A stretch of DNA of 64,000 nucleotides, taken from positions 288,001-352,000 of the forward strand of contig CM000153.2 of NCBI GenBank assembly GCA_000004695.1, in the 5' to 3' direction. Below the pieces are notes generated by a model. It saw only the letters and a program-made list of their open reading frames with translations. It had not been told where the DNA came from and ran no database searches. How positions within the stretch are numbered: position 1 is the first letter of the stretch; each line of letters starts with the position of its first letter. A program made the translations under genes and the position numbers. This DNA is from Dictyostelium discoideum. Lineage: Eukaryota. This document shows, one piece after another, positions 1 through 64,000 of this stretch.

Positions 1-1740
1 AAAATTGATGACCAACAACAGCAGCAACAACAATATATTAATCAACAACAAGAAAATAAAAATGAAATTAAAAACAAAGATTTAAAACAACCTCAAAAAT
101 CAACCGAAAACATAGAACAACAAGAACAACAAGAAGACCAACAAGAACAAAAAGAACAAGAAGAGGAGGAAGAAGAACGACTAAAATCACCGATAGAACC
201 AAAATCACCAATAGAACAACCGAAATTAGTATCAAAATCAAAAAAAGAAGATAATAAAAATTTATTTGAGAAATCACCATTTTTTGAACCACAAAGACCA
301 GTGATTGATTTTTCAGATCCAGTTTTATTAGAACCAATAGAGAGTAAATTACCAGGTAACTTGGAAAAGAATAAACATTTATATGAAAATGTAAAGCCAA
401 GTCCAATTCCATTATCAGTTATATTGACTGGTATTACGGTTTGTGATGTCACCGATGGTAAAGAATTACTATTGACAAGTTTATATGAAAATAAGAGAAT
501 TGTAGTTGCCATTTTCCGTAGATTCGGTTGTCTAATTTGTAGACTTCAAGCTTTGGATTTATCAGCATTGAAACCGAAATTAGATAAAATTGGCATTGAA
601 TTGGTTGGTATTGGTTTTGATGAAGAGGGTTTAGAAGAGTTTCAACAATTGAAATTCTTTGCTGGTAAAATCTATTTAGACAAAACTAGATCAGTTTATC
701 GTGCTTTAAATCTAAAGAGAAGAAGTAAGTTAACCACTTATGAATTGTTCTTAGATCCACGTGTTATGGTCTATTATAGAAGAATTAAAGAAATGGGTTT
801 CTCTTCAAATTATAGAAAGGATGGATTCCAATTGGGTGCTACCATGGTATTGGGACCAAAACCACAAGAGGCTCACTATGATTTCAGACCTCAAAGATAT
901 GCTGATATTTTCGATCTAAAAGAGATTTGGGAAGCTTGTTTAAAACCTTATCCAACCAAAGAAGAGATTTTAGCTTCTCGTAAGATTGATTTATCAATTC
1001 CAAATCCTATAACTTTAGATTTACAATTAAATTCAATCAAATTTGATTTATCAGTTTATAATAATAATAATAATAATAAAAATGATAATAATAATAAAAA
1101 TGATAATAATAATATTAGTAAAAATAGAGGTAATACTCTTTCAAATATTTTCAATTTACCTTCCAATCAATACATTACAAATACTTATAATGGTAATGAT
1201 GATATAGATGAAAATGAAGTTTATGCTGATTATGATAAAGGTGAAGATAATGATGGAGAAGATGATGAGGATTATAGTAAAAGTATTTATAGTGAAGAAG
1301 ATGATGAAGAAGATGAAGAAGATGAAGAAGAAGAAGATGAAGAAGAAGAATTTTATGAAGATGAAGAAGAAGATGATGAAGAAAGAGAAAAAATTAAATT
1401 ACCAAAACCATCAAAGAGTAGTAAAATATTACTTTCAATATTAAATTCAGTTCAAGTTGATCCATCATTATTCAGAACTGATGATAGAGTTATCTATACA
1501 GTACCATCATTAGAGTTAGAGGTTCAAGGTGATAATGATAGTTTAGCCCCAATTTCATCTGTTGCTCCATCAAAATCATCAACCTCTCAAGAACAAGAAT
1601 ATATCGATAAAATCAATAGCACCATTTATGTTCAAAGTAATAGTTTTTATAAACCTACAAAATCTTCAAAATTCATTCTCAGAGATGAAGAAGATGAAGA
1701 AAATCCATTAATTTATTGTCCTTACAAGTATAACGGATAA
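1..1740 (+). CDS. PRXL2/FAM213-like thioredoxin-fold (AhpC/TSA-like) protein, 5' partial (open to window edge)
   Basis: Frame 1 is open from nt 1 (no stop) and joins ORF 301..1740. The segment AIFRRFGCLICR...LVGIGFDEEGLEEF...FFAGKIYLDKTRSVYRALNLKRR matches the CxxC redox motif and flanking pattern of the PRXL2/FAM213 family. Q/E-rich N-terminal and acidic D/E/N-rich C-terminal low-complexity tails. Stop TAA at 1738-1740. Confidence 0.7.
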   Translation, partial: KIDDQQQQQQQYINQQQENKNEIKNKDLKQPQKSTENIEQQEQQEDQQEQKEQEEEEEERLKSPIEPKSPIEQPKLVSKSKKEDNKNLFEKSPFFEPQRPVIDFSDPVLLEPIESKLPGNLEKNKHLYENVKPSPIPLSVILTGITVCDVTDGKELLLTSLYENKRIVVAIFRRFGCLICRLQALDLSALKPKLDKIGIELVGIGFDEEGLEEFQQLKFFAGKIYLDKTRSVYRALNLKRRSKLTTYELFLDPRVMVYYRRIKEMGFSSNYRKDGFQLGATMVLGPKPQEAHYDFRPQRYADIFDLKEIWEACLKPYPTKEEILASRKIDLSIPNPITLDLQLNSIKFDLSVYNNNNNNKNDNNNKNDNNNISKNRGNTLSNIFNLPSNQYITNTYNGNDDIDENEVYADYDKGEDNDGEDDEDYSKSIYSEEDDEEDEEDEEEEDEEEEFYEDEEEDDEEREKIKLPKPSKSSKILLSILNSVQVDPSLFRTDDRVIYTVPSLELEVQGDNDSLAPISSVAPSKSSTSQEQEYIDKINSTIYVQSNSFYKPTKSSKFILRDEEDEENPLIYCPYKYNG

Positions 1741-3099
1741 AAAAATTTAATAATAAAAATAAAAATAAAAAAAAAAAAAAAATTCCACACTTCACAACAA
1801 GTTTTTTTTTTTATTGGCCTAATCGTTTTGTTAATAGTTATTTATCACATCCAATTGTTTTTGTAAAAAAAAAAAAACAAATATTTATTTAATAATAATA
1901 ATAACAAGGTGGAGAATTTTGACCAAAGAAATAGTCAATTTGGAATAAAACACATGTGGATGATATCAATACGATATAAAAAAAAAACTAAATGTTTGGG
2001 TAAAATATGTGGATTTTTGTAAAGATAATAATAAATTTAACCCCATATGGTTAAATTATTTTATTTTTGTGGAAATTATGGGTTTATCTGGGTTATTTTC
2101 AGCCAAAACGGTTCGGAAATTGACCCACATATTAAATATTCAAATCAATTAACATTTTTTTTTTTTTTTTTTAGCTGTATTAAAACTCAACAAAATTATT
2201 AATTTCATTCATTATCCAAATTTTTACAATTCTCAAATAATATAAATAAATAAATAAATAAAAAAAATAAATAAAAAAATAACAGAATAAAATTATTAGC
2301 TATTTTAATTTCTCTTCTCTTGGCCTTCCCAGTAATTGTACAATGTGAAGATGTTAAATGAATTCAAAGTTTTTGGCGACCCAGAGTTTATTTTCAAATT
2401 AACTAATGATGTAAAAATTAAAATGGCTCTAGATATTTTAACTCATGTGGAGGGTAAAATAATACCATCAAAAGAAAGTTATAATCCAGGTATGTATTAA
2501 ATTATTTATAATTAGTCCTATAAAATTCTATTTTTGAAATTTTTATTTTTTTCTTTTTCAGAATAAAATTTCCATTTAGACCCAGACACAATCCCATTTT
2601 CAAAATTTCCTCTTCACTCTGTGACACCACTACAAGCTATCTTAATCCTCACCTTAGCAGGGCATGTAGACGTAAGTGTTTTGTAAAATTTAAAAAAAAA
2701 AAGTTTAAATTAATTCTTCAAAACTAATATTTTAAATTCCAAAAAAAAATAAAATTAAATAAATTAAAAAAATATAGCAAGAATCCTCCCAGAGTAAGGA
2801 TTATAAATTTACAATATATCTATTAATTTTATAACCAATAATTATATTTTCATTTTATTTATTTAAAAAAACAATAAAGTTGTCTCTTTTGTCCATATAA
2901 TTCAGTATTAACAAAAGAAGTTAAAAAACCATAGTTTTATAATAAATTCCATTTTTAACTTTTAATAAAATTTGGGTTAATTTTTATTTATAATTATTAT
3001 TTTTTTTTTTGAATGAAAATTTTTATTATTATTAAAATATTTGTTAATTATTTTTTATCCAACACACACCATTGGTAACTTTCTATTAAAAATATTAAA

Positions 3100-3139
<40 letters not shown>

Positions 3140-3262
3140 AAAATTAATGAAACAAAAGAAAAAACAATCTTGTTGATGGTTATAATAAATATTTTTAATT
3201 TTTTTTTTTTTTTTTTTTAATTTTTTTTTATTTAAGAATTATTATATTTATGAGAGTCATTA

Positions 3263-8249
<4,987 letters not shown>

Positions 8250-8556
8250 GTCTTATATATATATAATGTTGTATTTATTTGTTTTTTTTTTCTGTTCTCC
8301 TTTTCTTTTATTTAGTTTTCATTTAAACATATATATAATGAGGAGTATTTATGTTTGTGTGTGCGTATGTTTATACTTGTATGTGAATTTAAATGTTTAT
8401 TTATATGATATAAAATAATTCTTTTTTTTTTTATTTTTTTTTTATTTTTTTTTTTTGTAAAATTAATAATTTAATCTATTTGTGATGATGATCATATATA
8501 AAATATATAAATATAAAATTTTTCAATTTAATTTGGAGGGAAAAAAAAATAATATG

Positions 8557-8596
<40 letters not shown>

Positions 8597-8960
8597 GTTT
8601 TTGTGAAATTAAAAAAAAAAAAAAAAAAAAATTAAAAAAAAAAAAAAAAATTTAAATAGGTATATAAAAAAGGAAAATGAAGTTGTTTGTTTTATTTTTA
8701 TTTTCTGAGGGTAAATGGTGATTACTTTGAAAATCAATTTTCAAATCTAACTGGATCTACACAAAAAAAAAAGAAAATATAAAAAAAAAAAAAAATAAAA
8801 AAAAATAAAAAAAAATAAAAAAATAAATGGTTTTTAAAAAAAAAAATAAAAAAAAAAAAAAAAAAAAAAATTTAAAAAATAAATTTTAAAAAAATTTTTT
8901 TTTTTCTTAATCAGTTAGATTTGGTAAACCATCAGAATAATTTTTTTTTTTTAGAAAAAT

Positions 8961-8992
<32 letters not shown>

Positions 8993-9463
8993 TAAAAATT
9001 AAAATAAGATTTAAAAAAACAATTATCACCAATTAATTTTATTTATATATGTTTGTCTTTTAAGTAATTTTTTTTATTTATCTTTTTTTTTTTTTTTTTC
9101 ATTTTTTTTTTTTATTTTTTTTATTTTGTTTCAGGCAACCTGACACCAAGTTATCAAACACTTTTTCTAAATATTTTAAACTTTTTTTTTTTTTTTTTTT
9201 TAAAATTTTAACCCAACGGTCTTTTTTTTTTTTTGGGTTTGTTGGAAGGTTTTTTTTTTTTTTTTTTTGATTTGTTTTTTTCATTTTATTTTATTTTTTT
9301 TTATTTTAACCAGCCCATAAAGTCTGATTTTTATAATTTTTTTTTAAAAGTCATTTTCCCCATCATAACCACACTATTCGATATTTTCACATAAAAAAAA
9401 AAAACAACATAACAAAAACAAAATTTTAAAAAAAAAAAAAAACACAACACATTAAAAGAATAA

Positions 9464-9692
9464 ATGCTACCATCATCACCATTTGCAATTATTTTAAGTA
9501 TAATAGGAAATATAGTATCAACAGGTACAGCATTTTCGCCAATGTAAATATACACCTTTTTATTATTATTATTATTATTTTTATTATTTTTATTTTTAGT
9601 CCCCTCTAATATAATATAATTTAATCCAAAAATAAATAAAAGAAAAAATTTTTTAGAAATTGACAAAAATCGAGATGTTGGTAAGTAAAAAA

Positions 9693-9775
<83 letters not shown>

Positions 9776-10211
9776 CGTCCCTCCCTCACCATTTTTAAAA
9801 TAAAAATTAAATTAATATTAATTTTACAAAAAATAAAATAGGAAATAATAATATTTATCCAATTATAGCATTATGTGGTAATTCATTATGTTGGGTAGTA
9901 TATGGTGCAGTTAGTAAGCAAATGTCAATTTTACCTGTGAATGTAATTGGGTTATTTATAACAAGTTATTTTATATTTATTTTTATATCAGCAACTAGTG
10001 ATTTAAATAAACGTCGTTTCCTATCAGCAATCTATTATGGTTATTTAGGAGGTTTAACAATTTATCATTTATTAATAGTTTTATATGTAGAATCAATTGA
10101 TACCCAAGATTCAATTTTTGGTATCACTTCAAATGTTGCTGTTTTAATATTTTATGGTTCACCAGTTTTATCATTAGTAAGTAATAGTAGTTGTAATAGT
10201 AATAGTAGTGG

Positions 10212-10282
<71 letters not shown>

Positions 10283-10660
10283 ATTATTGTAATAATTAAC
10301 AAATTTATTATTATTATTATTATTATTATTTAGTATGGTGTAATTAAATCTAGGGATAGAAGTTCAATAAATTTACCATTGGCATTAGTTAGTTGTTTTG
10401 CAGGATTAACATGGACATTATATGGTATTGTAATTAATAATAAATTTATATTTGTACCAAATGCAGCTGGTGCATTATTATCAGCAATATCACTGGTAGT
10501 TTACTTTTTAGTTGGTTATTTAAATACTTTAAATTATAGAATGAAATCAGAACAAACTGATGGTACTTCACAAGATGTAGCATTAATAATAAATCAAGAA
10601 GAACAACCTGATATTATTTTAAGAAAAGATGAAGAATATGAAGAAGAAATAAAAATATAA
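9464..10660 (+). CDS. SWEET / MtN3-saliva (PQ-loop) sugar transporter, 4 exons, ~248 aa
   Basis: Exons 9464..9524, 9657..9680 (24-nt microexon, EIDKNRDV), 9842..10176 and 10334..10660. Phases are 1/1/0 and consistent. Spliced product: ...IGNIVSTEIDKNRDVGNNNIYPIIALCGNSLCWVVYG... plus second repeat VIKSRDRSSINLPLALVSCFAGLTWTLYG. Spacing and motifs parallel human SLC50A1 and plant SWEETs (two MtN3 repeats, 7 TM). Donor 1 is a non-canonical GTACAG chosen by homology/phase; the others are GTAAGT. Confidence 0.7.
9698..9775. repeat. 78-nt uninterrupted poly(dT) tract inside SWEET intron 2
   Basis: Homopolymer T run seen directly between donor gtaagt (9681) and acceptor (9841). Confidence 0.9.
10210..10282. 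repeat. (GTT)n microsatellite (~24 units) inside SWEET intron 3
   Basis: Perfect gtt repeats between donor 10177 and acceptor 10333. Confidence 0.9.
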
Positions 10661-11056
10661 TAATAAAAAAAAAATAAAAAAATAAAAAAAAAATAAAAAT
10701 AATAAAAAATTTATAAATTATAAAAAATTAAATTATTGTATATATATATATAAATATAGAATATTTATTTATTATTGTTTTTTTTTTTTATTTTTTATTT
10801 TTTTATTTTTTTTTTTTTTATTATAGATATTATTTATTATTTAATAAAAAGTTATTCAAATTTGGAAAATAAATTAATTTTAATTTTTTTTTTATTTTTT
10901 TTTATTCAAATTTGAATTTTTTTTATTTATTTAAATATCCTTTAATACAAAACTTAATTATCTAAAAATATAATAAAATAAAACTATTTCTTTTAATCTT
11001 TTTTTTTTTTTTTTTTAATTATATAATTTAAATTTAATTTTATTTCCAAAAGTTTT

Positions 11057-11092
<36 letters not shown>

Positions 11093-11098
<6 letters not shown>

Positions 11099-12622
11099 AT
11101 ATTTTTTGGCATAATGCATTGGTGGTATATTCGGATGTTCAACAGCTTCAAAAGTTGTAATTTTAATTTTATCTTCAGTTATATTTATAAATGAGCCAAG
11201 ATTACCAGATTGATCACAATAATTTGGAGCAGAGAAAACAGTGATGAGAGAACCATCATCATCGATTTGATAACCTTTTTCTTTAACTTCATGAGATCTA
11301 ATGATAGTTGATAGATTATTTTCCTTGAGGAAACGTCTGGTGACATCAGGTCCAAAGTAAACACCTACACCTCTTGAAGAAGGAGCAATACCAGGATTTG
11401 ATTGAGGATCAGACCAAAGTAAGCATTGAACCAATTCATTATCTTTTGGATCTGGTGCATTACGTTTAATCTTTCTAATATCGTCAAGTGTGACACCATC
11501 CTTACCAAACAAACCACCATGTACCACCATAAACGATTCATCCAACACGAATGCCAATGGGAACCAATTGAACAACTCTGAGAATAGATCGAATACCATC
11601 TCACTGTATTTTGCAACCACTTCGCCTTGGAAACCATAGAAACGATTCATATCGGTTGTCTCATGGTTACCCCTTGTCAAATGCATATGATTTGGGTACA
11701 ATAATTTATAAGCCAATAGAGTGATGATAATTTCAAAACTAAAACTACCCCTATCCACAAAGTCGCCATTGAAAAGGTATGGTTTCTCCTCTGATGGTGA
11801 TCCATTAATCTTAAATATATTCAAAAGATCATAGAATTGACCATGTGTATCACCACAAATCGTTATATTCATTGTTGTATCATGATCAATATCCACCAAT
11901 GTTGGTAACTCTTTCATCATCTCAAATGATTGTTTCAATATCTTACAAACATATTTCTTATGTACACTCTTTTGTCCTTTCATCCATTCAATCATTTCAT
12001 TAACAAATTCAATTGTAATCTTTTCACTTTCAAATTTTGGTCCTTTATATGATTCTTCAACATCTAAAAATTTTAAAAAAATTAAAAAATAAAAAAAAAA
12101 AAAAAAAAAATTAATTTCTTTTCTCTCTCTCTCTCTTTCCCTCTATTATTAATTATTTTTACTATACTACTTACTCATTGAATTAATATCTAATTCTTTA
12201 AAATATGATTCAGGTGTAATTAAAATTGCATCTTCAAATAATTTTGCTTTAATTAAATTATTACAAAGATTTAATTTAATCTTTGCATCATTTTCTTTTG
12301 GATTCTTTGTTAAGAGTTCTTTGAAAAAGTGTTTTGCTTCTTCAAAATTTCTTAATGCTAAATGTGCACTACCTAAACGATAATATGCTTTTATGTAAGT
12401 TGGATCCATTTCATGAGAGGTTTGAGCATCTTGTAATGCATTTACATATAACTCATTCTTAAAATTTGAAAATGATCTATTTGAATATAAAATTGCTGTT
12501 GGATGATATTTAATTGCTTTTGTATAAACTTCTGCTGCTAAATCATATTTTTGTTCTATAATTATTAAAAAAAAAAAAAAAAAAAAAAAATTAATATATA
12601 TATGTGTTTAAGTAATTTTGAG

Positions 12623-12653
<31 letters not shown>

Positions 12654-12864
12654 TATAGAGATTAAACTTACCACTAAAATGTTTATTTGCAATTGCTTTA
12701 TATTCATCAGATTTTTTAATACATTCTTCTTTTGAAAGTGTTGAAGGGTCAGTTTCTTTGTCATCTTTATTTAATTCAGCTGCTGCATCTGGTTGTGATA
12801 AGGTTGAATTTTCATTTGATTCCTTTTTTCTTCTTGGAAATTCAAGAGTTTCAACTTTTGTCAT
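11093..12864 (-). CDS. Serine/threonine protein phosphatase 5 (PP5; TPR domain + PPP catalytic domain), 3 exons, ~514 aa
   Basis: Exons 12864..12672, 12555..12175 and 12063..11093. Donors are G|GTAAGT and A|GTAAGT; phases 1/1 are consistent. The TPR region (ANKHFSGEQKYDLAAEVYTKAIKYHP...YIKAYYRLGSAHLALRNFEEA) and catalytic region (ICGDTHGQFYDLLNIF...GDFVDRG...LTRGNHE...SAPNYCD) are collinear with PP5/PPT, down to the C-terminal ...FEAVEHPNIPPMHYAKKYF. Confidence 0.88.
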
Positions 12865-12920
12865 TTTTTATTTTTTCTTTTATATATCCAAATAAAAAAA
12901 AAAAGATATGAAAATAAGTT

Positions 12921-12958
<38 letters not shown>

Positions 12959-13106
12959 AAAAAAAAAAAAATTTCATAAAAAAAAAAAAAAAAAAAAAAA
13001 AAAATTAAAATTAAAAATAATTTTTCATTTTTTTTTATTTGGAGGTTTTGTTTGAAAATAACTTTGTAATTTAATATTTTTATTATTGGCTTATATAGTA
13101 ATTTAA

Positions 13107-13137
<31 letters not shown>

Positions 13138-13717
13138 AAGTACTGTTTTTATTTTCAATTTTGATAATAAATTTGTTCTATTAATAAATATTCAGATATA
13201 TATATAAATAAATTCATTAAATATTAAGTTTTAATTATTTATATAATTAATTTTCATAAACTGTAGCAGTGTTTTTTTTTTTTTTTTTTTCAATTAAAAA
13301 CAATAGAGAAAAAAAAAAAAAAAAAAAAAATCATTTCACAATATCTAACCTAAGAGATTTTAGAAGATGTTTATAAAAAAAATTAAAGTGACTTTTTTTT
13401 TTTTTTTTTTTCCTTGTTTACTTTGAAACAAGAAAAAAAATTAAAGTGACTTTTTTTTTTTTTTTCTCAATTTTTTAACCGATCACCATTTTTTCTATTT
13501 TTTTTTTTTTGAAATTTAAAAGATATTTTTTTTTTAATTTTTTTTTTTCAAAAATCAATTAACAATAAAACCCAAATTTTTTTTTTTTTTTTTTTTTTTT
13601 TTCAAAAATCAATTGGGAGAAATTCCAATATAGTACCTTTTTTAAATAAAGGGGAATTTTAAATTCCACCACACATACAACCACCACTCTACAAAAAAAC
13701 TTTAAAATACCAAAATA

Positions 13718-14135
13718 ATGGCCAGTAAAAGTAAAAGTAGTAATAGTAATAGTTGTAGTAGTAATAGTAGTAGTTGTAATAATAATAATAGTAATAAAAA
13801 TATAAATGATTTTGAAGAAATTGAACAACTCTTTTTTAAGGGTAAATCATTTTGTTTAGATTTTCCAACATCATTAGGACCAACCAAGAAATCACAATAT
13901 ACTCAATTCATTAAAAAGAATGGGGGTAAAATTGATTTCTCAATTACTTCAAAAACCAATTACTACATTACACATCTTCCAAATATTGAATCACAATCAT
14001 CTAGAACAAAAAATGCTTTAAAATTAAATATTGGTATACTTTTAGATACTTTTATTTATAATTGTTTTGATAATAAACTTAATTCATTAGATTTTATTAA
14101 TTATCTTTATATTAATGGTATTGTAAGTTAATTAA

Positions 14136-14181
<46 letters not shown>

Positions 14182-14379
14182 TCACAACCACCACAATCAA
14201 CCACAAAACATATTTCCAAAATCTTCAAATTATAAAAATAAACTAATTCCAGTTCTCAATTTTTTTTTTAAAAAAAAAAGCCAGCAAATCAAACAATAAA
14301 TGAAAATATCATTGAAAATTCAATTTCTGAAACATACTTTGTTCTTAATAATATTTTATCAACATTCAAACAACAAACT

Positions 14380-14415
<36 letters not shown>

Positions 14416-15846
14416 TCATCAACATCATTAAATACTATTAATATTAATACTATTAATAATAATTGTAATTATGGCATTGATGACAAAGAAATCTATGAAG
14501 AAGAATATGAATCAAGTGAATTAAGTTATGGTTTAGATATGTTTGAAGAATCATCATCATCATCATCATCATCAATATTCTCACCAGTTTCATTAATTTC
14601 CACAACACAACCATCACCATCATCATTATTAACATTTACCTCATTAAATTCAAATTTAACAAGCAATTTATATGAATCAATTACAAATGATTTAAATAAA
14701 CCAAGTAAACCATTATCAAAATTTGAGTTATTACTCTTACAAAAGAAAGAGAATAATGAAAAAAAGAAATTGGAAATTCAAAAGATTGAAGAAGAAAAGA
14801 AAAGAATTAAAGATGAACAAATTGAAATAAAGAGAAAAGAAAGACAAGATAAATTAGACCAATCTCAAAAAGAAAAACAAATTAAAATTGAATCTGAAAA
14901 AGAAAGAAGAAAATTAGTTTTAGAGAAAACAAAATCAACTTTAACACATGATCAATTAATTAAATTAACAAAATCAAATATTACAATTACCAATACAAAT
15001 AATACAAATACAAATACAAATAACAATAAAAATAAAAATAATAAATTAAAATCAACATCATTTGGATTACAAATTGATCATGAAGGTATTAGAATTAAAA
15101 AGGAACAATTAAAATTAGAAAGATTAAAAAAAATTGAAATTGAAAAAGAAGAAAAGAAAAGAGAAAAAGATGAAAGAACAAGATTATTTCATGATAATAA
15201 AAATGAATTGGAAAGAATTGAAAATGAAGAGAAAATAAGAAAACAAAAAGAAAGTTTAGAATCATTTTTAAAAAGACAAGAAAAAAGATTAGCAAAAGAG
15301 AAAAAAGAACAAAAAGAAAAAGAAGATGGTATAATTGATTCAACTACTACCATAAAAGAATCAGAACCAGAAGTTGATGAAGATTTAAGAAAATTATTTG
15401 TTGGTGGTATTAATTGTGATGATATTACTGATAGTAAAATTGTTAAAGATTTAAAGAAATTGGAAAAAATTCGTGATAAAAGAATTCAATCATTATTAAA
15501 ACTTTTTGATAAATTTGGTAAAGTTCAAAAACGTACTATTAATTCATCAAAAGGTTTATTCTTTATCACTTATGTCGATATTGAAAGTTGTACAAAAGCA
15601 ATTCAATTTTATTCAATTAAAGAAAATAGAAAAGCAGCAATTGACGAAATCTCAAAATTACCAAAAAAATCACCACTTTATAATCCAAATAAAAAATTCT
15701 ATGTTAAAATTGTAAAATCAAATGAAAAAGCTAAAAAGAAACAAATTTTTGATAAACAAAAAATTGAAAATCTTAAAGCCACTGCTAAAAATGAATTACA
15801 AAAAGAACAAGATGCTGAATTTGATGATTGGGAAATTGCAAAATAA
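13718..15846 (+). CDS. Uncharacterised protein with N-terminal BRCT-like domain, long E/K-rich coiled-coil region and C-terminal RRM-like domain; 2 exons
   Basis: Exon 1 13718..14122 ends at donor GGT ATT|GTAAGT. Exon 2 14281..15846 follows acceptor ..aaaaag| in the same frame (phase 0). BRCT-like: FKGKSFCLDF...FIKKNGGKI...YYITHL. RRM-like: LFVGGI...KGLFFITYVDIESCTKAIQFY. Confidence 0.55.
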
Positions 15847-15937
15847 AAAAAAAAAAAAAAAAAAAGAAATAAATATTATTTTTTTAATTATTAATTATTA
15901 TTTTTTTATTATTTTTTTATTATTTTTTTTTATTTTT

Positions 15938-16342
15938 TTAAAAAACAAATTTTTCTTTTTCATTTATTTTAATAATATCTTCTTCATCATATTGTTTACA
16001 AAATTTTTCTAAATAAACTGATCTTGGTGAAACTTCTTGTTTTTTTGGATAAATTCCAATAATGTATGCTTTATTTGTTTTAATTAAAATACAACCATGT
16101 TTTTCGTTTTGTGCATATACTTTATTATTATCGATATTATAAATTAAAAATTCTTCACCAATTATTTTTATAATTTTCCATTTTTTAATATTTTTAAAAC
16201 CTTTTATAATTGCATCACTTTCTCCAATTTGTGGTGATTTATTATATGCTATTGAACTACCATCATATCCTATTACAAATGATGCATAAAATAAATTATT
16301 TTCTAAAAATTCTCTATAAAATTTATCTTTTCTTTCAATCAT
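15938..16342 (-). CDS. Profilin (actin-monomer-binding), single exon, 134 aa
   Basis: Aligns along its whole length with profilins: ASFVIGYDGSSIAYNKSPQ ~ SAAIIGQDGSVWAQSQNFPQ, and ...KHGCILIKTNKAYIIGIYPKKQEVSPRSVYLEKFCKQY ~ ...[37 protein letters not shown]. Confidence 0.8.
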   Translation of the reverse strand: MIERKDKFYREFLENNLFYASFVIGYDGSSIAYNKSPQIGESDAIIKGFKNIKKWKIIKIIGEEFLIYNIDNNKVYAQNEKHGCILIKTNKAYIIGIYPKKQEVSPRSVYLEKFCKQYDEEDIIKINEKEKFVF

Positions 16343-16997
16343 TTTTTTTTTTTTTGTTTTTTAATTTTTAAAGAAATTTTTCTATTTTTATTATTACTAC
16401 TATTATTGTTATAGTTATTTTCGAAATAATAATAATAATATTTAAAAAATAGAAATAAAATTAAAAACAGGGAAAAAAAAAAAAAAAAAAAAATATTTGA
16501 ATGTGTTAATTTAATTTGAAAGTATGATTTTGTTATTAATATTTTAAAAAATTATTATGAAGCAATAAAAATATGTTTTCTTAATTGTAAAATTATATAA
16601 AGTTAAATTTATACATACTGAAAGTTTTTTATAAATGAATAAATAAAAAAAAAATATTTTTTTTTTTCTTTTTTTTTTCTTTTTTTTTTTTTCTTTTTTT
16701 TTAAGTTATTACTAATTTTATAAATAAATAATCAATTTAAAAAAATCTATAAAATGAAAAATTAAAAAATAAATTGATTAAATGAAAAAAAAAAAAATAA
16801 AAAAAATATTTTGTTAGTTGGAAATAATTAAAAAAATAATAATTATGTACAATAATTAAATACCTGATTGTAAATTTAGTTGTAGTAATAGTAATAGTAA
16901 TAGCTATACAAACCCTCTAGATTTAAATTATACTGTAATTAATATTTTTTTTTTTTTTTTTTTTTTTGAATTAATGATGTATTATGATGAAATAAAA

Positions 16998-17035
<38 letters not shown>

Positions 17036-17327
17036 TTTTATTTTTTTATTTTTTTATTTTTTTTTTATTTATTTTTTTTATTTTTTAATACATACATACA
17101 CATATGTAGGGGTAAAATATAATTTAAATTTACCATTTGTGTTTATTATATAATTTTTTTTTTTTTTTTTTTTGATTATTGGGTGTTCGATAATGGGGTT
17201 GGAAAAAAAAAATTAAAGTTCCCACAGTTTTTCTCAATACCAACTTAAGAAAATAATTAAATTAAATTTTTTTTTTTTAATTTAATTTAATTATACCTCT
17301 TAAAGGTAATCCATACAGACTAAATTA

Positions 17328-17395
<68 letters not shown>

Positions 17396-17706
17396 TTATA
17401 ATTTTATAATTATTTAAGGAAAAAATAAACCTACTCATAATCTCAATATTAAAGATTTATTAAATTTTTTTATTAAATATCACATACACTATGGGTTTAC
17501 CAGTTTTTTTTTATTCGAATAAAAAAAAAAAACCGTACACATACACAAATTCAAATTATTTTAATTTAAAACAAAAAATGAAAATGGGAAAAAAAAAAAA
17601 AATAACAAATTAAAATAAAATAATAAAAACAAATATTCGTTCACACTAACAACAACAATAAAAACAATAACAATCAACAATAAAATCAAAAATAACAATA
17701 ACAGCT

Positions 17707-17744
<38 letters not shown>

Positions 17745-17803
17745 ATTATTTATTTTTTTTTATGTGTGAGTTAGATTTATTTTATTAAATATTAATATTT
17801 GAT

Positions 17804-17836
<33 letters not shown>

Positions 17837-18100
17837 GGATGATACCATGATACATCACCTACACTTCAAAATAATGACAATTCTCTATCTATAATGTATA
17901 AACCAAAATAATTATCAACAAGTTTATTATAATAATAATAATAATAAAATTATTATAATTATATTGTTGAAAATAAACTATTTATTATAAAATAATATAT
18001 ATATTTATATATATATATTTTTTTTTTCATCTTTTTATTTTATTTATTTATTTTTATTTTTAATATTAAACTTACAACAAATATTATTTGATTATTTGAT

Positions 18101-18134
<34 letters not shown>

Positions 18135-18163
18135 CTTTTCTTTTCCTTTTTAATTAATAATGA

Positions 18164-18562
18164 TTAAACAAGATCCATAACATGACCAACTATAATTTTC
18201 TTTATTACTTTAAATACAAATTCAATATTTTCAGTATCTACAGCTATTGTGAAATGAGTATAAATTTTCTTATTTGGATCAATTTTAACAGATTCAAATT
18301 TTCTTTGAATGTGAAGTGAAACTGCTTCAAAACTATTTTCACCAGTATATTTTTTATCATAAGTTTTGAATGGTACTCTTTTTAATTTTTCAATAAACAT
18401 ATCTTTTTTATTCAAAAAGAGAATAATTGAACTTGAATCAAACCATTTACTATTACAAATTTCTTTAAATAAACTTAATGATTCATCCATTTTATTTACA
18501 TTTATATCTTCTCTTAATGCTTGATCATATCTATATAAAAACTAATATTAGTTTTTTTTTTT

Positions 18563-18611
<49 letters not shown>

Positions 18612-19384
18612 ACTCACTTAAACCAGCAACATAAATTACAGCAGAAACTTTATCAAAACAATGAATCCATTTTCTTCTTTGTGATCTTTGACCACCAACA
18701 TCGATAATTTTCATATTTATATTATCAAAAGTAACATCTGCTTCAATGATACCTTTTGTAGTAACTCTTGCTCTTAATGCATCTTGTGGTGTTGGAATGT
18801 AATTATCTTGGGTAACACGTTGTAAATTATTAAAGAAATATTCTGCTGAATCATTTAATTGAAATTCTTTATCTCTCTTTTCAAATGTACTCTTTATACC
18901 TGAATCATTCCATAATCTTACACTATTCTCTCCAATTTCTTTTGTCCATGTAACTGATGAATGATTTAATTCTAAATAATCTTTTGAAAGTTGCTAAATA
19001 AATAAAATAAATAAATAAAATTATTATTATTATTATTATTATTTTGTGGAAAAAAAAAATATGTATATATATATATTAAATATTTACTATATTTTCAGGT
19101 TGTAATTGAATACCAATACTTTCAGCAGCATTAATTAAAACTTGCAATTGAGTTATTATATTTATATAAATTGTATTACTAAATTCTTGTAACTCTTTTG
19201 TTGTCCAAAGACCATTTTCTTGTAAAATTTTTAATTGTTTGAAAATTGTTGATTTACCAGACTCACCTGCTCCAAGTAATAGTACTTGTGTAATACCTAA
19301 AAATGTCCTTTTATCATCTTTGATTGATTTTTCAATCTCCATTGATACTTTTGTATTATCATTTGATTTACATAAAAATGCCAT
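18164..19384 (-). CDS. Heterotrimeric G protein alpha subunit, 3 exons, 347 aa
   Basis: Exons 19384..19088, 18993..18614 and 18530..18164. Donors ATA|GTAAAT and GA|GTAAGT, acceptors ..tttag; phases 0/2 are consistent. P-loop LLLGAGESGKSTIFKQLKIL, switch regions DVGGQRSQRRKWIHCFD, NKKD box FLNKKDMF and TAVDT motif are all in order. The N-terminus MAFLCKS lacks Gly2, so no N-myristoylation; Cys5 is a possible palmitoylation site. Confidence 0.88.
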
Positions 19385-19948
19385 TTTTTTAAAAAAAAAA
19401 AAATCAATAATTAAATATAAAAATAAATATTTATTATTATTATTATCACAAGCTTTTTTTTTTTTTTTTTTTTTGAATTGGAACTATTATTATCACTGGC
19501 AATATCTTTTTTGATTTTTGATTTTTGAATTTTTTTTTTTTTTTTTTTTTTTGAAAAAAAAAAAAAAATTTGATGGTTTTGGGGTGGCTTAAAAAGTGAG
19601 AAAATTTGTGAGTTTTTATTGTGAAGTTATGTTTTTTTTTTTTTTAGAATAAATATGAATAATAATTATAATTTTATTGAGGCGTTGTGTTTAAATAATG
19701 ATGATGATGATGATAGTGTTGAGTGTGATTAATTAATTTTTTTTTTCTCATTATTTTTTTTATAATTTTTTTTTTAAATTTTTTTTTTTTTTCCCCAAAA
19801 ACTATAAAAAAAAATTAAAAAAAATTAAAATTAAATAAAATTAAATAAAATTAAGAGAATTTTATAAATATCTTTTTCTTTTTTTTAATTTTTTTAATTT
19901 TTTTTATTTTTTTTTTTTTTATTTTTAATTTTTCCAATCACCCAAAAA

Positions 19949-19997
<49 letters not shown>

Positions 19998-20199
19998 TTA
20001 ATAACCAATATAATTTGATGTTTAAAATTTTTGATCATGAAGTTTGCGAATTTGGATATTATTGTTTTGTTTAAAGATGGATTTTTATTGGATAATTATT
20101 ATTACCACACTTTGAATTTTTTAAAATTAAACACCAATTATAAAAAAAAGAATATTTTATTCTAAAAAAAAAAAAAATATTAAAAAAAAAAAAAAAAAT

Positions 20200-20440
20200 A
20201 TGTTTGGTGTTTTATTTGTTTCTTCAATTAAATCTAGTTCAGGTTTGGTTTACAAAATGATATTAGTGTACAAATTTAAAAGTTAATTTAATTGTTGATA
20301 GTTCTAATAAAAACAATTCATATTCAATTGAATATGTTGTGGATAGTTCATGTACTAATATGATTAATGCAGTAAATTATTTTAATAGTTATTTAGATCA
20401 CCGGAAAAAGCAATTTATAATTGTATTTGGAATATGTTGA
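20200..20440 (+). pseudogene. Truncated, frameshifted 5' fragment paralogous to the secreted glycoprotein gene at 23593
   Basis: MFGVLFVSSIKSSSG...NLIVDSSNKNNSYSIEYVVDSSCTNMINAVNYFNSY parallels MLSRKFNIILLLCVLFVSAIKSSSN...NLIVDSNKTNSYSSECGSSFEDSCNNIVDAVNYFHEY at DNA and protein level. An in-frame stop follows ~15 codons after the ATG, and nothing follows downstream. Confidence 0.5.
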
Positions 20441-21163
20441 TGTTTATGAATATTTATTTCTCCATACACAAAATCCCAAGGAGTAATTATTGATGGATTA
20501 ACCCATATGGAAATTTCTTTGACTATGGTAGTTGTTAAAGGTGTAGACCCACTTCCAACAATAAATACATAATTACAAGTATCAAATATTACTTTTGTAA
20601 ACTTTGTCAGATTATCACTTCTTTTATTATTTGAGAAAAAGGTTAATTATAAGAATTCCTGCGTAATTTTAATTAATTGTAATAAAATCTAAATTCGTCA
20701 TTTATTGAATCAAGAGATGTTCAACTCCTGGATATTTTTTAAAATTTTCTAATAGCACTATCCAAATTTAAAAAATTCGATTCCCTTACAAGAAAATAAA
20801 AAAACCATTTGAGATTTTTCACTTGTTTTTCAAATTTATGGCTTAAATTTTTTATAATTGTTTTTTTTTTTTTTTTCACATTTTAACAAGTGTGTATTAT
20901 TATTAAAAGATTGGAAATCTTGATTTTTACCAATCACTGGTGATGATGCTGCATTAACACTATCAAATCTAATACAATGTTATTGAATTTGATTTTGAAA
21001 AATTTGCTAAAATCTGACCTCTCTACCACCTAAACTATTACTAATATCCACTATTTTCTTATACACAACCAATACTATTTCCATTAACAGAATTTAAACT
21101 TGATAAACTTATTGAATTGGTTGTTGGTGCTACTATTGCTGTTGTTGATGTTGATGTTGGTGG

Positions 21164-21201
<38 letters not shown>

Positions 21202-21437
21202 CTTGTGCTTCTGTTACTATATTCACCTAACTTTGTTAATTCAGTTAATTCATCGCTATCTCCCATTCCAAAATTATCTTTGATTTCTTCAAGTAACTCT
21301 GTTGCAGTTACATTAGTTTCTAACTATATCTGCTTTTGTTAAATTATTACCATGAACTAATAAGAGTAAATGTTTGAATTTACTAAATGATAAACCTTTC
21401 CCATCAGCAGAGAAAATTATATTTTCAATAATAATCC

Positions 21438-21469
<32 letters not shown>

Positions 21470-21984
21470 TATATTTATTTGATTGAATAATACTATTATA
21501 AATTTGATAACTTTATATTTAAAATATTTTATATTTTATAATGAGTTGATAAAATTATTATTATTATTATTTAAATGTGCGTCAACTATAAAGTGTTTTA
21601 ATTCACTTATTTAATATTCACTTATTTGTGACTAACTTCCTTACATTAAAAAATTAAATGGAAAAAAAAAAAAAAAAAAAATATAAAATATAAAAATAAA
21701 ATAGTCTTTTCAATAGTTGTGGGGAATTTTTTTTGAAATTTGAAAGGACTAAATTTTTACTTTTTTTTTTTTTTAGTGAAATTAAATAAAATTCACTGCG
21801 CAGTGGAAAGAAATTTTATTGAAATTTCCCTGCAACAAATTTCCATATAAAATTCAGTGCTGGGAAAAATACTCAGAGTAACGCCAAAGTACTTTTGAAA
21901 TTTTTTAAAAAAAATTGAAAAAAATAAAAAAAGTACTGTAGTACTCTCATACTTTGAAGTACTTTATTACTTTTTCTCAATTTG

Positions 21985-22022
<38 letters not shown>

Positions 22023-22075
22023 ACATATATTTTATACTATTATTTATTTTATTATTATTATTTATTTTATTATTA

Positions 22076-22920
22076 TTATTTTTTTAATTTTTTGTTTTTC
22101 ATTAAAAAAATAAGAATAGATGCGTACTTGTCAGTGGTTGAGCATTTATCTTTAGTTAAAATTCTACCAGCAGATGAAAATAATCTTTCGGATTCTACAG
22201 AGGAAAGAGGTAAAGACAAAAGAATGAATGCTATTCGTGATAAAATCGGATATTTACTATTGATTGTATTATTTGACCACCATTTAAAATTATTTGTAAA
22301 TTGACTAGCCACATGTTCATCGTAAACTTTATATAGTTCTTGAATTTCCTGGTGAGATACCAACCTCATTTATTTGAGAGTTTTCATTATCATTATCATT
22401 ATCTTTACTTGTTATATTATCTACTTTATCTATATTATCTATTTTATCATTATCTATATTATCATAATCTAAATTATCATTATCTAAATTATCATTATCT
22501 AAATTATCATTATCTAAATTATCATTAAATAAATTATCATTATCTAAATTATCATTATCTAAATTATCATTATCTATATTATTATTATCATTATCTATAT
22601 TATCATTATCTAAATTTCCAACTCTATCTACATTACTATGATTAACATCATCATTAAAGAATCTATCCACTTCTCTACTATTATTATAATTTTGTTCATC
22701 TTCATCATCTAACTTTCTTTTTTTTTTTTTTCTTTTTTCAGAAAGTGATTTTATTTGGTCCGTTGTAAATAATTTACTATTAAAATAATATCTTCTCTTA
22801 AAAATTTAATATTTGTAAAAGATGGTAAAGGTAAATTATTTAATTCATATAATTGTTCAATTCTAGCTTTTCCTAATTTTTCAATGCTAAAAATTTGAGG
22901 CCTACTCATTTTATAATAAA
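22076..22920 (-). mobile_element. Remnant of a hAT-superfamily transposase gene (C-terminal dimerisation domain only), with upstream D/N-rich repeat and a short N-terminal ORF
   Basis: ORF 22369..22076 has FTNNFKWWSNNTINSKYPILSRIAFILLSLPLSSVESERLFSSAGRILTKDKCSTTDKYASILIFLMKN, which matches the hAT C-terminal dimerisation signature (WW...YP.L...A...LS.P.SS..SER.FS.AG...T..R..L). No BED finger or RNase-H-like catalytic core lies upstream; there are only (DNxDN)n repeats and a disrupted ORF MSRPQIFSIEKLGKARIEQLYELNNL.... This looks like a decayed or domesticated element. Confidence 0.55.
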
Positions 22921-23080
22921 TTTATATCTGTATATCTTTTTCAGTTAAAAAAAATAAAAAATAAAAAATAAAAAAAATAAAATAATAATTTTTTAAAAAT
23001 TAAAAGAACTGAAAAGAAAACTAAAAAGTAAATTACCGAAAGTACTTTTTAATTTTTGAAAATACTTTTTTTTTTTTTGG

Positions 23081-23500
23081 TGAAAGTCATGATTTCCTTT
23101 GCAAGAAAAAAAAAAAACAAAAAAAAAACAATTTTTTTGATTTTTTTTTTTTTTTTTTTGGTGAAAGTCATGATTTCCTTTGCAAGAAAAAAAAAAAAAA
23201 AAAAAAATATCAAATTTTGAAAAAAAAAAAAAAATTTTAAATTATGGCTTGTTTCGGTATTTCTAAAAATTATTATCTGAAAGTGTGTTTGGATACCATT
23301 TTTTTTTCTTTGTTTTCCAAGATTATAGAAAAAAAAAATAAATTATTTTTTTAAAGACAATAAAATTTTAGAATAATTTGAAACGTGTTCTAAATGTCTG
23401 AAAGTGTGGTTGGTTATCCGATTTTTATTCTTTATTCTCCAAGATTATAGAAAAAAAATAAGAATTCTTTTTTTTTTAAAATCAAGAAAATTTTAATATA
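23081..23500. repeat. Local direct repeats upstream of gene 23593: a 35-bp motif (tttggtgaaagtcatgatttcctttgcaagaaaaaa) x2, then a ~120-bp unit (ctgaaagtgtgNttgg...ccaagattatagaaaaaaaa) x2
   Basis: Copies at 23081-23120 and 23155-23195, and at 23277-23345 and 23397-23460. atcaagaaaattttaNtataaattaaaaaaaa also occurs twice (23481, 23539). Confidence 0.75.
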
Positions 23501-23592
23501 AATTAAAAAAAAAAAAAAAAAAAAACATCAAATCATTTTTCAACATCAAGAAAATTTTAGTATAAATTAAAAAAAAAAAAAATTAAAAAAAA

Positions 23593-25110
23593 ATGTTATC
23601 AAGAAAATTTAATATCATATTATTACTTTGTGTTTTATTTGTTTCTGCTATTAAATCAAGTTCAAATTTAGTTTCTAATCCAAATGCCAACCCTACAATT
23701 TTAAATTTAATTGTTGATTCTAACAAAACCAATTCATATTCAAGTGAATGTGGTAGTTCTTTTGAAGACTCATGTAACAATATTGTGGACGCTGTGAATT
23801 ATTTCCATGAATATAAGAGCAAACCAGAAAACTATAATTCTGCATTGGTTTTGAAATTAGCTGATGGAATATATTCTGGTAAAGTAAATTATATACATAG
23901 TGGATTGGGTTTACATATAACAATTTCAACATACACTTCAAACTCCAATGATGTCATTATTGATGGATCTGATCTCCAAAATGATTTGATTGATTTTGAT
24001 AGTAATTGTTTTAATCCACCTTCTTCAAAAACATATTTAAAAGTATCCAATGTTGCCTTTGTAAACTTTTTCAGCCTTAACTATGACATCTTACATTCAG
24101 ATACATATGGAAAGATGGAAACACAATATATTTTTGATAGATGTAAATTTTTAAATTCTACAAACTTGAGATTCACAGGATATGGGGAATCAAAAGAAGT
24201 AAATTCAATTAGTTTTGAAAAATCAATTTTTGAAAACGTTACTTTCAGAAAATATTCCTTTTTTGCCACAAATTACACAACATCTTTTACATTTACAAAA
24301 TTCAATTCAGTATCCTTTGACGATTCTTTTATTGTTGAAGAGATAGATTCAAAAAAAAAATTAATTGGTTGTTCTTTTAATCAAGTTTCTTTTGGCACTA
24401 AAACCCAAAAGTTATATTTTATCGAGGCAAAGGACCTATCAATTGAATCTTCAACTTTTAATCAAATTATAGGTCCAAAAAGTTCAACTCCTGCTTCTTT
24501 GTTAAAAATTTCAAATAACGTAAATATTACTTTAATTATGTTAAATTCTTTTAATAACTTTGATGGTGTTTTGGCAGAATCAAATAACTCTATGATTTTA
24601 TTCAGTTCAAACACATTTTCAAATAGTAATAGCAAACCAATCATCAAATCATTGAATTCAAATGTAATGTACCATTCCAATACTTTTAAATATTCCAGAA
24701 ATTTAAATGATGATCAATTAATTGATTGCACAGACTCATCAATTTCATTTACATCAAATAATGATGGTAGTGAGATTTTTGAAAAAAATCCACTTTGTAA
24801 AGATTGTTTTATATCTATTGGTTCTAAAACAGTTTGTTCTAAAAAAACAACAACAACATCCTCAACCTCTTCTTCAATTGCAACCACCGGTGAAACCACT
24901 TATACTTCTACCACTGGTGATGATGATGATCATCCAAATGGTTCAGTTGATGGTAAATCTGATTCATATCAATTTTTAGTTATTATTTTAATAATAATTT
25001 CTTATTTTTTTAATTTTACTTTATTTTATTTTATTTTATTTATTTTATTTTATTTTATTTATTTTATTTTAAAATATTATAAAAATGCCAATAATAATAC
25101 TATAGCTTGA
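23593..25110 (+). CDS. Secreted/membrane Ser/Thr- and Asn-rich glycoprotein (505 aa) with signal peptide, many NxS/T sequons, a poly-Thr/Ser stalk and a C-terminal hydrophobic anchor
   Basis: Continuous ORF. N-terminal MLSRKFNIILLLCVLFVSAIKSSS is a signal peptide. Repetitive N..F/S-T segments are followed by CSKKTTTTSSTSSSIATTGETTYTSTTG and a hydrophobic tail. A 5' paralogous fragment lies at 20200. The last ~40 nt overlap the 3' end of the convergent gene 25069-25714. Confidence 0.6.
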   Translation: MLSRKFNIILLLCVLFVSAIKSSSNLVSNPNANPTILNLIVDSNKTNSYSSECGSSFEDSCNNIVDAVNYFHEYKSKPENYNSALVLKLADGIYSGKVNYIHSGLGLHITISTYTSNSNDVIIDGSDLQNDLIDFDSNCFNPPSSKTYLKVSNVAFVNFFSLNYDILHSDTYGKMETQYIFDRCKFLNSTNLRFTGYGESKEVNSISFEKSIFENVTFRKYSFFATNYTTSFTFTKFNSVSFDDSFIVEEIDSKKKLIGCSFNQVSFGTKTQKLYFIEAKDLSIESSTFNQIIGPKSSTPASLLKISNNVNITLIMLNSFNNFDGVLAESNNSMILFSSNTFSNSNSKPIIKSLNSNVMYHSNTFKYSRNLNDDQLIDCTDSSISFTSNNDGSEIFEKNPLCKDCFISIGSKTVCSKKTTTTSSTSSSIATTGETTYTSTTGDDDDHPNGSVDGKSDSYQFLVIILIIISYFFNFTLFYFILFILFYFIYFILKYYKNANNNTIA

Positions 25111-25714
25111 AATTAATTTTGATGATGTTGAAGAATCGGGGAACGATTCGTAGCAAGATAAATATTGATAGTTTTTAGCTTTTGAAAGTAAATCATTCTT
25201 ACAATCAATTGAACCATAGGATTCAGTACTTCCAATTCCGGTACAATCTTTAGAAGTGTAGGTTGAAATAGTGTAATTTTGGAAAGGATCATAATTGATT
25301 TTAATATTTGTACCACATACTGATGAACATAAACCAATTGTAACATTTTTATCATCGACACAAGAACCTTTAACAAATTTGAAAGAATAATATTTTGGAT
25401 TCAATGTTGAACAAGTAACTTTCCCATCTGATCCAAGACTATTAATTTCATTATTGCAACCAAATGAAATAATAAAAGGAGTGTTTGTGTTTTGATAGTA
25501 ACCAATGGTTTCGTAATCATAATCTGTATAGAAAGAAATTTTTTTATTTTTTCCATCATTCTGGATCCGGATCTTTGCATATTTATTACAAAATCTACCA
25601 CATTCACTCGAGTTTAATGTATTATCTTCACAACCATTTGCTTGTAATTTAAATACTTCTTGATGTGATGATACAATTAAAAATATATCAAATAAAAATA
25701 AAAATAAATTTCAT
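25069..25714 (-). pseudogene. Small Cys-rich GPI-type secreted protein family, copy S1. The initiator ATG is out of frame by 1 nt relative to the otherwise intact 213-codon body.
   Basis: ATG at 25714 reads MKFIFIFI-stop. The family frame (LFLFLFDIFLIVSSHQEVFKLQANGCED...KVTCSTLNPKYYSFKFVKGSCVDDK...CGTNIKINYDPFQNYTISTYTSKDCTGIGSTESYGSIDCKND...SSKLISSYSIIIGIFIIF) is open from 25710 to stop 25069. So there is a 1-nt indel in the signal-peptide T/A homopolymer: either a pseudogene or a sequencing error. Confidence 0.55.
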
Positions 25715-25918
25715 GGTTATGATGATGATTGTTTGAAAAAAACGAAATTGTTTAAAAAAAAAAAATTAATTTAAATTAGAAAGCAAGATTTTTTTTTTTT
25801 TTCTAGGAAAAGTTCGCCAAAAAAAAAAAGATTTTTTTTAAATTGATTCTATTTTTTCCCACCATTCCTAAACTATGATTTTTTTTTTTCTTTCAAAGTT
25901 TTTTCTTTATTAACTACA

Positions 25919-27895
25919 TTGGTAATAAACTCTGGGAGTTATGTTGATAATTACTTTTTTATTTCTCTTTTTGATAATAAATCAGAAAGCTATCCAATTT
26001 TAAAACCACAACAACAAATGGAATTAAGTTCATATATTAATGCTTTTTTATACATTAATTGTACAAATTGTGATGGAGCAAATTTAATAGGTTTATCAAA
26101 ATTATACAAAAATAGAGGAAAAGATATTCATGTACACATTTATGATGTCTCTTTGAATGATAGTGGAATTTATTTGGAGGCTCCAATTATCCATTTAAAA
26201 GATCTGGTGCCTTACAATTACTAACTGATTTTAGAATCTTTGACAATCAAATATTTCAATTTAATGGTAGTTCAATAGTATCAATAAGTAGCTTTTTCAT
26301 TCCAAAAGTTTATGATTTTCAACCATATATTATTGGAAAATTAGAATTTTCAAATGGTACAATTTATAACTTGGATTATAATACTTTGAATAATTTTTTA
26401 TTATACACAAGGCATATTCAATATTCCAAGTTGTTATGGTAATGGTAATTTTTCAATTTATATTAAAGATAAATTGGTACATACAAATCCATTTAGTTAT
26501 CAACCACCATCAAAGTGGATATCATCATTCACTCAAAATCAAGAAAAGGTACAATTACATCTTTCATTCTCACTTTCTTTATTACAATAACAAGTATTAA
26601 ATATAATGATAAAAATGGAAAAGATTTAGATTATAATTTAATTGAACCAAATATTATTTCATTGACACTAAATACATATTCTACAAATGCATTTTCATTT
26701 AATGATGATTATCATAATGAAACTTTACCAAATGGACTTCTTAATTAGTCCGTCCAATTATTTATAGTTATCCAATTGAAAATGATGTAATAACAATGGA
26801 GGGTCTCTTTTTTTAAAAATTATCAAATTATAAATTCTATCAAGGTGATAGTAAAAATGCTGTTTCTTTTGATCAAGTAACCTATTTCGACATTTCAAGG
26901 TTAGGTTTAATTATGAATCAGGCTTCACGTGTATATGTTAATAGTGATGATTATTCGTTCATAAGGGTACCAGATCTAACTTTTACGAGCGTGCAAGACC
27001 AATTATTGTTTACATGTAGTAATTGTTTAGGTGGATATATCAATATAAATGAACCAGAAAGTAATCAAGATTCTCAATTCTCTCAAATTGGTACAATTGT
27101 AAAACAATTTAATACAAATACAATTTTTAATAAATACAATATTTTACATTTACTAAAGATTCAAAAACAATAGTTATTCAACCACCATTACCTACAAATG
27201 TAATAGTTCACGAAGATTCAGCTCAATATTCAACTTTCAGTAATAATACTATTATAGTTAGTGCTGATTTTTTAATGGATAAATACAATGGTTTTGATAA
27301 TATCGATTTCCAATTTAAATTTGATAATGGTATAATTTATTCAGCAAATAAACAACTTTTATCTAAATCGGTTCAAAACTATAAATATCAAATAAATGCA
27401 CCATTTGCATATGGATCTGGTAATTTTAGTGCATTTGTTACTTTTGAAAATAGTAATAAGTCAATAACAAATTCGATCCCATTCTATTATCCAACAAAAC
27501 CAATAATCACTTCAATGTCATCAATCAAGGATCAAGAACTTATAATAAGAGGTGATGGTTTCTTTGGTGTAAAAATAGTTGCTTCTTTTAAAACAATTGA
27601 TCGAATTACTGTCGAATGTGAATATAAAACTTATAACCAAGATACAAATAGAAAATTTTATTGTCAGTTTAATCATATGTCCTATTACATACAATATTCC
27701 CCAGATGATCCAATTACAATTCAATTAAGAAATAATGGTGAATTAAATTCCAAATTTGAACCAGCTTATACCCAAACCTTTTTTTATGATTCAAAATCTA
27801 ATTCAGAAATGTTAAACAATGATATTAGTTTACATTCAGTTTTCTCCAAATTACTTGTAACTCTTTTTATTCTAATATCAATATTGCTTCAATAA
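25919..27895 (+). pseudogene. TIG-like glycoprotein family copy 1: exon-3 and exon-4 homologues only, multiple frameshifts/stops
   Basis: The broken ORFs 25919..26224, 26515..26748, 26913..27173 and 27275..27895 each match successive parts of exons 3-4 of the intact copies (VDNYFFISLF..., ITSIKYNDKNGKDLDYNLIEPNI..., LLFTCSNCLGGYININEPESNQDSQFSQIGTIVKQFNTNTIFNKYNI, ...SLHSVFSKLLVTLFILISILLQ). No exons 1-2 are present. Confidence 0.8.
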
Positions 27896-27944
27896 ATAAA
27901 TAAAAACAAATAAAGACACAAAAACATTATTTTGATATCTAAAC

Positions 27945-27947
<3 letters not shown>

Positions 27948-28018
<71 letters not shown>

Positions 28019-28021
28019 TTT
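27948..28021. repeat. (TTA)n microsatellite
   Basis: Perfect tta repeats. Inverse-complementary to the (AAT)n blocks at 30602, 35689 and 41067. Confidence 0.9.
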
Positions 28022-28205
28022 AAGTTCAGCCAGAGTTGATAACCACAATTCTTGATAGGACGGAAGAGATCAAAGAATGTAATGTTGTACCATGTTTACC
28101 CGCGAAAACTTGATTACTACTTTTTCAATTTAATTGAAGATCTTTCATGCATGTTTACGTGATACCAATACTCTTGCAATCCATTTGAAAGATAAGATTT
28201 AATAA

Positions 28206-28345
28206 TGTTGGTTGAATTGATTCAACTATTACTATTACTATTACTATTACTATTACTATTGTTATTGTTATTGTTATTGTTATTGTTATTGTTATTGTTA
28301 TTGTTATTGTTATTGTTATTGTTATTGTTATTGTTATTGTTATTA
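28206..28345. repeat. (CTATTA)n then (GTTATT)n hexamer satellite
   Basis: Seen directly. The reverse complement resembles the (GATAGT/AATAGT)n block at 30100-30265. Confidence 0.85.
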
Positions 28346-28559
28346 CTATTTCTACCAATACTATATTCACTACCTAAACTATTACTCTCTCTACTATTTT
28401 ATCTACCAATATTATCTCCATCAATTGAATTTAAATTTTATAACTTGTTGAATTTGTTGATGCTGTTGTTGTTTGTTTGTGTGCTTTTGGATGAGAATTT
28501 ACACAACATATTTGCAATGAGTTTTAAACGTTTCAAACAAATACTTAAAACGGTGCTTT

Positions 28560-28850
28560 TGAATTGATTAAACAATAGCCTTGAGAAGGGTGATGCATCA
28601 CTTGTAATTATACCATAATGACCAGAAGGTGGTTGAGTGGTGCAAAAAGGACGAGTGTACCCAGAACGAATAACAGAATCAATGGCAGCACAAACCAAAC
28701 CACTTACTCTCGATGAGGCTTTAATAGAACGAATTGGACATGCATATGTAGAGTTTTAACTTGGATTGTATATCTCCACATGTCCAATCATTGGAAGTCT
28801 CAGTAGAGCTGATCACAATGCTCACTCTTCGATATCTTGTATTTTTGGCA
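28560..28850 (+). repeat. Dispersed repeat module Q, copy 1 (~290 bp, unknown class)
   Basis: ~85-90% identical to 41505..41790 (caatagccttgagaagg...ccagaacgaata...gcagcacaaac.aaaccacttactctcgatg.ggctttaat.gaacgaattggacatgcatatgt). Both strands carry short ORFs in both copies. Bounded by unrelated sequence. Confidence 0.7.
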
Positions 28851-29164
28851 AGACTCTTGTTAAATTAAATGGAGAGGTATAATATACTTATACCATCCTT
28901 ATTAGTATTGATTGATGTATTTTTTAAACTAGTGGCCACTGAGATATTGACAAGAGCTCGATAGCCGACACTCATTCCATTCTATATGTACAATGGTAAT
29001 TATCGAACCATCACGTGAATAACAACAAGAGTTCCACCATCTTCTAAACTGGTTATGTTTTGTTTACAACTATCTTTAATTTGTGATTTATTAAACATTT
29101 GGTTGGTTTGGAAGGATATGAGTATTGGCAGAAATTAAATTTTTCTCTTTTTCATTTACTAAAT

Positions 29165-29460
29165 CTGAATTATTCAATTGCCAAACCAAATTTACATTTT
29201 CTACAACTTTGAGTATGATCACCGTCCAATGTTGAAGCCATCAATTTAATTGGTAGTGTAATAGGTAACAAATCCAAAGTATGAGTACGATTCTTCTTGT
29301 CCAATTGATCCAAACCATCAATGACCAAAAGTACTTGAGTGATTTCATCACCAATAAACATTCTTATTACTATTATTATTATTACAACGATAATCATCAC
29401 CAATAAACATTCTATTGGTTCAATAGAGTTTACATCTTTGATTCCATATAAACACCTGTA
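29165..29460 (-). repeat. Repeat module R, copy 1 (minus orientation, 3' part), carrying a decayed ORF with a NACHT/NB-ARC-like Walker-B-type motif
   Basis: The reverse complement matches 30880-31060 and 35930-36100. It encodes ...DEITQVLLVIDGLDQLDKKNRTHTLDLLPITLPIKLMASTLDGDHTQSCRKCKFGLAIE. An 18-nt direct duplication, atcaccaataaacattct, is seen at 29346 and 29396. Confidence 0.6.
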
Positions 29461-29629
29461 GATGGTTTCGTGATAAACTAACTAGTTGTTTTAAAAATGT
29501 ACCATCAAAATGAAAAAAAAAAAATGAAAAAAAAAAATAAAAAAAAAAAAAATGAAAAAATAGAAAAAAAAAAAGAAAAGAAAAAAAAAATTTAATTTTT
29601 ACAATTTTCCAAAGATAATTATTTGGCCT

Positions 29630-29729
29630 GTCCCATGCCAAAATTAATATGGCTGCTGAAATTAATATGATAATTTTGGCATGGGACTTATGTCTGCTAG
29701 AATTACCATATTAATTTCAGCAGCCATAT
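29630..29729. repeat. Interleaved inverted-repeat (A-B-A'-B') hairpin element
   Basis: A gtcccatgccaaaatta (29630-46). B atatggctgctgaaattaatatg (29647-69). A' taattttggcatgggac (29671-87), the exact reverse complement of A. B' catattaatttcagcagccatat (29707-29), the exact reverse complement of B. It sits between oppositely oriented copies of modules and satellites. Confidence 0.85.
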
Positions 29730-30099
29730 TAATTTAAGCTTACAAACCACAATTAGTCATCCTTTCCGCTGTTTTTGATGCTCATAAAGATTATCCAACC
29801 AGTGTTGAAATTAAATGAAAAGGATTATTTCGTCATCAAAATCATTAAAACAGCTTTCAAATATTGTAACTTCTTTTTTTTAAAATTTTTTTTATTTTTT
29901 TTAATTGTAAAGGGTTATGGATCGAAAAAACAAATTCATTGCAAATCTGTTGTGTAAATTCATCTTAAAGCACACAAATAAACAATAACAGCAACAACAA
30001 CAAATTCAACAAGTTTATAAAATTTTAATTCAATTGGTGGAAATAATAGGGATAGTATTAACTTAGGTGGAAGATAGTATTGATAGAAATAGAAATAGT

Positions 30100-30265
30100 A
30101 ATAGTGATAGTGATAGTAAAGTGATAGTGATAGTGATAGTGATAGTGATAGTGATAGTGATAGTGATAGTGATAGTGATAGTAATAGTAATAGTAATAGT
30201 AATAGTAATAGTAATAGTAATAGTAATAGTAATAGTAATAGTAACAGTAATAGTAATAGTAATAG
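30100..30265. repeat. (GATAGT)n then (AATAGT)n hexamer satellite
   Basis: Seen directly. Approximately the reverse complement of the 28206-28345 satellite. The flanking motif cgcgggtaaacatgg (30476-90) is the reverse complement of ccatgtttacccgcg at 28082-96. Confidence 0.85.
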
Positions 30266-30600
30266 TACAAACTTCTTGCAATAGGATGGAGGTAGTGCAT
30301 TATTTTTACAAAGAATCTCATCAAGTTCATCTTCTGGAATATCGTCAAAGTGTTCCAACAAATGATTTCTAAAAGCACGTGAAAACACTTTTCTACTACT
30401 ATAAAGATCTGGTGGATTTGAGTTGCGAATAACATAAAGTGTGGGTAGTCTTAAGACTTCTTAGATCTCTGGAATGAATAGTTCGCGGGTAAACATGGTG
30501 TAACATCCCATGATTCTTTCGAAACATCCTATGAAGAATTTCAGATATTACAGATAATCAACTTAAAGAAATGATGAAGAAAAAAAATTAACAAAAAAAG

Positions 30601-31176
<576 letters not shown>

Positions 31177-31418
31177 AACCAAAAATTTAGCGCCAACTTT
31201 AGCAAAACTCTTTGAAGGTATTTTAGATGGTTGGAAGGTATACGATTGTGGCTTTGTTATTCAAGTCTGTAGTTTAAACAATTTACCAATCAATATGCAT
31301 TCGAAAAAAAAAATATATAAATAAAAGATGCAACAATATAATGTTTTTTAGTGTCTTTGTTTATTTATTGTTTTAATTATTGAAAGTTAATTTGATTATT
31401 TTATTAATTTATTTTTAT

Positions 31419-34400
31419 TTATTGAAACAATATTGATATTATAATAAAAAGAGTTGCAACCAATTTGGAGAAAACCGAATGTAAACTAATATCATTGTTT
31501 AGCATTTCTGGATCAGTATTTGAATTAGAATTAGAATTAGAATTATTAAAAAAAGTTTGGGTATAAACTGTTTCAAATTTGTGCTGTGAGAATTTGGAGC
31601 TTTTAATTTGTATTGTAATTGGAGCATCACGAGAATATACTAAACTTAAGTTTTGATTCAATGTAAATTGGCAAATAATGTTTTGATTTTGTTGAATTAT
31701 TTGAGAATGACATTCGATTGTATCTGAAAAAAGACCAGTTATTATATTTTTAAATGTTGTTTTAAAAGAACCAACAACAGTTATATTAAGGAAACCATCT
31801 CCATTTATTTTAAGATTTCCATCTTTAATTTTTGATATTGAATTAATTATTGGTTTTGTTGGATAATTGAATGGAGTCGAATTTATTATAAACTTTCTAC
31901 CATTTTCTAGAGTAATGAATATACTAAAATTACCAGATCCATATGCAAATGGTATATTTAATTGATATATATAGTTTTGAACTGATTTTGATAAAATTTG
32001 TTTATTTGGTGAATAAATTGTACCATTATCAAATTGAAGTTGGAAATCTGTATAATCATAGCCATTGTATTTATCCAATAAGAAATCAGAACTAACTAAA
32101 ATAGTATTATTACTGAAAGTTGAAAATTGTGCTAAACCTCCATCAATTGTTAAATTTTTAGGTAATGGTGGTTGTATAGCTAATGTTTTTGAATCTTTAG
32201 TAAATGTAAAAATTTTGTATTTATTAAAAATTGTATTTGTATTAAATTGTTTTACAATTGTACCAGTTTGAGAGAATTGAGAATCTTGATTACTTTGTGG
32301 TTCATTTATATTGATATATCCACCTAAACAATTACTACATGTAAACAATAGTTGGTCTTGGTCACTTGTAATTGTGAGATCTGGTACCCTTGTATATGAA
32401 TAATCGTCACTATAAACATATACATATGAGAATTGATTAATAACTAAACTAAGTCTTGAACGATCGAAATAGGTTACTTGGTCACTAGAAACAGCAATTT
32501 TACTATCATCTAAATAAAATTTATAATTTGATAATTTTGATACAAAGAGACCCTCCATTATTATAATACCATTTTCAATTGAATATCTATAAATAATTGG
32601 ACGAACTAAATAATATAAAATGTTTTTTGTTAGTGTTAAATGTTAAATTAAATGTTTTGTATGATTGAAATTATAATTTTTGAATTTTTACAAATACTTA
32701 CAGTTTAATCCATTTGTTAAAGTTTCGATATGATAATCATTATTAAATGAAAGTACATTTGTAGAATATGTATTTAATGTGAATGAAATGATATTTGGTT
32801 CAATTAAAGTATAGTCTAAATCATTTCCATTTTTATCATTATATTTAATACTTGTTATTGGAAATAAAGAAAATGGAAATGAAAGATGTAATTGTACCTT
32901 TTCTTGATTTTGAGTGATTGATGAAATCCACTTTACTGGTGGTTGATAGGTAAATAAATTTGAATGAACCAATTTATCTTTAATATAAATTGAAAAATTA
33001 CCATTACCATAACCACTTGGAATATTGAATTTACCTTGTGTTAATACACTATTATTCAAAGTATTATAATCCAATATACATATTGTACCATTTAAAAATT
33101 CTAATTTTCCTATAATATATGCTTGATTATCGTATATTTTTGGAATAAAATGGCCACTTATTGATACTATTGAATTACCATAAAATCCAAATATTTCATT
33201 GCCACTGATATTAACTTTTTGAAAATTAGTTGGTAACGGTAATGCACCAGATCGTCTATATGGATAAATCGGGGCTTCTAAATAAATTCCACTTAAAATG
33301 ATTCCTTTAGTGTCCAATTGGATTGGATAGTATGAATATTTTGTATAATTATTTGGCAATCCTATTGTTTTTGCACCAATACAATTTGTACAATCGATGA
33401 ACAGTAGATTAAAATCATTATCACACCATGAGTTTAATTTCATTTGCTGTTGTGGTTTTAAAATTGGAAATCTGTCAGATGAATAATCAAAGAGTGAAAT
33501 AAAAAAGTAGTTTTCAACATAATCTGTAGAGTTTACCACCAATGTTGTTGAATTGAATGATATTATATTTGATTGGCTTAATATGTGTTTACTTTCGAAA
33601 TTTAATATATATGCTGATAAAAAAATTTTAAAAAATACACCATTTACTGTAATAATATCACCATTGTTTTCACAACTATTGATTATTGGTTCTATAAAAA
33701 GTTAAAATGAACATATTAGAATTTTATAGTTGAAGATAAAAGTGGTGGTAGTATGAAATATTAATTTTTTTAAAAACATAAATTATACATACTAATTGGT
33801 AAAACTTCAATTGCTTCACCATTATTTATTGAAATTAATTTTGAAGAATTTTCATCTAGTGTAAAACGTAAAATATTTGGTTGAACTAATGAATATTTAA
33901 TTGATGTTCTTTTTGTATTTTTATATGGACATACATATTTTGTTTTAATATAAACATTTACATAACAATCATAAAAATTTACAGATGGTGCAGTAAAGTT
34001 AAATTCTTGATTTTCATCACATTGAAAATAATAATTTCTAGTGGAATATCCGCAAATATTATTATTATTACTGTTATATCTTAATTTCAATGCATAATCG
34101 TCAAAACCAAATTTACCAAATTCAAATTCTTCTGTGTTCAAATTTCCAGTTGTATAAAAACTCCCCCTATATATTAATCCAGATTGACTTCTATAGGAAG
34201 ATAGATTTGAACAAATAGAAAAACGGTGCTCATACTAATTAATTTATAAAAATAAAATTTAATAAAATGTAATGCCCAGTACATTAATAAAGCTTCATTA
34301 TACTTACTTGGCTATAATGATCTGGAAAACTGTGATCAACATTTTTTAATTTTGATAAATTCAAAGAAAAATAATTTGAATTAAAAATACATGAATTTAA

Positions 34401-34601
34401 AACGGATGTACCATTAAAATCATAATTATAATATAAATTATCTAAACTTGTTATATTAAATAAATATAAAGGTTGAGTTAATTCAATTTCAACATTACTT
34501 CGAGTTTGAATAATTGATTTAAAGATTGATTGACAATTTAATGTTGTAATAAAAAATAATAACAAAACATTTATTGATAATATTAAATTTGAATAATTCA
34601 T
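31419..34601 (-). CDS. IPT/TIG-like extracellular glycoprotein with GPI-type C-terminus (Tgr-like family), copy 2; intact, 4 exons, ~970 aa
   Basis: Exons 34601..34308 (signal peptide MNYSNLILSINVLLLFFITTLNC; donor CAA|GTAAGT), 34234..33793 (donor A|GTATGT), 33691..32702 (donor T|GTAAGT) and 32605..31419. Phases 0/1/1 are consistent and total 2913 nt. Exons 3-4 carry IPT/TIG-like blocks (NISGNEIFGF..VSISGHFIP....IIGKLEFLNGTICILDYNT...QGKFNIPSGYGNGNFSIYIKDKLVHSNLFTYQPP; PIINSISKIKDGNLKINGDGFLN...IECHSQ...IICQFT) and dozens of NxS/T sequons. The C-terminus SLHSVFSKLVATLFIIISILFQ-stop is a GPI-anchor-like signal. Confidence 0.7.
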
Positions 34602-35280
34602 TCTTTATTATATAATTTTTATTAATAAAATAAAAATTAAATGATTAGAAAAAAAAAAAAAAAAAAAAAATTGTTTTGAAAGGATTATTGAGAATTATTG
34701 GAAAAAAAAAAAATAATAAAAAATAAAATTAATAAAATTAATAAAAAAATCTTAGTAAACTAAGACTGGGGAAGTAAAAATAAAAAAAATAATTAAAATA
34801 AAAAAAAAAAAAAAACTTTTCGGCAATGAAAAAAAATTTCGCAGTTTCCTAGGATTTCAAAAAAAAAATCTTTTTAATGTTTCGTTTTTATAATCCCAAA
34901 AATAGATTTTTTCTTAAAATTACCAGTGCTGAGAACATATTTTTTTTTTTTTAATAATTAAATAAAATAAAATAAAATAAATTAGAATACTCAGTTTTCT
35001 ATATATTCCAATTTGAAATCAAATCAAATCATATCAAATGAAACCAATTTAAATTAATTTAAATCAAATAAAAATAGTGTCATACGTCAAAAAAATAAAA
35101 AAAAAAAAAAAAAATAAAAAAATAAATGCAAGATATCTTTTTTATTTATTTGTTTTTTTTTTTCATAATTAATTTTTGAAAGTTAAATTTTTAAAAATTG
35201 TTTTTTTTTTTATTTTTTTTTTTTTTATTTTTTTTTTTTTATAATTTTCACTTGGGATTTATATTTTTTTTTTTTATTTT

Positions 35281-35682
35281 CCACACACAACATGCTTACA
35301 GATAACAGTTATATATGCATTTAAATATTCATGGACTATATCAAAAATAATAAACATGTTGTACAAAAAAACAAAAAGAGAGAATCAACTACATAAAGAT
35401 TAAATCATTAATTTAATTCAATTGGTAATTGTTTAATAGTTTTATTTTCTGTTATTAATTATAAATTATTATATATTCTAATGGTGATAAATTAATTAGT
35501 TAGCATGAATTTAGATAGACAATGTGTTAATAAAGTTCAACAACCAAAAAATAAACCATCTTCACTTGTTTATATGGAACATCCAATTCAAGAGAATGAT
35601 ATTTTTGTGGTTAGACTTTAGCATAATATATTTGATCAAGAGAGATAGTCAAAGCAATCAAAGAGGTAAACTCTATTGAATC

Positions 35683-35690
<8 letters not shown>
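35281..35690 (+). repeat. Repeat module L, copy 1 (leader preceding (AAT)n + module R)
   Basis: ~80-85% identical to 40741..41066 (ac.gttatata...catg...gactatatcaaaaaataa...aaagattaaatcattaatttaattcaattggtaatt...ggtgataaattaattagttagc...caaagaggtaa.ctctattgaatcaata). Confidence 0.7.
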
Positions 35691-35761
<71 letters not shown>

Positions 35762-35762
35762 G
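35689..35762. repeat. (AAT)n microsatellite
   Basis: Perfect aat repeats between modules L and R. Confidence 0.9.
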
Positions 35763-36219
35763 TGATGGTAATAATAATAAAAGTAATAATAGTGGCTTCA
35801 GTGAATTAGTTCTTAAATTGAAGAAATTAAAGGTATTCTAGAATTAATGAAATCAATTACTTCGACAACAACAGAAACAACAAAAACAATTACCACTCAA
35901 GAAAGTACTGATTCTTTATGAAATCACTCAAGTACTTTTGATCATTGATGGTTTGGATCAATTGGACACAAGAAGAATCGTACTCATACTTTGGATTAGT
36001 TATCAATTACATTACTAATTAAATTGATGGTTCAAGATTAGATGGTCATCATACTCAAAGTTGTAGATGTGTGCACCAACTGAAAATCATTGTCGCACCA
36101 ATGAAAGTTAAAGATGGTCATAGTTTAATATTGGGTAAATTTGAAGAATTCCTTAACAAATTGGATGAATCTGCAATCAATAATCAAATGTCAATAATAA
36201 TAATAATATTAGAAATTTA
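35763..36219 (+). repeat. Repeat module R, copy 3 (plus orientation)
   Basis: Aligns with 30703..31176 along its whole length and ends with the same ...caaatgtcaataata(ata)ttagaaatttag. It is followed at 36220-36700 by sequence whose reverse complement matches 28860-29170. Confidence 0.65.
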
Positions 36220-36811
36220 GTATGAAATGAAAGAGAGAAAAATTCATTCAATGCACCAATTTGTTTAATTAAAAACAAAGATATCTTGGAGCATATTAAA
36301 GATTTCTGTGATATAGTTTCTCCAACTCATATCCTTTCAAATCAACCAACCAAATGTTAAATAAAGCACAAATTAAAGATAGTTGTAAACAAAACACGTG
36401 ATGGCTCAAAAATTGCCTGCTGGTAAAAATTCAATCATTCATATTTTCAAAGCATCTAATGGTTCAGAGTTGTTATAAAATTGGTTTGTCATTCGAATTG
36501 GATCTCTTGTTTCACCTTGGCAAGTCAAGTTGGGATGATACAGTGATAGTTTGGGATTTCATGGTAATACTGTTGTTACCATTGCACATATCAAGTGGGA
36601 TCAGTTCTTGGTGTCGACTACCAAGCGCTTGTCAATATCTCTGTGGTCTTGTTATTCAAGTCTGTAGTTTAAAAAATACATCAATATTAGAAAAATAATA
36701 TAAATAAAGATGAAACAAAATAATGTTTTTTTAGAGTCTTTGTTTATTTATTATTTTATTGTTTCTTTTTTATTGAAAGTAAATTTGATAGTTTTATTAA
36801 TTTATTTTTAT

Positions 36812-39800
36812 TTATTGAAGCAATATTGATATTAGAATAAAAATAGTAGCAACTAGTTTGGAGAAAACTGAATGTAAACTAATATCACTGCTTAACATTT
36901 CATCGTCAGAATAAGTTTGGGTATAAACGGGCTCAAATTGGAAATTTGAATTTTGGTGGCTTCTAAGTTGTATTTCAATTGGATCATTATCAAAATATAT
37001 TTCCAATTTTTCATGTATTGAAAATTGGCAATTAATATTTTGATTTATTATTTCAGGATAACAATCGATTGTTTCCGAAAGGGTACGATTCTCTTTATAT
37101 AAACTATTTGCTTTAAAAGTACCACGTACAATTACATTAAAGAAACCATCCCCATTCATTTTAATATTTCCATCCTTAATTTTTGATATTGAATTAATTA
37201 TTGGTTTTTTTGGATAATAGAATGGGATTGGATTTATTATAAACTTTCTTCTATTTTCAAAAGTAACAAATACACTAAAATTACCAGATCCATATGCAAA
37301 TGGTGCATTTATTTGATATCTATAGTTTTGATCTGATTTTGATAAAAATTGTTTTTTTGCAGAATGAATTGTACCATTATCAAATTGAAATTGGAAATCG
37401 ATATTATCAAAACCATTGTATTTATCCATTAAGAAATCAGCACTTACTAAAATAGTATTATTACTGAAAGTTGAAAATTGGGCCAAACTTCCATCAACTA
37501 TTACATTTGAAGGTAATGGTGGTTGAATAACTATTGTTTTTGAATCTTTTGTAAATGTAAAAATATTGTATTTGTTAAATATTGTTTTTGTATTAAATTG
37601 TTTTACAATTGTACCAATTTGAGAGAATTGAGAATCTTGATCAGTTTGTGGTTCATTTATATTGATAGATCCACCTAAACAATTACTACATGTAAATAAT
37701 AATTGGTCTTGGTTACTAGTAATCGTGAGATCTGGTACCTTAGTAAATGAATAATCATCAATATAAACATATACATGTGAAGCCTTATTCATAATTAAAC
37801 TAAGTCTAGAACTATCGAAATAGGTTATTTGATCGCTGGAAATAGAATTTTTACTATCATCTAGATAAAATTTATAATTTGACAAATTTGACATAAAGAC
37901 ACCCTCCATTGTTATAACATCATTTTGAATTGAATAGTTATAAATAATTGGACGGACTAAATAGTATATATTATGTTTTTTTGTTAGTGTTAATATGTTA
38001 AATGTTTTGTATGGTTCAAAAATAATAATTTTTGAATGTTTACAAATACATACAGTTTAATTCATTTGTTAAAGTTTCGATATGATAATCATTATTAAAT
38101 GAAAGTACATTTGTAGAATTTGCATTTAATGTGAATGAAATAATATTTGGTTCAATTAAAGTATAGTCTAAATCTATTCCATTTTTATTATTATATTTAA
38201 TACTTGTTATTTGAAAGAAATAAACTGGGAATGAAAGATGTAATTGTACCTTTTCTAGATTTTGGGTGACAGATGATATCCACTTTGATGTTGTATAACT
38301 AAATGGATTTAAATGAACCAATTTATCTTTAATATAAATTGAAAAATTACCATTACCATAGCCACTTGGAATACTGAAATTACCTTCTGTAAATACTCTA
38401 TTACTCAAAGTTTTATAATCCAATATACATATTGTACCATTTGAAAATTCTAATTTTCCTATAATATATGCTTGATTATTATACATTTTTGGAATAAAAC
38501 TGCCACTTATTGAAACTGTTGAGATAACATTAAATTCGAATATTTCATTGCCACTGAAACTAACATGATTAAAATCAGTTGGTAACTGTAATGCACTTGA
38601 TCTTTTATATGGATAAATAGGGGCTTCTATATAAATTTCACTATCATCATTCAAAGTGATATAAATATCACTAACTTCAATTGGAGATGAATCTACTACT
38701 GTATAATTATATAACAATCCTTTTGTATTTGCACCAATACAATTTTTACAATAGATGAAAATTGAATTAAAAAAACCAGATTCATGATCATATCTTGAAC
38801 TTAATACCATTTGTTGTTGTGGCTTTAAAATTGGATAGCTTTCAGATTTAATTCCGAAAAGAGAAATAAAAAAGTTATTGTCAACGTAACCTGTTGAGTT
38901 TACTACCAATGTTGTTGAGTTGAATGATGTTATCATCGGTGGTTTTATTTGATAACCACCGTAATAAAATGTATAATTTGATAATACATTTTTAAAAAAT
39001 ATACCTTTTACTGTAATAACATCACCATTATTTTCACAATTATTGATTACTGGCTCTAAAAGAAGTTTTTTAAATTGTACTTATTAGTATTTTATAGGTT
39101 TTTTTGATTATAAAAGTAGTAGTGGTAGGAAATATTAATTTTTTTAAAAACATAAATTATACATACTAATTGATAAATCTATAGTTTTATTACCATTTAC
39201 TGAAATTAAATTTGAAGAATTTTCATCCAATGTGTAACGTAAAATATTTGGTTCAATTAATGAATATTCAATTGGTGTTCTTTTATTATTTTTATATGGA
39301 CATACATATTTTGTTTTAATATAAACATCTACATTACAATCATTAATGGATGCATATTTTGAGGAAGTAAAGTTAAACTCTTGTCTTTCATCACATATAA
39401 AATAATAATCTCTAGACATTAGATCGGTACCACCAAAAATATTTGGACAAGAAATGTGTGGATTGGTATATGTTAATTTTAATTTATAATTATCATTATT
39501 TATACCCAATTTAAAACTTTCTGTATTTAAGTATCCAGTTGGAAATGAAAATTTCCCATATTCTTCAGCACCAGATTGACTGTTTGTAAAAGATAGATTT
39601 GAACAAATTGAAAAAAAGTGTTTATACTAATTGGTTTAAAAAATAAAAGTTAATAAATGTAAAATGTAATATTTTATAAAGTTTCATTTTACTTACATCA
39701 GGGTTATAATAGTCTGGAAAACTATAGTCAATATTTTTAAATTTTGATAAATCAAAAGAATAATAAGTTGAATTAAAAATACATGAGTTTAAAACAGATG

Positions 39801-39990
39801 TACCATTAAAATCATAATTATAATATAAATTATCTAAACTTGTAATATTAAATAATTTTAATGGTTCGGCCAACTGAATTTCAACATTACTTCCAGTTTG
39901 ATTAATTGAAGTATAGATAAACTGACTATTTAATTTTGTAATAAAAATTAAAAAAAAAATAGTTGATAATATAAAATTTGAAAATTTCAT
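36812..39990 (-). CDS. IPT/TIG-like GPI-type glycoprotein, copy 3; intact, 4 exons, ~966 aa
   Basis: Exons 39990..39697 (MKFSNFILSTIFFLIFITKLNS; donor GAT|GTAAGT), 39626..39167 (donor A|GTATGT), 39055..38054 (donor T|GTATGT) and 37956..36812. Phases 0/1/1 total 2901 nt. Collinear with copies 2 and 6 at ~60-75% aa identity. Confidence 0.7.
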
Positions 39991-40056
39991 TTTTTATTAT
40001 GTGCTATTTAATAAAATAAAAATATATTGAAAAAAAAAAAAAAAAAACTATTTATA

Positions 40057-40098
<42 letters not shown>

Positions 40099-40697
40099 AA
40101 ATTATCTAATTCTTATTGGAGAAAAAAAAAATTGGGCAGTCTTGAATGAAAATATCTTGAACATTTTTTTTCCTGAATTTTAAAGTTTAACCGAAAAGTT
40201 TTTTTTTCTTTTTATTTTTTTAATATATTTTTTTATTTTTTTTGTTCAATTTTCTTTAAAAGATTAAATTAAAGAAATCAAAGATGATTTTTTTTTTAAA
40301 AAAAACCTAATCACAAGAAAAAGATTGTAATTAGAATTAAAGTAATTAACTTCTTGAAAGCCATTTTTTTTTCTTTTTTTTTTTCTTTTTTTTTTTTTTC
40401 AAATAAGGAGAGCCTCTCAGAAAATAAAGAAAAAAAAAAAAAGGCGACAAACCCACCTTTGTCACACAAAATTAATTTTCAACAATTTTATTCCAAAATT
40501 AAACTCAAAAAAAAAAAAAAAAAATTTTTCAATTTGGTTATATTAAGGGTGGTTGGATGTAAAAATTTCAGAATTAAAGTGGTGAAAAGTAATTTTGTGC
40601 GGCACTGCGGGTTTGTCTCCTTTTTTTTTTTTTACTTTTATTTTTTTATTTTCTATAGGACTTCCCTTTCAATTTTCCGAAGTTTGAATTGAAAAAA

Positions 40698-40740
<43 letters not shown>

Positions 40741-40748
<8 letters not shown>

Positions 40749-41064
40749 TTCTAACACAAAAAATGCACACAGAAACAGTTATATAAAACATGTTTTCAAA
40801 TATTTATAGACTATATCAAAAAATAAGCATTGCATGTTTTACGAAAAAAAAGAGTATCCCATAAAGATTAAATCATTAATTTAATTCAATTGGTAATTAT
40901 TAAATAATTAGTTTATTTTCTATTATTAATTAATTATATATTCTAATGGTGATAAATTAATTAGTTAGCTTAAAATATAGATGGACAAGTTGCTAATAAA
41001 GGTCAATCTTCAGGTGTTTGTATGGAATCAAAGAGGTAAGCTCTATTGAATCAATAGAATTTTA

Positions 41065-41066
<2 letters not shown>
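40741..41066 (+). repeat. Repeat module L, copy 2
   Basis: See module L copy 1. Followed by (AAT)n at 41067-41160. Confidence 0.7.

Positions 41067-41160
<94 letters not shown>
41067..41160. repeat. (AAT)n microsatellite
   Basis: Perfect aat repeats. Confidence 0.9.
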
Positions 41161-41163
<3 letters not shown>

Positions 41164-41504
41164 TTAATTAAATAAATAAACAAAAAGAATAAATAAATAA
41201 AAACAATAAATAAAAAAAAAGATAATAAAATAAAACTACAATCTTAATTGAAAAAAAAAAAAAAAAAAAAAAAAAATAAATAAATAAAATAAAACTAGTT
41301 TTAATAAATCTAAAACTTTGTAAATATGTTTTGAAAAAAAAAAAAATATTTTATTTTATTGTTTAACTAAATTTGGTTTAAAATTCAAATAAAGAACTAT
41401 CTACTCTAAAAGAGAAACCCTTTTCAAATGAACTCTTTGAATGATTTTATTCAACCATTGTTAACCAGCGGTCAATGAAGCATATTTAGCGCCAAAGGAA
41501 ACGT

Positions 41505-41790
41505 TATTGGTATTAAACAATAGCCTTGAGAAGGTGAAGCATCACTTGTAGTTCTACCATAATGAGCAGCATGATGAGCAGCAGGTGGACGAGTGACGCA
41601 AAAAGAACGAGTATACCCAGAACGAATAAAAGAATCAATGACAGCACAAACTAAACCACTTACTCTCGATGCAGCTTTAATGGAACGAATTGGACATGCA
41701 TATGTTGTGTTTTAATTTCGATTGTACAGTATCAGTAGAGTTGATCACAACGCTCAATATTCAGTGGGAGAATGCTACACTTTTTTAAAC
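41505..41790 (+). repeat. Dispersed repeat module Q, copy 2
   Basis: See Q copy 1 (28560..28850). Confidence 0.7.
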
Positions 41791-41910
41791 AAGTGATTGA
41801 ACTAAGAATGGTTGAAATTAATTGTTTACAACTTCACCTTCTAAACAATCTAAAATACCTTCAAATTGAAAGATATGGGATATTGAGTATTCTAATTTTA
41901 TTATTTTTTT

Positions 41911-42651
41911 TTAAAATAATATATTTATTAATAAAAATGCTATTAAGAAAATATTTAAAATTAATTTTGACGATTTTGATGAATTTGGTTCATTTGATTC
42001 CTTTGGTTCATTTGAAGAATTTGGTTCATTTGATGAATTTGGTTCATTTGATTCATTTGGTTCTGGATTTGGTATTGAATTGAAGCAGGATAAATATTGA
42101 TCATTTTTAGTTTTTGAATATAAAGCATCTTTACAATCAATGGAACCATAGGATTCAGTACTTCCAATTCCAGTACAATCTTTTGATGGGTAGGTTGTAA
42201 TAGTGTAATTTTGAAAAGGATCATAATTGATTTTAATATTTGTACCACATACTGATGAACATTTACCTATTGTAACTATTTTATCATCGACACAAGGACC
42301 TTTTACAAATTTGAAAGAATAATATTTTGAAATTAATGTTGAACAAGTTATTTCCCCATCTATTACTTGATTATTATATCCATCATAGCAATTAAAATTA
42401 ACAATAAATGGATAATTTGTGTTTTCATAGTAACCTTGATTTTTGCAATCATAATCTGTAAAGAATGAAATTTGAAAATATGAATTGTACATTTTTGATA
42501 TCTTTGCATTTTTATTACAAAATATGCCACATTCATCCAAGTTTAATACACCATTTTCACAATTCTTTGCTTGTATTTTAAATACATCATATTGTGATGA
42601 CACAATTAAAAAAATATTAAATAAAAATAAGATTAAAAAAATAAATTTCAT
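41911..42651 (-). CDS. Small Cys-rich secreted protein with GPI-type C-terminus, copy S2; intact, single exon, 246 aa
   Basis: Signal peptide MKFIFLILFLFNIFLIVSS and 12+ Cys (NCEN...ECGIFC...DYDC...NFNC...ITC...GPCVDD...GKCSSVCG...KDCTGIG...IDC...LSC). C-terminal (NEPNSS)n-like repeats followed by SSKSSKLILNIFLIAFLLINILF-stop. Paralogues at 25069, 47121 and 50450. Confidence 0.7.
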   Translation of the reverse strand: MKFIFLILFLFNIFLIVSSQYDVFKIQAKNCENGVLNLDECGIFCNKNAKISKMYNSYFQISFFTDYDCKNQGYYENTNYPFIVNFNCYDGYNNQVIDGEITCSTLISKYYSFKFVKGPCVDDKIVTIGKCSSVCGTNIKINYDPFQNYTITTYPSKDCTGIGSTESYGSIDCKDALYSKTKNDQYLSCFNSIPNPEPNESNEPNSSNEPNSSNEPKESNEPNSSKSSKLILNIFLIAFLLINILF

Positions 42652-43059
42652 GTTTGTTGGAAAAAAAGAAAAATGACAAGAAAAAAAAAAAAAAAAAAAA
42701 AATATTATTTGTTATTTTTTAAAAAAAAAAAAAATTTATTTTTGGGACCTGTAAATTTAAGAAAAATATCCTTTTTTCCAATCTAAAAAACCGTTTTTTT
42801 CTTGGGTTTGCAAAAAAAAGTTTCGGCAAACAATAATTTTGAAAACCCAAGAAAAAAACGGTTTTTTTTTTGTTTGCCAAAACTTTTTTTTTTTTTTTAT
42901 ATATTTTTAATCGAATTTTAGTTTTTTAATTAATTTTTTTTATTTTTTTTTTTTTTATAAATTAATTCTCACCAATCCTTTCAAAACAAATTTTTTTTTT
43001 TTTTTTTTTATTTATTAATTTTAATTTTTATTTCATTAATAAAAAGTATATAATAAACA
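42652..43059. promoter_or_regulatory. Divergent (bidirectional) intergenic region between S2 (-) and TIG copy 4 (+), containing a 25-bp-arm palindrome
   Basis: The two ATGs point outward, 408 bp apart. Arm aaaaaaccgtttttttcttgggttt (42785-42809) and its reverse complement aaacccaagaaaaaaacggtttttt (42843-42867) are interleaved with a second short inverted pair, ggcaaacaa (42825-33) and ttgtttgcc (42870-78). Confidence 0.45.
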
Positions 43060-46000
43060 ATGAATTATTCAAATTTAATAATATCAATAAATTTTTTGTT
43101 ATTATTTTTTATTACAACATTAAATAGTGAATCAATCTTTAAATCAATTTATCAAACTGGAAGTAATTTTGAAATTAAATTGACTCAACCATTATATTTA
43201 TTTAATATTACAAGTTTAGATAATTTATATTATGATTATGATTTTAATGGTACATCAGTTTTAAATTCATGTATTTTTAATTCAAATTATTTTTCTTTGA
43301 ATTTATCAAAATTAAAAAATGTTGATCATAGTTTTCCAGATCGTGACTCTATGACAAATATTGAGCACCTTTTTTCAATTTGTTCCGAACTGTCTTCCTA
43401 TAGCAGTCAATCTGGTTTTATTAAAAGTGAAAGAAAGGAATTTGTTGCAACTGGAGATTTAAATAAAGAAAGTTTTAAATTTGGTAGACTTGGTGTTGAT
43501 AATTATGCATTGAAATTAACATATTCCAGTAATAATTTGTTTTATTGTGAAAGATATGGTGGTACCACTAGAAATTATTATTTTCAATGTGATGAAAATC
43601 AAGAATTTAACTTTACTGCACCATCTGTAAATTTTTATGATTGTAATGTAGATGTTTATATTAAAACAAAATATGTATGTCCATATAAAAATACCAAAAA
43701 AACACCAATTAAATATTCATTAGTTCAACCAAATATTTTACGTTTTACAATGGATGAAAATTCTTCAATTTTAATTTCAGTAAATAATGGTAATGCAATT
43801 GAATCTTTACCACCAATCAGTATGTATAATTTATTTTTTTAAAAAAATTAATATTATTTCCTACCACTACTTTTATCTTAAACTATAAAATTCTAAATGT
43901 TCATTTTAATTTTTTTATAGAGCCAATAATCTATAGTTGTGAAAACAATGGTGGTGATATTATTACAGTAAATGGTTTATTTTTTGAAAATTTTTTATCA
44001 AATTATACATTAAATTTCGAACCGTTTCTGATAGACATATTTGATCCATCAGTAATAATATCATTCAATTCAACAACATTGGTAGTAAACTCTACAGGTT
44101 ATGTTGATAATTACTTAATTATTTCTTTCTTTTATTATCAATCTGAAAGATTTCCAATTTTAAAACCACAACAGCAAATGGAATTAAGTTCATGGTATGA
44201 TGATGATTTTGATATGCTGTACAGAATGTACAAATTGTATTGGTGCAAAAACAATAGGATTGCCATATACTTATACAATACCTTCATACTACCCATTCTC
44301 ATTTTACACTGAAAAAATCATTTTAAGTGGAATTTATTTAGAAGCCCCAATCTATCCATATAAAAGATCAAATGCATTACCGTTACCAACTAATTTTCAA
44401 AAAGTTAATATCAGTGGTAATGAAATATTCGAATTTAATGGTAATTCAATAGTATCAATAAGTGGCCGTTTTATTCCAAAAATATACGATAATCAAGCAT
44501 ATATTATAGGAAAATTAGAATTTTTAAATGGTACAATATGTATATTGGATTATAATACTTTGAATAATAGTGTATTAACACAAGGTAAATTCAATATTCC
44601 AAGTGGTTATGGTAATGGTAATTTTTCAATTTATATTAAAGATAAATTGGTTCATTCAAATGCATTTACTTATCAACCACCATCAAAGTGGATTTCATCA
44701 ATCACTCAAAATCAAGAAAAGGTACAATTACATCTTTCATTTCCATTTTCTTTATTACAAATAACAAGTATTAAATATAATGATAAAAATGGAAAAGATT
44801 TAGACTATACTTTAATTGAACCTAATATCATTTCATTGACATTAAATACATATTCTACAAATGTACTTTCATTTAATAATGATTATCATATCGAAACTTT
44901 AACAAATGGGTTAAACTGTAAGTAAATACTATCATACAAATTATTTAATTTTACATATAACACTAACAAAAAACATTTTATATTATTTAGTTCGTCCAAT
45001 TATTTATAGCTATTTTAGTAATTCAATTGAAAATGGTACGAATATAATAATGGAGGGTCTCTTTGTATCAAAATTGTCAAATTATAAATTTTATTTAGAT
45101 GATAGTAAAATTGCTGTTTCTGGTGACCAAGTAACCTATTAAACAATTCTCATATGTATATGTTTATAGTGACGATTATTCATATACAAGGGTACCAGAT
45201 CTCACAATTACAAGCGAGCAAGACCAACTATTGTTTACATGTAGTAATTGTTTAGGTGGATATATCAATATAAATGAACCAGAAAGTAATCAAGATTCTC
45301 AATTCTCTCAAATTGGTACAATTGTAAAACAATTTAATACAAATACAATTTTAAATAAATACAATGCTTTTACATTTACCAAAGACTCAAAAACAATATT
45401 TATACAACCACCATTACCTTCAAATGTAAAAATTGATGGAGGTTTAGCTCAATTTTCAACTTTCAGTAATAATAATATTTTAGTTAGTGGTGATTTTTTA
45501 TTGGATATATTCAATCGTTTTGATTATACAAATTTCCAACTTCAATTTGATAATGGTACAATTTATTCACCAAATAAACAGATTTTATCAAAATCAGATC
45601 AAAACTATGTTTATCAATTAAATATACCATTTGCATATGGATCTGGTAATTTTAGTGTATTTTCTACTCTAGAAAATGGTAGAAAGTTTATTATAAATTC
45701 AACTCCATTCAATTATCCAAAAACACCAATAATTAATTCAATATCAAAAATTAAAGATGGAAATCTTAAAATAATTGGAGATGGTTTCTTTGATGTAGTT
45801 GTTTTTGGTTCTTTTAAAACAACATTTAAAAATATAACAACTGGTCTTTTTTCAGATACAATCGAATGTCATTCTCAAATAACTCAACATCAAAACATTA
45901 TTTGCCAATTTACAATGAATCAAAACTTTAGTTTAGTATATTCTCAAGATACTCCGATTACAATACAAATTAAAAGCTCCAAATACTCACAGCACCAATT

Positions 46001-46220
46001 TGAACCAGTTTATACCCAAACTTTTTTCAATAATTCAAATCCAAATTCTAATTCAAATTCTAATTCAAATTCAAATTCAAATTCAAATTCAAATTCAAAT
46101 TCAAATTCAAATTCAAATTCAAATTCAATTTTAATTTCAAATTCAAATTCAAATTCAAATTTAGTTTTCTCCAAATTTGTAGCAACTATTTTTATTTTAA
46201 TATCAATATTGTTTCAATAA
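43060..46220 (+). pseudogene. TIG-like glycoprotein family copy 4: full-length but disrupted (frameshift in exon 3, stop/deletion at start of exon 4). Lacks intron 1.
   Basis: ORF 43060..43842 fuses the exon-1 and exon-2 homologues with no intron (..VDHSFPDRDSMTNIEHLFSICSELSS..). The exon-3 homologue switches frame between ORFs 44079..44312 and 44197..44925. The exon-4 homologue begins with a stop (..GDQVTY-stop) and is deleted relative to DQVTYFDSSRLSLIMNQ. The C-terminal (AATTCA)n expansion encodes (NS)n. Confidence 0.7.
46040..46165. repeat. (AATTCA)n hexamer repeat inside the coding C-terminus of TIG copy 4
   Basis: Encodes NSNSNS... immediately before the hydrophobic tail. A shorter version is present in copy 2 (NNSNSNSNSNTDPEM). 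Confidence 0.85.
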
Positions 46221-46643
46221 ATAAAAATAAATTAATAAAATTATCAAATAAAATATTATTTTGTATCATCTTTTATAATCGTCTTTTTAATGTTCATAAA
46301 AGGAATTCTGGAAACAAACTAAAATTTGAACAGTTTTTTTTTTTTTTTAAAATATTCTATTATTTTGGGGACTCGGTTATTTCTCCTCACTCACCTCGTT
46401 TAGGATTATAAAAAATAAATAAATTTACTCTTTACAAAACCAAATGAAATTCAAAATAAAAAAAATATGTATTTATTTTATTTTAATAAAAAATTTTTAT
46501 TATTATTCTCATATGATTTTATTGTTTAAGTTCTTTCTGAACATGCTATTTTTTTTTGTAAAGTTTTTTTTATTATTTTCCATTTCTTTTCTTTTCTTTT
46601 TCTTTTCTTTTTCTTTTTTTTTTTTCTTTTTCTTTTCTTTTCT

Positions 46644-46749
46644 TTTCCTTTCTATTACTATTACTATTACTATTACTATTACTATTACTATTACTATTAC
46701 TATTACTATTACTATTACTATTACTATTACTATTACTATTACTATTACT
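46644..46749. repeat. (ACTATT)n hexamer satellite preceded by a (CTTTT)n-like pyrimidine tract
   Basis: Seen directly. Confidence 0.85.
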
Positions 46750-47030
46750 TCGTAAAATGACAAAAATAAAAAAATAAAAAAAATAAAAATAAAAAAACAA
46801 ATAAATAAAAAAGATATATTACATTTATTTTTTTTTTTTTTTTATTTTTTTTTTATTTTTTTGGATTGACACTATTTTTATTTGATTTGATTTCTTTTAA
46901 TTTAATTTATTGTTAAAACCATTCAAGTTTGGGCACTTTTCAAAATATGAAAATTATATAAAAATATTTGAAATTACATTTGCGCAAATTTGGATGGTTT
47001 TCACAATAATTTAATTTAATTTAATTTAAT

Positions 47031-47110
47031 TTGGTTCGATTTGATTTAATTTGATTTGATTTGGTTTGATTTGGTTTGATTTGATTTGGTTTAATTTGAT
47101 TTGATTTGAT
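47031..47110. repeat. (GATTTG)n / (AATTTG)n satellite at the 3' end of the S3 pseudogene
   Basis: It occupies the position where intact S2 has coding repeats (ttggttcatttga)n. It looks like a degenerate derivative of those repeats. Confidence 0.8.
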
Positions 47111-47120
47111 TATTATTTTT

Positions 47121-47665
47121 TTAAAATAATATATTTTTAGTTTTTGAATATAAAGCATCTTTACAATCAATGGAACCATAGGATTCAGTACTTGCAATTC
47201 CAGTACAATCTTTTGATGGGTAGGTTGTAATAGTGTAATTTTGAAAAGGATCATAATTGATTTTAATATTTGTACCACATACTGATGAACATTTACCTAT
47301 TGTAACTATTTTATCATCGACACAAGGACCTTTTACAAATTTGAAAGAATAATATTTTGAAATTAATGTTGAACAAGTTATTTCCCCATCTATTACTTGA
47401 TTATTATATCCATCATAGCAATTAAAATTAACAATAAATGGATAATTTGTGTTTTCATAGTAACCTTGATTTTGGCAACTATAATCTGTAAAGAATGAAA
47501 TTTTAAAAAGTTCATCGTACACCTTTAAAATCTTTGCATTTTAATACAAAATATGCCACATTCATTCAAGTTTAATACACCATTTTCACAATTCTTTGCT
47601 TGTAATTCAAATACATCATATTGTGATGATACAACTAAAAAAATATTAAATAAAAATAAGATTAA
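47121..47665 (-). pseudogene. Small Cys-rich GPI-type protein family, copy S3: near-identical duplicate of the S2 core, with 5' indels and a truncated/replaced 3' end
   Basis: 47150-47470 is almost identical to 42100-42420. The region homologous to the S2 start (47523-47660) has indels that break the frame. The ORF ends ...KTKNILF-stop, with no GPI tail. Confidence 0.7.
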
Positions 47666-48089
47666 AAAAATAAATTTCATATTTGTTGGTAAAAACATTA
47701 ACGTATTAAAAAATAAAAAAAAAAAAAATATTATATATTATTTTTAAAAAAATATATTCTCGGCACTGGTAAATTTAAGAAAAAATCTCTTTTTGGAATT
47801 ATAAAAACGAAACACGTTAAAAAGTTTTTTTTTTTTGAAATACCAAGAAAAATAAAAAGTTTTTTTTTTTTTTTTATTTTAATTATTTTTTTATTATTTG
47901 TTTTTCCAATTTTTCTAGAACCTTGGTTTACAAAGATTTTTTATTATTTTTTTTAATTTTTTTAATTTTTTTTTTTTTTTTTTTTTTGCAGATTCCCGAT
48001 CATCTATGATAATCCTTTCCAAAAAATTGTTTTTTTATTTTTTTTTTTTTTTTTAAATTTTAATAAATTTTATTTTAAAAATCAATTTG

Positions 48090-50328
48090 TTCCAAACTGC
48101 CTTCCTATAGCAGTCAATCTGTTATTATATATAAAAAGTCATTTTTTACAACTGGAGATTTAAATAAAGAAAAATTTGAATTTGGTAGATTTGGTGTTGA
48201 TAATTATGCAAGTCCTGGTTGTTCAACTAGAAATTATTATTTTCAATGTGATGAAAATCAAGAATTAACTTTACTGCACCATCCAACGTAAATTATTTTG
48301 ATTGTAATGTAGATGTTTATATTAAAACAAAACATGTATGTCCATATAAAAATACCAAAAAAACACCAATTAAATATTCATTAATTCAACCAAATGTTTT
48401 AGTTTTACATTGGATGAAAATTCTTCAAATTTAATTTCAGTAAATAATGGTAATGTAATTGAATCTTTACTTCAATATACCAAGTGGACATGGTAAAGGT
48501 ACTTTTTCAATTTATATTAAAGATAAATTGGTTCATTCGAATTCATTAAATTATCAACCCCATCAAAGTGGATATTATCAATCACTCAAAATCAAGAAAA
48601 GGTACAATTACATCTTTCATTTCCATTTTCTTTATTACAAATAACAAGTATTAAATATAATGATAAAAATGGAAAAGATTTAGACTATACTTTAATTGAA
48701 CCAAATATCATTTCATTCACATTAAATACATATTCTACAAATGTACTTTCATTTAATAATGATTATCATATTGAAGCTTTAACAAATGGATTAAACTGTA
48801 AGTATTTGTAAACATTCAAAAAATATAATTTTATTCATACAAAATATTTAATTTTATATTTAACACTAACAAAACATTTTATATTATTTAGTTCGCCCAA
48901 TTATTTATAGATATTCAATTGAAAATGGTGCTAAAATAACAATGGAGGGTCTCTTTGTATCAAATTTGTCAAATTATAAATGGAAAAGATTTAGACTATA
49001 CTTTAATTGAAACAAATATTATTTCATTCACATTAAATACATATTCTACAAATGTTCTTTCATTTAATGATGATTATCATATTGAAACATTAACAAATTC
49101 ATTAAACTGTATGTATATTTTAAAGATTAAAAACTAATCAAAATTTTTTAAATTCATAACTCACCAAAAAACATTTTATATTATTTAGATCGTCCAATTA
49201 TTTATAGTTATTCAATTCAAAATGGTATTATAACAATGGAGGGTCTCTTTGTATCAAAATTATCAAATTATAAATTTTATCTAGATTTTAGTAAAATTGC
49301 TGTTCCCAGCGATCAAGTAACCTATTTCGATAGTTCAAGAATCAGTTTAATTATGAATCAGGTTTCACATGTATATGTTTATAGTGATGAGAATTTATTT
49401 ACCATGGTACCAGATATCACGATTACAAGCCAGCAAGACCAATTATTGTTTACATGTAGTAATTGTTTAGGTGGATATATCAATATAAATGATCCAGAAA
49501 GTAATCAAGAATCTCAATTCTCTCAAATCGGTACAATTGTAAAACAATTTAATACAAATACAATTTTTAATAAATACAATGCTTTTACATTTACAAAAGA
49601 TTCAAAAACTATAGTTATACAACCGCCACTACCTTCAAATGTAAAAGTTGATGGAAGTTTAACTTAATTTTCAACATTCAGCAATAATACTATTTTATTT
49701 AGTGGTGATTTCTTATTGCATAAATACAATGGTTTAAATTATACTGATTTCCAATTTCAATATGATAATGGTACAATTTATTCGGCAAAAAAACAAATTT
49801 TATCAAAATCTGATCAAAACTATAAATATCAAATAAATGCACCATTTGCATATGGATCTGGTAATTTTAGTGTATTTGTTACTTTTGAAAATGGTAGAAA
49901 GGTTATAACAAATTCAATTCCATTCAATTATCCCAAAAAACCAATAATTAATTCAATATCAAAAATTATGGATCAATCGACATTATACAATAAGTGGCGA
50001 TGGTTTCTTTGATGTTATAGTAATTCCTTCTTTTAAATCAAACATTTATTCAGAAACAATCGAATGTCATCCTGAAATAATAAATCAAAATATTATTTAC
50101 CAGTTTGAAATGAAACAAGAATCCTCGGTAGATTCTCAATATCCAATTGAAATAAAAATTGAAAGCCTTGAATACTCACCTTTCCAATTTGAACCATTAT
50201 ATACCCAAACCTTTTTTTATGACCCAAATTCTGATTCAGAAATTTTAAAGAGTGATATTAGTTTACATTCAGTTTTCTCCAAATTATTTGCATCTCTTTT
50301 TGTTCTAATATCAAAATTGTTTCAATAA
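48090..50328 (+). pseudogene. TIG-like glycoprotein family copy 5: heavily decayed (exon-2 fragment, partial duplicated exon-3 3' ends, frameshifted exon 4)
   Basis: Fragments match the exon-2 (..TRNYYFQCDENQE..KYVCPYKNTKKTPIKYSL..), exon-3 3' end (duplicated at 48600-48790 and 48975-49110) and exon-4 homologues. The exon-4 region splits into ORFs 49236..49667, 49716..50012 and 50110..50328 with stops between them. Confidence 0.7.
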
Positions 50329-50449
50329 ATAAAAATAAATTAATAAAATTATCAGATTAACTTTCAATAAAAAAAACAATAAAACAATAAATAAACAAAG
50401 ATACTAAAAAACATGTTGCTTCTTTTATTTTTTTTGTTTTTTTTTTTTT

Positions 50450-51091
50450 TTAAAACAATAAATTTATTAATAAAAATGTTAATAATATAAATTTGTGGAT
50501 TGTAATTAATTTAGAAGATATTGATCCATTTGATTCTATATTTGGAGTTGATTTTAAACAGGATAAATATTGATCGTTATTAGTTTTTGATAATAATTGA
50601 TTTTTACAATCAATTGATCCATAGAATTCAGTACTTCCAATTCCAGTACAATCATTCGAAAGGTAGGTTGTAATAATGTAATTTTGAAAAGGATCGTAAT
50701 TGATTATAATATTTTTGCCACATACTGATGAACATATACCCAAAAAAATTAATTTATCATCGACACAAGGACCCTCAACAAATTTGAAAGAATAATATTT
50801 TGAAATTAATGTTGAACAAATTATTTCCCCATATCTACCAATAGTATTAATTTCATTACTGCAATTAAATGGAATATATGGACGAGGGTCTTGATAGCAA
50901 ATAGCATCAGTATAGACTTTGATTGATTTTACGTTCTCGATAAATAAATATTCATTACAAAATTTACCACATTCTTGAAGAGTTAATGTGGTATTTTCAC
51001 AGCCCTTTGATTGTAATTTAAATACATCAAATTCTGATGATACAATTAAAAAAATATTAAATAAAAATAGGAATAATAAAATATATTTCAT
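50450..51091 (-). CDS. Small Cys-rich secreted protein with GPI-type C-terminus, copy S4; intact, single exon, 213 aa
   Basis: MKYILLFLFLFNIFLIVSSEFDVFKLQSKGCENTTLTLQECGKFC...ICSTLISKYYSFKFVEGPCVDDK...CGKNIIINYDPFQNYIITTYLSNDCTGIGSTEFYGSIDCKNQ...SSKLITIHKFILLTFLLINLLF-stop. Confidence 0.7.
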   Translation of the reverse strand: MKYILLFLFLFNIFLIVSSEFDVFKLQSKGCENTTLTLQECGKFCNEYLFIENVKSIKVYTDAICYQDPRPYIPFNCSNEINTIGRYGEIICSTLISKYYSFKFVEGPCVDDKLIFLGICSSVCGKNIIINYDPFQNYIITTYLSNDCTGIGSTEFYGSIDCKNQLLSKTNNDQYLSCLKSTPNIESNGSISSKLITIHKFILLTFLLINLLF

Positions 51092-51769
51092 GTTATAAAA
51101 TAAAAGAAAAAAAAAATAAAAGAAAAAAAAAAATAAAAGAAAAAAAAAAATAAAAAAAAATAAAAATTAAATAAAAGAAAAAAAAAAAAATATATTTTCA
51201 AATAAAATCGATTACAAATTCTATTAACCCATCTTTTTTTTTTTCGAAATGAAAAAGATTTTTTTTCTTTAAAATCAAAGAATTATAGCGAATTTTTTTT
51301 TTTCGTATTTTTGCAATGTTAAAAAAAAAAAAAGAAAATGTCAAAAATCAATCACAAATTAATTTTTTTTTAATTATTTTTTTTTTATATGTTAAAAAAT
51401 AAACTGATACCATTTGACACTTTCAAAAGCCAAAAAAACGGAGGATTTTTTACCAAAGATTTTTTTTTTTTTTCCAATTATTATTTTTTTTTTAATTTTC
51501 TTAATTAAAATTTTTAGAAAACTAAGATTTTTTTTGTAAAAAGCCGATTTTTATCCCAAAAAAATTTTAGAAAACAAAGATTTTTTTATTTTTTTTCTAA
51601 TAATATAAACCAGAATAATTCATTTAAAAGTCAGAAAAGAAAAAAAAAGTTATTTAATATATTATTATTTTTTTTTTTTTGTCCATAAATATTTTTTTTT
51701 ATTTTTTTATTTTTTTTTCCTTAACAATTATTTAATTATTTTATAAATAAAAAGATTATTTAATAAAAA

Positions 51770-54700
51770 ATGAATTTTCCAAAATTTATATTATTAAATA
51801 TTTTATTATTAATTTTTGCCTCGACATTAAATAGTCAATCAATCTTTAGTTCAATTAATCAAAATGGAAGTAATGTTGAAATTAAATTAGTTCAACCATT
51901 ATATTTATTTAATATAACAAATTTAGATAATTTATATAATGATTATGATTTAAATGGTACATCTGTTTTAAATTCATGTATTTTTAATACAACATATTTT
52001 TCTTTGGATTTATCAATATTAAAAAATATTGACTATATTTTTAAAGATTCCAATAGCAAAGTAAGTAATTGAAACATAATAAAAATTTTAAACATTACAT
52101 TTTATTAACTTTTATTTTTGAAAACTAAATAGTATCAACACCTTTTTTCAATTTGTTCCCGAACTAAACTATATTCTGCTCAGTCTGTTATGCTTAATGA
52201 AAATGGGCAATCTTTTACAACTGGAAATTTGAATACAGAGAAATTTGAAATCGGTAGGTTCGGTTTAAATAATTATTCATTAAAGTTAACCTATACCAAT
52301 CCTGCATTCTCCTTATGTTCTAATAGTGGTTCAACTAGAAATTATTATTTTCAATGTGATGAAAATCTAGAATTTAACATCACATCCCCAAACTCGAAAA
52401 ATGTAAATTATTATGATTGTAATGTAGATGTTACTATCGCAACAAAATATGTATGTCCATATAAAAATATCAAAAAATCATCAATTAAATATTCATTAAT
52501 TCAACCAAATATTTTACGTTTTACATTGGATGAAAATTCTTCAAATTTAATTTCAATAAATAATGGAAAAGTATATGAAGTTTTACCAATTAGTATGTAT
52601 AATTTATATTTTTTAAAAAAAAAAATTAAAATTTCCTACCACCAATTTTATCTTCCACTACTACTACTAATAATACTACTTTTATCAACAATAAAAAATT
52701 CTAATACACTCATTTCATTAAACTTTTACATTTTATAGAGCCAATAATCCATAGTTGTGAAAATAATGGTGATATTATTACAGTAAATGGTTTATTTTTT
52801 AAAAATATATTATCAAATTATACATTTGGTTTCGATGGTCAATTAACAATGAACCGTTCGAATATAATATCATTCAATTCAACAACATTGGTATTAAACT
52901 CTACAGGTTATGTTGACAATAACTTTTTTATTTCACTCTTTGAAAATAAATCTGATAGCTATCCAATTTTAAAACCACAACAGCAAATGGTATTAAGTTC
53001 ATGGTATGATTATAGTTTTCGTAAGGAACGTCTTAACATTGATTGTACAAATTGCCTTGGTGCAAAAACAATAGGAATACAAAATATCTATACAAAATAT
53101 GCACATTCAATAAAAATACCCCCTGAAGATATCAATTTTAGTGGAATCTATTTAGAAGCCCCTATTTATCCTTTTAAAAGATCAAATTTATTGCCATTAC
53201 CAACTAATATTATAGGAGTTAATGATAATAAAATATTTCAATTTAATGGAATTTCAATAGTTTCAATAGCTGGTTATTTTATTCCAAAAATGTATGATAA
53301 TCAAGCATATATTACAGGAAAATTAGAATTTTCAAATGGTACATTATGTATATTGGATTATTATACTTTGGATAGTAATGTATTAACACAAGGTAAATTC
53401 AATATTCCAAGTGGTTATGGTAATGGTAATTTTTCAATTTATACTAAAGATAAGTTGGTTCATTCAAATTCATTTACTTATCAACCACCATCAAAGTGGA
53501 TATCATCAATCACACAAAATTTAGAAAAGGTACAATTACATCTTTCATTTCCATTTTCTTTTTTTCCAATTACAAGTATTAAATATAATGATAAAAATGG
53601 AAAAGATTTAGACTATACTTTAATTGAACCAAATATCATTTCATTCACATTAAATACATATTCTACAAATGTACTTTCATTTAATGATGATTATCATAAC
53701 GAAACTTTAACAAATGGATTAAACTGTATGTATAGATTAAAAATTATAATTTAAATTTAAAATTTTTAATTTTATAACTCACCAAAAAACATTTTATATT
53801 ATTTAGATCGTCCAATTATTTATAGTTATTCAATTCAAAATGGTATTATAACAATGGAGGGTTTCTTTATATCAAATTTATCAACTTATAAATTTTATCT
53901 TGATAATAGTAAAAATGCTGTTTCCAGCGATCAAATAACCTATTTCGATAGTTCAAGAATCAGTTTAATTATGAATCAGGCTTTATATGTATATGTTTAT
54001 TGTGATGACTATTCGTTTACAATGGTACCAGATCTCACAATTACAAGCCAGCAAGACCAATTATTGTTTACATGTAGTAATTGTTTAGGTGGATCTATCA
54101 ATATAAATGAACCCCAGAGTAATCAAGATTCTCAATTCTCACAAATCGGTACAATTGTAAAACAATTTAATACAAATACAATTGTTAATAAATACAATAT
54201 TTATACATTTACTAAAGATTCAAAAACAATAATTATTCAACCACCTTTACCTACAAATTTAATATTTGGTGCAAGTTTACCTAAATTTTCAACATTCAGT
54301 AATAATACTATAATAATTAGTTCTGATTTCTTATTGGATAAATATAATGGTTTTGATTACACAGATTTCCAACTTCAATTTGATAATGGTACAATATATC
54401 CAGTAAAAAAACAACTTTTATCAAAATCAGCTCAAAACTATAAATATCAAATAAATGCACCATTTGCATTTGGATCTGGTAATTTTTGTACATTTATTAC
54501 TTTTGAAAATAATAGAAAGTTAATAAATTCAATTCCATTCTATTATCCAGCAAGACCAATAATTAATTCAATATCAAAAATTAAGATTGGTGGTTTTAAA
54601 ATAAGTGGTGATGGTTTCTTTAATGTATCTTTAATTGCTTCTTTTAAAAAAAATTTGGTAAATACAACCACTGGTGTTATAAAAAATGTTATCCGATGTG

Positions 54701-54966
54701 ATCCTCAAACAACCCAAAGTCAAAATTTAGATTGTGAATTTATAAATACAATACATACAGATAAATTAAATGAATTTCCAATTACAATACTAATTAAAAG
54801 CCAAAGTAATTCACTGTTCAGATTTGAACCATTTTATATCCAATCTTATTTTTATTATCCAAATTCTTATTCATATTATGAAATGAACAATGATATTAGT
54901 TTACATTCGGTTTTCTCCAAATTAGTTGCAACTATTTTTATTATAATATCAATATTGCTTCAATAA
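51770..54966 (+). CDS. IPT/TIG-like GPI-type glycoprotein, copy 6; intact, 4 exons, 965 aa
   Basis: Exons 51770..52060 (donor AAA|GTAAGT), 52133..52592 (acceptor ..aaatag|TAT; donor A|GTATGT), 52739..53725 (acceptor ..tatag|AG; donor T|GTATGT) and 53807..54966 (acceptor ..atttag|AT). Phases 0/1/1 total 2898 nt. Signal peptide MNFPKFILLNILLLIFASTLNS. C-terminus SLHSVFSKLVATIFIIISILLQ-stop. Confidence 0.72.
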
Positions 54967-55210
54967 ATAAAATAATTTATAGAATTATCAAGTAAACTTT
55001 CAATAAAAATAAAATTAAAAATAAAATAAAAACACTAAACATTTAATATTGTAAACAACCATAGTTTTTAATAAAATAAAAAAAATAATAAAAAATAAAA
55101 TTAGTTGGGTGGTGTGAATATGTTAAGATAATAAATAATAAATTAATATTCCCCCTTACAATTAATTTTTTTTTTTTTTTTAATTATTTTTTACCTATTC
55201 CTTAAACAAT

Positions 55211-55819
55211 TTAGGATATTTTTGGTTTATTTAATTTCTTATTAAAAAATACAATTAAAAGTATTGAAATTATTAAAGATAATAAAACTAAACAACAATT
55301 AAAAAAGGTATTTAAAACATAAGAATCTGAATATTGTAATGATAATTTAATATAGTATTTAATTGGTTCAATTGAATCTGTTGAAACTAGAAAATAAAAA
55401 CCACTACCACTAGATAGATTTCCATTTGTTTTCCCATCATTTAATGGTTTACTAAAAAAATCTAAAAATGATAATGGTTCAATTGAACCTTGTGAAAGGT
55501 GTATAGAAACTAAACCATTTTGATTTGAATTTGAATCTAATACTAATGATAAATAACCAACACCAGTTCTATATAACACTGAATGACCTTTCTTAATTAT
55601 ACCACTAATTTCTTCTAATGAATCGTTACTTAAATATTCTCCTAATTTAATAATTAAAAAACAATTATTAAAAGATTATAAAAATAAATATATATATTAA
55701 TTTTTTTTTTTTTTTTTATTATTTTATTTACCCTCTTTTCCAGATTTAACATACTTTTTCATTAAATAGCAATGTAATAATATTACAATTATTAATAGTA
55801 TTGTTATTGACCTTTTCAT
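55211..55819 (-). CDS. Small signal-peptide + C-terminal-TM protein (172 aa), 2 exons, no recognisable family
   Basis: Exon 1 55819..55732 (MKRSITILLIIVILLHCYLMKKYVKSGKE; donor G|GTAAAT). Exon 2 55641..55211 (acceptor ..aattag|GA). Phase 1 is consistent. A C-terminal hydrophobic stretch is followed by NKKLNKPKIS. Confidence 0.5.
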
Positions 55820-56000
55820 TTTTTTTTTTTTTTTTTAAATATCACACTGACACACCCAATTTATAAAAAAAAAAAAATAAAAAAAAATAAAAAATAAAAA
55901 TAAAAAAAAAATAAAAAAAATAAATACAAGTTTATTGTAAATAAAAAAAAAAAAAAAAAATTAAAAAGAAATGAATAAAAAAATAAGGTTGTGAATGATT

Positions 56001-56036
<36 letters not shown>

Positions 56037-56195
56037 AAATATTAATAAAATTATCTCATTTATTTAGTACAATCAAATTTTTCCTTTTTTTTTTCTTTTT
56101 TTTTTTTTTTTTTATAAATCTGCGCTTATTAAAATTATGGCTATATTTTTATTTTTTCTGGAAAAACAAATTGAAAAGGTTTTTTTTGATATCCA

Positions 56196-56322
56196 AAAAT
56201 AAAAGAGGAGAAAAGGGAAATAAGAAAAGATAAAAAAAAAGAGAAGAAAAAGGAGAGAAGAAAAAAGAGAGAAAAAAAAAGAGAGAAAAAAAAAAGAAGG
56301 AAAAAAAGAAGGAAAAAAAGAA
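56196..56322. repeat. Polypurine (A/G-only) tract, ~125 nt with two single-T interruptions
   Basis: aaaagaggagaaaagggaaa...gagaagaaaaaggagagaag...gaaggaaaaaaag seen directly. Polypyrimidine on the strand of the upstream small gene. Confidence 0.85.
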
Positions 56323-56810
56323 TTTGGGAGAATGATAGAAAGAAAAGAATTTGTTAGTCAATGTTTATTTTTTAAAGAGGAAAAAAAAAAAAAAAGAATT
56401 GGAAAAATTAACAAAAATAAATAAAACAAAATGCATATGTTGATATCAAATTATGGTTATATTATTATTACTATTATTATTATTATTATTAAGTTATTTC
56501 TATTTGTTTTTTTTTTTTTGGTTTGTTTTTTTTTAAACCTGAGATATTTTAATAGAGTGAGAGAAGAACCATAAAGAGATTTTATAAGAGAGACTAATAA
56601 AACAAACTACTACTACTAAACAACTGCCACTGGATCCTTGGATATAGCGCGATATTTTTTAAAAAAGAGAGAGAGAGAAGAAAACGATCGAGTTACTTCT
56701 TTTGTCGAGACAATCTTTTAAAAATGGAAGCCAACCACAGAATATTCGAGTAGAGTAAATGAGAATTTTTTGATTGAATGGTTGATTGGATTGATTGAGA
56801 TTGATTTTTG

Positions 56811-56846
<36 letters not shown>

Positions 56847-56913
56847 TGGATATATATATAAAATAACAAAAATATAATAAATAAATAAATATAAATAAAT
56901 AAATTAAATTAAT

Positions 56914-58023
56914 TTATACCTTTAAATCTTTGATTGATTCACCAACGGTAAGAACTCTTAAACTGTTGGTTTTACCTGGTACACCTTCCATAACACCAGA
57001 AACAATGACAACTCTTGAACCTTTTTTACATAAGTTATGTTTCATAGCATATTCGAGACAAGATTCAACGAGTTTATCAGTGCCGACCAATGATTCTACC
57101 AAGAATGGAATGGCACCTCTAGTGGCGAGTAAATGTTTAACAGTGTATGACCATGAAGTGACGGCAATGATTGGAATGGATGGACGATATTTACTGACGA
57201 GACGAGCAGTGAGACCGGTTTCAGTGAGTGTGATGATGAGATCAGCCTTCAAATCGATAGCGGTTGCGACGGCGTAAGAAGCAACGGTTTCAGCAATGCT
57301 GACTGGTTTGGCTGATGATAATTTAAGGGCAGCGAATAAAGTTTGATAATCAGTTGAAGATTCTACCAACTCTGCTTCTCTACAGATCTTTGCCATAATG
57401 TCTACGGCTTCGTATGGGTAATCACCGCTTGCGGTTTCACCTGAAAGCATAACACAATCGGAACCATCTAAAACGGCATTGGCAACATCGGTAGCTTCAG
57501 CACGGGTTGGTCTTGGATTCTTGATCATTGATTCCAACATTTGAGTGGCGGTAATTACTGGTTTACCGGCGGCATTACATTTACTAACGATCATCTTTTG
57601 AGCGACGAAAATCTTCTCCATTTGAACTTCAACACCTAAATCACCACGAGCAACCATAATACCATCGGAAACCTCTAAAATTTCATTAAAGTTATCAACA
57701 CCCTCTACGTTTTCAATCTTTGAAATGATTTGAATATCTTTACCTTTTTCACCTAAAATTTCTCTAATCTCATTAACATCATCTGCTTTTCTAATGAATG
57801 AAGCTGCAATGAAATCAACATTTTGTTCAACACCAAATTTAATATCAAGAATATCCTTTTCTGAAACTGCTGGTAAATTAACAATAGCACCTGGTAAATG
57901 TACATTTTTATTTTCACCAAGACGTGAATTATTATTAACTCTACAAACAACATGACTAATAATTAAAAAAATTAAAAAAATAAAGTATTAATATTAGTAT
58001 ATATTTATATTTATAAAATAATA

Positions 58024-58090
<67 letters not shown>

Positions 58091-58711
58091 TACCCTTTTT
58101 CTTTTTCAACTGCAGTAATAGATAATGAAATTACACCATCAGCAATTAAAATGTAACCACCAACTTTAACTGAATCTAATAAACCTTTATAATCGATTGA
58201 AATTCTAAATGAAGTACCTGGTTGATTCATATTGGTATCAACGAGGATTTCTTGGCCAACGAATAAATCAACATAACCACAACGATCTTCAATTTTACCA
58301 GTTCTAATTTCTGGACCTTTAGTATCTAACATAATAGCAATAATTTTACCTGTTTTCTCCATTGCTGATCTAACATTTTTAATAACTTGACCATGATACT
58401 AGTATAATTATTTAAAAAAAATAATAAAATTAATTAGTATTATTTTTATTTTTTTTATTTTTTATTTTTTATTTATTTTTTTTAAAAAATTAAAACGATA
58501 AAAAAAAAAAAAAAAAAAAAGTGTAAAAACTTACATCATGAGTACCATGTGAAAAGTTGAGTCTACAAACGTTCATACCAGTTTCGATTAATTTAATTAA
58601 AGCTTCTTCACTCATTGTTTTTGGACCAATTGTACAAACAATTTTGGTTCTAACAAAAGTTGAGGTTGGTGTATCTAATGATAAACGTAAATTACGTGAT
58701 AATGTGGCCAT
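56914..58711 (-). CDS. pyk: Pyruvate kinase, 3 exons, 507 aa
   Basis: Exons 58711..58535 (donor GAT|GTAAGT), 58398..58094 (acceptor ..actag|TAT; donor GG|GTAAAT) and 57955..56914 (acceptor ..attag|T). Phases 0/2 are consistent. Collinear with PK: [58 protein letters not shown], and the C-terminal allosteric domain. Intron 2 carries an (AAT)n tract. Confidence 0.88.
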
Positions 58712-59712
58712 TATTTAATGTATATGTATATGTATTTGTTAAAAAAATATTAAAAAATAAAAAAAGAAAAAAAAAAAAAAAAATTAAAAAATTAAAAAAA
58801 TTTTGAACACCAAAAAAAATAAAAAAAAAATAAAAAAAAAATAAAAATTTAAAAAAAAAAAAAAAAATAAAAAAAAAAAATTTATTGACTATCCCGAGGA
58901 TTTAATATTAAAAAAAAAAAAAAACAATTCATGACCAGCCCTAATCATAAAAAAACCACTAAAACATGCAAAGATTGAAAAAAAAAAAAAATAAAAATAA
59001 AAAAAAAAAACAAAATTAAAAAAAAAAGTTTTGAAAATATATTTTTTTTTTCTTTGCTGACCTGGACCCAATATTTTCGTAAAAAGACAACCACAACCCC
59101 TGTTCCTAATCGGAGTCGGTCAAAACACCTTCATTATAATTTTATTTTATTTTTTTTTATTTTATTTTTTAATTTTAATTTTAGATATTGATAAAAATGC
59201 AAAAGAAAAAAAAAAAAAAAAAATATTTTCGTTTTTATTTTTTTTTATTTTTTTTTTAGTTTTATTTAAAAAAAAAAAAAAAAAATAATAATTTAATTGT
59301 TTTATTTTTTTATTTTTTTTTTTATTTTTATTTTTGTTTTTTTTTTCATTTTTTATTTATTTTTTTTTATTCACTATCTATTATGAATAGCAGAAATTAT
59401 TCGATTGAAACCTCTTCAAATAAAATTATATACTTTTTTTTATTTTTTTTTTATTTATTTTTTTTTTTTTAATACCAAAAAATAAAATATCCTCTCGTTG
59501 TTCTTCAAAATAAAAAATAAAATATAAAAAAACAAATTTAGTTTTTGATTGAAAAAAAAAAAAAAAAAAAAAAATTAAATAAAATTAAATAAAGTTTTTA
59601 TTTTTTTATTTATTTTTTCAAGACTGACTTAAATTGAGATTATTTTTATGGAAATAATTATTCAGTTGGATAAATTTCATAATATTCAATGGCATACTTA
59701 TGATGAATGATT

Positions 59713-60447
59713 TATTTTTAAATTAGTACAACTTTTTTTTAATCAATGTAAAAATATTGAATAATATAATATAATTATTATAACTTACTTCTCTAAGTTC
59801 TTCACGTGTAATACATTTGTCATCATCAGAATCCACATCTTCAAACATTGAGTTGGCAAAGACTTTAGCTTGAGCTTCATTTGAACCACTAGTAACAAAA
59901 AATTGTCTGGCCTCATCCCAAGTAATTTTATTATCTTTATTTGAATCAGCCTATAAAATTTTATTTATTTTTTTATTTTTAAAAATATTAAATTTCAATT
60001 ACTATGTTTTTATGGGAAAGATTAATATTTATATATTTAATATAAATATATATATATTACCTTAAAAATAGAATCAACGAATTTTTTTAAACAAGTTTCA
60101 GCTTCAATAATATAATCTACAAGTAATGCAGTTTTAACTTCATTAACCGAAAGTTTTCCATCTTTGTCAAGATCAAATAGTTCTAATAATGAATTGGTTA
60201 CCAAGGTTGGGTTTGGGTATTTGCATTTCTTGAACAATTCATAAAGTTCTTTCTTTGATAATTGGTTATCACCATTTTTATCACCTGCTTTAATCATTTC
60301 ATTCTTTAATTTAAAAATATAAAATAAATTTTTTTTTTTTTTTTTTTTTAACGTTAAAAAAAGTTTAACATATTAGTTAATAAATATTTAAACAATACTT
60401 ACTGTTGCATTTGTTAAATCTTCAAGAAATTCCTTTTTAGTAACCAT
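59713..60447 (-). CDS. Four-EF-hand calcium-binding protein (calmodulin-like/CBP type), 3 confident exons plus a tentative 9-nt terminal exon
   Basis: Exons 60447..60403 ([15 protein letters not shown]; donor ACA|GTAAGT), 60303..60061 (donor AAG|GTAATA) and 59950..59789 (donor GAA|GTAAGT). All phase 0. EF loops [36 protein letters not shown] and [15 protein letters not shown] possible last exon 59721..59713 (TTG TAC TAA) follows acceptor ..aaaaaaag; otherwise the ORF reads through into the intron for ~20 codons. Confidence 0.65.
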
Positions 60448-61227
60448 TTTTAATTCTTTTTTTTATGTTTAAGTTAATTTGTTAATAAAAAAAAAAAAAA
60501 AAAAATTAATCTTAAATACTTTTTTTTATTTTTTTTTTAATTAATTATTAATAATTTTTAATTTTTTTAATACCAATATTTTGAGCAGTTTGGCAGTTCA
60601 ATTGTTTACCAAGTTACAAATTTAGATTAAAAAGTGTGAAGTAAAAGGGTTGAATTTTTTTTTTTTTGTAAAATTTTGATGTGGGAAATAAAAACAGTTT
60701 TGGTTTTTTTTTTTTTTTTTTTAATAATATGGTATTATTTGATTATCAAGATTAAAAAATAGAACCACAGCCTCCCCCAATAAAAAAATTTAAATAAAAT
60801 AAAAAAATAAAAATATAAGAACCCACACCAAAAATAAAAATTATTATAATTCCCATTTTTTATTTTTTTATTTAAATTATTATATTCATTTTCTAATTTT
60901 TTACCCATTTAAAACAGTTTAAACAGTTTTCAAAATCACAAATCATCAATTGAAAACCTAATGGATCTCAATGGGGGTGGGTAAGAGTGTTTAAACATTT
61001 TTTTTTTTTTATTTTTTATTTTTTATTTTTTTTATTTCCTTATGTTGATTTTGTTTTTTTAAATTTAATTATTATTTTTTTTACAAATTGATTTTTTTTA
61101 TTATTTTATTTAAAATTATGTTGAATTTATGATTTTATATAATTTTATAATAACAATCTTAACTTCACCACTTTAAATCTAAGCACAAAACCCAAAATTA
61201 GAACTCCAGCCACCTAACAGTTATATA

Positions 61228-61293
<66 letters not shown>

Positions 61294-61611
61294 ATTAGAA
61301 TTTAATTATTAATATAAATATTATATACATATATTATATTTTTTTAAAAAATGTATATTTTTAATATTATTATTATTATTATTTTTTTTTTTGATCAATT
61401 CTTTTTTAATTTTTTTTTTTTTTTTTGTTGTAATTAAAATAATTATTTATTTCATTTTGATGTAAAATGAAAAAAAAATACATTCTGAATAATATATAAA
61501 ATAATGGTTTAAGTGATATTGATAATTATTATTATTATTATTTTTTTTTTTTAATTTATTTTTATTTTTATTTTTTTTATTTTTTTTTATTTTTTTTTTA
61601 TTTTTATTTTA

Positions 61612-62347
61612 TTAATCAGATTCATCAGAATCATCATCATCATCATCAGAATCATCAGAGTCATCAGATTCTTCTTCGGCAGATTTTAACCAATCGATAA
61701 AACCTTTACATTTCTTTAAATAAAAACCATCATCTTCTTCATCTCCTTCAATTTCTTCAGCCCATTCAAAGATTGCCTCTTCAGAGATAACATCATTTTC
61801 ATAGAGTTGATGTAAGATTGGTTGAAAGACCACTTTGAATTTCTCATTTTCATCACAAAAATCTTGAATTTTAAAGATAAGATCTACCATACTATCTTCA
61901 CTTGAGAATTTAACCAACAATGGTGAGAAAGCTGAGATTCTACCAGCGATAAATTGTTGCAACTCTTTTGGAGTGACACTATCGGTAGTTGAGGAGGATG
62001 ATGATGATGATTCCAATAAAACTGGTAAAATACTTGTTAAACAATCTAAACCATCTCTATCATAAGCGAATTTCAAACCATTGATTTCTAATTGAATATT
62101 CTCTAAAGGTAATTTCTCTATAATACCACGTCTAATTGTATCACCAACTTCACGATGAAATTTAACTGAATCAGGTTCAATTGGATTATCATCATTATTT
62201 TTATTATTTTTAATTTTACCACCTGATTTATCACCTTCATCACCAGATTCATCAGATTCAATATCATCATGAATTGAATCATTAATTCTTGGTACTAATT
62301 CATTATATAATTCATTTTCCATTAACCATCTATTTGTTTTATTATTT

Positions 62348-62378
<31 letters not shown>

Positions 62379-63949
62379 CATCATTTAAATTAATTTCTTT
62401 AAAATATTCTTCTAATAATTCTTCATCATCTTCATCTTCATTATATTGAGCCATTGTAATTTTTGAGAAAGGTTCTAATGTTTTCGATTGACCAATGTAA
62501 ACATTGAAACCAATGATTGAACCACGACCAATGATAGAGGATGATTTAATGATGGAACCATTGCAAATGATTGAATGATCAATGATTGCATTATCTTGAA
62601 TGGTGACATCATCCCAAATGTAGGAACCATTGATTTTGACATTCTTACCAATGATACAATTTCTACCGATAGTTGAATGACTAACGATTGAACCAGCGCC
62701 AATCTCAGTTTGAGTTCCAATAACAGTCTCATCAGAGATCAAACAATCACCCAACAATTTCACATTCTTCTCTTTGTAAATCATTTGACGGGATAATGAA
62801 TAACTTGAATTGCACATGAAATTGTTATCTGGCACCATTGGGAATGTCCAACGGTGAATGATATCCTTACTAACGGAATGGTAGGTACGTAAATCTTTAA
62901 CTCTTGCGGCGTATTCACCTTGTAAAACGTAGGCTGACAATTTGTAATCCAATAGATCACTGGTGAGAATATCGTGAATGAAATCCTTACGAATGTCTGC
63001 AAAATCAAAATTATCATTAAACAATGCCAATACCTCTGGTGAACAAATATCGATATGACAATCGATTAAATCATATCTCATTTGAATAGATGGATGTTTT
63101 TGAAACAATTCAACACTAATCGATGATTTCTTCTTACTTGGTGAATTATCATAACATACAACTTGCATAGTATCTCTATTACACCAAATAACTGTATCAT
63201 CTTGTTTACTTCTAGTTCTATGTGTTGATGATGCTTGTTTATATACCATAGTCATAATATTATTTTTATCTAATTCTCTTCTATCCCTAATTTATAAAAA
63301 TAAAATAAAATAAATAAAATATTATTAATAAATATTAATTTTATATATATATATATTGGTATATATGCTTATATTTATATTTACTTATGAATTTGTAATG
63401 CTTTTTGTAAATTCATATTTGAAACAACATCACCAGAGATTAGAATGAAATCTGATTGAATGACTTGAGCATCATAAACACCACGAAGAGCATCACCTGT
63501 AGTTCTACAATTTGAACCTGTCATACAAATTACTTGAACACCTGGAAGATCATGCCATCTTGATGATTGAATATATTCTTTAATTTGTGATGCATGTGCA
63601 CAACAAAATACAAATATTTGTTGTACTCCTGATGCTGCTAAAAATTCTAATGTATAATCTAATAATGGTATATTAACTAATGGTAATAATGTCTATTTAA
63701 AGAAAAAAAAAATAATATATTAGCATTTTAATCTTGAATTTCACCCCACCACCCCCTCTAATTGGGTTGAGTGTTTTTGAATTTTAATTTGAATTGTTTT
63801 GAATTTACTCTTGGTTTTTCTAAAGTGATTGGTGCGAATTTTCTATCAAAACTATCACCTAAAACAACTGCTTGAAGAATATCTTCACTTTTTAATTGAT
63901 CCATATTGGATGATCCACTTTGTTTATTTTTTTTATCATTTTTTGACAT
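61612..63949 (-). CDS. eif2b5: Translation initiation factor eIF2B epsilon subunit, 3 exons, ~707 aa
   Basis: Exons 63949..63809 (MSKNDKK...LQAVVLGDSFDRKFAPITLEKPR; donor AGA|GTAAAT), 63692..63385 (TLLPLVNIPLLDYTLEFLAASGVQQIFVFCCAHASQIKEYI...; donor AA|GTAAAT) and 63286..61612. Phases 0/2 are consistent. N-terminal nucleotidyl-transferase-like region, hexapeptide (left-handed beta-helix) repeats IGxxxxI, and C-terminal W2 domain with an acidic AA-box tail (...EEESDDSDDSDDDDDDSDESD). Confidence 0.85.
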
Positions 63950-64000
63950 TTTGTAAATATATATATAAATAAAACAAAAAATAAAAAATAAAAATAAATA

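Follow-up and report, generated by a model that had tools for sequence, protein, structure and literature searches.

Deleted copies in the maize Ac/Ds transposon system lack internal sequence and keep their terminal and subterminal sequences together with fragments of the transposase ORF. The same appears to hold for the copy described here, which lies in the window, the whole 64-kb stretch of DNA analysed; hATC, the conserved C-terminal oligomerisation region, is common to Ac/Ds and this copy. Ds elements, however, retain both termini and can be mobilised in trans, whereas in the window copy the outer part of one terminus is missing, so that it should be immobile. The Hermes transposase of Musca domestica (PDB 2bw3, 4d1q, 6dww and 8edg) aligns with the window copy over its C-terminal part, including WW...YP..L...A...LS.P.SS..SER.FS, but unlike the window copy it possesses a BED domain, an RNase-H-like core with both aspartates and an insertion domain. 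Domesticated hAT genes such as the ZBED family and DAYSLEEPER resemble the window copy in carrying hAT-derived coding sequence without the ability to transpose. They are intact, are kept at orthologous positions and have lost the transposon ends, whereas the window copy is frame-broken, lineage-specific and still joined to a transposon terminus; the BED finger, kept in most domesticated examples, is absent from it.

The DNA transposons described for D. discoideum are Tdd, DDT and thug, whose transposases are said to be unlike known families (PMC5633606); the preliminary description of this DNA had placed hAT outside the classic Dictyostelium families, and this census agrees with it. In D. purpureum, hAT elements are reported to make up 105 kb of the genome (PMC3188802). 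Our literature search returned no report of hAT in D. discoideum itself, and Holland et al. 2025 (PMC12745789) do not mention hAT. The GCA_0548... accessions met in our searches, and the protein names recorded for D. discoideum, D. cf. discoideum and D. citrinum, appear to fit the strain set of the latter study.

The hATC ORF of the window sits in the remnant of a hAT element, about 21855-23070 on the minus strand and ~1.2 kb long. We consider it likely that 21855-23070 is a defective, non-autonomous and immobile Ds-like remnant present in this lineage only. Its features, given with reference to P0002, a transposase encoded by an intact element at locus L001, and to an AX4-type locus without the element, L002, are the following.

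21847..21854, no strand: presumed surviving TSD copy, ATAAAATT, 8 bp abutting the terminus; L002 reads ..ATAAAAAATT
21855..21883, minus: TIR at the 3' end of the minus-strand element, CAGTGCTGGGAAAAATACTCAGAGTAACG, aligned to the right TIR of L001
21884..22075, minus: 3' subterminal region with AAAGTACTTT-like repeats at 21886, 21930 and 21956 and an A35 run
22369..22076, minus: hATC ORF, 97 aa, identified by its PF05699 match, Hermes alignment and identity to P0002
22340..22341, minus: frameshift 2, one extra A in TCAAGAA; P0002 homology crosses the break
22434-22616, minus: 15-nt tandem repeat (TRF) of 11.8 copies with 87% matches, encoding DNLDN
22805..22329, minus: frame-0 open stretch of 158 codons with a KRKKKKRK basic cluster, an acidic low-complexity part, (DNLDN)n and the linker GISPGNS
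22754..22756, minus: frameshift 1, one A missing from ACCAAATAA; with one A added, the N-terminal ORF runs on into the frame-0 stretch
22909..22751, minus: N-terminal ORF, 52 aa, MSRPQIFSIEKLGKARIEQLYELNN...
22910..23070, minus: 5' subterminal region with AAAGTACTTT at 23039, AAAATACTTT at 23059 and the inner 5' TIR
23071..23122, no strand: expected position of the 5' TIR tip (~20 nt) and of the second TSD copy, where a T run and a duplicated stretch of host DNA are found instead

The 97-aa ORF matched the Pfam profile PF05699 (Dimer_Tnp_hAT) with E=1.9e-15 and 56.9 bits, against a gathering cut-off of 21.4 bits, and spans profile positions 4-80 of 84. Hermes transposase chains in the PDB matched the same ORF at E=6e-9. 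The hATC signature that the preliminary description had read in 22369-22076, and for which it had proposed a PF05699 profile search, is thus confirmed by both comparisons. The glutamate of the SER motif is aligned with Hermes residue E572, the third residue of the DDE triad in the Hermes structure. This glutamate is the only catalytic residue kept in the window copy.

Relatives of the hATC peptide were sought exhaustively with HMMER among 1.84 billion representative proteins; this gave 2173 matches. The best of them was P0002, a protein of 765 aa with 55% identity over 88 residues (E=2.9e-19; aligned region, P0002 residues 674-759). Other high-ranking matches that we inspected were at most 48% identical and of non-dictyostelid composition, and no protein closer than 55% to the peptide was present in a 15-billion-protein collection. 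A word-index search with the hATC peptide returned one distant JGI protein only and missed P0002. In NCBI, P0002 is recorded as 'hypothetical protein ACTFIZ_001307 [Dictyostelium cf. discoideum]'. It matched the Pfam hATC profile at E=6.6e-15, with weak DUF659 and weak zf-BED matches, and its YDGW and VTDNA motifs, read by eye, are presumably those typical of a hAT core. The P0002 gene consists of a single exon and lies in L001 (GCA_054859235.1, JBTAPI010000007.1) within an element of 2712 bp (L001 9841-12552, contig about 2029039-2031750). The termini of this element, CAATGCTGGGTAA[T/A]AGTACTAAAAAGTAT, form TIRs matching at 28/29 positions, and a perfect 8-bp TSD, ATATTTTC, accompanies them; judged from its sequence, the L001 element may still be active.

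The L001 element and the window copy are alike in hATC (55% amino-acid identity; 74% nucleotide identity over 100 nt) and in the type of their terminal sequence, CAATGCTGGG in the former and CAGTGCTGGG in the latter, and they have AAAAGTA/TACTTTT-type subterminal repeats and the inner 5' TIR 16-mer in common. The distances from ATG to tip and from stop to tip are similar, 160 and 254 nt in L001 versus about 181 and 221 nt in the window. The window copy and P0002 also have a common layout, in which an N-terminal region is followed by a basic cluster, a low-complexity stretch and hATC. Unlike the window copy, the L001 element is complete, with both TIRs, a TSD and an uninterrupted 765-aa ORF that includes BED-like and catalytic-core regions, whereas the window copy lacks ~1.5 kb of coding sequence between the low-complexity stretch and hATC, one TIR tip and one TSD copy, and carries two frameshifts. 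No similarity was detected between the N-terminal ORF and the N-terminus of P0002 (first ~50 residues), and the two elements therefore represent different subfamilies. Because its N-terminus is unlike that of P0002 and its hATC is only 55% identical, the direct autonomous parent of the window copy was another element, of a different subfamily.

The remaining coding region is disrupted. The N-terminal ORF, which opens at 22909 with an N-terminus carrying MSRPQIFSIEKL, and the hATC ORF lie in one frame, and the DNLDN repeat is open in another. When both 1-nt breaks were corrected, a single stop-free ORF of 277 codons resulted. In frame 0, NEVGISPGNS pairs with SKIGIEPGSD of P0002 directly upstream of the hATC match, and the frame-corrected alignment with P0002 from NEVGISPGNS through hATC reached 99.8 bits. 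GT..AG introns bridging the frames were found when models were enumerated. Those for the second junction were rejected, since P0002 homology runs across it: the intronless P0002 aligns across 22340-22341, and the break is therefore a frameshift and not an intron. For the first junction, a 65-nt intron model is possible. As both frameshifts sit in A runs, an assembly error is conceivable for either; we infer that both indels are true mutations.

Neither a BED finger nor a catalytic core was found on either strand of the 64-kb window when it was searched by tblastn with a full-length dictyostelid hAT transposase and by tblastx with two dictyostelid hAT elements. Matches were limited to 22085-22348, and neither P0002 residues 150-670 nor the core of a second hAT-like element, at locus L006, matched anywhere in the window. 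The first 100 aa gave no Pfam match at E<=1 and no Cys/His pattern was seen in the translated frames. A SAP-like pattern in the N-terminal ORF was set aside, as it had no Pfam support. The preliminary description had reported an acidic repeat upstream of the domain, a disrupted short ORF and the lack of a BED finger and DDE core. TRF recovered the repeat (period 15, 11.8 copies), the short ORF proved to be 22909..22751, out of frame with the repeat, and the two translated searches of the 64 kb upheld the third observation. The architecture of the copy suggests an internal deletion whose junction probably falls in or beside the (DNLDN)n repeat at 22434-22616. The copy is unable to make transposase.

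The element has one identifiable end. The window terminus begins CAGTGCTGGG... at 21855, 221 nt past the stop codon, and CARTGCTGGG has its single match in the window there; a second intact CARTGCTGGG terminus is absent from the window. Positions 21855-21875 (CAGTGCTGGGAAAAATACTC...) agree with the terminal 21 nt of the L001 element in 17/21 columns, a single gap being needed; over the outermost 10 nt, 9/10 agree. At the tip, window GAGTATTTTT-CCCAGCACTG aligns with L001 TAGTACTTTTACCCAGCATTG, and in gene orientation the 3' flank of the window copy follows that of the L001 element collinearly as far as the tip. At the opposite end, the inner 5' TIR 16-mer AAAAAGTATTTTCAAA lies at 23070..23055 on the minus strand, in the expected place and orientation. 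The window has a single copy of this 16-mer, and the eight fetched loci together have one, in the 5' TIR of L001 (positions 21-36). Paired TIRs and an 8-bp duplication are the diagnostic features of hAT elements, of which the window copy shows one terminus and one TSD copy. As the second TSD copy was not found, an 8-bp duplication at ATAAAATT is presumed. With only one terminus intact, the copy should be immobile also in trans.

Short repeats clustered in subterminal regions serve as transposase binding sites in Ac, hobo and Hermes. In the window, the palindromic AAAGTACTTT has only two perfect matches in 64 kb, at 21886 and 23039, and with at most one mismatch 5/19 of its matches fall within ~200 bp at the two element ends. 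Similar AAAAGTA/TACTTTT repeats occupy the matching 3' subterminal position in the L001 element. Judged from the sequence, the AAAGTACTTT clusters form the pattern expected of putative subterminal transposase-binding repeats. The similar motifs ~1.15 kb apart that had been pointed out earlier are thereby borne out. Two other statements of the preliminary description do not hold: TIRs, said not to be evident, are represented by the terminus at 21855-21875 with its 17/21 agreement with the L001 tip, and the domain called solitary lies inside a remnant with one identifiable end and a precise insertion boundary.

That boundary was seen by comparison with related loci. The insert is absent from all seven related loci fetched from five other Dictyostelium assemblies, and no hATC was found in L002-L005, L007 or L008; the loci without hATC include D. 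discoideum strains and two D. cf. discoideum genomes. L002 aligns with window 20896-21854 and again from 23123 onwards, the 1268 bp between being represented by 21 bp in L002; the L002 segment directly left of the boundary was aligned to window 21777-21854. The alignment ends one base before the terminus, where L002 reads ..ATAAAAAATT and the window ..ATATAAAATT. The protein encoded at L002 is identical to AX4 DDB_G0283103. The 505-aa gene next to the insert (23593-25110) is 84% identical in amino acids to DDB_G0283103 and 87% identical to a wild-strain paralogue, and the window flanks show 79-94% nucleotide identity to related loci. None of the 12 window ORFs and three gene models looked up had an exact counterpart in the protein collection.

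By gene order, the truly syntenic loci are L004, L005, L007 and L008, with PP5, a 654-aa gene, profilin, G-alpha and then, in L008, pyruvate kinase. These four were discarded as empty sites because of the extent of rearrangement immediately upstream of the 505-aa gene. L002, probably a paralogue of the upstream segment and not a strict orthologue, therefore stands as a related insert-free site, not as a proven ancestral allele.

The surroundings of the insert carry further traces of rearrangement. Between the G-alpha block and the hAT relic, window 20150-20625 is a decayed fragment of the 5' part of the 505-aa gene family (70-77% nucleotide identity), which indicates an earlier duplication of the gene now at 23593. 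Window 25900-55100 contains several ~3.3-kb paralogous units (for example 31334-34671, 36741-40081, 43449-46039 and 51694-55037) that are 78-79% identical to the L002 gene 16741-20069 and increase the distance from the 505-aa gene to pyruvate kinase to ~32 kb, versus ~6 kb in L008; the ORFs of this array had no Pfam match. To the left of the insert, ~110 bp of the window (21673-21783) are missing from L002 and contain an inverted pair, agtcttttcaa ... ttgaaaggact. L002 has one ttgaaaagact, on the opposite side of a conserved palindrome, and the difference points to a small local rearrangement. At 21785-21810 the window reads ATAAAATT and then TTCACTGCGCAGTGGAAAG, which contains the perfect 12-nt palindrome CACTGCGCAGTG. 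The sequence ATAAAATTCACTGCGCAGTGGAAAG, which resembles a TSD plus TIR tip, stands 62 bp left of the terminus and is kept in L002, where the element is lacking. To the right, the 29-nt host segment ggtgaaagtcatgatttcctttgcaag at 23079-23107 has an identical copy at 23152-23190; the copies are part of a ~73-bp host tandem duplication adjoining the truncated 5' end, and L002 has a single copy. This duplication may be the scar of the event that took the TIR tip.

From these features we infer the following course, both in the order of its events and in the mechanism of deletion. An autonomous hAT element would have integrated into ATAAAATT, an 8-bp target on the upstream side of the 505-aa gene. 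The parent element would have encoded an N-terminal domain, a basic cluster, a BED finger, an RNase-H-like DDE core and hATC. An internal deletion of ~1.5 kb would then have removed the BED finger and both catalytic aspartates, to leave the N-terminal ~100 codons, the D/N-rich repeat and the last ~105 codons with hATC. Abortive gap repair is the usual mechanism of internal deletion in hAT elements. A flanking rearrangement that included the ~73-bp host tandem duplication would have eliminated ~20 nt from the tip of the 5' TIR together with the second TSD copy, and two 1-nt indels would have broken the remaining frame.

Other explanations were weighed against a defective remnant. The segment could encode an expressed, catalytically dead hATC protein that acts as a dominant-negative partner of active hAT transposases or has been recruited by the host, which we regard as unlikely. 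Its product would have 277 aa if the indels are assembly errors, or 134 aa if 22777..22349 is spliced out, and it would use the oligomerisation interface and the basic, nuclear-localisation-like cluster. The locus is indeed only two 1-nt A-run differences away from an uninterrupted 277-codon ORF in DNA of 77% A+T, a canonical GT..AG phase-0 intron model leads to the open 134-aa product, and hATC is full length relative to the Pfam profile; moreover, truncated Ac transposases that keep the dimerisation region inhibit transposition. Against such a protein, the segment is absent from the seven related loci in five other assemblies, the 15-billion-protein collection holds nothing more than 55% identical to it, the transposon terminus and subterminal repeats are still present, and the 429-nt 'intron' holds sequence homologous to P0002 coding sequence. 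A bolder version, slightly less likely still, takes the indels for assembly errors and the sequence for that of an expressed 277-aa trans-dominant regulator of hAT transposases that would still be active in the D. discoideum complex, and/or sees hAT activity as one of the driving forces behind structural turnover in this fast-evolving array of paralogues. We conclude that the relic is most probably an ordinary transposon remnant and not a domesticated gene. The earlier suggestion of a domesticated hATC gene fragment is at odds with its absence from the seven related loci, its twice-broken frame and its retained transposon end.

It could also be argued that the element is ancient at this locus and that L002 lost it by deletion. 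L002 is not a clean empty site, with its 21 unmatched bp, the flanks show local rearrangements, and ATAAAATTCACTGCGCAGTGGAAAG, 62 bp to the left, is conserved in L002. However, the L002 alignment stops one base before the TIR tip, which insertion predicts and random deletion does not, no trace of hATC exists at the loci of the D. discoideum strains or of the two D. cf. discoideum genomes, and the ORF is little decayed; we judge an ancient insertion about as improbable as the trans-dominant regulator. The relic of an old invasion proposed in the preliminary description stands as a hAT relic, given the terminus and the subterminal repeats, and is without support as to its age. Because only two 1-nt indels occur in 277 codons, in DNA so rich in A+T, the relic is probably fairly young, or else the indels are assembly errors. 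Least probable by far is that a longer host gene, with BED and catalytic exons elsewhere, has the hATC ORF as its last exon. This was the caveat of the earlier reader, who had named missed upstream exons as the finding that would overturn a transposon fragment, and its one further ground is that short introns are usual in Dictyostelium genes. Yet the hAT core is absent from both strands of the 64 kb, and P0002, a relative of full length, has no introns. The neighbouring upstream gene, at 23593, belongs to another family and is transcribed divergently, from the opposite strand; the intervening DNA contains, immediately upstream of the ATG at 22909, 5' subterminal transposon sequence. The remnant of a defective element is thus the reading that we prefer.

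Further transposase genes were met in the related assemblies. A second, more divergent hAT-like transposase is present in a D. discoideum wild strain (L006 4941-6629; GCA_054859355.1, JBTAPG010000003.1), where it has been annotated as two genes, one ZBED1_RNase-like and one with hATC (P0018); when inverted repeats were sought to define the ends of this element, only low-complexity pairs emerged. The contig is rich in DDE_Tnp_4 (Harbinger-type) and reverse-transcriptase genes. Adjoining the syntenic locus of D. cf. discoideum, a 583-aa gene encodes a piggyBac-type DDE_Tnp_1_7 transposase (L007 15475-17898; GCA_054859235.1, JBTAPI010000036.1), another classical superfamily outside the described D. 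discoideum families. For the comparison with L001 we relied on targeted alignments, as A/T-rich matches dominated the output of blastn at low stringency.

The relic itself reveals no new mechanism, and hAT was already known from D. purpureum. Because the window holds a hAT relic, L001 an intact copy and L006 a hAT-like gene, hAT is not confined to that species, and our results indicate recent mobility of classical hAT elements in the D. discoideum species complex. The relic can serve as a presence/absence marker for a gene array of unstable structure, and the sequences described here are of use for the repeat annotation of new wild-isolate assemblies.

Follow-up and report, generated by a model that had tools for sequence, protein, structure and literature searches.

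What are two pairs of perfect inverted repeats, interleaved in the order A-B-A'-B' instead of nested, doing between the mirrored repeat tracts of a Dictyostelium discoideum chromosome? The element lies near the middle of the window, the 64,000-nt stretch of DNA that was analyzed here. The first-pass annotation, made from the letters, described it as a bistable or pseudoknot-like structure at the pivot of an inverted segmental duplication and named a rearrangement breakpoint, a cruciform-prone fragile site and the end of a transposon as candidate roles. Our analysis shows that the element is of an already known kind, a catalogued microRNA precursor of the reference strain, and is no new recombination device. 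The breakpoint and transposon roles gained some support, whereas the bistable reading gained none and the main identity of the element as a microRNA precursor had been missed.

Both pairs are exact reverse complements at the positions first given (17 nt for A/A' and 23 nt for B/B') and both are beyond chance. With up to three mismatches allowed, shuffled sequences gave an expectation of 0.33 matches for A and 0.00 for B, compared with three and two observed; the third match to A, at 21260 with two mismatches, is unrelated. When poly-A/T tracts and the N run are set aside, the 64 kb hold just three perfect inverted repeats whose arms reach 16 nt or more with a spacer no longer than 100 nt, namely A/A', B/B' and a hairpin at 42785-42867. 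The element is also GC-rich for its surroundings, as had been remarked, with 32% GC against 23% for the window. The B/B' pair is longer than first seen. Its perfect arms measure 29 nt (29641-29669 and 29707-29735) and sit within longer arms of 41 nt, 93% complementary, that flank a 13-nt centre. The resulting 95-nt palindrome has three mismatches in its 41-nt arms, a perfect basal 29 nt, a 3-nt bulge and a 4-nt apical loop, TTAT, and only 11 nt of the element (29630-29640) lie outside it.

The layout of the element explains why the boxes appear interleaved. Read from left to right, it consists of A (GTCCCATGCCAAAATTA), B, a single A, A', TTAT, a degenerate A, a C, B' and TAATTT. Its left 58 nt are a unit, U (A-B-A'), which is itself a small stem-loop; TTAT and the reverse complement of U complete the element. 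In this second copy, the inner A lacks CCA and carries two substitutions, and the outer A' is shortened to TAATTT, ending at 29735; the last 11 nt (TGGCATGGGAC) are absent and unrelated sequence follows from 29736. Because each arm of the palindrome is itself a stem-loop A-B-A', a palindrome built from such units necessarily reads A-B-A'-(A)-B'-(A'). The four boxes of the first-pass annotation are the well-preserved ones of this layout, and the A/A' pair is no separate device. The coordinates of these and all other features are collected in Table 1.

Table 1. Positions of the element, its parts and the features around it. Coordinates are those of the window unless another locus is named.
Feature	Position	Strand	Remarks
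Main imperfect palindrome, the predicted pre-miRNA hairpin (95 nt)	29641..29735	.	Inverted-repeat search and folds
Box A	29630..29646	+	11-nt 5' extension GTCCCATGCCA outside the hairpin, plus 6 basal main-stem nt AAATTA
Box B, miRNA-5p segment	29647..29669	+	Comparison with published mature sequence
Box A', upper 5' arm of the main hairpin	29671..29687	+	Family-consensus alignment
Degenerate third A copy GTCTGCTAGAATTA, upper 3' arm	29692..29705	+	Direct reading and consensus alignment
Box B', miRNA-3p segment	29707..29729	+	Comparison with published mature sequence
Rfam RF03716 mir-7131 microRNA precursor match	29646..29732	+	96.1 bits
Rfam RF03716 mir-7131 microRNA precursor match	29644-29730	-	94.0 bits
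A-rich tract and 39-nt unique left flank	29494..29629	+	Homologous to ACTFIW L002 17549-17660
HDAC-like pseudogene, 3' part, and (AATAGT/GATAGT)n	29736..30266	+	Starts 1 nt after the hairpin end
HDAC-like pseudogene, 5' part	41431..41870	-	Last base directly precedes 29736 in the unsplit outgroup copies
NACHT-like pseudogene fragments left of the hairpin	28860..29463	-	Repeated at 30732-31400 (+) and 35815-36700 (+)
Left module (TTA)n	27938-28022		
Left module ccatgtttacccgcg	28090		
Left module (CTATTA)n	28225-28371		
Right module (GATAGT)n	30120-30266		
Right module cgcgggtaaacatgg	30484		
Right module (AAT)n	30608-30729		
Innermost left arm of the inverted duplication	28410..28524	.	Partner at 29932-30048, 86.6% identity
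Six paralogues of a secreted/transmembrane-protein gene family	25909-27914, 33553-31400, 38916-36793, 44068-46267, 48471-50347, 52877-54975	+, -, -, +, +, +	
Partial relative of the element	L004 8157-8240		AX4-like assembly, in a paralogous cluster of the same chromosome
Degenerate relative of the element	L048 12849-12941		ACTFIR

Scanning the window against Rfam returned only two matches at gathering level, both of them on this element: RF03716, the mir-7131 microRNA precursor, for which the gathering score is 74 bits, was found on either strand. The matches (E about 1e-20) cover the model from end to end (positions 1-84/84) and agree with the consensus at 80/84 positions (95%), with a single 3-nt insertion near the loop. 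The TGG of box A' is this 3-nt bulge relative to the mir-7131 consensus. The consensus structure is preserved apart from one non-standard pair and the insertion, and the ViennaRNA fold agrees with it. The source organism, D. discoideum, is also that of the family; the window belongs to chromosome 4 of strain AX4, of which it encodes exact proteins: the ORF at 50450-51091 (-) is exactly DDB_G0283241, and DDB_G0283217 is a spliced gene at 26913-27895. Several other ORFs of the window mostly have no exact protein record because the gene models are spliced. We consider it very likely, with a probability of roughly 0.85 to 0.9, that the element is a copy of the D. discoideum mir-7131-family precursor hairpin.

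The published mature sequences match the two arms closely. Meier et al. 2016 give miRNA_can_D3-5p as UAUGGCUGCUGAAAUUAAUGUGG and miRNA_can_D3-3p as AUUAAUUUCGGCAGCCAUAUU (PMC4894637 Table 2). The segment TATGGCTGCTGAAATTAATATGA at 29648-29670 has two mismatches to the former, the 5p equivalent on the - strand (29728-29706) has one, and ATTAATTTCAGCAGCCATATT at 29710-29730 has one mismatch to the 3p sequence. Meier et al. assigned miRNA_can_D3 to thug-S, a DNA transposon, and counted six loci that encode it, distributed over chromosomes 2, 3 and 5; they found its read counts to be lower in rbdB- cells and higher in agnA- cells, and credited the first report of thug-S-derived miRNAs to Avesson et al. 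2012 (PMC4894637). The present copy, on chromosome 4, is outside these six exact miRNA_can_D3 loci. The bases particular to it are an A at position 19 of 5p and an A at position 10 of 3p, and its copy-specific mature sequences read UAUGGCUGCUGAAAUUAAUAUG(G/A) for 5p and AUUAAUUUCAGCAGCCAUAUU for 3p. In the literature searched, the mature miRNA sequences were found only in PMC4894637 and were absent from the supplements of PMC6161686 and PMC11014262; a full-text search for the name mir-7131 gave no match. A scan of metagenomes with the miRNA core yielded 41 single, unpaired matches without a hairpin, which we attribute to chance.

With ddi-mir-7131 (miRNA_can_D3) the element thus shares a full-length hairpin above the gathering score, the same stem and apical loop and the same organism. 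It differs in the 3-nt bulge near the loop (TGG on the + strand, CCA on the - strand), in a miRNA duplex that is fully paired where D3 has a G:U pair, in the extra 11-nt outer arm and in the split pseudogene that directly abuts it. The long, nearly perfect hairpin, alike on both strands, also resembles the young miRNA genes of the plant type that arise by inverted duplication, but here no parental target gene was found: the sole candidate, an hAT-like gene with its A match at 21260, is at chance level.

Folding is dominated by the long hairpin. As RNA, the palindrome alone (29641-29735) folds at -54.5 kcal/mol and the full element (29630-29735) at -54.8 kcal/mol on the + strand and -50.4 kcal/mol on the - strand, with z-scores from -10.7 to -13.1; with short flanks (29620-29745), the values are -60.3 (+) and -58.4 (-) kcal/mol with z about -10. 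As DNA, the main hairpin reaches -34.6 kcal/mol. Over 106 nt, -54.8 kcal/mol corresponds to -0.52 kcal/mol per nt, and B:B' is 100% paired; both values lie within the limits applied to bona fide miRNA genes, for which a hairpin energy below -0.2 kcal/mol per nt and pairing of 60% or more of the duplex are required (PMC6161686).

These energies also bear on the proposal that A:A' and B:B' stems alternate in a bistable switch or a pseudoknot, at the level of either DNA or RNA. The A:A' stem-loop is stable on its own (-26.6 kcal/mol as RNA, with z -6.8, and -17.1 kcal/mol as DNA), and on a + strand transcript it would be made before B'. However, the main hairpin beats it by about 28 kcal/mol in RNA and 17 kcal/mol in DNA, and both the minimum-energy and the centroid structure of the full element contain the main hairpin only, with the outer 11 nt unpaired. 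A pseudoknot would have to cross a 23-bp and a 17-bp stem with connecting loops of 0 and 1 nt, which appears sterically impossible from the geometry. The equivalent of A' in the degenerate relative at L048 is only weakly complementary to A, so that the pairing is not conserved. A 24-nt spacer, such as that between A and A', disfavours cruciform extrusion. Taken together, an alternating structure is very improbable, and the ensemble consists of the long hairpin only.

Once transcribed, the palindrome would fold into a hairpin of roughly 43 bp, from which the nuclear DrnB/RbdB microprocessor would be expected, by analogy with other family members, to cut a 21-23-nt duplex with B as the 5p strand and B' as the 3p strand. 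Since the two halves of the palindrome are almost perfectly complementary, transcripts of either strand would fold into nearly identical hairpins and yield the same mature sequences. Judging from the family, we give transcription and DrnB/RbdB dicing of this particular copy an even chance. The T-run to the right (29871-29905) and the A-run to the left (29494-29590), which is a T-run when read on the - strand, are both directed away from the hairpin, and a pri-miRNA promoter like those described for Dictyostelium in PMC6161686 is therefore not evident.

A palindromic shape alone may raise the suspicion of a fold-back assembly artefact, a check that the first-pass annotation had called for. A second assembly, GCA_054883475.1, speaks against it. 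Its locus L046 (CM142510.1) is collinear with window positions 16765-37895 and 99.8% identical (21.1 kb aligned, with 7 mismatches and 35 gap positions), and it carries the identical A-B-A'-B' element with the same Rfam scores. Unless both assemblies derive from the same reads, this independent copy excludes the artefact, which we regard as next to impossible. The annotation of GCA_054883475.1 places a 110-aa gene at L046 12375-12932 (about 29170-29727 of the window, - strand), whose first exon starts inside the hairpin (ATGGCTGCTGAAATTAATATG/GT...) and continues into the NACHT-like pseudogene; this gene model is probably a mis-prediction due to the palindrome. In the same pseudogene, a short direct duplication of atcaccaataaacattct occurs twice, 45 nt apart, at 29349-29415.

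To place the element in the history of the locus, we compared three further assemblies: ACTFIW (GCA_054859355.1; loci L001 and L002) and ACTFIR (GCA_054859385.1; L047 and L048), both labelled D. discoideum, and ACTFIY of D. cf. discoideum (L049). At the ACTFIW and ACTFIR loci, the best matches to AX4 are mostly about 76-94% identical, and gene-copy number and order differ; this divergence is far above the usual level within a species. The mir-7131 hairpin was not found in the sampled syntenic region of any of the three, although ACTFIR has a degenerate relative of the element nearby, at L048 12849-12941. In all of them, the histone-deacetylase-like (HDAC-like) pseudogene, for which the Pfam Hist_deacetyl match is weak (E = 0.0015, below the cut-off), is contiguous across the point at which it is broken in AX4 (...ATCATTCAAAGAGTTG/AAGCTTACAAACC..., 'caaagagttg/aagcttacaaacc') and lies on the - strand. 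In AX4, AAGCTTACAAACC... starts at 29736 on the + strand and ...CAAAGAGTT ends at 41431 on the - strand, so that only the 5' half has kept its orientation; one base was lost at the junction and there is no microhomology. The right edge of the hairpin (29735/29736) is a breakpoint of a rearrangement in the AX4 lineage, located to the base, which lends support to the breakpoint role suggested at the outset. The blocks of ACTFIW that are homologous to 29736-40047 are mutually collinear and inverted relative to both flanks. The most economical interpretation is that an 11.7-kb segment, 29736-41430, was inverted in the AX4 lineage and that one of the breaks fell at the base of the palindrome. On the other side, sequence homologous to the left flank (29517-29620) is present in ACTFIW, where no hairpin follows it. 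Homology to other lineages thus ends at both edges of the 106-bp element, and in those lineages the left and right flanks do not adjoin.

The mirrored modules reported on both sides of the element do exist, and their centre of symmetry falls at about 29.25-29.32 kb. The element was said to sit at the pivot of this arrangement; it does lie in the 1.4-kb unique spacer between the innermost arms (28525-29931) but is off the geometric pivot. Homologues of (TTA)n and (CTATTA)n on the left, together with their flanks, occur in strains that lack the hairpin here. At least this part of the mirrored layout therefore predates the hairpin, which did not create the inverted duplication.

Where, then, did the hairpin come from? 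The DNA transposon thug-S of D. discoideum was reportedly described by Glockner et al. in 2001. The mir-7131 family has been described as multicopy and as part of this transposon (PMC4894637, PMC6161686), with the hairpin internal to it ('in the intron') and not terminal, according to Meier et al. (PMC4894637). On the strength of this literature, the element may be derived from thug-S, and the copy may have arrived by transposition or capture of a thug-S-type repeat. The transposon role proposed at the outset gains some support from this placement, although the hairpin of the literature is internal and no terminal repeats were recognised around the present copy. Two partial relatives were found, in which GTCCCATGCCA precedes a B'-type segment and part of B. 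Their folds are weak (z from -1 to -2.7), neither matches mir-7131 even at E <= 0.1, and they do not appear to be hairpin genes. Judged by their sequences, the A-B' module occurs as a dispersed repeat, as would fit an origin from a transposon.

Other sources within the window were considered and rejected. Derivation of the hairpin from the hAT-like gene has an alignment score of 34, within the range of shuffled sequences (mean 26, maximum 44); A' can be read as DNFGMG, as can the match at 21260 on the - strand. This gene, resembling hAT-family transposases, lies at 20400-22900 (-) with a Pfam Dimer_Tnp_hAT match at 22076-22369 (E = 1.9e-15). Its best representative homologue among 1.84 billion proteins is 55% identical and no multicopy family was seen, so the hAT domain offered no route to thug-S copies; the gene looks single-copy or domesticated rather than an active multicopy transposon. 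The NACHT-like fragment, with a single homologue, was likewise dismissed as a thug-S ORF.

Two further explanations deserve to be weighed against, or alongside, the mir-7131 precursor. One holds that the element is a terminus or solo fragment of a mobile element, thug-S or MITE-like, that inserted here and whose miRNA-like fold is incidental. The dispersed, multicopy occurrence of the family in thug-S reported in the literature points this way, as do the lack of the hairpin in the syntenic region sampled in three other lineages, the left flank shared with ACTFIW without the element, and the partial relatives that begin with the same 11 nt. Against it, no target-site duplication or second terminus is visible around 29630-29735 (the flanks read ...ttggcct / aagctta...), the hairpin of the literature is internal to thug-S, and the relatives at L004 and L048 neither match mir-7131 nor fold well. 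Compared with thug-S as described, the present element shows no recognised terminal repeats and may be a fragment only. We put this explanation at somewhat under even odds, and it is compatible with a mir-7131 precursor, not exclusive of it.

The other explanation takes the palindrome as a fragile site or recombination substrate, where cutting of a hairpin or cruciform at its base caused the inversion of about 11.7 kb (29736-41430) in AX4. The element has the form expected of a cruciform-prone palindrome, a long, near-perfect inverted repeat with a very short, 4-nt loop and a DNA fold of -34.6 kcal/mol. The pseudogene that is contiguous in three lineages and split in AX4, and the inverted orientation of the ACTFIW blocks, fit as well, and the loss of the outer 11 nt from the right-hand unit is what a cut in or at the palindrome would be expected to leave. 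However, coincidence of edge and breakpoint is no proof of causation, since insertion or capture of the hairpin at the junction is just as conceivable, and the left-hand mirrored modules have homologues in strains without the hairpin here. Paralogy within the six-copy cluster makes the orientation of individual blocks ambiguous in ACTFIR. The outgroup loci contain no homologue of the sequence beyond the second breakpoint (41110-41430), so that the ancestral adjacency cannot be reconstructed; 41230-41430 was tried as a homologue of the ACTFIW sequence that follows the left flank, which the alignment did not support. A causal role for the palindrome is possible though rather unlikely, and two orders of events, a repeat that was present and then broke or one that was inserted or captured at the junction, are both consistent with the data. 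Known palindrome-associated breakpoints, such as those at palindromic AT-rich repeats and the hairpin-capped breaks processed by Mre11/Sae2, resemble this case in the AT-rich, near-perfect palindrome with a 4-nt loop, the exact lineage-specific breakpoint and the truncated end of one arm, but here the break lies at the base of the palindrome and not at its centre.

The mir-7131 hairpin lies within a cluster of related genes. Between 25909 and 54975 the window holds six paralogues of a secreted/transmembrane-protein gene family in both orientations, with NACHT-like and HDAC-like pseudogene fragments between them. The interval from the G-alpha gene to the pyruvate kinase gene contains one gene of the family in about 10 kb in D. 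cf. discoideum (L049) and six copies plus pseudogene debris in about 37 kb in AX4. A second strong hairpin, at 42785-42867, has perfect 25-nt arms (AAAAAACCGTTTTTTTCTTGGGTTT) and a 33-nt spacer, lies between divergent genes at 41911-42651 (-) and 43060-43842 (+), and folds as RNA at -37.1 (+) and -39.7 (-) kcal/mol (z -5.6 and -6.9); neither Rfam nor the miRNA supplements searched contained a match to it. No tRNA genes are present in the window. An assembly gap, a run of 100 N at 7036-7135, falls inside a long, repeat-rich ORF region at 3263-7657 (-) with extreme GC skew (0.4-0.76 at 4-8 kb).

The mir-7131 identification can be extended into a more speculative account. In it, a double-strand break would have arisen at the thug-S/mir-7131 palindrome, or the palindrome would have been captured at such a break; the break would have inverted about 11.7 kb of a rapidly expanding gene cluster in the AX4 lineage, and + strand transcripts could first adopt a different fold through the leftover outer arm (A), which would make their processing depend on the strand. 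We consider this combination of events improbable. If it were true, miRNA-bearing palindromic repeats would be rearrangement hot spots in Dictyostelium. The locus offers a concrete case, testable by PCR, of whether thug-S-type palindromes promote rearrangements in the gene-family clusters of this organism. For the miRNA itself, the single-base differences of the mature sequences from the published loci mean that small-RNA reads could be assigned specifically to the chromosome-4 copy.

What the first reader, a model, noticed from the sequence alone, without database searches (positions are those of the whole stretch)
41911..54966. Recurrent head-to-head cassette: small Cys-rich GPI protein gene paired divergently with a TIG-like glycoprotein gene (4 instances)
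Each plus-strand TIG-like copy is preceded, in opposite orientation and 400-700 bp away, by a member of a second family: S1/copy 1 (25.07-25.71 | 25.92), S2/copy 4 (41.91-42.65 | 43.06), S3/copy 5 (47.1-47.7 | 48.1) and S4/copy 6 (50.45-51.09 | 51.77). These are 210-250 aa proteins with a signal peptide, 12 or more Cys, and a GPI-type tail. The pair was therefore duplicated as a unit and shares a bidirectional promoter region. This architecture is analogous to the divergently transcribed tgrB1-tgrC1 ligand/receptor pair, but here one partner is a small disulfide-rich protein with no TIG signature that I can match to a described family. Intact S2 and S4 differ substantially (a cluster of substitutions around residues 40-80 and different C-terminal repeats), consistent with co-diversification with their partners. 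The two minus-strand intact TIG copies (2 and 3) lack an S partner, so the pairing can be gained or lost. I hypothesise that this is a co-regulated two-component surface recognition/adhesion cassette.
Basis: inference. Interest (0 to 1): 0.85.

Follow-up and report, generated by a model that had tools for sequence, protein, structure and literature searches.

The report
Paired amoeba surface-protein genes, mostly decayed
A young, undescribed pair of Dictyostelium cell-surface genes (a small 12-cysteine protein and a large lectin-plus-Ig-like protein) sits head-to-head and has been copied several times, but most copies here are dead and nothing yet shows that the two proteins work together.

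Summary
The anatomy is real. The window is Dictyostelium discoideum AX4 chromosome 4. It holds four copies of a small gene (S), each head-to-head with a copy of a large gene (T). A fifth pair lies elsewhere on chromosome 4.

Only one of the four pairs in the window, S4|T6, has both genes intact. S1, S3, T1 and T5 are pseudogenes. T4 has two frameshifting deletions. S2 is intact but unannotated.

S has a signal peptide, two homologous 6-Cys domains and a GPI-type tail. It has no relatives outside the D. discoideum clade and D. firmibasis.

The head-to-head pair is ancestral, because D. firmibasis carries a single pair. In D. discoideum it evolves by birth and death. Protein change is about 10 times faster than in housekeeping neighbours, while synonymous divergence is at baseline, so this is not tgr-like hyperpolymorphism.

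Solo S genes, solo T genes and a convergent arrangement in D. citrinum all exist. One-domain S relatives lie beside unrelated ComC-like surface genes.

Functional coupling is plausible but untested. A shared promoter and co-diversification are not shown.

The parts
25075..25713 (-). S1, an S-family pseudogene. A 1-bp frameshift in the signal peptide gives MKFIFIFI*, and the fourth Cys is replaced by Tyr.
   Evidence: Sequence read. S-profile hit at 25707-25075. Closest relative is S5/DDB_G0283101 (8.6% nt distance).
25913..27895 (+). T1, a 5'-truncated T pseudogene. It has no exon 1 or MRH exon, starts at profile position 292, and has several frame changes. It lies 199 bp from S1.
   Evidence: Profile hits. 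Sister to T7 (9.2% nt distance).
31422..34601 (-). T2 = DDB_G0283227 (P0010, 970 aa). Intact, 4 exons, no S partner.
   Evidence: Exon mapping. No S remnant upstream. About 345 bp of upstream homology to the S|T spacers ends before the position where S would start.
36815..39990 (-). T3 = DDB_G0283229 (P0016, 957 aa). Intact, no S partner. It is a tandem copy of the roughly 5.3-kb T2 unit.
41911..42651 (-). S2, an intact 246-aa ORF: signal peptide, two 6-Cys domains, (NEPNSS)n-type repeat and GPI-type tail. The exact sequence is absent from the protein collection, so it is probably unannotated in AX4.
   Evidence: The ACTFIR orthologue is called as a 247-aa gene, 91.5% identical, omega 0.35.
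42652..43059 (.). S2|T4 divergent spacer, 408 bp, 15% G+C.
   Evidence: Identity between AX4 and ACTFIR is 0.83, no higher than other intergenic DNA.
43060..46220 (+). T4, a T pseudogene. It has a 2-bp deletion near 44224 (exon 3), a 29-bp deletion near 45137 (exon 4), and a 66-bp in-frame deletion of most of intron 1.
   Evidence: Alignment to T2 and T6. Frame breaks. No AX4 protein matches it. The ACTFIR orthologue is called as 989 aa.
47124..47680 (-). S3 = DDB_G0283235 (P0001; the database model uses an intron to skip a frameshift). It lacks the last Cys and the GPI tail, and its 3' end runs into an AAATC-type microsatellite. Likely pseudogene.
48082..50328 (+). T5, a heavily degraded T pseudogene. 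Exon 1 is missing, there is an internal deletion of profile positions 241-465, a duplicated segment, and frameshifts.
50450..51091 (-). S4 = DDB_G0283241 (P0005, 213 aa). Intact.
   Evidence: Exact match. Features. AX4/ACTFIR orthologue omega 0.71.
51092..51769 (.). S4|T6 divergent spacer, 678 bp, 13% G+C.
51770..54966 (+). T6 = DDB_G0283243 (P0008, 965 aa). Intact. Exons are 51770-52060, 52133-52591 (MRH domain), 52741-53724 and 53809-54966.

Best explanation
This is a lineage-restricted two-gene cassette for cell-surface glycoproteins, evolving by birth and death.

S is a small secreted protein, probably GPI-anchored, built from two homologous 6-Cys domains.

T is a protein of about 960 aa. 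It has a signal peptide, an N-terminal domain, an MRH (P-type lectin fold) domain encoded by exon 2, and two homologous modules of about 330-380 aa that contain IPT/TIG- and filamin-type beta-sandwiches. It ends in a conserved C-terminal hydrophobic anchor signal.

The head-to-head S|T arrangement predates the split between D. discoideum and D. firmibasis. In the D. discoideum complex the pair was amplified by segmental and tandem duplication, sometimes without S. Copies are then lost quickly through deletions, frameshifts and transposon insertion, and are partly homogenised by gene conversion.

Shown: the anatomy, the folds of T, the distribution, the decay, and the evolutionary rates.

Inferred: that the 0.4-0.7 kb spacer drives both genes, and that S and T act together at the cell surface. 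The most likely form of this is S as a partner or ligand of T, possibly through its conserved N-glycan site and T's lectin domain.

I give about 0.8 to the conserved-cassette, birth-and-death part. I give about 0.3-0.35 to a direct S-T functional partnership.
For: Anatomy and identity:
- Copies and coordinates.
- Exact matches to DDB_G0283241, DDB_G0283243, DDB_G0283227 and DDB_G0283229.

All five AX4 S loci are head-to-head with a T copy, including the extra pair DDB_G0283101|DDB_G0283139.

The same arrangement is found in:
- D. firmibasis, with a 415-bp spacer and different flanking genes.
- D. cf. discoideum, locus L003.
- The ACTFIR assembly, loci L009 and L011.

S structure and constraint:
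- 12 invariant Cys, signal peptide and tail.
- The two halves are homologous (hhalign E 5e-6, all six Cys aligned).
- S is under constraint: omega is 0.35-0.71 between orthologues.

T fold:
- The MRH C-terminal motif aligns to 2v5p.
- Foldseek gives strings of Ig/FnIII domains.
- The internal repeat has hhalign probability 99%.

Pattern of loss:
- Across the pairs seen in AX4, L003 and L009, S and T were intact together 4 times and dead together 4 times. S was intact beside a dead T once, and S was never dead beside an intact T.
- These pairs are not independent observations.

Independent hint of a theme:
- One-domain S relatives lie next to ComC-like surface genes. In D. citrinum they form an alternating array with four small genes.
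- The ComC-like genes are unrelated in sequence to T.
Against: - No expression or interaction data for S were found.
- The spacers are not more conserved than other intergenic DNA and show no shared motif.
- Head-to-head neighbours separated by a few hundred bp are common in this compact genome (my own knowledge). Tandem duplication copies any two neighbours together.
- T2 and T3, the syntenic counterpart of T6 in L003, and D. citrinum P0023 are T genes without S.
- D. firmibasis P0025 is an S gene without T.
- In D. citrinum, S and T are convergent with a retroelement fragment between them.
- S2 has stayed intact next to a dead T4.
- The S and T trees are only partly congruent.
- The AF2 model of S is unusable (pLDDT 45).
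Confidence: 0.5

Rival explanations
1. The adjacency is a historical accident. S and T are two unrelated, fast-evolving surface-protein genes that happened to be neighbours in the ancestor. Segmental duplication then copied them together, and they have no functional or regulatory coupling.
For: - Solo S and solo T genes exist.
- The arrangement is convergent in D. citrinum.
- The spacer is not specially conserved.
- The duplicated blocks also carry a third gene, U (window 23593-25110 and L001 11470-12912).
- The S and T trees are partly incongruent.
Against: - The pair is kept head-to-head in D. firmibasis even though the flanking genes are entirely different.
- All five AX4 S loci are next to T.
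- Intactness of the two partners goes together.
- A second S-type subfamily is also arrayed with large surface-protein genes.
Confidence: 0.35
2. This is a tgrB1/tgrC1-like polymorphic ligand-receptor (allorecognition, or 'greenbeard') system in which S and T co-diversify.
For: - Geometry: linked, divergently oriented genes for surface proteins.
- Elevated omega: S domain 1 is 0.8-1.5 among paralogues, and the T C-terminal domain is 1.0-1.4.
- S distances track the T C-terminal domain best (r 0.72-0.93, 10 non-independent pairs).
- Copy number varies between strains.
- tgrB1/tgrC1 are two linked genes for polymorphic membrane proteins that act as ligand and receptor (PMC11088635).
Against: - AX4/ACTFIR orthologues have dS of 0.11-0.18 against 0.08-0.10 for the neighbouring pyruvate kinase and eIF2B-epsilon genes. 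That is baseline divergence, with omega below 1.
- T has no Pfam TIG hit. The tgr family is defined by TIG repeats and comprises tgrA to tgrT (PMC12745789).
- Neither S nor T has a cytoplasmic domain that could signal.
- Most copies in the reference strain are dead, and T2 and T3 work without S.
Confidence: 0.08
3. T is an intracellular sorting or quality-control lectin of the mannose-6-phosphate receptor type, as suggested for DDB_G0283243 in PMC12954983. S is then unrelated, or merely a glycoprotein cargo.
For: - The MRH fold is well supported.
- The paper reports a D413Y substitution in DDB_G0283243 in a suppressor strain, and places the gene in a co-expression module that correlates positively with starvation.
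Against: - There is no cytoplasmic tail to carry sorting motifs, because the hydrophobic segment ends the protein.
- The family is multi-copy, evolves fast and is restricted to one clade. This is unlike the conserved trafficking receptors.
- The best sequence match is to CI-MPR domains 11-13, which include the IGF2-binding part. Sugar-binding residues were not assessed.
- The mutation in that paper is one of four in the strain and was not shown to be causal.
Confidence: 0.07

Closest known systems
tgrB1-tgrC1 locus of D. discoideum (Tgr family)
   Same: Two linked genes encode glycosylated cell-surface proteins with Ig-like (E-set) sandwich domains, in a multigene family that turns over fast (PMC11088635; PMC12745789; fold hits). 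The head-to-head orientation of tgrB1/tgrC1 is from my own knowledge and was not checked here.
   Different: - Only one partner (T) has Ig-like domains. The other (S) is a small 12-Cys protein.
- T has no Pfam TIG hit and carries an MRH lectin domain.
- Both proteins end in a hydrophobic tail with no cytoplasmic domain.
- Orthologues show baseline dS, not hyperpolymorphism.
- T genes are not among tgrA to tgrT.
Mannose-6-phosphate receptor homology (MRH, P-type lectin) domain proteins: CI-MPR, CD-MPR, OS-9/Yos9, GNPTG
   Different: - The architecture is a single MRH domain followed by IPT/TIG-like sandwiches and a C-terminal anchor signal.
- There is no cytoplasmic sorting tail.
- The family is confined to the clade, multi-copy and fast-evolving.
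- No Pfam MRH-type family reaches even E=10.
Small GPI-anchored Cys-containing surface proteins of Dictyostelium (for example the ponticulin-like family)
   Same: The general build is the same: signal peptide, a short Cys-containing ectodomain, a Ser-rich linker and a C-terminal hydrophobic GPI-type signal. The comparison is from my own knowledge of that family.
   Different: A profile search of 1.84 billion representative proteins with the S profile returned only S and mini-S proteins. Pfam and PDB sequence searches gave nothing. Any relationship is therefore below sequence detection. No direct comparison was made, because no ponticulin sequence could be fetched.
ComC-like surface proteins with adjacent mini-S genes (DUF7034/DUF7035/DUF7949/ComC_SSD)
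   Same: A small 6-Cys, GPI-type gene homologous to S domain 1 sits next to a large surface-protein gene and is duplicated together with it. In D. citrinum L006 the two gene types alternate, with four small genes. L007 and L010 show the same neighbourhood.
   Different: - The large partner is unrelated to T (hhalign probability 0.3%).
- The nearest neighbour is convergent rather than divergent.
- The small protein has one domain, not two.

Membership tests
Tgr (tiger) family | Extracellular IPT/TIG repeats detectable at sequence level (Pfam TIG, PF01833); the family was enumerated by similarity to tgrA-T (PMC12745789) | tested here: not met
   hmmscan of T exons and of full-length P0008, P0012, P0022 and P0023 against Pfam found no TIG hit up to E=10. 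The sources name these proteins 'MRH domain-containing protein', not Tgr.
Tgr (tiger) family | Ig-like (E-set, IPT/TIG) fold of the ectodomain | tested here: met
Tgr (tiger) family | Type I transmembrane protein with a cytoplasmic domain (cytoplasmic domains mediate signalling, PMC12745789) | tested here: not met
   All T proteins end in ...NDISLHSVFSKLVATIFIIISILLQ. The hydrophobic segment is the C-terminus.
Tgr (tiger) family (tgrB1/C1-type allorecognition pair) | Extreme polymorphism of both partners between strains | tested here: inconclusive
   Only one orthologous comparison was possible (AX4 against ACTFIR). dS was 0.11-0.18 against 0.08-0.10 in the housekeeping neighbours, and omega was 0.33-0.71. 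No population sample was available.
MRH / P-type lectin domain proteins | MRH fold (flattened beta-barrel with conserved disulfides) | tested here: met
MRH / P-type lectin domain proteins | Sugar-binding residues (Gln, Arg, Glu, Tyr) and mannose or Man-6-P binding | not tested
   No residue-level structural alignment was available. Binding needs glycan-array or pull-down experiments.
GPI-anchored proteins (both S and T) | N-terminal signal peptide, plus a C-terminal hydrophobic segment preceded by small residues (the omega site), with no cytoplasmic tail | tested here: met
   Sequence features only. S: mean Kyte-Doolittle hydropathy is 2.5-3.1 for residues 3-18 and 2.1-2.5 for the last 18 residues, preceded by SS(T)SSK. 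The T tail was read. No GPI predictor was available and no experiment exists.
Bidirectional-promoter gene pair | Co-expression driven from a shared spacer, with conserved regulatory elements | not testable with these tools
   Only the geometry is known (spacers of 408 and 678 bp). The spacer is no more conserved than other intergenic DNA and has no shared motif. No expression tables were reachable.

The most novel reading that the evidence does not exclude
Small GPI-anchored 6-Cys proteins are dedicated partners (ligands or co-receptors) of large surface adhesins in the D. discoideum clade. S would pair with the MRH-lectin/TIG-like T proteins, and the one-domain mini-S with ComC-like proteins. 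S|T would then be a second, lectin-based, genetically linked heterophilic recognition pair alongside TgrB1/TgrC1. Its rapid gene turnover would contribute to strain or species discrimination during aggregation.
Probability: 0.12. Interest if true: 0.8.

Novelty: new variant of a known kind. Interest (0 to 1): 0.42.

Why it matters
Dictyostelium is the main model for how free-living cells recognise partners and build a multicellular body. So far one linked gene pair, tgrB1/tgrC1, explains kin recognition.

This locus adds several undescribed elements:
- A protein family (S) built from two 6-Cys domains with a GPI-type tail.
- A domain architecture (T) that combines an MRH lectin domain, IPT/TIG-like domains and a C-terminal anchor signal.
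- A physical linkage between S and T that has persisted since before the split from D. firmibasis, while copies are gained and lost quickly.

If S and T do interact, this would be a tractable second case of linked surface partners, with only two intact pairs in AX4 to knock out. If they do not, it is a clean example of birth-and-death evolution in a young surface-gene cluster.

There is also an annotation consequence. S2 looks like a missed gene, while T4 and S3 are pseudogenes.

Tried and rejected
- AlphaFold2 of S with the 9-sequence family alignment gave pLDDT 44.8. This is too poor for a fold search, so I made no fold claim for S and did not use the third fold search on it.
- The afdb50 fold library was unavailable.
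- Pfam on S gave only noise: Trypan_PARP on the repeat and MiAMP1 at E 0.34. PDB sequence search with the S profile found nothing.
- I looked for S remnants upstream of T2 and T3 with nhmmer and with word-size-2 tblastn, and found none.
- I looked for shared promoter motifs in the spacers by alignment. Only A/T runs aligned.
- I tested whether T and ComC-like proteins are distant homologues, which would make S|T and mini-S|ComC one ancient pair. hhalign probability was 0.3%, so I rejected this.
- Expression: the six gene IDs occur in the main text of only one paper. Supplements of PMC8327917, PMC6198379, PMC6650454, PMC12954983 and PMC4931340 either held nothing or did not contain the IDs.
- The mirror-tree correlation was computed, but I do not count it as evidence of co-evolution. 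The 10-15 distances are not independent. The most variable regions also track shared duplication history best, because gene conversion homogenises the rest.
- I rejected the idea that the S genes are spurious ORFs. All 12 Cys are conserved as far as D. firmibasis, and omega is below 1 in orthologues.
- The tRNA scan and Pfam on the neighbouring small ORFs found nothing relevant.


Full report
**Origin of the window**

The window is 14-34% G+C when measured in 2-kb windows. The S4 ORF and the exons of three large genes match D. discoideum AX4 proteins exactly. These are DDB_G0283241, DDB_G0283243, DDB_G0283227 and DDB_G0283229. A paper places DDB_G0283243 at chromosome 4:341,224 (PMC12954983).

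**Check of the observation**

tblastn and profile scans find four S copies, all on the minus strand:
- S1: 25075-25713
- S2: 41911-42651
- S3: 47124-47680
- S4: 50450-51091

They also find six T copies:
- T1: 25913-27895 (+)
- T2: 31422-34601 (-)
- T3: 36815-39990 (-)
- T4: 43060-46220 (+)
- T5: 48082-50328 (+)
- T6: 51770-54966 (+)

Each plus-strand T has an S gene upstream in the opposite orientation. The recurrent geometry is therefore real.
- S1 has a 1-bp frameshift in its signal peptide and a Cys-to-Tyr change.
- S3 is frameshifted and lacks the last Cys and the tail. The database model DDB_G0283235 uses an intron to bridge the frameshift.
- T1 starts at profile position 292, so it lacks exon 1 and the MRH exon. 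It lies only 199 bp from S1.
- T5 lacks exon 1 and has an internal deletion and frameshifts.
- T4 carries a 2-bp deletion near 44224 and a 29-bp deletion near 45137, both frameshifting. It also has a 66-bp in-frame deletion of most of intron 1. No AX4 protein corresponds to it.

Within the reported interval, only S4|T6 is an intact pair. S2 is an intact ORF, but the exact sequence is absent from the 15-billion-protein collection. No S remnant exists upstream of T2 or T3. The duplicated unit that holds T2 and T3 is about 5.3 kb and includes about 1.1 kb of upstream sequence without S.

**What S is**

S2 and S4 each have a hydrophobic N-terminus and exactly 12 Cys. They end in a Ser-rich stretch followed by a hydrophobic tail that runs to the C-terminus. 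These are the sequence features of a GPI signal.

The 12 Cys form two 6-Cys units with the same spacing. hhalign of the two halves gives E 4.8e-6 with all six Cys aligned.

S has no Pfam family and no PDB relative by sequence. An exhaustive profile search of 1.84 billion representative proteins found only six clusters. All are from D. discoideum-complex assemblies, D. citrinum or D. firmibasis. The AlphaFold model was too poor to use (pLDDT 45).

**What T is**

The intact T genes have four exons and encode 957-971 aa. Each has a signal peptide, 16-22 N-glycosylation sequons, and a strongly conserved C-terminal ...NDISLHSVFSKLVATIFIIISILLQ with nothing after the hydrophobic segment.

Pfam gives no hit, and in particular no TIG hit.

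The C-terminal MRH motif aligns to CI-MPR at the sequence level, although weakly (E 0.33-0.56). UniProt already labels these proteins 'MRH domain-containing'.

Exons 3 and 4 encode two homologous modules (hhalign probability 99%, E 7e-18).

So 'TIG-like' is right at fold level only. The tgr family is defined by TIG repeats and comprises tgrA to tgrT (PMC12745789).

**Distribution of the pair**

| Genome / locus | Arrangement |
|---|---|
| AX4 chr 4, L001 | S5 = DDB_G0283101 and T7 = DDB_G0283139, head-to-head but split by an integrase-encoding insertion. Part of a larger duplicated block that also holds a paralogue of the 505-aa ORF 23593-25110. |
| D. firmibasis, L004 | One S (P0024) and one T (P0022), head-to-head, 415 bp apart, with different flanking genes |
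| D. firmibasis, L005 | A second S (P0025) with no T nearby |
| D. cf. discoideum, L003 | One intact pair. One S-fragment/T-fragment fusion. The syntenic counterpart of T6 has no intact S next to it. |
| ACTFIR assembly, L009 and L011 | Orthologues of S2|T4 (called as 247 and 989 aa) and of S4|T6. One further intact pair and one decayed pair. No counterpart of S3/T5. |
| D. citrinum, L002 | S and T are neighbours but convergent, with a retroelement fragment between them |
| D. citrinum, L008 | A truncated T stands alone |

In AX4 no S is annotated away from a T gene.

**A related subfamily**

The profile search also found one-domain relatives, which I call mini-S. Each has a signal peptide, one 6-Cys domain homologous to S domain 1, and a GPI-type tail.

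Mini-S genes lie next to large ComC-like genes (DUF7034, DUF7035, DUF7949, ComC_SSD). In D. citrinum L006, four small genes alternate with four ComC-like genes. Single mini-S genes lie beside ComC-like genes in L007 and L010. ComC-like proteins are unrelated to T by profile comparison.

This is a second association between an S-type gene and a large surface-protein gene. It too rests on duplication of a two-gene segment.

**Evolutionary rates**

Among AX4 T paralogues, omega is 0.6-0.7 overall and 1.0-1.4 in the C-terminal domain. dS ranges from 0.1 to 0.85 along the gene, a mosaic that indicates gene conversion.

Among S genes of the discoideum complex, omega is 0.6-1.5 in domain 1 and 0.4-0.8 in domain 2. 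All Cys are conserved.

Syntenic orthologues from AX4 and ACTFIR give a cleaner comparison:

| Gene | dS | omega |
|---|---|---|
| Pyruvate kinase (neighbour) | 0.10 | 0 |
| eIF2B-epsilon (neighbour) | 0.08 | 0.05 |
| S2 | 0.12 | 0.35 |
| S4 | 0.12 | 0.71 |
| T6 exons | 0.11-0.18 | 0.33-0.58 |

S and T are therefore constrained, functional genes. Their proteins change about ten times faster than those of their neighbours, but their synonymous divergence is at the genomic baseline. This single comparison gives no sign of tgr-like hyperpolymorphism.

**Did S and T duplicate and diversify together?**

S1/S5 (8.6% nt distance) and T1/T7 (9.2%) agree. S2/S3 differ by 3.0% while T4/T5 differ by 14.5%, and T4 is closest to the S-less T2 at 7.5%. 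The histories are only partly shared, or have been blurred by gene conversion.

Distances between S genes correlate best with distances in T's hypervariable C-terminal domain (r 0.72-0.93). The points are few and not independent, so I do not treat this as evidence of co-evolution.

**Promoter**

The spacers are 13-19% G+C and share no motif beyond A/T runs. Between AX4 and ACTFIR they are 0.83-0.84 identical, compared with 0.85-0.87 for other intergenic DNA. A shared bidirectional promoter is a reasonable guess from the geometry, but nothing supports it beyond that.

**Expression**

I could find only one item. DDB_G0283243 falls in a large co-expression module that correlates positively with starvation. 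It also carries one of four mutations in a suppressor strain, and causality was not shown (PMC12954983). No data on S were reachable.

**Conclusion**

The finding is a real, undescribed, clade-restricted two-gene cassette for surface glycoproteins that evolves by birth and death. The AX4 reference holds two intact pairs (S4|T6 and S5|T7), one widowed S (S2), two S-less T genes, and several relics.

A functional partnership between S and T is the most economical reading of three observations: the conserved head-to-head linkage, the joint decay of partners, and the parallel mini-S/ComC-like arrays. It remains an inference, at roughly one chance in three. Solo genes, the D. citrinum arrangement and the lack of promoter conservation keep the 'mere neighbours' explanation alive. 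The specific analogy to the tgrB1/tgrC1 allorecognition pair is not supported by the tests that could be run.

Noticed in passing
window 41911-42651 (-): S2 is an intact 246-aa ORF whose exact sequence is absent from the protein collection. Its ACTFIR orthologue is called as a 247-aa gene, and omega between the two is 0.35. It is probably a missed gene in the AX4 annotation.
   Followed up: partly
window 43340-43365 (T4 intron 1): T4 has lost 66 bp of intron 1, leaving exons 1 and 2 fused in one open frame of 260 aa (43060-43842). T2 and T6 keep an intron of about 73 bp here. In the ACTFIR orthologue the exon 1 and exon 2 profile hits are separated by about 50 bp, which suggests the intron is still there.
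   Followed up: partly
window 23593-25110 (+); L001 11470-12912; L009 16770-18257: A 505-aa ORF with a signal peptide and a C-terminal hydrophobic tail has no family above the Pfam cut-off. Its 3' end overlaps that of S1. It is co-duplicated with the S1/S5-type pairs, so the duplicated block holds three genes.
   Followed up: partly
L001 6772-9269: An ORF with integrase (rve) domains, pointing to a retrotransposon, is inserted in the spacer between S5 (DDB_G0283101) and T7 (DDB_G0283139). It splits the presumed shared promoter of an otherwise intact pair.
   Followed up: no
L006 1710-20441 (D. citrinum); L007; L010: One-domain relatives of S (mini-S, 109-147 aa, plus one internally duplicated 289-aa copy) alternate with ComC-like genes (DUF7034/7035/7949/ComC_SSD) in a tandem array. 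No mini-S protein is annotated in AX4.
   Followed up: partly
window 3263-7657 (-): A 1464-aa poly-Q/poly-N-rich ORF contains a run of N (an assembly gap). It accounts for the strong GC and AT skew at 4-8 kb.
   Followed up: no
L011 and window 50300-64000: The assembly labelled D. discoideum (GCA_054859385.1, locus tags ACTFIR) differs from AX4 by dS of about 0.1 at pyruvate kinase and eIF2B-epsilon, and by about 12% across the whole syntenic region. It behaves like a separate lineage rather than an ordinary strain.
   Followed up: partly
window 35087-35280, 55858-56117, 59170-59371, 61229-61458: A degenerate AT-rich repeat of 150-200 bp (about 70-74% identity) occurs in both orientations at several places, including upstream of T2.
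   Followed up: no
window 47040-47110: An AAATC/AAACC-type microsatellite replaces the 3' end of S3 (last Cys and GPI tail).
   Followed up: no
L011 12020-12091: The ACTFIR orthologue of T6 shows a frame break or 11-aa gap at the start of exon 4, and the exon 4 alignment has 8 gap columns. It may be a pseudogene or mis-modelled there.
   Followed up: no

Follow-up and report, generated by a model that had tools for sequence, protein, structure and literature searches.

Template switching is a known mechanism of mutation in bacteria, in yeast promoters and in primates, and the classical quasi-palindrome model of Ripley needs short pre-existing complementary seeds. The correction of quasi-palindromes (Ripley, 1982) was later generalised into a four-point model, in which template-switch mutations create inverted repeats and hairpins (Loytynoja & Goldman 2017, PMC5453318); that study excluded events whose copied (2->3) fragment was shorter than 14 nt. 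A second well-described case is that of yeast promoters, where the arms of inverted repeats have expanded from 7 to 25, from 9 to 24 and from 12 to 48 bp, and where 107 loci with such expansions are situated upstream of genes and overlap known regulatory elements (Rozenfeld et al. 2026, PMC13100816). Expression changed in one of the two yeast cases tested, being raised for GRE2 and barely affected for ERT1 (PMC13100816). Our literature search on this process in amoebozoans found no paper. Here we describe interleaved inverted repeats in a divergent promoter of Dictyostelium discoideum that we interpret, with a probability of roughly 0.78, as young, lineage-specific products of replication template switching, i.e., of quasi-palindrome or inverted-repeat expansion.

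The stretch of DNA analysed, hereafter the window, comprises 64 kb with ca. 22 % G+C overall (ca. 14–34 % per 2-kb segment) and contains several paralogous copies of two genes, designated S and T. The S-type ORFs of the window match hypothetical proteins of D. discoideum AX4 (listed for S2 in Table 1); the identifiers of the neighbouring genes are unmentioned in the papers searched, and a tRNA scan of the window found none. The palindrome had been placed inside a bidirectional promoter shared by S2 and T4, and this location is correct: both ORFs are divergent, with starts at 42651 (−) and 43060 (+), respectively, and the palindrome occupies a central position in the 408-bp intergenic region, 134 nt from the ATG of S2 and 193 nt from that of T4. 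The initial annotation designated T4 as a copy of a TIG gene. A Pfam search with every ORF piece returned no TIG (PF01833) or other match at E ≤ 10, the database homologues carry no precomputed Pfam domain, and a profile search against PDB sequences was empty. Motifs such as PIINSISKIKDGNLKIIGDGFF seem to resemble the start of a TIG domain. The AlphaFold model is all-beta with a C-terminal helix, but its mean pLDDT is only 37.

Table 1. Genes, repeat arms and conserved blocks of the S2/T4 intergenic region (positions in the window)
Feature	Position	Strand	Description
S2	41911..42651	-	246-aa ORF; small Cys-rich protein with hydrophobic N and C termini; homologues DDB_G0283235, DDB_G0283101 and DDB_G0283241
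T4 (TIG copy 4 of the initial annotation)	43060..46220	+	Multi-exon; ca. 950-aa all-beta protein with a C-terminal hydrophobic helix
Upstream conserved block	42751..42766	+	GTAAATTTAAGAAAAA; exact in the S3/T5 promoter (47769), one mismatch in the T2 promoter (34908-34923, minus strand)
X, left arm of repeat 1	42785..42815		AAAAAACCGTTTTTTTCTTGGGTTTGCAAAA; derived, lineage-specific reverse-complement copy of X' (31 nt, 97 %); absent from the L007, L006, T2 and T5 promoters
Y, left arm of repeat 2	42812..42836		AAAAAAAAGTTTCGGCAAACAATAA; derived reverse-complement copy of Y' (25 nt, 92 %)
X', right arm of repeat 1	42837..42867	+	TTTTGAAAACCCAAGAAAAAAACGGTTTTTT; ancestral box TTTGAAAnnCnArGAAA
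Y', right arm of repeat 2	42867..42891	+	TTTTTGTTTGCCAAAACTTTTTTTT; ancestral box TTTGCCGAAA and T-run; the window copy has a derived G>A (GCCAAAAC)
Proximal conserved box	42974..42989	+	AATCCTTTCAAAACAA; ca. 70-85 nt upstream of the T4 ATG and followed by a long T-run; identical in window T4, window T2, L003, L006 and L007

Two inverted pairs had been described here, and both were recovered with the same coordinates and sequences, although the repeats to which they belong are larger than first described. The first consists of exactly complementary 25-nt arms (42785–42809 and 42843–42867) separated by 33 nt, and extends to 31-nt arms, X and X', that match at 30 of 31 positions and leave 21 nt between them. 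The second, GGCAAACAA (42825–42833) and TTGTTTGCC (42870–42878), is also exact; this 9-nt pair is weak when taken alone, at least two matches being found in 7 out of 100 shuffles, and it forms the core of a 25-nt inverted repeat, Y and Y', with 23 matches (92 %). The four arms are interleaved in the order X, Y, X', Y' (topology A-B-A'-B') and tile 107 nt (42785–42891) with zero unique spacer.

Only three perfect inverted repeats with arms of at least 12 nt, at least four G/C in the arm and a spacer of at most 60 nt were found in the whole window, namely the palindrome at 42.8 kb and two at 29.6 kb. The longest comparable repeat in 30 third-order Markov simulations was of 14 nt, and the expected count of a 22-mer arm in shuffled sequences was 0.00. 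As single-stranded DNA, the X:X' hairpin has a folding energy of −31.1 kcal/mol (z = −7.4, with none of 200 shuffles as good), and the alternative Y:Y' hairpin one of −19.7 kcal/mol (z = −3.3). Chance does not account for the palindrome. Nor is it an assembly artefact, because a chromosome-scale assembly of D. discoideum (GCA_054883475.1, designated L005) is identical at 901 of 901 bases across the palindrome region. L005 was assembled independently and belongs to the strain lineage of the window: the overall identity with positions 40432–61107 is 99.83 %, the differences being eight changes in homopolymer length and one substitution.

An H-type pseudoknot built from the four arms was rejected for steric reasons: its stems, of 31 and 25 bp, would lack connecting loops, which makes the X:X' and Y:Y' pairings mutually exclusive. 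Folding yields two alternative hairpins. The A-B-A'-B' topology is best taken as a trace of how the sequence originated, not as a functional pseudoknot.

To compare this promoter with its relatives, loci from other isolates were located through homologues of the T gene in other Dictyostelium assemblies. The isolates compared are labelled D. discoideum and are ca. 8–12 % divergent from the window, housekeeping genes included. Four homologous promoters were used: that of the orthologue in assembly GCA_054859385.1 (L007), that of a co-orthologue (L006), and those of the two closest paralogues from the window itself, T2 (34.8 kb) and S3/T5 (47.8 kb). MAFFT mis-placed the window-specific insertion in these promoters; its position was resolved by aligning them globally with a low penalty for gap extension. 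In L007, the orthologous S2/T4 cassette aligns contiguously with positions 41860–43361, a segment that covers the S gene, the intergenic region and the start of the T gene (88 % over ca. 1500 nt), and the remainder of its T gene aligns with 43362–46239 at 90.6 % identity, T4 being its best match in the window. The element region of L007 reads CTAAAAAGATTTTTTTTGAATTCTCAAGAAAAAAATCGTTTTTTTCTATTTGCCGAAACTTTT (in a longer stretch, CGAATCTAAAAAGATTTTTTTTGAATTCTCAAGAAAAAAATCGTTTTTTTCTATTTGCCGAAACTTTTTTTT), that is, one X' followed by one Y', with no counterpart of X and Y. Likewise, L006, T2 (reverse complement of ca. 34800–34940) and S3/T5 (47750–47870) each contain a single X' box, oriented relative to the T gene as in L007, and the box is single-copy and equally oriented in the five related promoters. 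At the position of X and Y, the latter three promoters contain ATAAAAACGAAACA(CG)TTAAAAAG, i.e., CGAAACA(CG)TTAAAAAG. The ca. 45–50 nt at 42792–42836 have no counterpart in L007, L006, T2 or T5, and no inverted repeat comparable to that of the window occurs in any of the four homologous promoters. The first ca. 9 nt of X (AAAAAACCG) may be an ancestral anchor. Single-stranded folding of the L007 and T2 promoters, the only two folded, was no better than that of shuffled sequences (z = −0.4 and +2.0, respectively), and in the more distant cassettes S1, S4/T6 and T3 the X' box itself is absent.

To the left of the element, the window and L007 share the derived state AATCTAAAAA, the other promoters having ATTATAAAAACG. 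This supports the tree ((window, L007), (T2, T5, L006)), on which a gain of the left arms in the window lineage is far more parsimonious than repeated losses. A compact element with terminal inverted symmetry and present in one lineage only would also be the expected product of the insertion of a foldback or MITE-type mobile element, or of an artefact of assembly. However, there are zero further copies of the arms in the 64-kb window and in seven related loci of ca. 20 kb each, no target-site duplication is visible at the flanks, the novelty is limited to the left half, which derives from adjacent sequence, and two independent assemblies agree base for base. We consider either origin extremely improbable.

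The comparison also bears on the proposal, made in the initial annotation, that the palindrome is a shared cis-regulatory hairpin or palindrome. Such an element, conserved among the S/T cassettes, would co-regulate both genes through a dimeric factor or as a DNA or RNA hairpin; its central position in the divergent intergenic region, the conservation of the right-arm boxes in five related promoters and the distance of 42 bp (ca. four helical turns) between the cores of X and X' fit this idea. Nevertheless, the orthologue and all the other cassette promoters examined lack the left arms, and the homologues that were folded, L007 and T2, gave no fold signal. The palindrome is not conserved across the other cassette promoters, an outcome that the annotation itself had regarded as contrary to its proposal. 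Additionally, arms of 31 and 25 bp situated 21–30 bp apart do not resemble the operators of dimeric transcription factors, and the X:X' and Y:Y' pairings exclude each other. Long T-runs usually precede transcription starts in Dictyostelium, and the position of the element upstream of such runs makes an RNA hairpin unlikely. A regulatory palindrome common to the cassettes is thus, in our view, very unlikely. What did stand of the expectation of conserved blocks are the X' and Y' boxes, shared by the close homologues with one copy per box.

We consider that these single-copy boxes, X' (TTTGAAAnnCnAAGAAA) and Y' (TTTGCCGAAA), are reasonable candidates for transcription factor binding sites. A partial match to this region that had been noticed at 47769 corresponds to the 16-mer GTAAATTTAAGAAAAA, which is exact at 42751 and 47769; this block lies outside the palindrome and reflects paralogy. 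The region of the proximal box AATCCTTTCAAAACAA is probably the core promoter of T4. Judging from conservation, X', Y', the upstream block and the proximal box are sensible candidates for cis-acting elements.

Several observations indicate the direction and the relative age of the copying. Read as its reverse complement, the window-specific stretch matches the right half of the palindrome (30/31 for X/X' and 23/25 for Y/Y'), and positions 42812–42830 are an exact 19-nt reverse complement, with five G/C, of Y' from L007 (TTTGCCGAAACTTTTTTTT); L006, T5 and T2 also gave reverse-complement matches, of 9–11 nt and with G/C. Controls modelled on those of Loytynoja & Goldman (PMC5453318), in which the sequence was only reversed or only complemented, yielded no match longer than 9 nt (homopolymer), and none longer than 7 nt if three or more G/C were required. 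The C at 42824 in Y (GTTTCGGC) retains the ancestral base, which is the G in TTTGCCGAAAC / GCCGAAAC of L007, T2 and L006, whereas the Y' of the window, now GCCAAAAC, has lost it; therefore, the copying of Y from Y' preceded the mutation of Y'. Moreover, the arms differ from each other at 3 of 56 positions, against ca. 12 % between the orthologues, which places the event after the split. Taken together, the comparisons show that the left half is derived and is the reverse complement of the ancestral right half. The locus shows, as expected of a template switch, a derived cluster that is the reverse complement of nearby sequence (19 nt when compared with L007) and a negative reverse-only control; a single switch and return (four points) does not cover the whole cluster, the X-Y order not being reversed with respect to X'-Y'.

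We propose the following sequence of steps for the formation of the palindrome by template switching; that replication was the mechanism, and how many events there were, is inferred. The ancestral S/T promoter would have contained, upstream of the T gene, X' (TTTGAAAnnCnAAGAAAAA..CG), a T-run, Y' (TTTGCCGAAAC) and another T-run. In the lineage of the window strain, the nascent strand would have left its template ca. 55 bp upstream, and its A-run would have annealed, by microhomology, to the T-run situated right of X', so that X' was copied backwards to produce X. The strand would then have re-annealed to the T-run right of Y', with Y' being copied backwards to produce Y, and would finally have returned to the original template. 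As a result, ca. 15–25 nt of ancestral sequence would have been replaced by a reverse-complement copy of ca. 45–50 nt, composed of two templated patches that could stem from either one serial-switch event or two events. In the homologues, the boxes are flanked by short complementary stretches of low complexity that might have seeded the switch, AAAAACG / CG(T)TTTTT in T2, T5 and L006, and AAAAAG.TT / AAACTTTTT in L007. The ancestral sequence proposed for the switch site is approximate, since L007 has a deletion at this point and the remaining homologues are co-orthologues or paralogues.

The order of the copies speaks for the two patches. A single contiguous copy of X'-Y' would give Y-X, and the order observed is X-Y; therefore, two templated patches are postulated. 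The copies would be ordered X then Y because each box was copied separately, while inversion of a single block would give B-A-A'-B'. A single inverted duplication of the whole block was discarded for this reason of order.

Among single events of the four-point type, '3-1-4-2' is the only one that gives the A-B-A'-B' topology, and it predicts gap-free tiling (PMC5453318). We rejected one such event as the origin of the palindrome: under it, X and Y', as the outer arms, would have to be ancestral, whereas the order and spacing X'-T-run-Y' are conserved in the four homologues. The insufficiency of a single four-point event is a point against the template-switch explanation, which must assume two events or multiple switches.

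Under template switching, the palindrome would be a mutational footprint and not a selected hairpin, and its only plausible activity would be exerted at the DNA level, by providing a second, inverted copy of both candidate boxes on the S2 side. These extra inverted boxes could change the expression of S2, of T4, or of both; in addition, the duplication would create a hairpin-prone site for replication. It has to be considered whether selection kept the novelty, the extra inverted X'/Y' boxes strengthening or balancing the transcription of S2 and/or T4. What was duplicated corresponds exactly to the conserved boxes, which contain G/C in a promoter that is otherwise A/T-rich; S2 is intact (246 aa) and T4 has a gene call of 953 aa in L005, in contrast to the degenerate S3/T5 cassette next to them; and an inverted-repeat expansion raised the expression of GRE2 in yeast (PMC13100816). 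However, the expansion at ERT1 in the same yeast study caused little change (PMC13100816), and the arms have already accumulated three mismatches and so show no sign of purifying maintenance. We deem a selected gain of this kind unlikely.

The novel stem could also, in principle, have been the source of a hairpin RNA, a de novo miRNA-like precursor that arose through template switching and is cut by the Dicer-like protein DrnB. The dimensions of the hairpin (31-bp stem and 21-nt loop) would allow it, template switching is documented as a source of new miRNA hairpins (bioRxiv 10.1101/2023.04.19.537475, the same work as PMC10710096), and there are weak, sub-threshold matches to miRNA-precursor models of Rfam. 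Nevertheless, no Rfam match reached its gathering score in positions 40000–44000, the best being 30.8 against a gathering value of 70 bits, and the arms are absent from one supplementary file of a miRNA survey of D. discoideum (PMC6161686). The arm sequences have no match in the searchable full-text literature. Additionally, the stem is mostly A/U homopolymer and lies upstream of both presumed transcription starts. There is, in our opinion, hardly any chance that the palindrome gives rise to such a precursor.

The element at 29.6 kb also contains interleaved inverted repeats, and the shared A-B-A'-B' topology that had been reported for both elements is correct in outline. Its homologue in another isolate (L003, positions 5170–5270) has the same pieces, with only a 23-nt repeat of 83 % identity, and the segment gtaattctagca is in opposite orientation in L003 and in the window. 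From this comparison, the 29.6 kb element of the window looks like an arm expansion plus an inversion of the spacer, which would belong to the same mutational class as the palindrome at 42.8 kb. A bolder combination would be that homopolymer runs seed serial switching, making interleaved repeats recurrent (two unrelated examples in 64 kb), and also that the event at 42.8 kb built a functional enhancer of new symmetry that rewired the co-expression of a rapidly evolving, paired secreted/membrane gene cassette; we find this conjunction doubtful, indeed quite improbable.

These results illustrate that a promoter palindrome may be statistically extreme without being a regulatory device, and that the comparison with one orthologue can turn it into a dated mutational event. 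The expansion of inverted repeats by template switching is a known kind of event, of which this locus would be a new and tidy amoebozoan example, with candidate cis-elements duplicated in a bidirectional promoter. Duplicated promoter boxes are raw material that, as the case of GRE2 in yeast showed, can alter expression. Among conserved elements, interest centres on the boxes X' and Y', present as single copies, and not on the hairpin. Were interleaving of this kind common in the intergenic DNA of Dictyostelium, it would bear on the emergence of promoter novelty in genomes rich in A/T homopolymers, as well as on the misalignment and mis-annotation of such clusters.

When compared with known systems, the palindrome resembles palindromic operators and the sites of dimeric transcription factors in having dyad symmetry in a promoter, but its arms, of 25–31 bp and 21–30 bp apart, are far larger, and the second half-site occurs in no homologous promoter. 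With the origin of RNA hairpins and de novo miRNAs by template switching (PMC8794818; PMC10710096), it would share the mutational route, by which a long perfect stem appears in one step; unlike de novo miRNAs, its hairpin is known from the DNA sequence, with only sub-threshold matches in Rfam and none in the supplementary file of the miRNA survey. With four-point and quasi-palindrome mutations it has in common a lineage-specific cluster that is the reverse complement of sequence situated tens of bases away and that forms a near-perfect hairpin. It differs from a single four-point event by needing two non-contiguous patches that keep the order of the template, and from the four-point cases by the microhomologies used for switching, which would be A/T homopolymer runs, typical of a genome with 22 % G+C. 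Unlike the yeast expansions, the palindrome is in a bidirectional promoter of an amoebozoan host, involves two interleaved expansions instead of one, and is known here from sequence alone. Nonetheless, it coincides with them (PMC13100816) in its location in an upstream regulatory region, in the inclusion of boxes inside the arms and in its strain-specific presence, and it is of the same scale, the yeast seeds of 7–12 bp having given rise to arms of 24–48 bp.

A second cluster of interleaved inverted repeats was found at 29630-29735, composed of the two perfect pairs listed in the table. When we considered G/C-containing inverted repeats (perfect arms of at least 12 nt, a spacer of up to 60 nt and at least four G/C per arm), the only perfect pairs in the window were those of this 29.6 kb cluster and the focal palindrome, the interleaved repeats of the S2/T4 divergent promoter that we read as a template-switch footprint. 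The homologue of the cluster in another isolate (L003, 5170-5270) contains just one 23-nt repeat, with 83% identity, and one spacer piece is in inverted orientation with respect to the window. This shorter repeat and the inverted spacer piece suggest, from sequence comparison, that the 29.6 kb cluster belongs to the same template-switch class as the focal palindrome. The interval that separates T1 from T2, two convergent copies, (27900-31400) is also rearranged with respect to other isolates: it contains inverted segmental repeats, and the relative orientations in which its segments 29200-29350 and 29733-30218 align to L006 and L007 are opposite.

Features and their positions (window coordinates unless a locus is named)
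Feature	Position	Strand	Remarks
29.6 kb cluster, perfect 17-nt arms	29630-46/29671-87
29.6 kb cluster, perfect 29-nt arms	29641-69/29707-35		extendable to 41 nt at 93%
Inverted segmental repeats, T1-T2 interval (example)	29200-29349 vs 31029-30880		91%
Small X' palindrome, L007	3460-3482	minus
Small X' palindrome, L006	~18175-18200
Proximal T-promoter box	42974-42989		AATCCTTTCAAAACAA
S3/T5 cassette	47133-47680 and 48082-48470
79-codon open stretch	41475-41711	minus
Second copy of this stretch	28567-28770		84% identity
T-run/A-run hairpin	40357-40463		upstream of T3 copy
Assembly gap	7036-7135		100 N; within long ORF region 3263-7657 (minus strand)

In homologues, the X' box (the ancestral promoter box of the focal palindrome) forms with its right flank a small palindrome of its own, AGAAAAAAA-TCG-TTTTTTTCT, whose right half was lost in the window and now reads TTTTTTTTTTG. 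Directly upstream of a long T-run, ca. 70-85 nt from the ATG, the proximal T-promoter box, a candidate core-promoter element, is identical in the promoters of five T genes (from the window T4, a large multi-exon gene, and T2, and those from L003, L006 and L007).

The S2 gene (for a small Cys-rich protein), the S3 gene and their proximal promoters are 92% identical (42092-42776 vs 47124-47794), S2 being closer to S3 than to its own orthologue in L007 (88%). This tract stops 9 nt short of the focal palindrome, and past its end the S3/T5 promoter is of the T2/L006-like type; the end of the tract looks like the boundary of a duplication or gene conversion. The S3/T5 cassette itself appears degenerate, with S3 broken across two reading frames and T5, whose alignment is piecemeal, lacking ca. 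100 initial codons.

A 79-codon open stretch with higher G/C than its surroundings matched the histone deacetylase domain PF00850 weakly (E = 1.4e-4), failing the cut-off; it is probably a pseudogene fragment that moved together with segmental duplications. The T-run/A-run hairpin is of low complexity, and its sub-threshold match to the Rfam family Phe_leader (38.9 vs 55 bits) is probably meaningless.

The assemblies carrying L001, L003, L006 and L007, all labelled D. discoideum, diverge from the window by 8-12%, housekeeping genes included (89.6% identity in the G-alpha region), and the order and copy number of the S/T cassettes also vary. Either these isolates are behaving as cryptic species or polymorphism in the region is unusually high.
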